The position numbers were made by a program, and so were the translations under genes. Below the pieces are notes generated by a model that was given only the letters and a program-made list of their open reading frames with translations, did no database searches and was not told where the DNA came from. Below are positions 1 to 64,000 of a stretch of 64,000 nucleotides of DNA, in pieces (positions within the stretch are counted from its first letter, which is position 1; every line of letters begins with the position of its first letter). Origin of the DNA: Raja brachyura (lineage: Eukaryota); the NCBI GenBank assembly GCA_963514005.1, contig OY740811.1, positions 26,846,001 to 26,910,000 of the forward strand. Direction: 5' to 3'.

Positions 1-1560
1 CTAGTAAATCTCCTCTGCACTCTTTGCAGCTTTACAATATCCTAAAAATAAATACAATATTCAAAATTCTGCCTCCTACAACTGCAACACAACATTCCAA
101 GTTCTATACTCAATACTCTGACCGATGCTGGTCAATGTACCAAAACATTCCTTGGCCACAATGTGTGGGAAAGAACTGCAGATGCTGGTTTAAATCGAAG
201 GTAGACACAAAATGCTGGAGTAACTCAGCGGGACAGGCAGCATCTCTGGTGAGAAGGAATGGGTGACGTTTCGGGTATTTTGTGTCTACCCTCCTTGGCC
301 ACCCTACCTACCTGTGACGCCACTTTCAAGGAACTATGTACCTGCACTCCTCGATGCCTGTTATACAACACTCCCCAGGTAACCAGCCATTCACTGTGAA
401 GGTCCTGCCCTGGTTTGATTTCCCAAATTACAATACCTCGCACTTCTCTGCATTAAACTCCATTAACCGTTCCTCAGCCCACTTGCCCAACTAATTAAGA
501 TCCTGCTGAAAATATTGATAACTATCTTTGCGATCTACAATACCACCCACTTTAGTGTAATCTGTAAACTTACTAAACAGGACTTCTACATTTTCATCCA
601 AATCTTGGATATAAACCACACACAGCAATGGTCCCAGTACCATTCCCTAAGGCACACTAGGCACAGGACACCAGTCCAAATAATAACCTTCCACCACTGT
701 TTCCTGATCCCCCACGTACACAACCTTGCTGACTATCCTTAATTAGTCCCTGTCTATGCAAATTCATTTACATCTTATCCCTCATACTCTCTAGTAATTT
801 GCCTACCACAGATGTTAGGCATACTGGACTATAGTTCCCAGAATTTTCTTTGCAGCCCTTCTTAAATAGGGGCACAACACTAGCCACCCTCCAGTCTTCC
901 AGCACCTCACCCGTATTTAATGTTGGTTTATACATCTCAGCCAGGGCATTGAAATTTATTCTCTAGCTTCCCACAGTGTTCTCAGACATACCTGATCAGA
1001 CCTGGGAAATGTATCAACCTTCATACGCCTTAGGATGCTCAACACCTCCTCAATCGTAATAGGGACTGTCCTCAAGACATTTCCATTGACTGTCCTAAAT
1101 GCGGTCTGTAAGGAGCTGCACGTGGACACAATTCCCATAGGAATTCCAGAGTATACAAGCCCAACCGCTCCATTCTATCAACATATGACAGTCCCGCCAT
1201 CCCGGCCATTACCTGGTGAACCTACGCTGCACTCCCTCAATAGCAAGAATGTCCTTCCTCAAATTTGGAGACCAAAACTGCAAATACTCCAGGTGTGATC
1301 TCACTAGGGCCGTGTACAACTGCAGAAGGTCCTCTTTGCTCCTCTACTCAACTCCTCTTGCTATGAAGGCCAACATGCCATTCGCTTTCTTCACTGCTGG
1401 CTGTACCTGCATGAGTAGTTTCAGTGACCGATGAACAAGGACCCCCTGATCCCGTTGTACTTCCCCTTTTCCAAACTTGACACCATTTAGATAATAATCT
1501 GCCTTCCTCATTTTGCCACCAAAGTGGATAACCTCACATTTATCCACTTAAAACTGCATA
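1..1560 (-). mobile_element. Cluster of degraded CR1-clade LINE fragments
   Basis: The minus ORF DKCEVIHFG...[20 protein letters not shown] is a CR1 ORF2 C-terminal region; frameshifted and fragmented. Confidence 0.8.
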
Positions 1561-1859
1561 CTTTCATTTGTATTTCAATGTTCTACCTGCACTGGATGCA
1601 GACAGTAGTGACTGAAGTTGTAATGACATTGATAACTAGATCAGTGATGTACACCACCAGAGGGCAACAAGTCCATGATAGCTCCCTGGAACAATTGGTC
1701 CCCTGCTTCTTCTTCTCCAAATCTACCAGCCGTTGGAAATTGGATATCAGTAATGATCAATGTCAACTTGGATCTGCTTTGTTTAGTCTGCCTTTACATT
1801 ATCTGGAAAAAATCTTATTCAGCTTTGTAGGACTTTGTTTTGACTTATTTAGAGTAGTG

Positions 1860-2320
1860 TAGTTAAGTCTGGGCACCCTATGATTGAAATGATGTGGAGG
1901 CATTGGAGAGGGTTTGGAGCTTTAATGGGAAGCTGATTGGAGAGCATCAGGAGAGAGGCTGGAGAAACCCGATAGAGATTTAGAAAATTATGACAGGCAT
2001 ATTTAGGGCCGACAGTCCCAGGGTAGAAATGTCAAAGACTAGAGGCACAGCTTTAAGGTGAGAGAGGCAAAGTGTAAAGGAGATGTGTAGGACATGTTTT
2101 ACACAGAGTGGTGGGTGCCTGGAATGTATTGTCAGACGTAGTGGTAGTGGCAGATACAATGGCGGCATTGAGGCTTTTGGATAGAAGCATGGATGTACAT
2201 GGAATGGAAGGATTGAGTGTATGTATAGGCAGAAAGGATTAGTTCAAGTAGACATCATGCTTAGCACAGATCTTGTGGGCTGAAGGGCCTCTTCCAGTGC
2301 TGCGTTGTTCTATGTTCTAA
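1860..2320 (+). mobile_element. CR1 LINE 3' end, degraded
   Basis: actagaggcacagctttaagg...ttttacacagagtggtggg...gggctgaagggcct...ttctatgttcta tail. Confidence 0.7.
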
Positions 2321-3572
2321 ATCACACCAGAACTTAGCTTTGTTCTTTCCTGATCTTCACCCATGCTGTTTGAATCATTAACTAGTAAAAGTAACAAGCA
2401 CAAGTATATTTTTACAAACCTGTTGCCACAACCAAGATCAGCAAACTAGGATAGACACAAAATGCTGAGTAACTCAGCGGGATGGGCAACATTCCTGGAG
2501 AGAAGGAATGGGTGACGTTTTGGGTCGAGACTCTTCATCAGACTCAATTCAGCAAACTAGGTATGGGTTTCAATTGTATTGTTTGTGACATAAGCATTTA
2601 GAGAGGGTGCAGAGGAAATTTATCAAAATGCCATCAGCGATGAGGGATTTCAGATTTGTTGAGGGACCAGAAAAAATAGAATTGTTCTTCTTCAAGCAGA
2701 GAAGAATGAGGGGAGATATAATTGTGTTTAGAAACTGTAGATAGTTGAATTGAATAAATAACTAGAGACTCTTTCCAATGATTAGAGGATCCATACCATT
2801 GGAGGTAGGTTTATTTTAAAGAGGATGTAGATTAATTCATAATTTTCATAAAATAAGATTCACCCTCCCAACTATTATAGCTGTTTTCAGTGTCCAGAAC
2901 ATGTTGGACAACTACTGGCAGTGGTAGAGGTGGAGAGTGGGGGTACTTTGATGGTAATTCCAGATATATAGCCAATGGCTGCCTATCCTCATGTCTTCCT
3001 CCAACGTATTTCACTGTGGAAGAAAGATCCATAACTTCAACCTGAAACCACAACCGAACAATTCAGTTGCGACAAGAGATTAACAACAACTTCAAATCCA
3101 TAGGTTATTTGTTCAGTTTATTTTCTCGACAAATGTTCTCTCCCCACCTCTCCTGGTGTGAATCTGAGCTGGGAATGATCACAGGGGACTCTACCCGTCA
3201 GCACAGACAATGAAAGATTGCATTCTGAAAGGTCAGACTTGTATTCCTAAAATGGCCACTAGGCCTGCATAGTTCTGACAACTAAAATCTGTGACAATCA
3301 GTTGCCAGAACACTTTACAACTCAGTCGCAGAGATGTCTTTAGGGACTAGCAAGGCTTTGTGACAGGTTTCAACCATGCTGGATTGGGATCTGCTCTGCC
3401 TCCATCAGTTCCACATTAAGGCGATTGTCTATCGTTTTCCTTCTAAACTGTTCAAGCATAATTTTTTGCAGTTTGTGTGCACCAGCAAGTTTCATCAAGT
3501 GCCAAGGTTATGTGGCGACTGTGTGAACCATCCATTCACTCACAGTTCTTTGTTCTCCAAACACACCTTGGT

Positions 3573-3893
3573 TTAACTGATGCATTCCTGTAGATGGGTT
3601 GTGTCTGTGAGGGTCACCTCGCTGACCGTTGACAGACTCTTTGCTCTCAGGTTCTCCAGTTCATCCTTAATTGCATGCCATTTCCTCACCATTCTCCTCA
3701 TCTCCTCCTGCTTCACCTTCAGCCGCTTCCGCAGCTTCTCATTCTTTTCCAGTGCAGTAAACAGTCTCCTCTTCATCATGCCCAGGTTAGTGGCAGCGTA
3801 GGTGTGATCTGCACCAAGTTTGGTGGAACCATCTTCAGCAGGGGTTGCCAGTGGCTTGTTCTCCTCTCCTCCACCCAGAACTAGCTCAGGCAC
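3573..3893 (-). CDS. THAP3: THAP3 last coding exon
   Basis: ctcatag|GTG CCT GAG...; contains DHTYA and the coiled coil KRRLFTALEKNEKLRKRLK; TAA at 3575-3573. Confidence 0.92.
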   Translation of the reverse strand: MPELVLGGGEENKPLATPAEDGSTKLGADHTYAATNLGMMKRRLFTALEKNEKLRKRLKVKQEEMRRMVRKWHAIKDELENLRAKSLSTVSEVTLTDTTHLQECIS

Positions 3894-6800
3894 CTATGAG
3901 GAGAAATCCATGCAACTGAACAGTCATGTAGTTCAACGAATAAGCACAGATCAAAGGCGAGATTGTCATCTTATTTGTGTGACCAAACTCCTTCTGCAAG
4001 CACAACTGAAACAGGCAAAACATATCCAAGACCATCCATTTTCCTGCACGTGCATAAAATATGAATATGTAACCAAACTACAGATATAATACAAGCACAT
4101 TCTCTCTCTCTCCCCTTATGATTCAGGTTGTATAAATATTGTGATCCAGGAACACCTAAAATTTTGTTTTCCTTAGAATCTCAACAGCTATAAAGTTCAT
4201 AATTAATCTCTTGTTAATCTACCTAATTTTAAATGCCTATATTGAAAATGAATAGTCACATAACTGAGTTAATTAACAATTTAACATTTATATTATCAAA
4301 TATTTAAACGTTTTCAGCCATAGTGTCTCATATGGCCTATTTATTTCAGCTAATATTTCCCCAAAGGAGTGAGTATTCTGACCCCCACCCCCAAACTCAG
4401 GTTTCACATGCCCTGACTTGTTCCAATACCCACCATTTCAAGATTTTCTTCTGCAACTTCAATCTTTAATACTTCACTGATTATTTTCAGTTTTTTCCTT
4501 GCACGATGTCTCTGCTGGAATACAAACAGTCAAACAATGGACCCTAGTTTAGAATAATGGAAGAAAGGACAAAATTCCTTATCCAGGACGTTGTAAAAAT
4601 GATGGTAGACAAAATGCTGGAGAAACTCAGCGGGTGAGGCAGCATCTATGGAGCGAAGGAAATGGGCAACGTTTCGGGTTGAAACCCTTCTTCAGACTGT
4701 AAAAATGATGATGTCTGGGGTACTGGTTCTACAGTCACTGATCATCTTTCAGCACTTGCCGAGGCACTCATTCCTCACAGGGGAGTCTCAACACAACTTT
4801 GTGTTTTCCATTACAATATCTCCTCATGCAACTTTCTTCAAGGCACAGTCACTGAGATTCAGATAGAATCTTTGCTCAGCACAATGGGGATCCTCTTGTT
4901 TGGGATCAAGCATTGCAGATTAGAAAAAAACAATGTAGAGTAAACCTCCCCCCTGTGATCTCAATGTCAACCCCCTTTTGCACATTGGGCCAAATTATAA
5001 ACCTCCTGCATGCAGGATCACAATCTCAATGCTTTAAACCCAGTCCAGATTAAAGCCCAAGACCCAGAGATGAAAAACCACTGTCTATTACTCTGCACCA
5101 CTCTGTCCCTTCACACTCTCATCCTTCAACAAATGGTATATTTCTGAAAAGCCTTTTATGCCTCAAATTAATTCATAATACCATTGCCGATCTTTTCCCT
5201 GTCGGGTCTCCGTTGCCCTTGGGGCCTAACACCGTGGAGCAGCCTCCAGCCGGAACGACCTGGGGGCTCCAGTCACAGAGCCTGCAGATTTACCATCGTA
5301 GGGCTGGACGGCCTCGGAGCATGGGGAGCTGTGGTGGTGCATGGCTGCGACCAGACTTCAGGCTTCGGAGGCTCCAGCTGCAGGCCTCTGGATGGTCCCG
5401 GGTGGGAGACCGCTTTCCGGCACTCCCGCGGCAGCTTCTCCCACCCGAGATGTGCGGCTGAAAACGGCCCGGAGCGGGGCCTGACATCGCCCAGCATGGC
5501 TTTAACAGCCACGGGACTTACCATCGCCTGCCGGGGGCTTTAACATCGGGAGAAGATGGAGAGCAGGGGAGAGACAAGACTTTGCCTTCCATCACAGTGA
5601 GGAGGAGACTCACTGTGATGGATGTCTGTGAGAATTGAGTTGGTTGTGTGTCTTGTATAATTGTTTCTTTGATCCCACCACCAGTCACATCTTCCTACCA
5701 CCAACCCTTTCCACTTTCCGCGGAGACCACTCCCTCGGCAACAGCTAGGTTCACTCATCCCTTCCCACCCAACCCACCCCCTTCTTAGGTACTTTCTCCT
5801 ATGACCACAGGAGATGTAATACCAGTCCCCATACCTCCTCCCTCACTTCCGTCCAGAGACCCCATCAGTCCTTCCAGAGATTCACGTGCACCTCCTCCAA
5901 CCTCATGTACTGCATCCAGTGTTCCCGATGTGGCCTTCTGTACGTTAGCGAGACCAAGTGTAGATTCGCCAATCGTTTTGTTGAACACTTGGGCTCAGTC
6001 CACCAATGTCAAATGGGTCTCCCGGTTGCTAACCAGTTTAACTGCTGTTTCCACTCTTATACTGATCTTTCTGTTCTGGCCTCTTCCTTTGCCAGAATGA
6101 GGCCACAAGCAAACTGGAGAACAGCAACTCGTATTCCATTTGGTAGCTTACACACAACAGTATGAACATGAAATTCAGCAGTTTTAGTAAACTGCTTCTG
6201 CAGTTTGAACATCAAGGGACATTAGCACAAATTACAAGACAGATTTTAAAGAACATCTTAGAGGGTTGCTGAGCCTCTGAACCCCGAGTTCGGGAAGAAA
6301 ATTCCAGAGGTTACATCCTGTGCAATTAAAGTAAGGCTGCTTATTTTGGAGCAGTTAAACCCCAGGATGTCTAGGTGGTCCGAACAAGGTTAATACAGTA
6401 CCTTTACATTATCTGGATAGTGAAAGACTGTGGGTACGGCATTATGCTTCAGATTTTTTCTGTTCCCCCAGGTGTTGAAACACTCTGGTTTGAAGTGGTC
6501 TGAGCAAATAACTGTGTGCTGGTTGGGTTTGAATTCAGCCCTTCCTACATTGTTCATCCATTCTATTAATAGGTCCGGCTTGCTGAATGGAAACCTGCGT
6601 ACATTGGAAAGAGCATCTGAGAATGAAACAATCTGCCTTTCAACAGCAAGCCCTATCCTTACAGCAACTACAGTGCATCAGTCTTATCTGGACAATTCAT
6701 AATCTACCCTATCTTCCATTACCTAGACCTATATTGTCCCCTTTCCTTCCTCTAGGACCGAATACATTATTGCACTATTTTAATTTATTCGTTGATCAAT

Positions 6801-8291
6801 TATGTATATAAATTGTTACTAACTCTCAGTACCCGTATGAATGATGTTGGTTTCTACAGGTTACCTGAGACAGAGAGGCTACTCATATAACAGCACAACA
6901 GGACCTTTGGCCCACGATATCTGTGCTGAACATGATGCCCAGACCAACTCTTATCAGCCTTGGCAATAACCCATACCCCTCTGTTCCTTGCATATCCACA
7001 TTCCTAGCCGAGAGTCACGTTAATGCCATTATTGTATCTACCCCAACCACCACACCCAGCAGCTCATTCCAGGAACTCACCACCCTCTGTGTAAAAAAAA
7101 GTGACTCACACATCTTTAAACTTTGCCCCTCTCATCTTAAAGCTATGCCCTCTAGTGTTTTTTTAAATCCTGGGAAAAAGATTCTGACTGTCTATCCTAT
7201 CTATGCCTCTCATAATGTTATATATATATTTCTATTAGGCATCCCCTCAACCTCCAACGGTCCAAAGAAAACAATCCAAGACAAAATTCTGTTAAACCTT
7301 CCCTGCATCCTTTCCAAAGCCACCAGATCTTTCCTGTAATGGGCGACAAGAACTGCATGTCAAATGCAAGCATACAATATGTGCTCTTTACTACTCTATC
7401 TACTTGTGTTGCCACTTCTACTGAGTTATGACCTTAGACCCTAAGATCCCTCTGTGGGATCCATAATCAATGTTATTAAGGGTCATGCCATTAACTGTAT
7501 AGTTTCCCCTTACATATGACCTCTCAAAGTGCAACACGTTATGCTTGCTTGGATTAAACTCCATCTGCCATTTCTCCACCCATTTCTAGAGCTGGTCTCT
7601 ATCCCACTGTATACTTTGACAGCCTCCCTCACAGTCTGCGATCCCAGCAATCTTGGTGTCATCTGCAAATTTACTAAACAATCCATCCACATTTATGTCC
7701 AAGCTAAATATGGAGGTAGCTGGTCACGAACCTCCGGCGTAAATATTGTCCTTCCACCACAACACTCTGCCTTCTATCAATCAGGTAGTTCTGAAGACAA
7801 CCAAATCACTGTAAATCCCATCTTCTGGATCAGCCTACCATGGGGAACTTTACCAAATGGTCTGATGTGCTATTGATGTTGTACTGTAATTTTACATTTA
7901 CTTTGAATAAAATGGTTATGTTTTACATCCACAAAACAATTATTGATGTTATGCTTTCCTGACAGATTCACTTACCTGTGTAAGGTGAGGTGCTGATACC
8001 TAATTTATTGTATTGTATTTTTATACATTAAACTATTACTCAAATAAAGCGATTGTCCTGCTTTTAATACACTGATTATTAATATTCTGGATCTTAGACA
8101 GATTTACTAGTGGCAAATAAGATATTGGCTCCCCGCTGGTAGTTTTTCACAGCATGTTGCATCGATGATCTACTTCTCTATAGATTGATTCGATATTTTG
8201 CCGAGTCCTTGATTTACCTGTGGAAGGTGAGCTCCTTGTTCTTGCTGCTGTACCTATTGGTACAGTTGAAGGCAGCACACGACTTGGGCAT
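3573..8291 (-). CDS. THAP3: THAP domain-containing protein 3, spliced CDS: join(8291-8218, 6594-6402, 4514-4434, 3893-3573), 222 aa
   Basis: Hand translation gives MPKSCAAFNCTNRYSSKNKELTFHR|FPFSKPDLLIEWMNNVGR...VICSDHFKPECF...KNLKHNAVPTVF (C2CH THAP zinc finger with AVPTVF box), then DHTY (HCF-1 binding motif) and a coiled coil. All introns are GT-AG, the exons total 669 nt in frame, and the gene neighbours PHF13 as in human. Confidence 0.93.
4434..4514 (-). CDS. THAP3: THAP3 coding exon 3 (81 nt)
   Basis: ttccag|CAG AGA CAT...GAA ATG|gtgggt; phase 0-0 and open (QRHRARKKLKIISEVLKIEVAEENLEM). Supported by splice signals and phase only. Confidence 0.72.
5185..5670 (+). mobile_element. GC-rich non-autonomous repeat, partial copy of the same family
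   Basis: acttaccatcg/ctttaacatcg units and gccttccatcacagtgaggagg...gtgatggatgt. Confidence 0.7.
5675..6190 (+). mobile_element. Penelope-like element fragment (GIY-YIG endonuclease region)
   Basis: YCIQCSRCGLLYVSETKCRFANRFVEHL is a degenerate GIY-YIG motif. Confidence 0.8.
6402..6594 (-). CDS. THAP3: THAP3 coding exon 2 (193 nt)
   Basis: cag|G TTT CCA TTC...GTA AAG|gtactg; THAP core W..N, ICSDHF, AVPTVF. Confidence 0.95.
6890..7870 (-). mobile_element. CR1 LINE 3' portion, degraded (in THAP3 intron 1)
   Basis: gtgtcatctgcaaatt is the reverse complement of KFADDT; CR1 3' UTR motif near 6900. Confidence 0.75.
8218..8291 (-). CDS. THAP3: THAP3 coding exon 1 (74 nt)
   Basis: ATG CCC AAG TCG TGT...TTC CAC AG|GTAAAT; encodes MPKSCAAFNCTNRYSSKNKELTFHR. 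Confidence 0.95.
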
Positions 8292-8299
8292 GTCCCAGC

Positions 8300-8730
8300 G
8301 GCGACCCCACTCTTGCCCCCCACAGTAATGGCGACTGCCTGGCAACAACCACCTCGCCGCCGCCCCGCTCTTGCCCCACACAGTAATGGCGGCTGCCTGG
8401 CAACAGTCACCTCGCTCCGGCCCGTACTTTCCCCCACAGTTATGGTGGCGGCCCGGCTATAGCCACCTCGCTGATGCCCCGCTCTAGTCGCCTACAACAA
8501 TGACGGTCGCCCGGCAACGCCCGCCTCGCTGATACTCTGCTCTCGCCGCTGGCAGCAATGGCGGCGCGGCTGCCCCGCAGCAGCCACCTCGCCGATGTCT
8601 CGCTCGCGCCCCACACAGTAATGGCGGACGCCCGGCAACACCCGCTTCGCCGACGCCCCGCGCAAAATGGCGCCACCGCTGGGCAGCGCTCGCTGCGTGT
8701 AGGAACGGCAGGAACGCAAACCACGCGAAT
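8300..8730. promoter_or_regulatory. CpG island / THAP3 promoter-5'UTR built from ~6 degenerate 57-60 bp tandem units
   Basis: GC- and CpG-rich. The unit ccccacagtaatggcgrctgcctggcaacarccacctcgc recurs at about 8317, 8374, 8431, 8490, 8550 and 8609, immediately upstream of the THAP3 ATG. Confidence 0.75.
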
Positions 8731-10190
8731 TAACCTCAAAACACCATCCCTTCCAGAGCAGGCTTTTCCAGACTTAATTTACTGAGGAAAATATATTTGG
8801 GTATTTTTTTTAAAGAGCGAGTTCTTGAAAATAACTGCCCCTGGGGGTTGGGACACGCTCGATGACGCATGCACGATGATGCCAGAGGCGGCATCCAGGT
8901 GCTGTTGTTGTTGTTGGGATGTGTTGGTGCTGTATTTCTTTTAGAAGTTTTGAACACTTTTTCCCCCTATTTAAAAATATTGGAAAGAACACCTGACCTG
9001 GTTTCCCACTTAGAACTTGGCAAAGCTTCAGCTATGCGATTTCCCATACTCCGTCTTTGATCTAGAGAAAGTGAGTGGAGTTGAAGTAATTCAATGTGGG
9101 AATGAGATGACTATCATTGAAGGGGAGCTGGTTGGGCTTCTGTTAAAGAAAGCGAAGGGCCCTTATACCATCTTCACATGGGATACATGTGCAGAGGAAC
9201 TAGTGTGTGACGAATGTGAGCAAATTGGGCCCAAGATATGGGAAAACAAAATCATGGAGGGCATCAGAGATGTTAAAGACATAAATGGGAAAGGACCAGA
9301 CAAAAGATGGAGTTAAAGTAGGAAAAAAAAAGTTTAATAAGAACAGGCTGTGACTATGTTTGCCTGAACAGTCTTGCTTGTGGAGAGGAGAGCTGGCAGG
9401 GCAGAGTCAGAGAATTAGAAGGCTGGACACTGAGAAGGGAAGATCTCGCTAAGTTGGGGTCATGCCACATTTGATATGGCATGGAAGATTTAACTTTTTT
9501 TGCCTTCCATCACTGAGGAATGTGGGGGAGTTGCTGTTGTGGATGTTATAGTTAAAAAAAGTATTTGGGTGTCTTGATTTGCTCTTTAGTGATGTGACTA
9601 TATGGCAATCTGAATTTCACTGAAACTTAATTGATACATGTAACAATAAACAAACCTTAAAACCTTGAGATTTAGCGAATATTGGTGGCGAATTGGCTAA
9701 TTGCAAGATTCCATGTACAATAATTAGATAAATAAACAATAGGTGCAGGAGTAGGATCATCCACATTCAGTAACCCCCCCGTTCCTGCCTTCTCACCATA
9801 TCCCCTGATTCGGCTATCTTTAAGAGCTCTATCTAACTCTCTCTTGAAAGCATCCAGAGAATTGACCTCCACTGCCTTCTGAGGCAGAGAATTCCACAGA
9901 TTCACAACTCTGGGTGAAAACATTTTTCCTCATCTCAGTTCTAAATGGCCTACCCCTTATTCTTAAACAGTGGCCCCTGGTTCTGGACTCCCCCCAACAT
10001 CAGGAACATGTTTCCTGCCTCTAGCATGTCCAATCCCTTAATAATCATATATGTTTCAATAAGATGCCCTCTCATCCTTCTAAATTCCAGAGTATACAAG
10101 CCCAGCCGCTCCATTCTATCAACATATGATAGTCCCGCCATCCCGGGAATTAACCTTGTGAACCTATGCTGCTCTCCCTCAATAGCAAGA

Positions 10191-10369
10191 CTAGCCCCAT
10201 AGCCGAAGCGTTCACGTCGAGGGGCTGGAAACTGAAAGTATCCTGAGCTAATTCTGCTACCACCATAATCTATTGCGACAAGTGATGGCTTACACTGATT
10301 GCGTCCTCTTCAGGACACAATCAGCGACAATGAGGTCAACATTTGTAACAAGATGGAGATGAAAAGAAG
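10191..10369 (+). mobile_element. 179-bp unclassified insert flanked by a 10-bp TSD (aatagcaaga)
   Basis: aatagcaaga at 10181-10190 and 10370-10379; the CR1 sequence is continuous once the insert is removed (compare the copy at ~1240). Confidence 0.8.
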
Positions 10370-11286
10370 AATAGCAAGAATGTCCTTCCTCAAATTTGGA
10401 GACCAAAACTGCACACAATACTCCAGGTGTGGTCTCACTAGGGCCCTGTACAACTGCAGAAGGACCTCTTTACTCCTAACTCCTCTTGTTATGAAGGCTA
10501 ACATGCCATTAGCTTTCTTCACTGCTTGCATGCTGCATGCTTACTTTTAGTGGCTGATGAACAAGGACCCCCAGATCTCTTTGTACTTACCCTTTTCCCA
10601 ACGACACCATTCAGATAATAATCTGCCTTCCTGTTTTTGCCACCAAAGCGGATAACCTCACATTTATCCACATTAAACTGCATCTACAATGCCTACCGCC
10701 CACTCACCCAACCTGTCCAAATCACCCTGCATCCTCCTCACGGTTCACACTGCCACCCAGCTTTGTGTCATCTGCAAATTTGCTAATGTTTGAATCCCTT
10801 CATCTAATGTGTATTGTAAATAGCTGCATTCCCAGCACCGAGCCTTGCGGTACCCCACCAGTCACTGCCTGCCATTCTGAAAGGGACACGTTAATCTTTG
10901 TTTCCTATCTGCCAACCAATTTTGCCCACTAATTTCCTATGTGGGACCTTATCAAATGATTTCTGAACGTCCAGGTGCACTACATCCACTGGCTCTCCCT
11001 TGTCCATTTTCCTTGTTACATCCGCAAAAAATTCCAGAAGATTAGTCAAGCACGATTTCCCCTTCATAAATCCATGCTGACTCGCACCGATCCTGTTACT
11101 GCTATCCAAATTTGCCGCTATTTCATCTTTTATAATTGACTCCAGCATCTTCCCCACCACCAATGTCAGGCTAATTGGTCTATAATTCCCTGTTTCTCTC
11201 TCCCGCCTTTCTTAAAAAGTGGAATAACATTAGTTACCCTCCAATCCACAAGAACTGATCCTGAATCTAGAGAACATTGGAAAATG

Positions 11287-11429
11287 GGGTGGGAGATTGC
11301 AACCTTCACGTGGTCCACCCTGTTTCACGTAATGCAATCAACCCGACGTGCACAAACAAATAGATGTAGTTTTTCATGCCACTTGATCTACAACTTTAGG
11401 CTGTGCACGCCATACGGTAGAAGAAGATA
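11287..11429 (+). mobile_element. 143-bp retroposon 3' end with a (GAA)n tail and a 9-bp TSD (tggaaaatg)
   Basis: TSD at 11278-11286 and 11430-11438; 32 bp of it recur inverted at 34321-34352. Confidence 0.8.
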
Positions 11430-12485
11430 TGGAAAATGATCACCAATGCATCCACAATTTCTAGAGCTACTTCCTTAAGTACCATGGGAGGGAGACCATC
11501 AGGCCATGGGGATTTATCAGCCTTCAGTCCCGTCAGTCAACCCAACACCATTTCCTGCCTAATGTGAATTTCCTTCAGTTCCTCCGCCACCCTAGATCCT
11601 CTGGCCACTGGTCAAAAAGGCAGCATTTACTACAATGTATACCCCTTCCACGTTGACATGTCTATGAAGATAATGTATCAACATTTCCTTCTTCAAGCTA
11701 CTGACAAAGCCAACTAACAACTTCCAATATGTTTTCCTTCCATTGCTCCATTATTCCTTCCACTACCTACACTCTGTTAGTTTCATCAGGTGTATACTGC
11801 CTTTCAGAGGAGCAATCCCATTAGTTCCACTTCTAGTCTCCCAAATACCCCTGCCTTTTATTCACTCTCGCAGATCCCAATCTTTGATTATTTTTGCCAT
11901 TTGCCTGCAGTTAACTTACAGTGGCGAATTAGTGTACACTAGAGTACATGGAGGAAATCTGTACAGTCATGGAGAAAACATGTGATATCTACACAGACAT
12001 CCTTGAAAATCAGAATAAAACGTGATACCTTCAGCTGTCAGCTAGCTGCACAAACTGTTGCACTTATGGGACATCCATTTTTTTCCTCTTCTCTAAATCT
12101 CTAATGGCAATTTTATAAACCAACCTGTAGTGTGAGTGACTATAATACTACTGCAGGATTCACCACCAATAGCAATTATTTTCTATCTACACATACACCT
12201 CACTAATATGGCTAAAGTTCTGCCCAACCTTTTTCCCCTTATCAATGCTCAACTGTTACCCTGAGTATTGAGGGGAACCTTTGAAGTTAGGTGCTATGTG
12301 TATCACTATTCCACATCAAACTGCTCCATACCTGATCTAGGGTCTTGATGGGAAATATAATGAGAATTTTACTCAGGATCACTACTCGTGCTGTTGTTCC
12401 ATTGGTTTGATTTCCTTTATGGTGTGAGAAAGGGCTAAAAGAAAACCATAAGAGGTTCATCAATTAAAATACCAATAGTTAAATC

Positions 12486-12491
12486 TTTATT
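12486..12491 (-). terminator. Probable distal polyadenylation signal (AATAAA) of PHF13, implying a ~2.6 kb 3'UTR
   Basis: tttatt on + at the end of a largely repeat-free, AU-rich stretch (12.5-15.1 kb). Confidence 0.55.
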
Positions 12492-15120
12492 TACAAAATA
12501 ACTTCAGATATACACGTACAAAGTTTCACAGAAACAAGGTTTTCTTTGTTCCGCTTTGATAAATCTTCCAAGGAGACATTTCAACATTTCCTGCAACATC
12601 ACTGCAGTGTCCCTAAATTAGAGACTTAGGCTTGCATGACAATCTACTGCAGATATTCCCATTGGGAGCAAGAGCACTCACCAGTCCTTGTAAAGTCACA
12701 ATGCTGCTTTATAAAAGTCACCCTCATTTTTAATAAAATAAGTTAATTGGAGTTGGGGGACTTGGATGAGTTTTTCTCCAAAAGGATGCGGTAGAATGAG
12801 ATTTGAGCATGTTGCAAGGAACATCTTACAACAATGCTTTACAAGTTTCTGGGACCCTTTACGAATTACAATGTCTATATTGTAGGATATGGATCTTCTC
12901 TCGTGAAAGTGGTGCTTTTCTTTAAACCGTTCAGCAGGGAGCAGTCACCCTCTATTAGCTGGCCATTGTTCACATATCAAGCCTTGACTGAATGTGGGTG
13001 AATGAATTCTCCATGGTTAACATACCCATCCTAAACTGTGGCTGGCTCATTGTCCATCTATGCAAATATTAACACCAGCAATCACAGATTTTGAAATCTT
13101 GGCTGATTTTTGATGGGAATTTTAACACTCAAGCCAATGAGAACATGCTGCCCACTCACAACCCAAATCTTCCTCTCACTAACATATGGGGGGGGGGGGG
13201 GGGGGGTAGATTTGAGATGGTCCTTTCAGTAACAAAGGAGACTGCCAGTTTGTATTTTTCTTGTTGGGAATGGAGACTATTTTGCCAAGATGAAATTTAT
13301 ATTATTTGGTTGTGAGTTGCCGAGGGGGAAAATGAATCTGTTGTGCATTGTTGGGAAGTAGATTGATTGTCAGACATATTTTAGTACTCACTATATCTTT
13401 ATGTCCATTGTTATATTTAGCGACTTTAGAACATTGGTTAACTTGGATAGATAGAAGACCTGATTGGGGAAAAAAGTGGAGTGTGGATTAAGGAAAGGAT
13501 TTTCATTTCACACACTTTCCTCACCCACAAAGATGTGCAGAACCTTTGTGCACTTCGATCCGTTCTGAAAAATGCAGTGGGAGGGCTTTCTTGTCAGTGA
13601 CTTCACTAGAGCCAAGATTGAGGAGATCCAAATTGGCAAATATCCGTAGGATAAAACATTAAGAATAGTACATGTGTAATATTTTTATGCCAACACATTT
13701 TGCAGTATAAAAAGAGAGTAGGGTGCTCGAGAAAGACACCCCTTTAATGTTTCTCAAAGTACAAAATAAAAAACAAATGAAGGCAGTGGGTACACTTTAA
13801 TGGGCGATGGTATTCTCATATTAACTTTCAGTTTGGTTTAATATCCAGAATTAATTTCAATACGGTGCCATAACAGACCCAAAAGACTACAAGCTGGTAG
13901 GAATTTATTTAATGCACCAAGTCCGAATTTTTAACGGATCGCTCAACAGCTAAATAGGACCAGCAGTTTAAACAATGCAAAGGAGTAAATGAATTCAATG
14001 ATCATTTTTAAAAAATCAGGTAGTGAGGGAAAAAAAAAAAAATTGTTTTATTGCTAATACCAAATTTTAGGCATTGAAATCTGTATAAAGTCTTTTTAAA
14101 TTAGAAAGATTCTCAAAATAAAATCCCAAATTGCTTTCCCGATTCCAAACCTTTTTAACAATGTCGGTCATACTTTGGCAAATGAACCCAATATGTACAT
14201 GACTTCCCGACCCGCTTGCCACAGAATTTTAACATTGTTTTTTAACTTTGTAGACAGAATATTTAGATCTGGTTGGATTGTAATTGATAAGTTTTTTTTT
14301 AATGCAGAAGAGGGCAAATTATTTATTCTAAAAGATGCCATTGTTTTCTCTTGTATCAAAGTAACAACTGTCTAATGCTGAATTAAATAATTCATAAAAT
14401 GCAGGAAATACACAGCAAAGCCATCAACATGTGTGAAGAGGGAAGTCATGGCATCACATGTGTATGTGTGTATCTTGGTCAGAATTCATGAAACATTAAA
14501 CTACCTTTACTGACTTAAATATGACAGAACTGCAGTATATTTACAGCGTCACCTGGTTTTATTGCACTGTTAAATGCCAGGCCACTAGTTATTTTCATTA
14601 GATATTTTTTCCCCTTTGACAAATTTAGAGTGCTTTAAGGCTTTGTCTATTGCACTGGGCCCCTTTTGTTTGCTTGAGAAAGGACTGCAGAGAAAAGAAG
14701 ATGGGAATGATGATCTAGGATGATTGCGATCCTTGCTTTCTGTTGTGGATTTTGGTCTTTTAGACTCCAAAGATGATGGGGTCAGGATGATAACCAATGG
14801 AAGGATCAGAAGGGAAAGGAAATGTTGTTTACAGTAGTCAGCATATTTGCCCATACCTCCCACCCCACCTCACCCCTCATGCCCAAGCTCAATTGTGCTG
14901 GATTAGCCAAGACTTTCATTGATTTAATTGTCCTAGTCTCCTGGGCTCTGAATTGGAGTTCATGAAGGTGAAGAGAAAGATAAAATTTAAAAAAGCAGAC
15001 AATTCTTGCACGGATGGATGGAAATCTCCAAGGCAGTCCATCGGTCTCTTTTTGCCTCATTATCATCTCAAAATTCTCTCCCAGATACAAAACAAACCAA
15101 GAACGCTAACTTCAGACAAC

Positions 15121-15347
15121 TCAGTCAAGGAAGTGCTTCCTGGAACCGGTCCGGGATCGATTTGATCGTCGAATATCGCATTTGGAGTCTCGGCACCTTT
15201 GACAGACGTACATTTCTGGGACATTGGACTTCCGGATTTTGGCACAGGACAGGTGAATCCAGGTACCACATTCATTACACTCTATCATTGGCCGACCAGC
15301 AAATGGCTTCATGCAGTAACACGTCACCAGATCCCAGGAGTCATCAT
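15121..15347 (-). CDS. PHF13: PHF13 exon 4, PHD finger
   Basis: aacag|AT GAT GAC TCC TGG...; C4HC3 PHD finger; TGA at 15123-15121. Confidence 0.96.
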
Positions 15348-18300
15348 CTGTTCAGGGGAGAAAGTTTATAATCACAAAATCAGGTAACAACATCTTACAT
15401 ATCCATCAGCAGTTTTCACAAGGTCAGGAATTCCTGATGTGCTTGACAGCAGCTTTGAATTGTCATGTTATTGTGAAGTGGGATACTAAGCAATAATATG
15501 TGCATGGCAAGATTTCATATATAACAAAGTGAGAATAATCAAGTAAATCATCATATAGTTTAAAGGATCAGTATTAATGAGAGTTGAAAACTCTTCTTCA
15601 AATTAGTTGCCAATAATTTTTTTTTGACACACACACTCAAGTCAGAAGGCAAATGAGACTTCAGTTTGACAATTCACTTGAAATATCATACTTCAAACAG
15701 TGTTGTACTTTCCCCAAATATTGACACTGCAGGTAAAAGACTAGATCTTTTGTTCAAGTGCATAGCAAGGTCCTTGACCTTGAGTGCATTTTAAAATTGT
15801 ACATTAACAAATGTCCAGATATCAACATCTCACTTCTCCATAACTATAATGTTATAATGCTGTATACTCTGTTATTAACGTTATAATGCACTAGATTCTG
15901 CACTCTGGTATTTTTCTCTTTGTGCTACCCATTGTACTGTGTATGGCACAGTTGTACTCACATATAGTAGGCTTTGACTGAATAGCAACAAAAAAGTTTT
16001 TCATTGTATTTCGATACACGTGAAAATAATAAACCAAAACTAATGTCAGTCGTAAATTCACCAGAACTAACCCTAGTTAGATTGCTTAGCCACATTTAAG
16101 ATTTGTTAATAAAACTGTTTAATCTGCAGAGTTCACTCATTTAGAACTGGGTTGGGATGACCTCCGTCTCAATGAAGGGAGCACAAGAGCGAGTGAGAAT
16201 ATTCAGATACAGAACGGGAGGAAATTAAGTTTGATTTTAAGTACCAAAGTTTAGGCATTAAGAAATGAGCAAGTTTTCTCAAAAGACAATTTTAGCCAAT
16301 TTGCTTTTGTAAACTTTAGTATGCTGGCCCAAATATTTATGAACATCATAAGTTTTCTGAAAGTTTTCAATCCTCTATGTGAACATAAGATCATTCAGAT
16401 CATTTCCGAACAGTTCAATTCTAATGTCAATATTACACCCCTTGTCCTGGACTTTACCATCACCAAAATAAATGGTTTCTGTTTAATTTCTATCCATCAA
16501 ATTGAAACATTCCTCATCTTAAATACTCTGAATACATCATTACATAATCTCAATAATTATAATCCCATTTAATATCAGGGTGTCAAAATGAGTGCAACAA
16601 AAGTTTGCCGAATAACCTTTTGCGGAATGGTTTAGTGCGCAAATGCGTAAAATCTTACAAACCAATCAAGTTTTCATGTAGTTTGTAAATCTTAATTAAA
16701 AATGACCCAAGGTAAGTTAAAACTGGTCATCGTGTCAATTGATGGACAAAACGATCACTCATTTGCCCTCTGCTGGATCAGTGTGTAAAATCATAATTGT
16801 CACATAAATGGGTTGGATACAATTTTCCCATATGATCGTAAATCCCGAATGGCACTCGACATGTAGATTTGCGATTGTTAAAAAAGATGAAGGAACTGAA
16901 AGGGACTGTTGTGTTCCAAACAACAATAGAATCAAACCCTAGCAATGGTCACCACTGAACGCGAGGAATATGAACCCAGGGTACATTTAGCTTTTGTAAG
17001 AATAATTGCTGAATTTACTGCTAGATGTACACGGGGGAGAAGGGATTAATAAATCTGTACACCAGTGAGTTTTTTATGATTGTAATTGGAAAATATTTGT
17101 CAAAAGTATCAGCAAGAGATAATAATGAACAGGCTCCGGTGCAAAGAAGCGTGTGCAATGACTTAAGTTTATGACATATTTAGAGTGTCAAACTGAACTG
17201 TTCAATTATAGATTCCAGATACAAAAATCATGTCTTGAAGGTCACTAGTCCCCTTGCTAGTCCTAGATCTTATAAAAATGTCAGAAGGATTGATGGGTTA
17301 CCATTTGTTACTTGTACTGGCAGTTAAAAGCTGTTTTTGTTAAGCTGCTTAAGGATCTGAGACATGAACTGGCCCTTATGGTCTCCCCCTGCTACTGACA
17401 GTTACGAGTCAATAGTACAGCGAGTTGCTGGCTTTGGTGGTTAATGGTTTGACAATAATACCACCTATTATAGATCTGACACAGCATGGTATGGTAATGA
17501 CAGACCCAATTCACCTCAAAATTAGAACTGTTAACCCAGCATAAAACTCAGGACATTCTTTGTTCACATACTGCAGTCTCACATTGGAGAATATTTACCA
17601 GTCAAGGTAGTGGAAGAGGACCCACACTGAGTCTATAAACGCGCACACACACACACGACAATTAGTAGCAACCAACTGTATGGCATATCTAATGCTCACT
17701 CACCAGAATCCACCATGATGTCCTCATCATTGCCTGTGGTATCCACATCTCTGAACACAACCTGCTTTCCCTGACGGAAAACTGTTCTGTGTCGTTCCAC
17801 TTTTTCACTTTCTATCGTCTCATTCTTCGTTTCTGTTGCAGTGACTGGCACACAAGAACCATCCTTGCCTTCTCTTGGGATGTCCATGAGGGGTTCCGGG
17901 GCGAGGGGTTCCGGGGCGAGGGGTTCAGGGGCGAGGGGTTCAGGGGCGAGGGGTTCAGGGGCGAGGGGTTCAGGGGCGAGGGGTTCAGGGGCGAGGGGTT
18001 CAGGGGCGAGGAACTCTGTGATAACAGGGGCTGGTATTGTGTCCTCTGCATCATGGTCAGTGAATTCTAATTTGGACACTGGATTCAGGTCAGATATTTC
18101 CTGCTTGATGGTTTCCTCGATGTGTGGTTCTTCTATCCTCAGGCCCTCCTCTTTTGTCCTCACCTTGTGCTTTCTTTTTATCTTGTCAGGCTTCCTCCGA
18201 TTGAAGGCAGGCAGCAGAAAGCCACTGGATTTGTGATGCTTCAGAAATGAGTAGGGTTTGGCTCGTTTGAAGCCTGTTAAAGTTTGCGTGCGCTTAACTT

Positions 18301-21300
18301 TGGAAGGAATGGAGAGTGGAAGGTCATTGTAGCTAAGATCCCAGGTCTCACTGTCTGCTGTGCTGCCTGTACTGTTGGGAGGACTGGAACTGGTCCGGAG
18401 AGGCAAATCCTGACAAGGCAAAAGCAACACATCAAGTCAGAGAATTATGAGGAGCCTGCGTGGCTCCGTGGGATGAACTCTCATCTTAGAGTCAGAAAGT
18501 AATGAGTTCAGAAAGCTCAAGCACATAATCTATGCTGACAATCTTGAGTCAGATGGTGAAGGGGGCTTGTGGGGCTATGTGCCAATCCTCTTTAACCCTT
18601 ACACAATTACCTTTAAATCTATAGCCCTGAGTTAGTGTCCGTTCTGTCAAAGGAAATGGATGCTTTTGTTATACCATCTTTCAAATTAGAACTTTTCCCT
18701 GACTGGGGTTGGAACTGTAGCAAAGGAGCAGACGGAGGGAGCAAGCAGATGGAGGAAGGGACAGGATGAGCTGACCACGAGGATAAATGGGTAAGAGTGA
18801 GGGGTATTAGAGATAGAGAAGGGGTTGAGAGTGGGGGACAGGGGGTTGTGGACATTAGGTTGGCAGAGGGAAGGAATGGACAAAGGTGGTTGGAGGGGAA
18901 AGGAGAGAGGGCGAGGCTGATCCACCTCACCACAATTTTCCCACCTCATCCCCATAAACACTCAATTCCTCTCATATTCAGACGTCTATGTACTAGTTTC
19001 TGGATGAAATCAATGTTTGAATCTTCACAGCTCTCAAGGCTGCACAATTTCCCAGATTCACCACACTTCTTGTGAATAATTTTCACAATTTTTTATCCTT
19101 TATGGCCTGCTCATTTTCTTCCAACCTCTCCAGCCATGTGACATTTCCTCCACATACATACTCCTTTGAACCCTGCAAGAATGTTGTATGTTTCAATGAG
19201 GTCACCTCTCATTCTTCTAAATTCCAGAGAACTGGACTACACTGATTTTCCACTGTGACCCACCATCCTAGGATCCTGCCTGATGAATCTTTGCTGCACT
19301 CTATACAGCAAAGGAACCAAGCATTGTATATAGTACTCATCAAACCATAGTAAGAATAGTTAAACTCACTTCCTGGGGGCAAGGGATGTACCCAGCGTAA
19401 ACTAACACAAAAGTGCAGAATTTGTTGAAATCTTCCACTGTTCTGCTCCTTTTATCAGATGGAGAGTAATCCTGGGGTAGAACAAGAGAAGGTACAAAGT
19501 TAGACATTAATTTATGTAACACTAAATCGGCAGCACTCCAGGCGTGTATTGGTAGTCACAAGTCTTAACACATATTAGTAATTCTTCTTGGCTGCATTTT
19601 TTCATATTTCATTATTATTCCAAACGTTAAAGGCATTTCTGATCAGTGAGCCACAGTTCCTGCCATTACCTAGTTTAAAAGATAGTGTTTTACAGGTGTA
19701 GTGTGGCTGTGGTTAGAGGGGGTTAGAGGGGGTAGAGGTAGATTCTTGCTTTGGGTCATCCAAAAGGCTTTATTTCTGGGTGGTATTGGATGTGAAGTTT
19801 TCAAACTGACTAGTTAAATGTAAGATAGACACAAAAAGCTGGAGTAACTCAGTGGGTCTGGGACAAAGGATTAGGTGACATTTCGGGTGGAGATCCTTCT
19901 TCCAAAGTAATAGGTGACATTTTGGGTCAAGACCCTTCCCACTCAGTTAAATGTAATTTGGCTTTAGCAGTGGTGCTGACAGCACTTTCTCTGCTTGCCT
20001 CGAGTTTTGCATAGATCGAGACAACATTTCAAGCTCAATTATGTTTTTAAAAAACCCAAATGCACAAAGAATAAGAAAATGTATTGGAAAGCCATTTGAC
20101 CCTGCGGTTCCTAACGTTGAGGTAAGTAACAGCCAGCAAGCTGTCTGTGCTCTGACTTTCTCTGTGGTGTGAGGAAGGCACCTGATGACACCAGTAACCG
20201 AGGCCTCTGGCACCCAGTGTCCAGAATGATCACACTCTCTACCTTCACAATCAAATTCATCGTGCAAACTTCCCCGCGAGAGAGGCGTTCATTTTCCCTC
20301 ATTGCAAAATGCCACCCACATTGAAACTTATCGGACTAAACAGTATGTACTCGGCTCTACAAATTTAACACGGAGCTACTCTAGCAGGCATACGCTTCCA
20401 TAATGCAATCTCACTATTATTACTTCCCCGGGATTGACCTGCTTACTGTTAACACTCGGTTATAGACATACGTACACGTTTTACACACTGGGAATTAACA
20501 AATCCAAGGGGTCCATCTTCTCTTATACAACAGCTCCGAGTGACTGTACAAACAAAGGGGTCGATTCATTCTTGTATATTGAATATCATTTATTAGCATT
20601 AAACCTTTACAATTGACTGTGAATTAAGAGAGCAGCCACGAAAACCGCCGAATTGATTTTAAAAAAATAGTTTGGAGTAGGGACGTTCTGGCATTGGTGA
20701 AATTAGTCGAGGCGGTGACGGGCGGGGTGTTTTTGGAGCCGGGGGGAGAGAAGTGGGGGTCAGTGGGTGAGCGGACCATTAACTGGGAAAATAAAATTAT
20801 TATCCAAAAGCAGGGAAAGGCAGGAAAAGGGAAGGGTCAGAGGCAAGATGGCGAATATTCATTATTTTTAAAAAACACACAGGGATTGGCGATCTCGGGG
20901 GAACAGACAAGCAGCAGACATTTGAAGGGAGGGAATTAAAATTGGATTTAAAAGGGAAACGACCCCCCCCCCCCCAAAACCAAATCTCCAACTCTGGACG
21001 GGAGGCAATAGAAGGTGGTGGGCGACTGGTTATTGCTAACCCATCTACTCCGATTAATAAGGGGTTTAAATGTATATGCAAATCAACAAGATGGCGCAAG
21101 GCGATGTACTCCGAAACCTTTGGGTCTGAAATTGATCCGATTGTCGACGGGAAACGGCATAATATTATTATTTTTTAAGTTGAATTTCGAGTTAGATAGA
21201 TAGACACGCCACATATCAAATCAGTCTCAAACCCGGAGAGATCTCTGAATCGTCTACCGCCCCACCCCCAACCTCAGTGCTGTTTAAAATCAGATAATAA

Positions 21301-21342
21301 TCTTACCTCCGAGTCGAAAGTTGAGGGCGATTCAGAATCCAT
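15121..21342 (-). CDS. PHF13: PHD finger protein 13 (SPOC1), spliced CDS: join(21342-21307, 19471-19370, 18409-17704, 15347-15121), 356 aa
   Basis: [12 protein letters not shown]|[30 protein letters not shown] matches the PHF13/PHF23 N-terminal motif. The C-terminal PHD reads [42 protein letters not shown]. Introns are GT-AG, 1071 nt in frame, and the gene lies between THAP3 and KLHL21. Confidence 0.95.
17704..18409 (-). CDS. PHF13: PHF13 exon 3 (706 nt)
   Basis: ttgtcag|GAT TTG CCT...GAT TCT G|gtgagt; contains [13 protein letters not shown] and DEDIMVDS. Confidence 0.93.
17888..18010 (-). repeat. Coding minisatellite, 8 x 15 bp (gaggggttcmggggc on +), encoding (LAPEP)8
   Basis: Eight consecutive units counted directly; they differ only at one synonymous position (2 ttcc, 6 ttca). 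Confidence 0.97.
19370..19471 (-). CDS. PHF13: PHF13 exon 2 (102 nt)
   Basis: ccccag|GAT TAC...CAG GAA|gtgagt; encodes [14 protein letters not shown]. Confidence 0.95.
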
Positions 21343-23450
21343 TTCTATAATTAAAGAACATAATGATAGATTTTCCCTTCACCGTGCAAGAGAAACAGAC
21401 AACCCTGCCAAGAACCGAAGGAGTTCAGGGTTTGGGGGAAAATCGCCATGGAGGAGGAGGTGGCGGCGACGGAGGAGGAGGAGGCAGGTCAAACTTAAAA
21501 GTTACCCGAATATCCCCCAACCCCCTTTCTCCCGTTTTGTTCCCACATGTACAAAGTCTAACAGCAAAAGGGAATTTTATGGGTTTGGGATTTTCAAAGC
21601 CTGATCATGTTCAATCAAAGCAACGAGCCCAAATTGGCAAAGAGTACAGGGAAGAATAATACACCAGAACCCTCCCGATTTAAACACAGGAAAGTACTTG
21701 TACACGACCGAAATTTAAAAAAAAAAACCGACTCCCGAGACTCCGAATCGATGTTGACATTTCTCCCAGTTTCTCCGATAATTTAATACGAGATAATCGC
21801 TGAAGGCGCCTCCAGTTAATTAAAGATAAAAACCCCCAGAGATAACATACATGCCAGACCATGGTCAGATTTTGGCCAGCAATTTACCCCCAAATAAAGC
21901 TTCTGTTAAAAATGAGAGAGAAAGTTTTGAATCGTTGAAACAGAGCATTTTAAAAAAGGGTCACAAATCCAGGATCTGGAGCCCACCTTAGGTGCGGGTT
22001 GTCGCTTGTGAATAAAAAGATTTCCCACATCCGTGGCTACAACTATATCCTTGCGAAATGTAATCGGTTTCCGAATAAGAAAATTATAATTATAAATAAA
22101 TAGATACCTTTCTCCTGTCCGACTGATACAATGTAACAAAATCCTGATGTCAACCCTTAATCTTCATGCAAATTAAGATTCTTCCATTCCATTCCCAGCC
22201 TACAGGGATGTATGTGGGATCATCCATTATTATTCTCAAAACAGTAACTAAAACGATCGCATTCGTACCTACCTATGAATTATTTTTCAATGTAAACTTG
22301 TGTAAGTATTGCCAGGGTTACTGTCTAACTAATAATTTCAGAGAAACATGGTCTCTCCTTCATCATTACCCCCTCCCTCTCGTTGCTTATGTTGGTGTCC
22401 AGACCAACCCCCAGAAATAGTTGCAAACTGGAATTTGCGATAAGTTTTTTTTCACCCTTATCGCCAAATTTGCTTCTAAAGTACGAGGAGGGGTTCGGCA
22501 AGATTAGTCAGTCGGGCGGGTGCCACTCGAGTTAAGATTTCCGGTGAGTATATCTGATTTTACTCTTTTTCTCGGGACTCCCTCCCTGCTCTGGTGTTGC
22601 AAGGGCGGGGATAAGAGCAAGAGCAGAGAAATCCCAGACGCGCCGGGAAACAGTGTCAGTTTCAACGTCTCTCCAGTCTCTTGTGTCCGCCTTCCAACAT
22701 TACAGCCAGCGCCTCGAGGTAGGCGAGGGTTAACTGGGAATTGTTATGTCTAACTTACATTTTTTGTTCCAGTCGGTCAATACGTACGAATAATTTTAAA
22801 TGGTGTATTTATTTTTCGCCGTGTATTTTGTATTGCTAACCACTGGCCGTAACGTCGAGGTTCATGTTATCGCTGTGGCTCCAGCATCATATTGTGGATT
22901 TGATTTCCACGTGTTGGAAAGACAGCGACAGGGTGTTTTTTGGTGACGTGTGGCCTTCTGAGACTACATGTCTCTCTCATTCACAATCCCTTGTTCGTAC
23001 GCGTGAGTTATTTTTGGCTGACAGTTAACGAGACCTTTATAAAAGCATCTATATATTAGAGTTCAGCGGAGGTTATTTTGTCTGTTATTCTGTTATTTAT
23101 GTATAGAATAACGATAAATGAGTTACAGGCCTAAGATTTCACGAGTAATGGTAAACGATGAAATTAGAGTAATAAATAGGTAGCGGATCGTTGCGTGGAT
23201 GGTTTTCGAAATTGCGGAAAGCTTTCAATTCAAACCAGTAGCAGAATAGTTCTGGCGCGGGTGGGTGAGAGTCGGCCCATCTTGCCCATTGCGGCTCGAT
23301 CCAGTGGCCCATTCTTTCCGCCGACCACTGCGAGTTTTGTTTTCCTTTTAGGTACTTCTCCAGTTCGCTTTTGAAAACTGACATCGATTCCGTTTCCACT
23401 ACACTTGCAACTGATCCTGACTCCTCTTCGACTTCTCGTGTTACATCCAC
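20600..23450. promoter_or_regulatory. CpG-enriched divergent promoter region (PHF13 on -, probably the KLHL21 non-coding exon 1 on +)
   Basis: CpG is frequent relative to the flanks. YY1-like CAAGATGGCG at 20844 and 21087, octamer ATGCAAAT at 21076, GC box gggcggg at ~22514, and a + strand donor CCG|GTGAGT at 22543/22544. Confidence 0.65.
21307..21342 (-). CDS. PHF13: PHF13 coding exon 1 (36 nt)
   Basis: ATG GAT TCT GAA TCG CCC TCA ACT TTC GAC TCG GAG|gtaaga. Confidence 0.85.
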
Positions 23451-24130
23451 GTTCTAGTCGCCTGCTCCATTGGTTCGTTTGGTGACTACCTTAATTTTGT
23501 GACCCCCATTCTCGGGCCCTCCCGACAATGGGGGCAGTTTTTTTCTACTGTCTGCATAATTCATGATTTTAAATCTCTCTGTCAGATTTCCTTTCCATCT
23601 CCTGTCGCATTCACGAACGCATTCCCAACTTCTCCAGTCTTTATACATGACCAGGGTCCTGCATCAGTGAAAATATTTTAGCATATTTCTTCTGTACCCT
23701 CTCAGCCTTCATTTCTTTGTCAAAGTGTGGTGGCAAGAATGGGATAACATATTTATACCAAACTCCTCCTTTAAGAAGGTTTAATATGATTTCATTGCTA
23801 TTGTATTCTTTCTTCTATTTATAAAACCCAGGATACCAGTGCTTTTTAAAGCGCTTTCTTGCTATGTTGTGTCACTTTCAATAAACTAAGCACATTTATC
23901 CCCAGATTTCTAATCTTGTGCCACCTTTAGAACTGTGCCTTCTAGTCTCTTATGGCCTCTTCTCAATTCTCAATGGTTTAATTCTTCATATGGCGTGCAA
24001 CATTTCACACTTGTTAAAGTTAAAGTGTTACCTGTCTGCCTCTTGCAGTCACTCCCTTGGAACCTGCTGCTATCATCACAGTTCACCATGCTTCCAAAAA
24101 TTGTATCAACTGCAGACATGGAAATGCCAC
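23400..24130 (-). mobile_element. Old CR1-like LINE fragment
   Basis: Degenerate CR1 C-terminal and 3' region motifs (ERFKIM, GHKIKV, SVFKSELEKYL). Confidence 0.55.
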
Positions 24131-24367
24131 ATTGTGCAACCAAATTACCTAATTACGCATTAAGAATATACGTGATCCTCCTATTGACCTCTGGGGATCT
24201 ACACTGCAAACGGGGAGGGTGATGGAAAGCAGGAAACGCCAGCCAGTTTATCATCCACCATCGGGAAAATGTTAAAAGCTGTTGTTAAAGACATAGACAG
24301 CTGGGGGAAAAATTCATGGTAACCAGTCAAAATGTTTCCGTGAAAGGGAGATCGTGTGGGTTCATTC

Positions 24368-24650
24368 AGGACAGTGGTGTTGCTGGTAGGCGGTTGTCTT
24401 ACAGTTCCGTAAACTGGGTTCAATCCTGAGCTCTGTTGTCTGTGTCGAGCTTGCATGACTGCATAGATTTCTTCCGGGTGCTCTTGATTCCTCACACATT
24501 CCAAACGTGTAGGTTGGTAGGTTAACTTACCACAGTATACTGCCCCTAAAGTAGAGGTAAGTGGTAGAATATGGGGTGGGGATGGAAATTGTGTGTGTGT
24601 GTGGGGGGGAGGATAGAAGTAATCTTGCACAAAGGCAAACGGGTGCTTGA
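24368..24650 (+). mobile_element. tRNA-derived V-SINE (HE1-like), degraded
   Basis: B-box-like gggttcaatcc and core ttcttccgggtgctc...cacattccaaa. Confidence 0.65.
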
Positions 24651-24952
24651 TGTTTGGTCTGTTTCTGAACTAAGTCTATGATAAGCACCACATCAAAAGG
24701 TATTGATGACAATAAAAACTGATGATGTAAGAGTACTCAACTTTTGACCTGTGTTCCTGTAGGTGGTTGTGACTGGCCTAATTGAATTTCTGGTGATCCC
24801 CAGGAAATCGACAGTGGGAGGAGTCGGTTATAGTCGAAAGTAAATGCGTGAGATCCCTGTTGGAGATGATAATTGTCTGGTTTGTTCACACCGACAACAT
24901 GAACGCACTGTTCTATACATTGTACTTTTAAATTCAAGTTTCGGATCTGGTA

Positions 24953-25168
24953 ATAGACACAAAAAGCTGGGGTAATTCAGCGGGACAGGCAGTATCTCTG
25001 GAGAGAAGGAATGGATGACGTTTCGGGTCGAGACGTCTGAAGAAGGGCCTCGTCCCGAAATGTCACCCATTCCTTCTCTCCAGAGATACTGCCTATCCTG
25101 CTGGATTATTCCAGCTTTTTGTGTCTATCTTCGGTTTAAACCAGCATCTGCAGTTCCTTCCTACACTT
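24953..25168. mobile_element. Palindromic (head-to-head) Penelope-terminus repeat
   Basis: The left arm tagacacaaaaagctgg...gaaggaatggatgacgtttcggg is the near reverse complement of cccgaaatgtcacccattccttc...ccagctttttgtgtcta. Confidence 0.85.
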
Positions 25169-25495
25169 TAGGATCTGGTCAGGCTCGCATTCTAGCAAGA
25201 TGTTACTTGTCATTTTCCAACCCATGCCTGAATATTGTCTGGGTCTTGCTACATGTAGATATTTCATTTGCTGAAGAGTTGTAAACAGAACCTTGTGCAA
25301 TCATCTCAACTAATGATAGTCAGCTGAAGATGGTTGGGCTAAGGATACTGATGTGAGGAAATGTCGCTGGGATGAGTAATATCCAATTAATGCAATAAGA
25401 GTTGGCTACTCAGGATAGAAACAAGAAGTTTCTTCATCCGAGAGAATCAATCGCTGAGTGTGCTGTATTCAAGACAGAAATTGATTTTTAAAACG

Positions 25496-25790
25496 ATGGC
25501 ATAGTGTCACAGCTGGATGCTCAGCGCCAGAGACCTGGGTTCGATCTTGAACTTGGGTGCTCTCTGTGTGGAGTTTGCATTTTCTGCCTGTGACAACATG
25601 GTTTCTTCCGAAAACCCAAAGATGTGCGGGTTTGTAAGTTAAATGGCCTCTGTAAATTGCCCCTAATGTGTAGGGTGTGGATGAGAAAGTAGGATAGCAT
25701 AGAACTTGTGTGAATGGGTGATCAGTGGTTGGCGTGGACTCGGGTGGGCCACAGGGCCTGTTTCCATGCTGTATCTCCAAATGAAAACTA
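25496..25790 (+). mobile_element. tRNA-derived V-SINE (HE1-like)
   Basis: Head cagcgccagagacctgggttcgatc, V-core, and CR1-derived tail ggactcgggtgggcc..gggcctgtttccatgctgtatctc. Confidence 0.8.
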
Positions 25791-27432
25791 TCATCTTCCT
25801 TTGTGTGAAGTATTACTCCAATCATGTGCGAGTTTTCCTTTGATGCCCATTGACTTCAGATTTACAAGGCTCCTTAACGTCCCACATGGTCAAATACTTC
25901 CTTGCTATCAAGGGCAGTCATTCTCACCTCTCTTCTGGAATGGCTCCTTGGCCCATGTTTGTAGCCCACTTCATCACTTTGATGATTGACAGTAGATTAT
26001 TTGGGCAGTAATTAGGTTGGATTTCGATTGCTTTTTATGGACTGGTCATTTCTGTGCAATTTTCCATGTTGTCAGGTTTTATTTCCCTCCTGGGATAAAT
26101 AAAGTTGTATTGTATCGTAGGTGCTAGTGCTGAAACTGCAAGAATAACTGGACTAGTGGCACAACAATGAACACTATTTCATTCTACAAATCCAGAAAGG
26201 TCTTCCCTCAGTCTCACAAATTGCTGTATTTGGAATCTTGTGTGAAATTGATTGTCTACTACAATGACCTTGTTGATTTAAAGCACTTGGGGAAAATCCA
26301 GGAGGTTATGGAACTTTTGATAAATATGAGAAATGCTATCCATAATCCCAATGCTTTAACTGCAATTGCTATACCCAAATGTCCATTCCAAATATGGATT
26401 AGAGGTGATAAGTGATGAAGACAAAAGGCTGCAAATAGTGGAATCTGATAGGAGAGGACAGTGGGGAGGGAAATATAGAACCAGAAGGAGGGATGGTGGG
26501 TAGAAGGACACGGCGGTGGGGGAAGGTGCTGCATGATCCACTGGGTTCCTCCAGCAGTTTGTTTCAAAGGCTGACATTAGCACAGTGCAGTTGGCAGCAC
26601 TTTCACTACTGTCATCATTGTCACCCTTGCTCCTGGACCAGTGCTAACGTGGTGTTATGAATCAGATCAGATTACTTCTGAGGTGCATGGTAATAGTCCC
26701 ACAGCTGTGAGAAGAGACATTCTTGACCAGTATTCATTTAATTTGTTGTGAGGACCATTGGGATATGTTCATTGCTGTGGATGGATACATTTTGCCACAA
26801 AACTCATACTCGTACTTCAGAAAGTGCAAAGTATGCAAATCCTATTTTTGTATGGATGATTATATATTTCAATGGCACTTTACAAAATCCAGAAAGGACT
26901 ATCTGGCTTCCTCTAGAAATCCCACCACCTCAGATAGAAACATGTTAAAAAAAAAGTTGCCCCTTGGGTTCCTTTTAAATCTTTCCCCCCCTACCTTAAA
27001 CCTATATCCTTAAACCTATAACCTTAGCCGATTGGCCTATGCTTCTTCCTAATTCCTGAAGCCCTATGAGCTCAAAATGCTGGAGTCGGAGTGAAGTAAC
27101 TCGAGTAACCAGACTCATAGTCAGTAGAAACATAGAAAATAAGTGCAGGAGTAGGCCATTCGTCACTTTGAGTCAGCACCGCCATTCAATATGATCATGA
27201 CTGATCATCTAAAATCAGTACCCCATTCCTGCTTTTTCTCCATATCCCTTGTTTCCCTTAGCTCAAAGAGCTAAATCTAACTCTCTCTTGAGGGTTCCAA
27301 GGCGAAGCATTGTCTACCTGTCCTCTAGAGATGCTGCCTGATCCGTTAAGTTTCTCAGGCACTTTGTATTTTGTTCAAAATTCCAGCATCTGCAGTTTCT
27401 AGTGTCTCCTGAATTCCCTTGATTTGAATTCC

Positions 27433-27525
27433 CAGTCTGAAGAAGGGTCTCGACCCGAAACGTCGCCTATCTCCTTCACTCCTTAGATGCTGCTGCACCC
27501 GCTGAGTTTCTCCAGCTTTTTGTAT
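27433..27525 (+). mobile_element. Penelope-terminus short repeat with an intact minimal hammerhead core
   Basis: CTGAAGA-A-GGGTCtcGACCC-GAAAC-GTC at 27437-27464. Confidence 0.75.
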
Positions 27526-27949
27526 TTCCCTTGATTTGACATGTTGTTGTCATTGCTGTAATTCCGGAAATCTGCCGCAAGGTGGCGAGTCCTTGCAGTG
27601 AGAGGTAATGCTCCTCATTTGCCGGTGGATGGGGCAGTGGGCGTAGCGCCCCCGAGCGGCCGGCATGCGGTGCCGCAGTGGGTTTGCCCTGAGTTAGTTC
27701 TCTCTGGGCATCCCAGCCTAGAGGTTCAATGTAGCTGGTCAATATCTTGACACTTTCAGAACGGGTTTTGATATCTTGACACTTAAAAAAATTAGGTTTT
27801 ACTTACAGGTTTAGGTATATTTTTGTCACATGTATCGAGGTCCAGTTAAAAGTTATGTTTTGCATGCCATCTAAACAGATCAGATATACCATACCATACA
27901 TAGAAACATAGATACAATGACTGGGAAGATACAGAGTGCAGAATATAGT

Positions 27950-29412
27950 CTGGGTGGAGTTTTTACGGACATTTTCAACCTGTCACTTCTGAGGTCTGAG
28001 GTTCCCACCTGCTTCAAAAGGGCATCAATAATACCGGTGTCCAAGAAGAGAAAGGTGATGTGCCTCAATGACTATCGACCAGTGGCATTAACGCCTGTGG
28101 CGATGAAGTGCTTTGAGAGGTTGATCATGGCGAAAATCAACTCCTACCTCGACAAAAACCTGGACCCACTGCAGTTCGCTTACCGCCACAACAGATCAAC
28201 GGTGGATGCGATCTCACTCGCCCTCCACTCCGCTCTGGACCACTTGGACAACAAAGACTCATATGTCAGGCTGTTATTCATCGATTACAGCTCGGCATTT
28301 AACACTATCATCCCCTCCAAGCTGGTTACCAAACTCGCAGAACTGGGACTCTGTGCATTCCTCTGCAATTGGATCCTTGACTTCCTCATTCACAGACCAC
28401 AGTCTGTTTGTATTGGTGGAAATGTGTCAGACTCGATAACAATCAGCACGGGAGCACCTCAAGGCTGTGTGCTCAGCTCCTGTTGCACTCACTCTATACT
28501 CATGACTGCGTAGCCGGTCATAGTGCGAACTCCATCATCAAGTTTGCTTACGACACCACTGTTGTGGGACGTATCACTGATGGGGATGAGCCAGAGTATA
28601 GAAGAGAGATCGAGCGACTGTCCATATGGTGCCAGCACAATAACCTGGCCCTCAACACCAGCAAAACCAAGGAACTGATTGTGGACTTTGGAAGGAGTAG
28701 GATGGGGACCCACAGTCCTGTTTATATCAACGGGTCAATGGTTGAAAGGGTCAAGAGCTTCAAATTCCTGGGCGTGCACATCTGTGAAGATCTTTCCTGG
28801 TCCGAGAACACAGATGCAATTATTAAGAAAGCTCATCAGCGCCTCTACTTCCTGAGAAGATTACGGAAAGTCGGCCTGTCAAGGAGGACTCTCTCTAACT
28901 TCTACAGGTGCACAGTAGAGAGCTTGCTGACCGGTTGCATCGTGGCTTGGTTCGGCAACTTGAGCGCCCTGGAGAGGAAAAGACTACAAAAAGTAGTAAA
29001 TACTGCCCAGTCCATCATCGACTCTGACCTTCCTTCCATCGAGGGGATCTATCACAGTCGCTGCCTCAAAAAGGCTGGCAGCATCATCAAGGACCCACAC
29101 CACCCTGGCCACACACTCATCTCCCTGCTATCTTCGGGTAGAAGGTACAAGAGCCTGAGGACTGCAACAACCCGGTTCAGGAACAGCTACTTCCCCACAG
29201 CCATCAGGCTATTAAACTTGGCTCGGACAAAACTCTGAACATTAATACCCCTCCATCTGTTATTTGCACTTTATCAATTTATTCATTCATGTGTGTATTT
29301 ACGTATATAATTGTAGTCAATGCCTACTATGTTCTGTTGTGCTAAGCAAAGAAAGAATTTCATTGTCCTGTTAGGGACACATGACAAATTCTTTTGACTT
29401 TTGACTTTGACT
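27950..29412 (+). mobile_element. Rex1/Babar-clade non-LTR retrotransposon, 5'-truncated, reverse transcriptase disrupted
   Basis: [55 protein letters not shown]; one frameshift near 28480; (ttgac)n tail. Confidence 0.92.
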
Positions 29413-29415
29413 TAG

Positions 29416-30960
29416 TTATCAGCATTGTGGCGCATCAATCCTATCGATAAATAAATTTGTCTTCAATGCTGTAGAGGTGAATCGGACAGTACCTTAGCTC
29501 ATGCAAGGACTGTTCAGATGCCCGATCACAGTAGGGAATAAGTTGTTCCATGAGTCGGGAGGTGTGCGCTTTCAAGCTTCTGTTCCTTCTGCCAGATGGG
29601 AGCAGGGAGAAGGAGGAATGACCGGGGTGAGACAATTTTATGATTGTGTTGACTGCTTTTCCAGGGTAGCTTGAAGTGAAGATGGAATCTATGCTTGTGT
29701 TGGAGTCAAGTCAAGAGTGTTTTATTGTCATATGTCCCAGATAGGAAACTCAAACTTGCTGCAGCACAACAGAACATGGAAACATAGTACACAACGGAAG
29801 AAAAAAAAGTTCAATAAATAAACAAAAAGTGCAATAATAATAGTCTGTTATAATTCAGAGCTTATTTGCTGTAGTGTTTAATAGCCTGATGGCTGTAGAG
29901 AAGCTGGTCCTGAACCTGGTCGTTACAGTTTTCAGGCTCCTGTACCTTCTTCCCGATAGCAATGGTGAAATGAATGTGTGGCCAGGATGGTGTGGGTCTT
30001 TGATGATGTTGGCCGCCTTTTTGAGGCAGTGACTTCAATAGATCCCGTCGATGTTGGGGAGGTCAAGTCTATGAAGTGAAGGTGGAGTCAGTGGTGAGTA
30101 GTCTGGATTGTGTGATGGGCTGGGCTCCATCTATACCTTACTGCAATTTCTTGTGGTCTGAGCTTAATTTCTTGGGCAGAGCTATTCCCAAATCAATCGG
30201 TGATGCATCCCGACAGTGTGCTTTCTCCGTGCATCTGAGAAGTTTGTAAGAACCTCTGGAGACATGCTGAATTTCCTCAGTCTCCTCAGGAAGTAGACTA
30301 AATACTGTGTGCCTTTTTGTCTGTTGCATCAAAGTGGTTGGTCCACGACAGATCATTGGTAATATTTACGCCAAGGAACATGAAGCTCTCAACCATTTTC
30401 ATTTCTGCACCATTGATATTGTTTGGGGCATGTACTCCCATACTTCCTGAAGTAAATAACTAGCTCCTTTATCTTGCTGACATTGAGGGAGAGGTTATTG
30501 TCCTGACACCGTATCACCAAGTTCTCTCTCTCTTTCCTATACTACATCTTGTCATTGTTTAGCCCACCCAGTGGTGTCGTCTGCAAACTTGTGGGTGGAA
30601 TTAGTCAAATTTTTGGCTGTGGAGTCGTGAGTGTAAAAGGACTACAGTAGGGGACTGAGAATGTATCCTTACGAGGCAACAGTGTTGAGAATTATTGTCG
30701 AGGTGACTTTTCGTTACTGATTAAGATCTGTGGATTAGAAAGTTGAGGATCCAGTGGCGGAGAAGAGAGCTGATATTCATTGTAAGAATTTCATTGTTCT
30801 ATCTGGAACATATGACAATAAAACACTCTTGATTCTTGATTTCTAGGTCCAGGAGTTTGGAGAAAGGTTTGGATGAAATGATGGTGTTGAGGCAGAGCTG
30901 CAGTCAATAAATAGGGGTCTAACATAGGAGTCGTTGTTGTCCAGGTGCATTAGATTTTCA
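29416..30960 (-). mobile_element. Nested degraded Rex1/Babar fragments
   Basis: Minus ORF HPGHSSFSLLPSGRRNRSLK; gtgtcgtctgcaaactt is the reverse complement of KFADDT; two 3' tails. Confidence 0.85.
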
Positions 30961-32495
30961 GTGTCATTTTCTATGCTTTGTTGGGCTGATTCCTCAAACA
31001 CCATTTTCCCTTCTGTTATTCCAATAGCATACAGTCAGTTCACAGCATTGTTGTGACATTTATATCAGGATAGTATCTGATAAGGAGTCAAGATTGGAGC
31101 CATTAATTGAAAGTTAATTACACTCTCACCAATATAGTCACAGATCTGTGCACCACGGAAATAGGCCCTTTGGTCCACCATGTCCATGCCCACCGCCTTG
31201 CCATTCTGGGCTCATCCCATTTGGTGTATTGCTTTCTTCCTATCCATATATCTGTCCAAATATATTTTAAAAGTTGTAATTACATCAGCTTCTATAGTTT
31301 CCTCTGGCAGCTCATTCCAGATATGCAGTACCATCTGAGTGAAAACTTGACTTTTTATGTTTCTCCTGCCAAAGTAGATAACTTCACATTTATACTCGAG
31401 TTACTCCAATGGCCCTGCACATACTTGTTCATTATAGTGCCTTGAAACCTTTTTGCTTCATTAAATATCTCAATCATTGTCATCTTTTGAAAAATAAATT
31501 CATTTCCTTCGTCTGGATTATTGATGAACTGTGAACATCTGGGTCTTGAGCACCGATCCCCGTGGTAGTCCACTAGTCACCAGCCACACAGTGACAGGCC
31601 CATTTACTCCTTCTGTTTCCTGTCTGTCAACCGATTCTCAATCCTTGTCAGCATATTGTTTAGCTTAGCTCCCAATTCCATGTGCTTCAACAATCAGCTC
31701 AAATACCAACAGGTGGAAGAGAAAAGAAACAAAGCAATAACTTGAATGTGAAATAGCTGAGGGCTGCGATGTGCCCATGGAACAGTACAGCACAGGAACA
31801 GGCCCTCCGGCCCATAATATCCATGCCGAACATGATGCCAAGTTAAACTAATCTGCTTTGCCTGGATGTGAACCATATCCCTCCATTTCCTGCATTTTCA
31901 TGTGAAATGTAAAATCATTACTGGCCGAAGTGAGATTCAAACATATCTAATCCAGCCCTTTGGATGCAAGCCCAGTAACTTATTCATTCGACAACCATGC
32001 CAGTGTAAAGATGGAAGCTGAGTTACTGTTGGATACAAAAAACAAAAAGTGCTGGAGGAACTTAGCAGTTCAGGCAGCATCTGTGGAGGGAATGGACAGA
32101 TTACGTTTCTGGTCAGGACCCTTCTTCAAACCCTGACTCATTATTCCAGCCACGTGTCTTTCCTCAGCACTCTTCCTTCTGTGTCTGAGATTGCTGGAAC
32201 ACCGGACAAGGCCATAAACCAAGGTCACAATGTGTGTAGGAGGGAAAATTAAAGCGACAGATGACTTGAAACTCAGGCTCATCCTTCTGCACTGAACATA
32301 GATGTTGCACAAAACAATTGCCCATTCTGCATTTAGTTTACCATTGTGGAGAAGATCACATTGTGAGCATCAAATGTCATACAGGCTGGAAGTAATCCCT
32401 GACCTAGTGGTCAAACTGTGACCCAGCGTTGTACCCACCTTCCCTCAACTCCCTTGCCAAACAGCACTGAAATATTCACAATTTGTACTCTGGCC

Positions 32496-32764
32496 TGTTG
32501 TGTGTTCCTGTTGACCACATTATAGCGAGCCACTTCTTGTGAATCAAAAGTGATCTTTATTAAGTAATACAGAGAACAGCACATACGTGACTTGGGAAGG
32601 TTCTCCCAGAGTGCTGACTATATACCAGGGCACACCCCTCAACCGCGTGATGACTTCTTCACGCCAAACACAGTAAGGTGACCCTGCCAGTCCTAGTGCC
32701 GAGGGTTCGTTCAGTAAGTGGCCTTACCACCAGGTGGCACCAACCACCAGTTGGCGCCACAACA
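32496..32764 (-). mobile_element. Probable solo LTR (269 bp)
   Basis: Termini TGTTGTG...CACAACA; TATATA and then AATAAA in promoter-to-polyA order on the minus strand; no clear TSD. Confidence 0.5.
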
Positions 32765-33288
32765 TCTTGTTCAATTCTCAAGACATTAAGCGGTGTGATT
32801 TGCTCCCTAAAACTAACTGCCTCATTCCCTTTTAAGATGCTAAAAACATACCTCTTTGACTAACTTATCTGTCTTAATGTCCTTTAATAAAAAGAGAAAA
32901 TGCTGACAAAACTCATCCAGATACTGTAGGTAGCCTTTGTATCGAGGGGGTTGTCTTAAGAGTTAATTATAATTGTTGTAATTGTAATTAAGTTATTCGG
33001 CAAGTATGTAAACATACAAGGAATGTGTCTGATTGCTTCGTTAGTGCCTCTTATCTACTATGTGGCTCCGTTAATTTTGTCTATTTACATTTTCTGTACA
33101 TAAAGCACTTTATTATTAAAAGCTGTTGTCCTGTGAGTGGGGTCCATGATGAGTTGTTGGGTTTGTTTAAAACCTTGAGCATGAATGTTTTAAAAAACAA
33201 GCTCGGTACTTTTATTAGCTCACATTCCTGGTGCCAACTAGAGTTACTCATGGCTGACATGTGAGTAGTGTGTCTGGAGACTTGGCCG

Positions 33289-33331
33289 TGTGTGTCTGTG
33301 TGTGTGTGTGTGAGAGAGAAAGAGACAGACA
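33289..33331. repeat. (TG)n/(GA)n compound microsatellite
   Basis: Read directly from the sequence. Confidence 0.85.
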
Positions 33332-33422
33332 GAATTACTGAGCTTGTTGCTAACGAACGATCCAAATGAATTTAGAAACATTTCAGAGGGGAAGTAAACT
33401 TTAGTGAATGATTCAGAATACA

Positions 33423-33556
33423 GAGTCTGAAGAAGGGTCTCGACCCGAAACGTTGCCTATTTCCTTCGCTCCATAGATGCTACCTCACCCGCTGAGTTTC
33501 TCCAGCATTTTTGTCTACCTTCGATTTTCCAGCATCTGCAGTTCCTTCTTAAACAG
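33423..33556 (+). mobile_element. Penelope-terminus short repeat with a minimal hammerhead core
   Basis: CTGAAGA-A-GGGTCtcGACCC-GAAAC-GTT at 33427-33454. Confidence 0.75.
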
Positions 33557-36094
33557 AATACATACTTTGTCATTTTATCCTCACCCTGGAGATGTCAAGA
33601 CTTTACTGGCTTGCTGATTCATAAGCCCAGCTAACAGTTAGCTGTTCATAAGTGACCGTCATCATTTACAGGCATTGATTATTTGACTGGATGGCTTAGG
33701 AGTTCAATACCATTCTCGTCCATGTCACCATGACTGCTTGCAACAAGGTCGCTGCATAGTGACCCTGTACGACAGTCCCAGCTGATGTTATTTTCAATGT
33801 GCTTTCTGTGGCTCTAGGGTGCGCCAGCTGTACCTATCCCTATGGATACTGCTTTCCAGACCTGGGCCAGCTATTTGACACTTGGAAGCTTGGAGAGTAT
33901 AATATGGGGTACTCAGAGTGACAATGCTGCGGAGCTTTAGTCCATGCTAGTGCAGTAAATGTTTCTTGCTGAACAAGGAATTCGGCCTTGTACCTTAACA
34001 TATCACAAGGTCATTCTTATTGCACAGCTCTGTGAACGAACCAACCTATTTTTGGATTGCCACTTCCTCTGGTTTCATATCAATCAACATTTCATCTGAG
34101 TGGGGAACTATAGGGTCTAGACTTGGTTACTATACAGCCCTTCATTAGTTAGGTTTGCACGATGTTCATGATTAGAGGACTGTGGTTTTGAAGTCTTCAT
34201 AATAAAACGAGTGAACAGATGATGTACCCCAGGATAAAACAAACTGGAGTAAGCCACTCGGCCCATCGAGTGTGCTCTGTCATTTAATAAATTAATGGCT
34301 GATATGATTGTGACATTTTGCGTATGGCGTGCACAGCCTAAAGTTGTAGATCTAGGATGGTCATCCAGGCCAGGACAGCATCAGTTACTGGGTGGATGGC
34401 TTTAATGCCCCCAGGGAAAAGCCTCAGTGAGCAATCATTCATGATATGTGGGATGGTCTGGTCTGGATGTCCGCAGTCACAAGCAGGACTGAAACGCTGC
34501 ATTCCCACTTTATTTTCATAAGGTCATCAGTGATAGGAGCAGAATTAAGCTATTCGGCCCATCAAGTCTGCTCCGCCTTTCAATCAAGGCTGATCTATCT
34601 CTGTCTCCTAACCCTATTCTCCTGCCTTCTCCCCATAAGCCCTCACATCAATGTGGTGATCTTTCATAATCTTGCCTATCAATAATGTACGTACCTTCAT
34701 CTTAAAACTATTCAAAGACTCTGCCTCCATAACCCTGTGAGGAAGACAGGGCAAGTTTCCAAATATGCTGCCTCTAGCACCTTATCTACAGTGCAGCCAC
34801 ATTTAGGGATCTTTTGACTTGACCCTACCTGTCATTGTGCATTAACCTTATTAGTCCTTCCAAAGTGCAGCACCATGCACTTATTAGGATCAACTTTGAA
34901 CTACCATTGGCCTGTCCATTTTATCAACTGATCAATATCATCCTGTAGCCTCTCCTCTGATACTGGAATTGGCTAATTTTAATGATGATGAGACACAATT
35001 AAGATTGGTGTTGTAATTGTTAAAGTCAATGCTGCTGTGATTTACCAGAAATGGTCTGAAGGGCCCTGACAAAGTAACTGAGGATTGGCAATTGGGGAAG
35101 CTTGAGCAAAGGGAAAGATAGGAGTGCAGAAATTAGTTTTCAGCATTGTTGCTCATCAGTTCCTTGCACGATGTCCAATGTCCTCAACAATGGGATAGAG
35201 ATTAATCAAACAGTACCGTAGTTTATGGAAGGACTGTCCAGAAACCTGATAATGGGGGGGAGGTGAAGAATCTGGTGGTGCACAAATCAAATAATTTAAA
35301 TCTATTTAATGTGTTGGGCAAGAACTTCCAAAAAGAGCAAGGGAGGCGAGCACTATGGGTATGTTGGTGTGACTAATCCAGCTGTGTTCACCACGGGATT
35401 ATTAGTCTCCAACAAGCAAGTGATAAACTATTGCGGAATGTCCTGAAGTACTTCACAGTCAGTGAAGTACTTTTGAAATGTTGTCACTGCTATGATTTGG
35501 GCATGCGGCAGCAAATTTGCTCACCCAAAGATCTAAAAATAATTAAAGACCGGATATTCTGTTTTTGAAAAAGTTGGTTGCAGGATGAATATTGGTCAGA
35601 ATACAGTGAGAGTTCTGTTGTTGTTTACGTGAGAGGCATGGATATAACCTGTTATCTGACATTGGATCGCTCCCTCATTGTGGGCTGGGTTGTTAGCTTG
35701 GATCCTTCTGCTCATGACTGGAGTGCAGCTGAAACCCACAACTTAAGGTAGAACGTATTACATTGAACTCAGATCTGGGGGCCCAGTGCCCCTGCTCCAC
35801 ACATGCTTACTGCTGCTCTGGAAGAGGATACGCTGTCTGGAAGGGCATGATCCTGTTCCGTGACTGTGTTATGTACGGACCGAGAAGTACTGGGTTGTTA
35901 ACGGGTTTCAGTTCGCCAAGTTTTAATCCATTGAATGCTCGTAGTGTCAGCGTGATTTACAAGTTGCAGCTGACGCTGTTGCTGGTAAATATAACGCCCA
36001 CACGAGTGGGTCAGTTATAAAGCTGCTGAGTTCTTGTTGTAATAACCTCTCTCTCTCTCTGGTCTTGCAGATGATTTGATCCCCAGAACTCAGC

Positions 36095-37121
36095 ATGGAA
36101 AGGCCGAGCATGCTGACCCAGACCTCGGTGCTGCCGTTCTTTGACCCCAGTCACGCCCTCAACATCCTGCAAGGCATCAACGACCTGCGAGTGGAGCGCA
36201 AGTTCTTCGACATGACACTGTGGGTGGACGGGCAGGAGTTTCCCTGCCACCGCACCGTGCTGGCCGCCGCCAGCCACTACTTCAAGGCCATGTTTGCCGG
36301 CTGGCTGAAGGAGAGCTACGCCGAGCGGGTGGAGCTGCACGGGGTGAAGGCCGACATCCTGGGCCTGCTGCTCGACTTCTCCTACACGGGCAAGGTGACC
36401 GTCACCCAGGGCAACGTGGAGCCGCTGGCCCGCGCCGCCGACCTCTTCCAGTTCCACTCGGTGAAGGAGGCGTGCTGCGCCTACCTGGAGCACCAGCTGG
36501 ACGTGAACAACTGCCTGGAGATCCAGGAGTTCGCGGAGGCCTACGCCTGCAGGAGCCTGGCCGAGAGCGCCAAAGGCTTCATCCTGCGCCACATCGTCGA
36601 GCTGTCGGAGGAGAAGGAGTTTGAGGCCTTGCCTCAGCGCCGGCTGCTGGAGTACCTGTCCGACGACCGGCTGCACGTGGACAAGGAGGAGGCCGCCTAC
36701 CAGCTGGCCCTGCGCTGGGTCAAGGCCGACCCCAAGCGCCGGCTGCGCTTCTGGCCCGAGCTGTTCGAGCACGTGCGCCTGCCCTTCATCCGCCGCTTCT
36801 ACCTGCTGGCCTACGTGGAGAGCGACCCGCTGGTCTACTACTCGCCCTTCTGCCTCAAGCTCATCCACCAGGCCCGGGCCTTCCAGTCGTCCGCTTACGA
36901 CCGGCACGACTACCCTTGCGAGCGGATGAGGGCCCGGCCCTCCACCGGCCTGGCCGAGATCCTGGTGGTGGTGGGCGGCTGCGACAAGGACTGCGACGAG
37001 CTGGTGACGGTCGACTGTTTCAACCCACAGACCGGCCAGTGGAGATACCTGGCCGAGTTCCCCGACAACCTGGCCGGCGGCTACAGCATCACCGCCTTTG
37101 GCAATGACATCTACGTAACCG
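36095..37121 (+). CDS. KLHL21: KLHL21 coding exon 1 (BTB-BACK-kelch 1), ending at a GC donor
   Basis: [25 protein letters not shown]...DIYVT G|gcaagt. Confidence 0.95.
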
Positions 37122-40100
37122 GCAAGTGTCTAGCCAGGATTGGGGATAGACTCTGCTGGAGTAACTCAGCGCATCAGGCAGCATCTTTGGAGGACATGGT
37201 TAGGCAACGTTTCTGGTCAGGACCCTTCTTCATACTGCAGAAGGGTCAATAGACAATGGATGCAGGAGTAGGCCATTCGGCCCTTCGAGCCAGCACCGCC
37301 ATTCAATGTGATCATGGCTGGCCATCCCCAATCAGTACCCCGTTCCTGCCTTCTCCCCATATCCCCTGACTCCGCTATCTTTAAGAGCCATATCTAGCTC
37401 TCTCTTGAAAGCATCCAGAGAACCTGCTTCCATTGCCCTCTGAAACAGAGAATTCCACACACTAACAACTCTCTGTGAGAAAAAGTGTTTCCTCGTCTCC
37501 GTTCTAAATGGCACGACTACTGATCCTGACCTGAAACATCACCTATCCATGTTCTCCAGACATGCTGCCTGACTGGCTGAGTTACTCCCCCCAATACTTT
37601 GTATCTTTATTTGTAAACCAGCGTCTGCAGTCCCTTGAGTCCACAAGCTTAAGTTTAGGTTTATTATTGTCACGATGTGTAACGAGGCACAGTAACACCA
37701 AACGTTCTTTTGCATGCTATCCAATCTGATCAGATACTACTATTCAGAATACAATCAAATCAATCTTAAGCATAATAGGTAGAATGTAAGAAAATATACA
37801 GAGTGCAGAATATAGCTTTCAGTATTGCAGCACACCAATTCCATAGACAAAACCCAATGTCCACACGGGGGTAGAGGTGAATCGGACAGTAAATTCGATT
37901 CACCTTTACAGAAGGACTACTTGGAAGGCTGATAGCAAAATGGAATAAACTGTTCCTGAATCATGGTGGTGCTTGCTTTCAAGCTTGTGTTTCTTCTGCT
38001 TGATGGGAGCAGGACGAAGAAGAATAACTGGAGTGGGACAGGTCTACGGTTATGCTGGCTTCTTTCCTGAGACAGCGTGAAGTGTAGATGGAGCTAATAG
38101 TGGGAAGACTGGGCTACATCCACAACTTCTTGTGCTCTTGGGCAGAGCTGTTTCCAAACCAAGCTTTGATGCTACCTGACTGTATGCTTTCTGTGGTGCA
38201 TCTGTCGAAGTGGGAGAGGGTCAGTCTGGTGGGTGATCCTCAGACTCGTTGATCATAGCAAAGGTTATGGCAAGCCCTTAAGGTCATAAGTGATAGGAGC
38301 AGAATTAGGCCAATCAGCCCATCAAATCTATTCCACCATTCAATCATGGCTGATCTATCTCTCCCTCCTAACCCCATTCCATTGCCTTCTACCCATAACC
38401 CCTGACATCCATACAAATCAAGAATCTATTTATCTCTGCTTTAAATATGTTCATTGACAGCCTCCACAGTCTTCTGTGGCAAAGAATTCCACAGATTCAC
38501 CACTCTCTGACTAAATAAATTCCTTCTAATTTTTCAATCCCTGGACAATGCTTCCCTCCCGCACCACCCCCTCCCCGGGCACTTTCCCTTGCAACCAGAA
38601 AAGATGACACACTTGTCGCTTTACCTCCCCCCTCGGCTCCATTCAAGGACCCAAGCAGTCGTTCCAGGTGTGACAGAGGTTCACCTGCATCTCCTCCAAC
38701 CTCATCTATTGCACCCGCTGCTCTAGATATCACCTGATCTACATCGGTGAAACCAAGCGTAGGCTTGGCGATCGTTTTGCCGAACACCTCGGCTCTGTCT
38801 GCATTAACCAACCTGATCTCCCAGTGGCTCAGCACTTCAACTCCCCCTCCCATTCTGAATCTGACCTGGGCCTCCTCCATGGCCAGAGTGAGCATCACCG
38901 GAAATTGGAGGAGCAGCGCCTCGCATTCCGCTTGGGCAGTTTGCACCCTAGCGGCATAAACATTGATTTCTCCAATTTCCGGTCGCCCTTGCTGTCTCCT
39001 CCCCATCTCAGCTCTCCCTCGGCCCTCGGGCTCCTCCTCTTCCTTTCTCTTTTCTTCTCCCCGCCCCCCCCCCCCCCCCCCCATCAAAACCCTACATCAG
39101 TCTGAAGAAGGGTTTTGGCTCGAAGCGTTGCTTATTTCCTTCGCTCCACAGATGCTGCTGCACCTGCTGAGTTTCTCCAGCACTTATGTCTACCCTCCTT
39201 AGATGCTGCCTGACTTGCACCCGAGTTTCATCAGCACTCCGTGTTTTGCTAAAGATCTATCTTAAACACTCATATGCCTGTGCTGTATCTTCTATGAGCT
39301 AACTCTCTCATCCCATTCTTGGGTTCTTTTGGATTCTTAGCATTTTGGAAAATTTAGATTTCTGGGATCTATTTAATGTAAAAACCTTCCTTCATTTCAC
39401 TACTGAATGGCCTGAATATAATTCTCATGGAAGCAAAATCTCTGTTCAATTTTATGAAGAAAATAGAGGAAAGTTCAATCAGTAGAAATAGTTAAGGGGA
39501 GATTTCCTGACGGTGTTTAAAACTTATGAAGGATGTTGGTTGAGTAACTAGGGAGAAATTATCTGCTGGTTGGGAGAAAGCCAAAGGGCACAGACAGAAG
39601 GAAATTGACAAAAATATTAGAGACTGAGCTGAGGGTTTGCTTGTAACGTGAGAGATATTCTGCAGGAGAATGTGTTGTCTTTAAATTGGTGGTTGGGGAG
39701 GATTTGAGGACAGGGGAAGGGGATGGTGTGGAAGCAGATTTAATAGTAACTTCCTACACCAAATGGGGAAAAACTGTTGTAGAGTGGGGAGGTGGAGGTA
39801 AGATTAAAGCTCTGGGCCCAGTGCTCTGTATGGCATTTAATTATCTGTCACCTGGGCAGTTGAACCGCTCTTCCTTAGCTATTTTAAATTCACAGCCCCA
39901 CAAATATATTTGATATGCTCAAAACCAAACTAAAAACCTGGGAGACTACTTCTGAAATGGGCTGTAGCCTTTCAGTTTTAAAGGTTTCTCGATGGTCTGT
40001 TCACCCACACAACTGAACAAACTTTGGGATTGAAAAAAGTTGCAGAGCTGTCCATGATGGTTGGACAGCGGTCAATATTACATATTTAAGTGTCAAACGT

Positions 40101-43100
40101 TACAGAGGCAGAGAAGTTCTGAGACACAGCTTAACATTGCTGGAAATTGTGGCCCTGCTATTTCTGTCCTTGTGGCATCAGTGGTCACTCCACATACAGA
40201 TCATGCCGCTCTGGTCAGAGCATGTGACTATGGGGGAATACAATTTATTTATAATTAGCAGCCAGCAAAAAGGCACTGGGTGAATTATGTTCCCAGATAC
40301 GTCTAAGCAGTGCTCTTTTTCTTGTGACGCCAGTACAACGTACCGGAGCCTCTAACCTGACACACATGTTAATTAATCATGTTTAACTAATGGATAATAT
40401 AAGTGAATGAATTAAAACATTGAGCAAAACCCAAAGATGCTGAAGGAACTCGGCCGACGAGGCAGCAGTTATGGAGTGGACGAACAGATGAACTTAATTG
40501 AATTTTTTTTGTTCCATTGTTGGTAACACTCTTGATCTTGTCTTGACTCTTCACGTTTCGAATGGGGACCCTTCTCCCACCTGAAGAAGGGTCCCGACAT
40601 GAAATGCCACCTATCCATTCCCTCCACAGATGCAGCCTGATCCGCTGAGTTCTCCAGCACTTTTTTGTTCTGCTTATGATTCCAGCTTCTGCAGTTCCTT
40701 GTTGCTGCCAAACATTTGACAATACTTCTTGAATTCTGATGACCTATTCCCCTAGTTGGTGGCGAAGGGTTTTGAATTGGCCATTGAGGGGAAACTTCCT
40801 GAACTTGCAAGATTGTTGGAGCATTTATCCTTTCTGTGCCAATGGGATAAATATTTGAAAGGGGTAGATCCAGGACTTGATAGAACAATGAGATGATCTT
40901 TAGATGTATTTATATAAAGCCCCCCTTGATACAATGATAGCAAGTTTGGTTGTGAGTGGTGTCCAGACCCACACAGAAAGACTTTAGTCTCTTTAGGCTA
41001 TCCAGAAATGATTTGTTCACGGTGAGATATGTCTTCCAAGTGCAGTCATTGTTGTAATGAAGGAGTTTCTGTACCCAGTTTTTCACCCAGCTCCCATGTA
41101 GAACAACGTAATATTAAAAAGAAGTTGAGCTTGGTGATGTTGGGTGATTGTTAGGACATTGGGAAGGACCACTATTTCCACAAAGGGATCTTCTACCCAA
41201 GAAATCATTGGCCTTTGCTTTAACATCTCAACCGAATAACTCAAGATATCTCTGACAGTGGCACTCTCTCAGCACTACCATGTTATTATCAGTTTTGAGC
41301 CCCGCTGGATCTTCTCCCCCACTGAGTGCCATCTTTGAGCCACAGCTGGTGCATGCTTGCAGCACGGTGACTGCTGTATCCTCATCATGTCTGTTCTTGT
41401 TTATTAGGTGGTTCTGACGGGACCTCATTGTACGACTCTGTATGGCGGTACAACTCCAGCGTGAATGAGTGGACAGAGGTTTCGCCCATGCTGCAAGCTC
41501 GTGAATACCACAGTTCCGTCGTGCTCAAGGGACACATTTACATCCTGGCGCCCAACAGCTTGGAGCGCTATGACCACTCCTTGGATAGCTGGGAGGCCTT
41601 GCAGCCAATGCCCTACCCCATGGACAACTGCTCGATCACGGCCTGTCGGGGCAGGTTGTACACCATCGGAACCCTTGCTGGCAAGGAATTGATGGCCATT
41701 CAGTGCTACGACCCTGATGCTAACCTGTGGACTATGGTGATGTCTGGCACGTTACCTCCATGGTCATTCGTGCCAAAGACGGTGACCCTGAATGGATTGA
41801 TATATTTTGTACAGTAAGTTTGAAGTTTAGGTTTATTATTGTCCTGTGTTCCAATGTACAGTGAAAAGCTTTGTTCTGCATGCTATCCAAATAGATCAGA
41901 TATACTACATAAATATAATCAAGTGAAACTCAAGAACAATAGGTAGAGCAAAGAGGAAGATGCCGAGTGCAGAACTGCCTAGGTTGCACTAAGGACATTG
42001 GTCTTTTTTTGCACCTGGGCTTTTTTAATATTACGCTTTTTTTATTCAATAAAATGTTCTGACTTTTTGTTTATTATGTTTATCTATTAGTATGCTAATT
42101 ACAGAGCTGTTATGCTGCTGTAAGAATTTAATTGTTCTATTTTCGGTACATATGACAAGTAAACACTCTTGTCTTGACACTTGAACCAAGTTCCCTTGCA
42201 TGACCTAATTATTTATTAACTCTTGTTTATTTCCATTGAATTAGTCGGGAGGTTTGGGCAAGGGTTGTCTTGGGGATCATTTCTTCGTTAGCGAGGTGAA
42301 AGAATTTGCACTTTAATTGTGTCTTTCATGACGTGGGTCCCAAGGGATTTGCAGCCAATGAAGAATGGTCACTGTCATAATGACCCAATGTTCAGCTTCG
42401 AAGGAAGCCCTCATTCGCTGAATCTTCGTCTCTTTTTCTTGGGGGCACCAGATTTGTAGTAAGGGGTTGGCCATTCAGATTTTTTTTGTTGCCCAGATGA
42501 TAGTGAAGATAGATGCCCAAAAGTCTAGTATTGAGGCGATGACCAGCATTTTAGATATTAAGGGAAACCAAAGCATATACGAGGTTGTTGCAGAAAGTGC
42601 TGATAAAGATCAGCCATGTTCCAAATTCTAGCAGGCACCACGGTCTGAATGACGTACTCCTCTTCTTTCTCTGTGTTCAAATTTTTTCTGTAGTTGTTAT
42701 TCTTTGGAATATTTATCTTGTTCCCTTTTGAAGCTATTTCCACCAACTGGACATTCCAGACTTTACCACTTTTTGCATTGAAAAGATTATCTTATTGTTG
42801 CCAGCAGTTCTCTGGCCACAGTGCAGTCATTGGAAACTGTTTCTTACATTATTCTGCCTAAAAATGTTTTCATTTCAATAATGTGAAATTAGTGGATATG
42901 AACAGCAAGAAATATTAGCGTGAGATGTGGGGGAGTTAATGTTGATGAAGATTTAAATCTTGTCTGTCTATTCTGTTTCATCCAATGAAGACGATGATCA
43001 TGGATATCGCTGGTTGATCTATACTTCCCTTACTACACTCCCTGGGCTAATTGGTTAGTGTGGTGTTGGATTGTGAGCTCTGTTGGATTGTGGCCGATTA

Positions 43101-45468
43101 GGAAAAGGGGAGATGCAACGAGACCTGGGTGTCATGGTACACCAGTCATTGAAAGTAGGCATGCAGGTGCAGCAGGCAGTGAAGAAAGCGAATGGTATGT
43201 TGGCATTCATAGCAAAAGGATTTGAGTACAAGAGCAGGGAGGTTCTACTGCAGTTGTACAGAGTCTTGGTGAGGCCACACCTGGAGTATTGCGTACAGTT
43301 TTGGTCTCCTAGTCCAAGGAAAGACATTCTTGCCATAGAGGGAGTACAGAGAAGGTTCACCAGGCTGATTCCTGGGATGGCAGGACTTCCATATGAAGAA
43401 GGACTGGATAGACTCAGCCTGTACTTGCTGGAATTTAGAAGATTGAGGGGGGATCTTATAGAGACTTACAAAATTCTTAAGGGGTTGGACAGTCTAGATG
43501 CAGGAAGATTTTTCCCGATGTTGGGGAAGTCCAGAACAAGGGGGTCACAGTTTAAGGATAAGGGGGAAGTCTTTTAGGACTGAGATGAGAAAATATTTTT
43601 TCACACAGAGTGGTGAATCTGGGGAATTCTCTGCCACAGAAGGTAGTTGAGGCCAATTCATTGGCTATATTTAAGAGGGAGTTAGATGTGGCTCTTGTGG
43701 CTAAAGGGATCAGGGGGTATGGAGAGAAGGCAAGTACAGGATACTGAGTTGGATGATCAGCCATGATCATATTGAATGGCCTACTCCTGCACCTATTTTC
43801 TATGTTTCTATGTGAGGTGCTTCTGAAGTTACCTCAGTGTTACCAAGATGACTACGCTGTGACCAGTTCCACCACGTTAATTGATGCTAATTGAAAGTGT
43901 GGCAGACCCTGACTGAGTGATAGTTCCTAATTGGTGTCTCAAACTACAGGATGGGAATAACGTAATGATTAATAACTTGAATATTAGCATTTTAGTATTA
44001 TGGAGGTGATAATGGATATCATCGGGTTTGTGAATAATAAGTGAAGCCCAGAGTTTGTCATGTCTGGCAATTATGTCCAACTCTGATGTCCTAAGCCAGT
44101 AGTAATTTCTCAACCAGCTTCAGTATCTGTAACTCTCATTGTACAAGCTTCCTGTCAGCAGCTGGCTGTCACATTACATTAATGTCAATATTTTGCAAAC
44201 CTGAAGATCCATTAATTAGTATTCTTGAAGTTGTGGAAGATGCCAAATAAATGCAAGTTCTGCTGATAAGAAACATTTCAGAGGGCACGGCACAGAATAA
44301 AAGGACCTTCCTTTTTAGACTGGAGATGAGGAGGAATTTCTTTAGAAGAGGGTGGTGAAACTGGAATTCATTGCCACAGATGGCTGTGGAGGCCAAGACA
44401 TCGGGTATTTTTTAAAGTGGAGAATGACAGGTTCTTGATTTGTAATGGCATGAAAGGCTACAGGGGGAAGGCAGGAGAATGGGGTTGAGGGGGAAACATT
44501 ACGAGCCACGTTTGAATGGCAGAATAGACTCGATGGGTTGAATAGCTTCAATCCTATGTCTCATGGTTTTATGGCCTTATTTAAGATACGCATTCCATTG
44601 GGGTTTGTACTTGTGTAGATTGGTGAATTGGAACTTATTCAATGATTTTTATTGAAGGCACTCTGTTCCTCTTTCTCCTCAGGGATGATTCTTCAGAGGT
44701 TGACGTGTATAACCCAACCAAGAATGAATGGGGCAAGATCCCACCCATGAATCAGGTACAAATGAATGTGAGAGTGTATATTTGTGAGATTGGGATTAGC
44801 ATTTTTCAGCTGCTATGCACAATGATGTTTGCTGTCCGCATAGAACCCGCTAGTGTTGGCTTTAGTTTGAGACGGGGTCTATCTTGGGGTCTGGGAATAT
44901 GGTGGGAAGGATGGAAATGTAGAACTCCTCAAGAGGAGTGAAATGGGTGGGATGGGGAGGAATTGGTTGTAAGACTGAAGGAAGGTACAACGATGGGGCA
45001 GAACCATGGAGGGAAATTGAAAATTAGACTTTTTGGTTTGTGAGATAAGAAGTGCTTGAGTTGCTGTGATTCCCTGCGTCAAATTTTGAGTAGTCTATTG
45101 CATTTCTGCGTGCTGTTGAGTATGCTCAGTCTTGGTTTTTTTTCTCTCTATCCCAGGTCCACGTTGGGGGAAGTGTGGCTGCTCTGGGGGGAAAGCTGGT
45201 TGTCTCCGGAGGCTATGACAACACCTTTGAACTATCTGGTGTCATTGAGGCCTTTAACTTTCAGACTGGCTCCTGGAGTATTGTTGGTCATCTCCCCCAA
45301 CCCACCTTCTGGCACGGATCTGTCAGCATCTTCCGGCAGTTCATGCCCACTGCCCGGGTCACCTTCGAAAGCTCGACCAATGACAACCACAACAATGAAA
45401 TAAACAGTCTAAATCTGGCCCGGTATCGAAGGCAGCTTCATAATGAGAACCTCCGCCTTTTGCACTGA
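36095..45468 (+). CDS. KLHL21: Kelch-like protein 21, spliced CDS: join(36095-37121, 41408-41813, 44683-44755, 45157-45468), 605 aa
   Basis: BTB ([31 protein letters not shown]), BACK and kelch repeats. [29 protein letters not shown] and [13 protein letters not shown] are characteristic of KLHL21. The exons total 1818 nt in frame, and synteny with PHF13 and ZBTB48 fits. Confidence 0.96.
37248..37512 (-). mobile_element. CR1 3' end inserted into a palindromic Penelope-terminus repeat (arms ~37150-37247 and ~37520-37636)
   Basis: [13 protein letters not shown]...[10 protein letters not shown] plus the 3' UTR; the two flanks are inverted arms of the short repeat. Confidence 0.85.
37645..38225 (-). 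mobile_element. Rex1/Babar 3' fragment
   Basis: Tail gtttaggtttattattgtcac and similarity to 29420-29700. Confidence 0.7.
38540..39195 (+). mobile_element. Penelope-like element 3' part: GIY-YIG region followed by the hammerhead-bearing terminal repeat
   Basis: ctcatctattgcacccgctgc...tacatcggtgaaaccaagcgtagg encodes [23 protein letters not shown]; cagtctgaagaaggg...cgaagcgttg follows at ~39098. Confidence 0.88.
41408..41813 (+). CDS. KLHL21: KLHL21 coding exon 2 (406 nt)
   Basis: ttattag|GT GGT TCT GAC...TTT GTA CA|gtaagt; kelch repeats. Confidence 0.95.
43083..43813 (+). mobile_element. CR1 LINE 3' end, well preserved
   Basis: [13 protein letters not shown]...[13 protein letters not shown]...[16 protein letters not shown]; (ttctatgt)n tail. 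Confidence 0.93.
44683..44755 (+). CDS. KLHL21: KLHL21 coding exon 3 (73 nt)
   Basis: ctcctcag|G GAT GAT TCT...AAT CAG|gtacaa; encodes [24 protein letters not shown]. Confidence 0.94.
45157..45468 (+). CDS. KLHL21: KLHL21 last coding exon
   Basis: atcccag|GTC CAC GTT GGG GGA AGT...; [12 protein letters not shown]; TGA at 45466-45468. Confidence 0.95.
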
Positions 45469-48130
45469 GCAGGTTGGAATGATGACTAAGACCACTACAG
45501 CAAAACCCGCTCTCAATTCAGCTGGCTGCTACCCACTTCCAATGGATAGTCGTCCAGTACTGAACTGCCTGGTGTCAAATTCACCATTGGCTTTCATAAT
45601 TACATTTTAAAATTCTCCATGTTGCCACCATCAGCACTCGTTGGTTTTACTGAACTTTGTTTGCTGTTGTTAGCTGCGTTCTATCTACCACTGGCTGCTG
45701 GCTGAATTCGTCTCCAGAGGGAAGATGTGAAGCTTTATCTCCCCAGCCTTGTCACCAACCAGCGCTTGTTAAAAAGCTCTGGTAAAAAGAAAACCTGCTT
45801 TATGTAGCTCTACATCATATTCAGCAAACACTTAACTTAAAATCAATTTACTTGTAAAGTTCAACAATGTAGAAAAATGAAGCAAACATTCTGTGCACAA
45901 AACCCATGAACAGAAATGTGGTGAATAATTTATTTTTGTGATAATGTTTGAATGAGGAATATTGGGATGATAGAACACTCAAGAACACAGTAATGTTCTA
46001 GTAACATGGGATCTGCTACATTAGATAAATGGAATCTTGGTTTAGTGCCTCATTGGACAAATAGTGAACGGATATGATGTCAACATCAAAAATGGAGTCA
46101 ACATTCGGGCAACATTCACCATCATGAAAATACACCTGGATCAGGCCGCAAATCGAGGATCTCCTTTGGTGCTGTTCTTCAGCCCAGGTTTCTGTAATGG
46201 CTAATATTGGCATTAAACTGAGCTCTGATTGCTGAACTAGATACAGGGGAGGGTGCAGTAAAACTAATAATCTTCTCAGACATCCCAATGCTTTGGCATT
46301 GAGCTCACCAGATGCTGATTTATGTGCTGCCTCTAAACAACTCCCGTGCTCCTTGCTGGGTTGCTGAAAAATGTATTATTACTTTATTTTAATGTGATCA
46401 CTCTTTGTAAAGAAATGAATTACAAGTGTTTTGGGTATTAATTGTAATAATATACAATTGTCCAGATAATCTGCCAGCACATCAGCACTGAAGTCCCACG
46501 CATGACATATTAACAGAACTTAATTTTAATTGAAATGCTTCACAAAAGATCTGGCACAGGCATTATGGGTTGAATTGCGTCTTCTGATTCTATGAATGCA
46601 AAAAGAAATAGATTGTTTGTCACATGACATTGCAAATTCTGTTTAAAAACTTGCCAGTATACAACACATGGCCCGGTGCTGTAACATTTAGTGAAGCTGC
46701 AGTCACATTATACTGTAAGTTTAAATTAAATTCATGTGGAGGGGGCCGAGTCAGATTGAACATTGCCACATTTTGGGTTTGTTTATTGCAATTGTTGTAA
46801 AAGCTTGATATTTATTTGCTTGGAAGTGTTGTAGATCTTTCTGGCTTTTGAAAAGGTATTTGAGTACCTAAGCAACAGAAATTAAGGTGCCAGTGCCATC
46901 TGATGATCATCCGGTGGCGCTGTTACTGGCTGCATCCGCCCACGGTCTGGTTGTCTTTTTTTGTTATGTTTAGAGTTTTAAAACTTTTTTTCAGTATTTT
47001 ATGTGGGGGGGAAGCGGGTAGGGTAAGGGGGAAACCGTCCTTCAGTCGCTTCCTGGCGAGGATGCGGCTATTATCCAAGTCGTGTTCTCTTCGTTGTCTC
47101 TTAATTGAAGACAATGACAATAAATTATATCAAATCAAATCAAACCATCCAGCTTTCTGCCATTCACCATTGAAGGGAAAGACTGGAATTCATGTCTGAC
47201 CCTTCATGACCTAGGAAATTCTAAAGGGAATTGTCGGTAATCAGGTAGATTTGAAATGTTACAAGTAAGACTAATTCGGGCAGCTGATTTGTGTGCACAC
47301 AATTTCACAAACTCAAGGTAGACAGTGGCCAATTAATCAGTTACAGTGATGTTGATTGGATACGTGACGTAGATTCAGGTGTGAAAATAGGAGCCATTTG
47401 AGCTAATTTTTATCATGAGAATAATTTTAGTAATGGGATTGTTTCCAAAATGACAACAACAATTGGAGAGCATAAACTGCAATTGCTTGCCAATCAATCA
47501 GATTCGGGATCCATCACTGCTATAGTCTATAGAACACTAAGTATTGTTTTGTTTTTATAGCTGCAGTTTTGTGCTGCACAATCTGCACCGTGTTTTACCA
47601 CAGTTATGTGGTTTTTTTTTTAACTGTTTCTGTGTTTTGGAATGGAACAAAGAGTTATGTTGCATTTGCCGAGCCTTTCAATGAAGACTCTTGGTCAAAT
47701 CAATTATACTTTATACAAAGGAAAAGTGAAGTGAGTTCCATTTAAGGCCCACTCAGCCCATTCAAGATATGGGAAGGACCTCCAAATGGACCTCACTGAT
47801 GCTCTGTTGCATTTTAATGCTGAGTCTGATCAGATTAATATATCACAACTGTGACTGAATCTCAACTTGGTTCAGAATTTGGAATTGAGGAGCCTCTCAC
47901 TCAGATGGTCATGTGCTATCTTTCAATTTGCTTTAAATGCTTACCTCAACCGTCTCACCAGTGTTGCAATTTGTGTCTGGTAAGGACCTGTTCCACAATA
48001 GTTGGGTGATGATCCCCACCAAGGAGTGGGATGGATGTGGCACTTCCATTCGTAATTGCCACTACTTTAGAAATAAGAGTGCAATGAAATACTCCAAAGT
48101 TATTAGTTTAGAATACTCACACTGGGGCAT

Positions 48131-48445
48131 GGGGCAACACAGTAGCACAGTGGTACAGCTGGTAGAGATCCTGCCTCAAAGATCCAGAGACCTGGGTTCG
48201 ATCCTAATCTTGGGTGTTGTCTGCATGAAGTTTGCTCATTCTCCCTGTGACTGTGTGGGTTTCCTCCGGGTGCTCCCACATTCCAAAGACATGGGTTTGT
48301 AGGTTAATTGGCTATAAATTGCCCCTTGTGTGCAGAGTGTGGATTAGGAAATGGGATAACATAGAATCATTGTGAACAGGTAATTGATGGTCAGTGTGGA
48401 CTCAAAGGGCTGAAGGGCCTGTTTCCATGCTGTATATCTAAACTG
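48131..48445 (+). mobile_element. tRNA-derived V-SINE (HE1-like)
   Basis: gcacagtggtacagctggtagag...gggttcgatcc...gtgggtttcctccgggtgctc...gggcctgtttccatgctgtat. Confidence 0.85.
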
Positions 48446-49177
48446 ACCTCTTAAGTATATAAATCACAAATTGAACATTTTGGTTAACTTTGGATCCTTT
48501 GTGTCTTGAAGATGTTGTGCATTCAGTGACTTGTACACAATGTGATACCAATTTGCTGCTGGTAGATTTGTGTCCAACTGGTTGATTATCACGCAGAAGG
48601 ATGTCAAATATGTAAGAGATTGCTCAGCTATCTCTTTGACTCCTGAAGGCACTGCCTCGTGCTGGGTTACAATTTGAAACACTAGTTGCCAATCATTCAG
48701 TCTTTAACCTCGTCAACAGAACCTTCCCCCATTTACCAGAAGTGGTTATTTGATCGCAGCTGGAACTAAGGTATCTTTTCTTCTCAACTGCAAGCGGTTT
48801 GGTTTTTGTTCCATCCTTACCCCTTCGTCTGGTGTACTGAAGCCAAGTCCAGTAGTCCCACTGCTGGACTTGACTGTGAGCTCTGTGGAGATGAGTAACA
48901 TGTGCCTTTGCTAGTTCAGAGTTCGATGTGGAGAAAATGTTTCGTGAGGAAGATTTTTTTTAAATGAGTGACTTTTAAGGACTTAAATATTGACAAGAGG
49001 AATGAAGACGTGAGAAATTTAATACCGTTGCCTTTCAAAATCTCTAGCATAATGCTGTGAGTTTCAAGCACTATACATCCTGGTTTTATCTTGAGTTTTC
49101 AGTGTGTGTCTGAAGTGTTGTGACTTATTGTACATACATGCAGTTTATATTGAATTTGCATTATACAAATTCTACTA

Positions 49178-49183
49178 AATAAA
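49178..49183 (+). terminator. Candidate KLHL21 polyadenylation signal (AATAAA)
   Basis: AATAAA preceded by TGTA motifs and followed by T-rich sequence, 3.7 kb after the stop codon. Confidence 0.4.
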
Positions 49184-50786
49184 ATGTTTACTCTGAAGCA
49201 TTGGTTAATGTACAGTATTTTACATTTAAACGTTAATGCTAACTTAATACTCGAGTCTGTGTCCCGTTTAGTATGGGTTTTGGATTGGGGGGTGGTGGAG
49301 AGGTAACATTGGAACTGTTGCAAAGCCATTGCCCAATTAAATTGTACTCTGGATGGTAAGTAAATGTATTTATTGTTCTAGGGTGCCAGTTTCAGGTTCC
49401 TTCATCGGTGAAAGGAGCAAAGTTTAAAGGAGTTGTGTGGGGCAAGTTTATTTTTACACAAGGTAGTGGGTTCCTGGAACACATTGCCAGGGGTAGTGTT
49501 GGAGACAGAGATGATAGTCGCATTCAAACGTGGTTTTCAGTTGGGCACATGGATATGTCACGTGTTCAGGCAGATGAGATTAGTTTAGTTCGGCGTCATG
49601 TTCAGCACGGACATTGCAGGCAGAAGGACCTGTTCCTGTGCTATATTTTTAAATATTATATGATCATACACATCAGCATCCCACTATCACAATGAAATGA
49701 TGGTTAGCTAATAATTTGGTTGTTATGGACCATTTTGCCACATCAACTATATTCTGCTCCTGTTTGGTGCATTGGGCTCTTAAAGTAAATACACCAGCAA
49801 CGCAACCTGGAACTAATGTTGAATATTATCAAGCAAAGAAGTATGAGGACAGGAACAGATCTGGGAATCTCCTGTAAGTATTTTTGTTCATCTTTCAGGC
49901 TCACTAAAATGACTTGGGCACTAGTGAAGAAAGTGGTTTGTAGTTTGACTTTTGTGCAGAAAATGTCCTTCAAGTTTTACTTCACACATGCAAACATTCA
50001 ATAATTCTCACTGTGACCTGAATCTGTTCCCAGGATGTACTCTGCGTGCTACCAACGTTGTAAGCCTTATTTTACATACTGGTGTTCATGTTTAAGTACT
50101 GCTCTTCTCACAACCACTTGATAGCAGCTTGCAAGTTTTGAGGAAATGAGTTGCGTACCTCTTTATACTGCTTTGCTACAACCCACCATTTAATTATTTC
50201 CTAGTGTTTCTGTATTTCTATATGGCATCATGCTTGCTTCCTGTGCTTATGTTGCAGTTCAAAGGTGAGACAAGTAGATGGCACCAATATTCACTCAGTA
50301 TCTCTAAATGACAAATCCAGTGCAGCCTCTGTCTAAAAGCATATGCTGCTATAGTTGCAAGACCTTAAACAGATAACATTCAACTTCACAAGAAAAATGA
50401 AGCGTGGCCTCTAAACCACAAATTTCTGAAGAAATTCAAAAACATTTCTACACAGTAGAAAGTCACTGCTAATAGATGGAGATGAGGCCAAGATTAATGG
50501 TGTTGAGTGTGAGGTTGGGGGAAAGTAAAGGAAGGAAAGATAAAGAGGGGGGCTGTGAGCAACCATGATTAATCATTGGTCAACTATGATTTTGTATGGA
50601 CATCAATTACAAGAGCTTAAAAGATTCAAACATATTTCTCAGTGCTGGTTAATGACTGTCTATTTTGAATATTGGCTGATATTACTCTCCCCACCGGCAC
50701 CTCTGCAGGTCCATGCATTGTCAGGCTGTTTCTGGGATTTTGGGCACACAGCACTGCTGTATTTTCAATTTTAAACTTCAACAACA

Positions 50787-50792
50787 TTTATT
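50787..50792 (-). terminator. Candidate ZBTB48 polyadenylation signal (AATAAA)
   Basis: tttatt on +, about 330 nt downstream of the ZBTB48 stop; a second one lies at 51062-51067. Confidence 0.5.
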
Positions 50793-51122
50793 CAGGGGTT
50801 GTACCAAAAAGTGTTTTATAATCAATATAAGAAACTTTTTTTTAACATGCAGTGATATTCCTTATTGAGATGATTAATCTGTTTAGCTGGGACTGTTAGC
50901 AAGGGCCCGGGCCCTCGTGTTTTAACAGTGACACATCAAATGGAAGAGTTCCCTTACTTTTGACTGGAGTACATGCCTAAGTTAAGGTATAAAAGGAGTT
51001 TTTTTTTTACTGAACAGACTGCTGATGAATGAAATGGCAGCCAGCAAATACATAGAATCATTTTATTTACATGCTTCGTAAGAAGTTAATTTTAAGGCAA
51101 TTCATATTGGGGCAACAGGTCC

Positions 51123-51443
51123 TTATATCTCAACGATGGTAATCTCCTCTACATAAGTGTCTGTTTCACTGGCCGTTGACATCACATTCTCTTCTGGGTG
51201 GTAGTTTCCATTGTCCAGGAATCTCTGGACAGAGAGTTCTCTGGTGTCTGTGTTCTGACTGGTCAGCTCTTTTGTATCTGCGGGAGGAGCAGCAGCCACA
51301 GATGGCTGGTCTGCTTGAGGAGCTTCGAGCACCTCGGTGTCTCCCTCTTTCTCATTAGGAATGATAAGATTCCGAAGCCTTCTCTGACGGGGACTGTAGT
51401 TTTCCACTCGCCCGTGTATGTCCATGTGTCTCCTCAGGTGAGC
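51123..51443 (-). CDS. ZBTB48: ZBTB48 last exon
   Basis: acatag|[28 protein letters not shown]...EEITIVEI*. Confidence 0.94.
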
Positions 51444-54400
51444 CTATGTTTGAGAAAAATCCACATTTGTAGCACACCAAAGGATCTACTCCATATTTAC
51501 AGTGCATTTAATATAGCAGCATGTTCTGAGGTGTGTCATAGAAACAAAGACCAACATGGAACCACAAGGAGACGTTAGGACACTAGCTAAAAGTTAACTA
51601 GGCATATATTAATAACTAGGATAATTATATCAAATAGATCAGGTAAAAACTGACCTGTCAGCCGAACAAATCTATGGTTTATGCTCCACGTGAATCTCTC
51701 CAGTCCAACTCAGCTTATCACCTCTGCTTTCTCCCTCAACCTTTGCCAACTTCCCATTAGATAGATGTGCCAATTGGCACAGGTACTACGGTTCAGGCTA
51801 TGAAATGGAGTCGCTGAGTTTCACTCGATTGGCAGTGCTTGGCTCTTCTCTACCCAAACACAAGCACCTCTCCAAGTAATCACAATGCAGGAGTGAACAA
51901 ACACAATCATTTGAACAACTCTGCTCTACTTTAAAGTGTCTCAGCAGTCAAGGAGGACTCACCTGTCGAGTGAATTTGTAACCACATTCACTGCACTCGA
52001 ACTTCCTCACCCCTTTGTGTCTTCCGACATGAACACGCAACTGATCAACGGCTGAAATAAAGATGGAACGTCTTCTTAAAACTGAATGTCAACACTACCC
52101 CAACACCCTTCCCGAGAGCAGAATTCCCCTGAGTTTTTAGCCTTCTTTCTGGAATGGTGTGGAAATGGCTGACAGAGTTGTATCAGTGCCATACAGCCTC
52201 CTATATCGAACCTTGGTTGAATGCAAGAGGGAAATCAATCACAATATAGTTGGAGAGGGGCTTTCTAACCAATTTTCCCCACGATTCCTGGAATAGAAGT
52301 CCCTTTCCTAGTAATTCCACTCTAAAGTGACAAATTTCAGATGTATTGATGAGGGGAGTTACATTATGGTGGGGAAGGAAGAGTAAACGCAGAGAATGGA
52401 GTTATCCTGTTTTGGTGTTAATGTTAGCTGCTGTGTTGGAGGTTAATCCTATTCATGGGGATTGTAGAGAGGATGAAAAAGCAGAGCAAGGCTAGAACTC
52501 GTAAAATAACTCCAGCACAACCCGCTTTACCTTTGAAGGTCTTCCCACAGATGTTGCAGTCGTGCGGGCGACCCTCCTGATGCTTGCTGGCCATGTGACG
52601 ATGGAGAGGTCCCCTCTCCGTAAACCTTCGGTTACAGATCTCACAGCCAAACGGCCGCTCACCCGTGTGGGTCCTATTGTGTTTGTCCAGACTCGCTGGT
52701 GCAGATAGGAGATTGTTAATACAGTACAAAATGGGGATTACTTTCCAAATTTCAGGATCAAATCACATACCCTAAATTCACTTGGTCTTCCTGCAGCGCT
52801 CTCCTAGATACTCCATAAAACCATTTTCTTATTCATGCTTGGGACAAGGAAACGGGTAAAGATATCTGCCCCTGGATGCCCAGAGGTGGAAGTGGACATA
52901 CATCTGGAACTGTTGAAATCCACTCAAGAAAGCAGTTCCATTGCTGTAGGAGGAGTTGTATATCTTAAATAGGCATTTCTAAAAAGGACTCTAGACCGGC
53001 TAGATTTAACACCTCAGTAATAATTTGTAATGGCATTGGCTGTTGTTCAACTGTGGAAGGCATCTCACAGCCCAGTCTTCAGTAATCATTGAGTGAGTGG
53101 TAGAAACAAGGAACTGCAAATGCTGGTCTATCTAAAAAAGGAAGTACTGGAATAATGTAGTGGGTCAGACAGCATCCCTGGAGAACATGAATAAGTGACG
53201 TTCCAGGTCGGGACCCTTATTCTTCAGAAAGGTCCTGACCTGAAATATCACCTATCCATGTTCTCCAGGAATACTGCCTGACCTGTTGAGTTACTCCGGC
53301 ACTTTGTGTCTTTTAAAAAAATTACTTGAGAGCACAAGCCCCAGCTGACCCATCTCCTTTCCAGTCCCGCAGACCGATTCTTTGCTGCACTTAAGAGTGG
53401 CCGAGGTGCCTAACCAACTCAGTCTCACAGCAGCAGGACTACAATTGCCTTACTGTGGTACCGGCTGATGAATCTATCAACCCTGCTGCCGTGGGACATT
53501 AAGTGTGTGGGATCCTTCGTTAGAGACACAGAATCTAAGTTGGGCTCCTCACGATCCACCAGACACTCACCTTGGATCCTGAAAGTCTTCCCACACAAAT
53601 GACATTGGAATGGTTTCTCCCCTGTATGCGTCCGCAAATGGACATTCAGATTGCCCTTCTGGGTGAACCCACGGTCACAGAATTCACAAATGTACGGCCG
53701 TTCATTCCTGTAACACCAGTGCAAAAATAAAGTGAATGTTAACCTTCTCCATCAATCCCTCTCCTACTGCGACCAATGGCACTAAAACATTTGGCTGTGT
53801 GCGGCACATCCAACTACCACTTTTCTCTTCAACACTGATGACACTTGGACAATAGTTTAAAACATTTTTGGAATATTTTAAAAGAAACATCCATAGAAAT
53901 GTTTTTATTAAAAAAGACTGGTTGCTATATTTTGCAGTTGAGATGATTTAAGTAATTGCTCCATGCAGCTCGAGACTGTGGCCAGCAGCCATTTATCCCC
54001 TTACTAAACATTTAAAAAAATCAGAGACACAGGAGCAGTGGAAAACAAACTTTAGAAAGAAGAGCAATGACCTTTAATTTCACCATTGACAGTTCAGAAT
54101 TATGTAGCCATCGTACCAGTGCCTACTCGCTCTTAAAGACCTGTCCAGTTAGTTCTACTCCTGGACTCTTTCTTTAAGAGTCGACAACTTCCATTGCTGC
54201 AATCATTCACCTACATTCTCCCCCCCACCAAATGTCACTGCTCTCATTACTTTCATCTGGTGAATCCCAGACACACGGCACATCTACCTGCTGGTTCTTA
54301 TCGGAATTTTACCTCGACATTAAAATTGTTTTGAAATTGCAATGAAACTCTGACAGGCCTGGAGTAACTGTATCAGTTTGTAATTATCACTGTGCTGGGC

Positions 54401-57400
54401 CAGTGATATTTTGCTGCTCATCTCGTATCCACCAATTGCACAAAAAGGAACCAGAAACAAAATCTTGCGCTATTACCAAAAATAACTTGTTTCACTGTTG
54501 TAAATGTGTAATTAAGGAACTGGAACATCTAAATCAGCCTGGCAGTTGACTTTTGTGATGCCTTATTTATTAGTCTCTCAATCACATGCAGTAGATATGC
54601 TGGCTATGTGGTTGTAATGGGACACACTGTTCATGCTCCCTAGGTATAGGAGACTAAGGTGTACGAACAATACAATACCATTTATTGTCATTGAACAAGT
54701 GAGCTAACTAATGGTGCACCAGTGCATCTTTTGATTTAAAACAAATAGTAAAATTCAGTCACATGCAAATTAATTGGCACAGGCCTAGTTTTTGAACCTA
54801 GTACAAAAGATACATTTTTACAGTAGAAAGCTTACATTTGGGAAATGTCTCTCTATCCATTCATTTCTCTCAGGTCACCAGCTAATTACAATTAATTTTG
54901 AGCCATTTCCCAGTCCATCCAAAATCTCTATATAAATGCCCCATGATTCTCTGCAAACCCAACCTGTTTCAAAGATATTGATTTTACTGGAAGAGCTCAC
55001 TAATTTGTTTTCTAATGTTTTATTCTATTAAGTTCACATTGACGGTTGAACTATTAATTTGTGTAACAAGGAACTGCAGATGCTGTTTTACAATGCTGGA
55101 GTAAGTCAACGGGTCAGGCAGCATCTCTGGAGAAAAGGAATGGGTGACATTTGGATCAAGACATCTTCATCAGACCTATGCATTTGGACCATTTGATCTT
55201 CCCAGCTCCCAGCATTTCAAACTGTTAGCAAAATGAGGTGCTGTGCTGAACTCACCCACGTGCACCCCTCGCTGGTTAAGTAATGGGAAGCCGCTGCACA
55301 CGGACTGTACCTGTGCTTGGACTTTATGTGCATCTGCAGGCCATGGCGGGTGGAAGCCCTGTGACCACACTCCTCACACACAAACAGCTTCTCTCCCTGG
55401 TGTCTGGACAACTCATGCTGATGCAAGTCGTTGCGGGAGAGGAAGCATTTGGAACAAGCAGGACACTGAAAATCAAGACACATTGCACGTTAGTTGTTTA
55501 CCAATCCATCTTTACAGTAGTGGGGAGGGTGTTAACGTGTCATAGAGCGAGACAGAGAATCACACAAGATGACAGATTCACAGTGGGTGAATAATGACTC
55601 CGACTGGGTTACAGTGAGCAGTTGAGGACAAGGGACCATTCTCCACATGAAATCATACCAAGCACACAAAAGCATTTTCAACTATCCCAGTTATGCCCAC
55701 TGCAGAACATCTATGTATTTTCCAGCAAGATCACCTAGTAGTAATCAAACTAGAAGGATCGGAGCACTAAGATCAACCCTCACACCTATCTGGTTTCTCT
55801 GGGCTGCTATTTGCTAAATCAATAGAAACCAAAGATTGAAGGAAGCTGATAATGCATTTACCAAATGAACCCTTCATATTCTTTGCTAAACCTTTGTGAT
55901 ATTTGATGCGTCTCCTCTTCGTGGATCCCTCCATTTGGAACCCTCTCGTTTCACAATCCAAAAATCGAACTCACCGATGGTGCCATGTAGCTGCCAAGTG
56001 CCATAACTCCAGCATGCCCTTCAGCAATAGAAATGCATTTACCAGCATCATTCAAATGTTACAACACTAGAATTTAAATATCTCAAGGCAGCAAATGAAT
56101 GGGGAACTCCAGGTGTCCCACAATTAGCAAATTATTCCCAATTGGAATTGGTCTGTTGTGATCATTGGGTCAAACCTCTGGAAGATCAGACCAAAGTAAC
56201 CAAGGCCACCTCAGAATCCACATCTAATCACCCTTGACTGAGGAACAGAGCAAGAAAAAAAAAGTGCTTTGCGGTAATGCCCCTTCCTGTCCTAAAGCAT
56301 TTACACCTCTCCTATTTATCCATCCCTTTTTCATTTTCTTGTACCCATCCTACTTCAGCTTGCTATTCATCTCACGATGAAGCTATCCAGGTTTGCCTTG
56401 ATCAAGAGTACCTTGTTTGTGGGGCTCTCGGATGCTAGCGAGAGAATATAATGTTAAACTTACTTTCTTGTACTCACCGGGAATGGTTTTGGTGCGCCGT
56501 GAGATTTAATCATATGACTCTGCATGTCTTTCTTCTGCATGAATTGCTGAGGACATGAGGGGCACTAGAAGGGTTAAAACGTGCAGAAAATCAGAGTTGC
56601 AGGGAGGTGTTACCTGTATTAAAAAACATGTTTCCAACATCAGGAATGGCAGTGTGGGACCTGTGTGCTAAACATTTGTGGCGCAGTGATCACATCTACA
56701 GCCCAATAGTGTTTGGTTCCTGCAGTACGCACAGTGTAATATTCACAGATTATCCCTGCATCAACTGTCTATACTAGGCATGTTCTTTGGAATTTCTATT
56801 ACCTTTCAGTAAATAATGTTAAGCTCTTTAAAAATTGGTTGGACTCCTACCGCAGTAATAAGGTCAACTCTGGTCATTTTAAAGATGCCAATGCTTTGGA
56901 AGGAGTGCAGAACCAATTTGCTGCAAAGGTAACAGGGATAATGAAATGTTGATGTTGGCTTCTCCGTGTGCCTGTCGTCCTTAGACCAGAGAACTACTCA
57001 CTTGCTTGGAAAGGAGGTTGGGGGAGAACTGAACCCAAACAGATTCAGAAGAAAAGGAATCAAAGATGCAAATGAAAAACAAAGAACTCTGGACCATGTT
57101 TTGAAGGCAGAGGAAACCAAGGTTAGTAAATAGAACAACTATTATATATTTAATAGTTTATAACAACAATTTATATATTTAATTACATGTACTTGAGATA
57201 TTTATATTTTCACTATGAGGGAGTCCAGGAACCTCCGGGAAGTGTCAACGCTGGGTGTTACTGATACTTTGCTTAAAGAGCACCGGTGGCAGCTCAACAT
57301 TCAGGGGAGGGATGACAAAAATAAAATACAAGCTGAAGAAACACTTCTACATGTGAGCAGAAAAAATATGAAGCAATGAAGCAATATTAATTGAACTGAA

Positions 57401-60400
57401 AAGCAAATGAAAAATTATACTCCTGGAAATGCACTTACACAGTCAGAAGCAGAAGATCAAATGTGAAGGAAGTTTCTGAGAATTGCAAAATAGACAGTGG
57501 TAGAGGAACTTCCATTAATCAATGTAAATTAGAAAAGTATTATTTAAAAAATCGCTCCACAATTCTTAAAGTGCATTCTGAGAAAATAATATGCAGCTAG
57601 CGCTGGAATGAAATGTTATGCAAAGTCTGGGGTTAAAGCTAGCCAGGAGAACAGGGTATTGGCAAAATGACCATGATTCTGAATTGCTCTTTTAGATCAA
57701 AGCCAAAATAATTCTACTTAGATGCAATGTAACTAACAGGGGAGTGGAAACAATTATATGAAGGTATATGGGCAACACAGTGGTGTAGTAGTAGAGCTAC
57801 TGCCTTACAGTGCTAGACACCCAAATTCAATCCTGACTACGGGTGCTATCTGTACAGAGTTTGTACATTCTCCCCGTGACCTGCATGGCTTTTCTCCGAG
57901 ATCTTTGGTTTCCTCCCACATTCCAAAGACTCCTGGTCTGCACGGACTCGGTGGGCCGAAAGGCCTGTTTCCGTGCGGTTTCTCTAAACTAAACTAAAAT
58001 CAAGATCAGAGCAATGGGACATATTCAAGCAAAAGTATTTAGGTTCAGGGAAAAGAGGAAAGGGGAGTGGATCTTCCAAATCCAAAATCCTAGAAATCCC
58101 AGATAAATACTGAAAATACCCAGCAGCTTAGGCAGCAAGCTGTGCAAAGAGCTTCCAGTGAATGACCTGTAATCAGAATTTGGTAAAGGTGGCAATCAAA
58201 CATGGCCTGTGTATCATTTGGGGAGGGTTGAAGAGAAGATATAAACAATGTTATAACTGGGGAATATAAAACACTGGAACGTTAACTCTGCCTCCCGCTT
58301 TCACCTCTTGCATCTTTTTTTTCCCAAATCTAGTTCCCTGGATATAGAACAAAGGCAGGAGGAAGCAAAAGATAGCAAAGCTTATACAGCATAAAACCAT
58401 GGAGAATAAAACTACAGAGATGAAAATAGAAAGAAAAACTGCAAGAGGTCATAAAATAGTTGGCAATAGAAATATCAAAAGAATACTTGAGTAAAATAAA
58501 AACTAAGGGAAGACTAGGACCCACTAGGAACCAAAGAGGTTACCTCTGGTGGTGGTACATGTGGGTATGATTCTCAAAGAATACTATGTGTGTGTCCTCA
58601 TAAAGTGGAACAATGCAGATAGTCTAGTAACGGAAGAGGAGAGTTAAGATATTGTATAGGATAAACTTGGCAAATGACAAAACTGCAAGGGATTTAATTA
58701 TTTGAAAGTAGATAAAAATCAGAACGCCAGAACTAAATGCATCCCAGACCACCATGAAAAGAAGGGAAGAAATAAAAGGTTCGGACCATTTTCAAATGTC
58801 TCTGGACATGGGCAAGGTGTCAGAAACCAGGAGAACTAGTGCACCATTGTTTGGAAAAAAGATGGGAAAGGGTTTAACAGAGTATTTGCTTGCCACAATC
58901 CAACTTCAGTAGTGGGAAAGTCCCTGTAAAAAACGGAATAGATTAATCAAGGGTCATCGGCATGGATCTACAGTACAGGAAGATTGTGTCTAACTAATAT
59001 GATCACATTTTGAGTAGATATCAAGGATGCTAGAGGATAGCACAAAACAATACCAATGTTACACATGAAGATGTTGGCAAAATCCACATGTCAAATGGAA
59101 TTGCCCTGGTTCTTAACTTTCACCCCACTGGTCTCTGCAATCAATGAGTCACCCTTCACAATTTTCATCAGCTCCAATGAGATTTAACTTCCCAGACACA
59201 TATTCCTTCCCCCTTCCATGTCAGTACTTCAAAAGGATCACTTCCTTCAAGACTCTTTGATCTGCTATTCCGTCTCCACCAACCACTCATCTCATGACAC
59301 TTTCCCCACAGGAAATGCGAAACATGTCCTTTCACCTCTTCTCTCTACACACTCGAAGACGCAAACAATCTTTTCAGCTGAAGCAATGATTCATGTGGAC
59401 ATTTTCCCAACTTTATTTTATAGCAGTCAGTGTTCCCAATGTGGTCCCTCTACAATGGAGATGTAGATTGGGCGATCACTTTGCTGGTACAGTGCCACTC
59501 TCTGTGGATTCAGCCTGTGGGAGTGACACTGCTCTTTCAATTGCCTGCCACTTTAATTCTCCACCCCACTCTGACCTCCTGCACTGTTACATTGAGGAAA
59601 TATGTAAACTTGCTGAACACCTCAACAACCATCTGGATACATTACAATCTGATGAACTCAATTTCAAATTCTCCAGCTCTAGGTAACTTGCTCTTTCTTT
59701 CAGTCTGTTTGTATTAAACCACCGGGTGGCGCCAGCAATGGCTGCCCCGCTAACCGTCTGTCTAGTCCATTCCTTCTTTGTGTTTTATAGAATGTGTTAA
59801 ATGTATGTTTTAGTGTTCTTTAAACTTTTTTAAATCTCTTACCTCGACGGAGATGCAATTTTTTTTCTGTATCTTATCTGTCCGCACTGCAGCCTAACAT
59901 CGTGGAGTTGGCGGCGTCTGCTGGAGACAGACTTCGGGAGGACTCCAACCGCAGGAGCCTGCAGGACTTACCATCGTGGAGCTTGCGATCTCCTTGCCAG
60001 GGATCGACCGAGCAGCTCCAACCGCGGGAGCCTGCAGACTTTAACATCGTGGAGCTCGTGGTCTCTGGACAGGGACTGATTTCGGGAGCTCGAAGCCGCA
60101 GGAGCTTCGACCGCCCCGACAAGGGAGATTTGTTCGCCCCGACACAAGGGCTTCAACCACCGGCTGCGGGAGCTTCAACCGCCCCGACTGCAGTTCGACT
60201 GCCCCGACCACGGGAGAATAAAGACGGAAGATGATGGGACTTAATTGCCTTCCATCACAGTGAGAAATGTGGGGAATCTGCTGTGGTGGATATTTATGTT
60301 AACTTATATGCAGTTGTGTGTCCTGTTGCTTTTTTTTTAGCATGGCTGTAAGGTAAATCGAATATCACTGTACCTCAATTGGTTCACGTGACAATAAACC

Positions 60401-63400
60401 GCCCTGAACCTTGAACTGTTAGTTCTGCTTTACATCCAGCTCTGATTTTGGCTATTTTTTTCTCCCCGGATTTGCATGGCCCAAGCTGCTGGGCATGTCC
60501 CACAGCCCTGCTAATAGTGACACAGGTATATAACTTTGGTCCCGTCTATTCCTCCACCACTTTCCCAGCAACTTTAAACTCACGTCTGTTCCCTCTTTTT
60601 CAGTTCTGATAGTCTTGGCCCTGCAATGGTAACTCTCTTTTCACAACTGCTGCCTATCCTCTGAGCGTTCCCAGAATTTTCTAATTTTATTTCCAATTTC
60701 CCACATCTGAAGGATAATTTTTCAGATTTATTTTTCCATGTGGCAGACTGATCTTTAATGAGAAAGCTCAGGGGATCTAAGGGACAGTAATACGTTGGAT
60801 TGAATTTGGTTTGTATGATAAGAAGCAAAGAATAATAATTGTCCTAAGTTTTGGAAGTCAGAGGGCTTTTTCCAGTTTGATTCCAAGAAACTCAGTCCTA
60901 AATAATTTACCTCGTGTACTACATATCAATGTTTTAGCATTATTTTTTTTTCCCACACACCCTTTCTCCTTGTCTAACTCAAGCTTAATTGTAGGTCCAG
61001 AAGCTTACTCAGCTGAGATCCGTTAACTCAGTGCAAATCAGTCAGCCTGAAAATAATAAGGACCTACCTTGAAGGGCATCTCACCTGTGTGAGATACCAG
61101 GTGGTTCCTTAGCTCAATCCTTCCTTTAAATGTCTGGTTACATTCAGGACAAGTGTAAACCTGTGGGGAAGTAAAGCATTTAAGATTGTGGTCAGAATTA
61201 TATCTGTATAAAGATAGAAGATGGCCAAGAGGCCAGTTTGTACATTGCCTTTAAGCTGCCGTACACTTCCTAACAGAATACAGCTTGGATAGAATGGGCA
61301 CTTGCAAGGTGTTTACAGATGATGGAATGTCAGTCAAAAGCAAGTTTGAGGCCTCGGGATTATAGTTTGAGGAGCGACGCCTACACATTGGGGGGGGGGG
61401 GGGGGGATTTCTGCAACTGATATAGACATGGACAGATGCCAGAGGCAGAAGACAACACAACACAAGGTGGAATGCAACAATGAGCCCTTGTATAGAGTTG
61501 TAGATAAAAGACCCAAACTTATAAAATGGATCAACATATGATGAGTGTTTGACAGCACTGGGCCTGTACTCACTGGTGTGTAGAAGAATGAGGGGGGATC
61601 TCATTGATATGTATCGAATAGTGAAAGGCTTGGATAGGGTGGATGTGGAGAGGACGTTTCCACTAATGGGAGAGTCAAGGACTAGAGGTCATATCCTCAG
61701 AATTAAAGGATGTTCTTTTAGGAAGAAGATGGGGATGAATTTCTTGAGTCAGAGGATGGTGAATCTGTGGAATTCTTTGCCACAGAAGGATGTGGAGGCC
61801 AATGGATATTTCTAAGGCAGAAATAGATAGATGCTTGGTGTCAGGGGTTATGGGAGAGAAGGCAAGAGAATGGGATTACGAGGGAGATAGATCAGCCATG
61901 ATTAATATACAGAGAAGACTTCATGGGCTGAATAGCCTAATTCTTTGAAGTGTCCACCAGGTGGCGCCGTCCGCAATGGCAGCCTCGCCAACAGTCTGTC
62001 TGTCTTTCATCTTTTTTGTTATTTTTAGTGTGTTTTAAAAGTATGTGTTAATGGCCTCTGGTTTGTTTTATGTGGGGGTCGGTGGGGAGGGGGTCAGTGG
62101 AAACCTTTTTCAACCTCTTACCTTACCGGAGATGCAACTGTTTTCCAGATCGTATCTCCGGTCACTCTGCAACCTAACATCATGGAGCTGGCGGCCTTGC
62201 TCAAGACCGACTTTGAGCCCCACCACTAGGCCGTGGACTTACCATGGAAGCCTGCGATCCCTTGCCTGGGATCAACGCTCCAACCGCGGCCTTCAACATC
62301 GAGCCGCTCGTGGTCTCGGTTAGAGACTGATGTCGGGAAGCTCCAAAGTCGCAGGGGAGCTGAGATCCCCCTGATGCGAGAGCTTGATCGCCCCGACGCG
62401 GACGGCTCGACCGTCGGTTGTGGGAGCCAAGATTGCCCCGACAACGGAAGGTTTGAATGCCCCGACCGTGGGAGACAAAGAAGGGAAGATTGAACTTTAT
62501 TTGCCTTCCATCACAGTGAGGAATGCGGAAGAGTCACTGTGGCGGATGTTCATGTTAAAAATTTATTTGGGTGCCTTGTTGCTCTTTATTGGTATGACTG
62601 TATGGCAAATGAAATTCCCCATATGTTGCAAAACATACTTGGCTAATAAAGTACTATTACGATTATGATTCTGCTCCAATCACTTATGACCTTATAAAGC
62701 CACCCGCAAAATCTTAAACATTTCAAAGATTGCCGAGCTAAACAAGTAATTTTCAAAATGTGTAGGAAGGAACTGCAGATGCTGGTTTAAACTGAAGATA
62801 CACAAAATGCAGTCGTTGCAGGAATCAAGGACAGAATTTAAAATTAGAGCTTAATGGCGAAAAGGCCAGACCACAAAGCATGAATGAACAGGATTTCTAG
62901 ATATAGTCATGATATTTCAATGTTATACCCAAGACTTACAAACCCTACAATATACCTTGAAATTGCCTTTTTAGAGTGGAGACAGATGTCAGAATTTACC
63001 TCAAATACATAGCTTGCCCACTTGCAAGGCTGAGGTTGAAACCCATCCCAGAGATTAAGGTACAGAGTTTACACCAGGACTCCGGTGTTGCACAATATAT
63101 TTTAATAACGGCATTATGTTTAAATTCTGTCTGCTCTTTTAGCTGCTACAAGATTCAACAACATTAAGAGAGGCATAAACAGGGTAGACAGTCACAACCT
63201 TTTCCCCAGGGTGGAAATGCCCCAAACTAGAGGGCATAGGCTGAAAGGTGGGGGGTGGAAGGAAATCTATTGGAGATGTGTAGGGAAAGTTTATTTTTAT
63301 TTTTATTTACACAAAGAGTGGTGGGAGCCTGGAACACACTGCCGGGGGTGATGTTGGAGGCAGCAACGATAGTTCATTCAAAGTTAAAAAAATTCTGGTG

Positions 63401-63899
63401 ATTATCACACTGCTCTTTGTAGTAGCTGCTATATTTCTGACTAAAATTTAAAAGAATAATTTCTATAGACTGTACATGAAGCAGTACAAATGAAAGCCCC
63501 CATTTCTTTAATTCTTGTTCCTTTCAATTTGTTCAGACTTTAAACGCGATCAGAACAGATAATTATAATAGAGGGTTTATTCCCCCAGATGACAACAGTA
63601 TTGGTTACTAAATGCAGCAATTTAATAGGGCCATTAAAACAAATTAGTCAAAAAACTGTAGAGGCAAGAACTTCAAGACCAAATTGGTGCCAGAAATGCA
63701 TGAATGTTAAAATATGAAGACAAAATGAGGCAAAAATAAAAGGATCCTTGTAATTGAAAAAGCTACTGAGAAACCTGGATTCCATACCACTCCCGTCCTC
63801 GTGATGCAATTCCTAGCCTCGTGTTTAAGCAGATTTTCTTTCCTGAAGTAGCATTTTCCACACTTGCTGCATTTAAAGGGCTTCTCTCCTGTGTGTTTT
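51123..63899 (-). CDS. ZBTB48: Zinc finger and BTB domain protein 48 (TZAP), 3' part: join(63899-63788, 61160-61068, 56564-56478, 55465-55311, 53707-53571, 52695-52531, 52051-51963, 51443-51123). The 5' exons lie beyond the window.
   Basis: Ten tandem zinc fingers with ZBTB48-typical sequence: [79 protein letters not shown]. All introns are GT-AG with compatible phases, and the gene is tail-to-tail with KLHL21 as in human. Confidence 0.96.
51963..52051 (-). CDS. ZBTB48: ZBTB48 exon (89 nt)
   Basis: tttcag|[30 protein letters not shown]|gtgagt. Confidence 0.94.
52531..52695 (-). CDS. ZBTB48: ZBTB48 exon (165 nt)
   Basis: caccag|[16 protein letters not shown]...CNICGKTFK|gtaaag. Confidence 0.94.
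53100..53312. mobile_element. Palindromic Penelope-terminus repeat
   Basis: Inverted arms ctggagaacatgaataagtgac / atcacctatccatgttctccagg. Confidence 0.75.
53571..53707 (-). CDS. ZBTB48: ZBTB48 exon (137 nt)
   Basis: ttacag|[10 protein letters not shown]...[11 protein letters not shown]|gtgagt. Confidence 0.94.
55311..55465 (-). CDS. ZBTB48: ZBTB48 exon (155 nt)
   Basis: tttcag|[14 protein letters not shown]...[11 protein letters not shown]|gtacag. Confidence 0.94.
56478..56564 (-). CDS. ZBTB48: ZBTB48 exon (87 nt)
   Basis: ttctag|[29 protein letters not shown]|gtgagt. Confidence 0.94.
57770..58000 (+). mobile_element. tRNA-derived V-SINE (HE1-like), internally deleted
   Basis: tRNA-like head, V-core and tail gggccgaaaggcctgtttcc...ctaaactaaac. 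Confidence 0.8.
59090..59700 (+). mobile_element. Old Penelope-like fragment
   Basis: QCSQCGP..., [18 protein letters not shown]; homologous to 38540-38980. Confidence 0.65.
59719..60415 (+). mobile_element. GC-rich non-autonomous repeat (~700 bp) with a Rex1-like 3' tail
   Basis: Shares the head ggtggcgcc..caatggc.gcc, internal (acttaccatcg/ctttaacatcg) units and gccttccatcacagtgag with the copies at 61953 and 5185. Confidence 0.75.
61068..61160 (-). CDS. ZBTB48: ZBTB48 exon (93 nt)
   Basis: ccacag|[31 protein letters not shown]|gtaggt. Confidence 0.94.
61530..61945 (+). mobile_element. CR1 LINE 3' end
   Basis: [26 protein letters not shown]...[14 protein letters not shown]. Confidence 0.88.
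61953..62670 (+). mobile_element. GC-rich non-autonomous repeat, same family as 59719
   Basis: Same head, same gccttccatcacagtgagg block and an aataaa tail. Confidence 0.75.
63788..63899 (-). CDS. ZBTB48: ZBTB48 exon (112 nt)
   Basis: ctttag|A AAA CAC ACA GGA...GGA GTG|gtatgg. Confidence 0.93.
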
Positions 63900-64000
63900 C
63901 TAAAGGTTAAAAACATGTTAGAAATTAGTTTGTTTTAGAGTTACCAATGTTAAATAAAGACCACCTCTGTATTAGGAATACAATCAAGTAACATAAAGAT

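Follow-up and report, generated by a model that had tools for sequence, protein, structure and literature searches.

A short dispersed repeat that carries a self-cleaving RNA motif into the introns of host genes raises two questions: where the repeat comes from, and whether its copies cut the transcripts that contain them. Such copies lie in a 64,000-nucleotide stretch of the Raja brachyura genome (here the window; GCA_963514005.1, contig OY740811.1, positions 26,846,001 to 26,910,000). A first-pass annotation of the window described a minimal hammerhead core and proposed that the repeat seeds potentially functional ribozymes into introns. The analysis points with good confidence to a different overall reading. 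The repeat is a terminal piece of a Neptune-type Penelope-like element (PLE) that includes the hammerhead, its short solo copies (stubs) are likely run-offs of internally primed cDNA, and host RNA is likely left uncut.

Unit positions are counted from the A of AGTCTG, found at 27434 and 33424 and, on the minus strand, at 4698. On this scale the hammerhead occupies positions 4–31, with a predicted cut after 31. The core at 27437–27464 is present exactly as first described and matches every letter of the consensus of Fig. S3 in PMC4209133:

27437–27464, plus strand: minimal type I hammerhead
27437–27443: CUGAAGA
27444: extra A
27445–27448 with 27453–27456: stem II, with a 4-nt loop
27457–27460: GAAA
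27460–27463: palindrome ACGU
27464: C, after which the cut is predicted
27435–27436 with 27465–27466: stem I, 2 bp only

The extra base after A9 and the ACGU palindrome had both been noted correctly, and the motif recurs, as claimed, at 33427–33454 (with GUU) and at 4695–4668 on the minus strand. Stem I had been given as 2–3 bp and has 2 bp. Stem II, drawn with 5 bp, consists of 4 bp and a 4-nt loop, and the fifth pair has a predicted probability of 0. A change at this pair was thought to be compensatory. However, the pair would close a 2-nt loop and its sides vary independently (C-G 197, C-A 56, U-G 27, U-A 8; Fisher p=1.0). One change is a subfamily loop variant and the other looks like CpG decay. 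Two-sided covariation, proposed as a check on stem II, is absent from this helix within the repeat family. Outside CpG sites, the variants that occur often each alter one side only and leave the fold possible: U-A becomes U-G in two places, the loop changes, and GUC becomes GUU.

Across the family, all core letters of the PLE minimal type I hammerhead (CUGANGA, GAAA, NUH) are present. The majority letters include A at position 11, G12-C23 (G10.1-C11.1), and C28-G29 (the palindromic 15.2-16.2), and helix I has at least 2 bp (G2-C33 and U3-A32 or U3-G32). The available portions of PMC4209133 list as common features of PLE hammerheads CUGANGA with an extra base, G10.1-C11.1, GAAA, the palindrome, NUH, a short helix I, a location in the pseudo-LTR (pLTR), and mostly dispersed single copies. 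In these portions an Acropora Neptune hammerhead has the same 4-bp/4-nt helix II as the Raja repeat, and the 56 representatives include no cartilaginous fish; with 2 bp, the Raja helix I is among the shortest, although published examples of that length exist. The motif itself is of the published PLE kind and is ordinary as a ribozyme find, and its first placement as a PLE-type minimal type I hammerhead inside a very abundant repeat was right.

A strict minimal-hammerhead descriptor finds three matches in the window, the same three copies. It finds 23 in genome samples of 580 kb (58 evenly spaced 10-kb pieces), all from the PLE-stub repeat, and none in the same pieces reversed. With this descriptor, no second hammerhead family was found in the window or the sampled DNA. 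A suggested Rfam search gave no hammerhead-family match in the window at E≤10.

A profile search picks up 21 pieces from the window and 290 from the 580 kb, and none from the reversed sequence. Every decayed copy listed earlier exists. The copies and related fragments in the window are:

27434–27525, plus strand: tailless PLE stub covering unit positions 1 to ~92, from the young subfamily B, differing from the pLTR of the complete element L262 at 1 of 90 nt
27414–27427 and 27526–27539: its 14-bp target-site duplication (TSD), with 6 other bases between the left copy and the stub
33424–33555, plus strand: PLE stub with a ~35-nt tail, positions 1–132, subfamily A, hammerhead at 33427–33454 (GUU)
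33414–33422 and 33554–33562: its 9-bp TSD
4605–4697, minus strand: PLE stub without tail, starting at position 2, hammerhead at 4695–4668, sense to a THAP-domain gene
4698–4710 and 4592–4604: its 13-bp TSD
24952–25166: head-to-head stub pair, one arm tailed, cores damaged
53105–53313: older head-to-head stub pair, one arm tailed
38551–39197, plus strand: 5'-truncated PLE with zinc-finger/GIY-YIG end, pyrimidine-rich 3' UTR, and pLTR, 79% identical to L262 over 550 nt
5670–6143, plus strand: older PLE ORF fragment, thumb/zinc finger/GIY-YIG region, 68% over 487 nt
165–278, minus strand: decayed stub without CUGAAGA
2444–2548, minus strand: decayed stub, G12 lost
19816–19939, minus strand: direct duplication, a short piece (to about position 43) and then a stub
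27291–27403, plus strand: old, decayed and tailed stub that closely precedes the 27434 copy
32039–32135, minus strand: decayed stub
37153–37239, minus strand: decayed stub
37522–37636, plus strand: decayed stub with tail
40580–40703, plus strand: decayed stub with tail
55060–55179, minus strand: decayed stub with tail

The parent element is thus represented within the window itself, by the copy at 38551–39197, in whose pLTR the core is broken (GAAG for GAAA).

Extrapolation to 2.7 Gb gives ~1.3 million pieces, with arms counted apart, and roughly 0.7–1.6 × 10^5 intact motifs. The available text of PMC4209133 gives 4,000 for coelacanth and 9,000 for Xenopus. Close pairs are 104 head-to-head versus 8 tail-to-tail, and such hairpins could feed small-RNA silencing. 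As a side observation, the pairs at 24995–25086 and 53173–53275 score as MIR4378 and MIR7994 precursors, far below cut-off. A separate locus (L046:7632-8091) holds a tandem array of ~66-nt units from positions 24–90 that lack CUGAAGA. A non-LTR retrozyme with tandem canonical hammerhead units was considered as an identity for the repeat and rejected, as copies are solo or inverted and direct neighbours number only 19 among 546 pieces. In the available parts of the sources, animal non-LTR retrozymes (PMC7229834; bioRxiv 10.64898/2026.07.22.740005) resemble the Raja stubs in being short, protein-less, hammerhead-bearing, and derived from PLE pLTRs. The stubs differ in being dispersed singly or inverted rather than in long tandem arrays of canonical hammerheads.

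The origin of the repeat emerges from its longer matches. In about half of the best 30 genomic matches, the sequence upstream is a pyrimidine-rich UTR preceded by a reading frame for GIY-YIG and RT. In near full-length copies the ORF end is followed by the UTR, the hammerhead, the tail, and an ATG. One copy, L262 (L262:2130-6645, G000:C30), is complete, with a pLTR, a 1,191-codon ORF from position 167, and a second pLTR, giving a unit of 3,989 nt. Its ORF contains PADKG, YIDD, CNRKRCYTC (residue 1058), and VYC...YIG, and CNRKRCYTC corresponds to the CX2-5CxxC zinc finger between RT and endonuclease. The motifs, rather than a tree, assign the element to the EN+ PLEs of the Neptune clade. Pfam places GIY-YIG over the cut-off in L033; a second search gave both RT and GIY-YIG below it, and support for RT stays under the curated cut-off throughout. 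The ORF had no solved-structure match. For the C-terminal 328 aa of subfamily B, all 122 scored matches are 98–100% identical and stop-free, which marks the subfamily to which the 27434 copy belongs as young. Three of the 122 have 1,203-codon open frames, at loci that include L260 and L261. Judged from the sequence, the repeat corresponds to the initial ~97 or ~132 nt in the RNA of a Neptune-type PLE, and is the terminal piece of an intact young retrotransposon.

Partial pLTR tandems, an optional 30–40-nt tail, and head-to-head inversions were all found, as in EN+ PLEs. The available parts of Craig et al. (bioRxiv 2021.04.23.441226) and Arkhipova et al. 2013 (PMC3846280) describe EN+ Neptune PLEs with RT, a C-terminal GIY-YIG, and a CX2-5CxxC linker as in Raja. 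They also describe partial tandems, head-to-head inversions, a tail at one end, and 8–14-bp TSDs. Compared with these accounts, the Raja element differs in its 1,191-codon ORF with a long low-complexity N-terminal part, and in stubs that vastly outnumber long copies. The portions of PMC3846280 consulted attribute solo pLTRs without TSDs to deletion and also call on self-priming, whereas the Raja stubs carry their own TSDs. The closest experimental comparison is PAc, a Poseidon element of the green anole (Frangieh et al. 2024, PMC11167929). The available text reports two internal priming sites, with priming shown in vitro, and a 30–40-nt tail, as in Raja, and a hammerhead in the pLTR with no sign of cleaved ends, also as in Raja. 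The Raja element has instead a Neptune-type linker and an ORF that begins 135 nt after the cut site and not inside stem II. The words 'transcription start', 'TSS', and 'solo' are absent from this text.

It is conceivable that the stubs propagate as a non-autonomous family of their own, SINE- or retrozyme-like, from short masters. Their huge number, uniform size, and possible internal initiator fit such a family, as do the short tandem arrays (L046 and 743 direct duplications). Nevertheless, the stub subfamilies match the long-element subfamilies almost base by base, ends are heterogeneous, and no stub-specific lineage is seen, as judged without a tree. Furthermore, the anole protein required ORF sequence past the priming site, which stubs lack (PMC11167929, in its available part). 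Independent propagation is therefore considered quite improbable.

The ends of young copies bear on how stubs form. The 5' ends were mapped by a reference-based method in 81 young copies chosen by positions 47–90 only, replacing an all-against-all map in which chance extension and unknown UTRs obscured the ends. They fall at −5 to +9 in 49 of 81, ~18-fold above the per-base rate over positions 10–46. Sixteen of the 81 extend upstream of +1, as do 16 of 30 ORF-bearing copies, and 5 of the 30 ORF-bearing young copies also start at 0 to +4. At the other end, 41 young copies stop at 90–99 and 27 at 131–134. TSDs of 9–14 bp flank 23 of 114 stubs and none in a shifted control, a search that supersedes a looser one (40/230 versus 14 in the control). 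Separately, the near full-length L261, L263, and L264 have 5' ends at ~81–89, just beyond unit length from a 3' end at 97; in the larger ORF-bearing set this holds for only 1 of 30, the same locus as L261.

The base preceding starts at 0, 1, 2, and 4 is G in 20 of 36 cases (p=0.0008; loci from mixed searches). The 33424 stub is preceded by a single untemplated G at 33423 that is likely cap-derived; an untemplated G at the end of a cDNA can be read as a copied cap. The genome also holds 743 direct duplications of the first 27–52 nt, some repeated two or three times. In a hand count of 100 listed of these, some of them duplicates, the base before A+1, if not the templated C, was G in 29, A in 7, and T in none. 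The upstream pieces among these 100 end mostly at 37–38 (about a third), and may be jumps onto short promoter-proximal RNAs.

Young chimeras join a piece from ~1 to 505–1923 to a second from ~1 to 97, with short and often A-rich junctions. Nine of ten were used for TSDs (L330 was left out), which surround the whole insert in 6/9 and the 3' part alone in 0/9. In some chimeras the 3' part begins at −60 or −256. Both parts begin at 4 in L275, and at 45 and 46 in L298, as if one RNA had been read twice. Full-length copies show a related pattern in their terminal repeats. In a set of 20 elements in which L335 and L336 are one array and L292 and L293 one locus, 5' and 3' pLTRs differ by 0.6% within an element and by 2.1% between elements. 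The pairs share 35 variants, compared with 10 in permutations, and 5 private variants occur in both repeats. Three of the 20 (L291, L297, L299) share no variants, although each has them in its two repeats or has several in a single repeat. Inheritance from a master whose repeats already matched, or copying of a circular template, should likewise produce shared pLTR variants.

Together, the 5'-end pile-up, untemplated G, chimeras, and shared pLTR variants suggest internal priming, run-off at a capped start, and end-to-end template jumping. Transcription would start at about +1, at an initiator-like pyrimidine-C-A-G-U-C-U, which would place the hammerhead at +4 to +31 of the RNA. The element protein would nick DNA and prime at 97 or 132, and the cDNA would run off the capped 5' end. 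Stubs would result if the cDNA integrates at once, and head-to-head pairs if it folds back. If it jumps to the RNA 3' end or the matching 3' repeat, the products would be chimeras, full-length copies, and partial tandems whose repeats match. Landing seamlessly in the 3' repeat would yield a full-length copy, and jumping a second time a partial tandem. Retroviral minus-strand strong-stop transfer and the end-to-end template jumps of R2 are parallels. In each case a short cDNA reaches the RNA 5' end and transfers to a 3' end, with terminal repeats regenerated and untemplated bases at junctions. The Raja PLE would differ in being primed by the DNA target at an internal RNA site, without a tRNA primer, RNase H, or integrase. 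That such a strong-stop-like transfer regenerates PLE pseudo-LTRs, with the million stubs as its failed first step, is a proposal for which the case is evenly balanced.

The boundary at +1 could instead be a 3' splice site, or a block to RT in the 3' repeat, making the stubs extreme 5' truncations and the chimeras internal skips. All five subfamilies have pyrimidine-rich UTRs of ~95–320 nt that are unalignable and end in CAG at the unit start, and so place an acceptor-like site there. Additionally, a Drosophila virilis Penelope intron ends at helix I, according to the part of PMC4209133 available. One copy (L255:1400-1720, minus strand) precisely lacks the 3' UTR from GT at the ORF end to AG at positions 1–2, and is either a spliced retrocopy or a microhomology deletion. 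However, this pattern was found only once genome-wide, and subfamily B has no good donor at its ORF end. A splice site would neither stop a polymerase nor add a G, and a hairpin stall should leave ends near 20–25, where only 5 of 81 young copies end. This explanation is regarded as decidedly unlikely.

Ribozyme cleavage left no clear genomic trace. Copies do not start at 32 more often than expected, and in the 100 listed of the 743 duplications the upstream pieces show no surplus of 3' ends at 31. Among the young copies, 5' ends at 29–35 number 3 of 81 versus 2.6 expected; one long (L277) and one short copy start at 32. By hand count, at most 8 of the 100 listed rows end at 31, several from GTC microhomology. 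These data bear on the model of Cervera and De la Peña, in which dimers are cleaved, the unit is ligated, and rolling-circle copying gives long copies and tandems, while linear RNA that escaped cleavage yields the stubs. In its favour, the cut would be hidden once ligation had rejoined the ends, the pLTRs are matched with private variants, and young long elements retain intact cores in 25/28 5' repeats and 23/25 3' repeats. The ORF-bearing L277 and the short copy beginning exactly at 32 also fit. Conversely, circles leave the ORF-bearing copies stopping at +1 and the end-to-end chimeras unexplained, and the upstream duplication pieces end mostly at 37–38 rather than 31. Anole core mutants also left insertion unaffected in vitro (PMC11167929, as far as its available text goes). 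Circularisation is thus considered unlikely, and capped-start run-off is preferred.

The window also contains a ribozyme of the HDV type. It stands at the head of a ~180-nt element at 10191–10369 (plus strand), which lies within a LINE fragment and has a 10-bp TSD and a GAA-repeat tail. The ribozyme is close to that of mammalian CPEB3 and scores 32 bits. Seven of 11 other copies pass Rfam's cut-off, and a first look at the genome gave 2,105 candidates, with 5' ends at GGCCCC. By eye, nearly all 11 copies, chosen as full-length matches, start at the ribozyme's first base, in contrast to the PLE hammerhead, which left no clear cleavage mark.

The effect on host genes depends on where the copies sit. 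Those at 27434 and 33424 lie between a CpG island at 20.0–23.5 kb and a splice acceptor at 36070, and are therefore likely within the 5' UTR intron of a BTB-BACK-Kelch gene. The 4698 copy lies between exons of a THAP-domain gene, and all three intact copies in the window appear sense to their host gene. The gene context first proposed is plausible from the BTB-BACK-Kelch ORF from 36095 and the THAP exons. RNA-like contigs from three studies begin to match at 36070–36071 with extra letters upstream. Such contigs show neither ends nor strand, and the position of the Kelch gene's first exon did not emerge from them. The genes are presumably KLHL21, PHF13, THAP3, and ZBTB48, going by human sequence and gene order. 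Elsewhere in the window, an exon of the PHF13-like gene contains a tandem 15-nt coding repeat (PEPLA) at 17860–18010 (minus strand). A broken LINE fragment with RT, unrelated to the PLE, lies at 27875–29238 (plus strand; Pfam RVT_1, E 5e-19).

Conservation of the core was named as a check on function. In 262 full copies, the majority base is retained at 92.7% of core positions outside CpG sites, versus 90.9% for a control block of invariant positions (p=0.055), and in the first 134 full copies alone p=0.38. G12 is kept in only 69% of the 262, like other CpG sites. Ninety-seven of the 262 have an intact core, 42 of them with intact stems as well. Solo hammerheads therefore appear to decay at the background rate and are not seen under selection, with core conservation slightly above the control. 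The motif seems to be kept in source elements only, as subfamilies with unalignable UTRs hold positions 1–31 almost unchanged, though variation outside the core is partly by construction, since those positions were used for clustering. A strand test covered 600 kb of introns in six giant genes, whose orientation was read from their laminin-G and CUB exons. Intact cores were sense in 29 cases and antisense in 30, and fully foldable ones in 13 and 12; all repeat pieces in the same introns divide 130 to 129. The test excludes only an approximately two-fold depletion (95% interval 36–63% sense).

The predicted fold is also unfavourable. In RNAs of 60–300 nt starting at +1, stem II has a probability of 0.00–0.06, and a competing hairpin that pairs 6–14 with 33–44 is predicted to bury the core. 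A duplex between two ACGU palindromes is predicted at only −1.7 kcal/mol. This predicted 'off' hairpin agrees with the non-cleaving monomers of the PLE minimal class in vitro (available parts of PMC4209133 and PMC11167929) and with the protein-assisted anole ribozyme (PMC11167929).

The first-pass annotation had the repeat spreading potentially self-cleaving motifs through introns. If they worked, the dispersed copies would be active ribozymes and would cleave host pre-mRNA, here within introns of the KLHL21-like and THAP3-like genes. The ~10^5 extrapolated intact motifs and the sense orientation of all three window copies would suit this, and in germline cells the copies might conceivably pair with one another through ACGU or be assisted by protein in trans. 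Nonetheless, sense cores are not depleted, the core is not better kept, G12 is lost at the CpG rate, and the predicted fold and the inactive monomers oppose it. Background-rate decay and the lack of intron strand bias make cutting of host RNA unlikely, and the hypothesis of active intronic ribozymes is considered highly improbable.

What remains is a role within the element. Alone, the hammerhead is predicted to sit in the 'off' hairpin; in source elements it would most likely fold with the help of the element protein or of the second copy 4 kb away, and, at a late stage of the cycle, would trim read-through RNA of the element itself. In the open literature searched, neither a PLE run-off and jump model nor a PLE hammerhead in shark or skate was found. 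Nor did that literature yield what is added here: an intact parent of recent age, an intron test with a negative outcome, and the evidence from caps, jumps, and matched repeats. For the ~10^5 dispersed minimal hammerheads, the question of an effect on host introns is answered in the negative, such an effect being unlikely. If the proposed cycle is true, L262, an intact young vertebrate Neptune element, would make the whole cycle and the role of its ribozyme testable.
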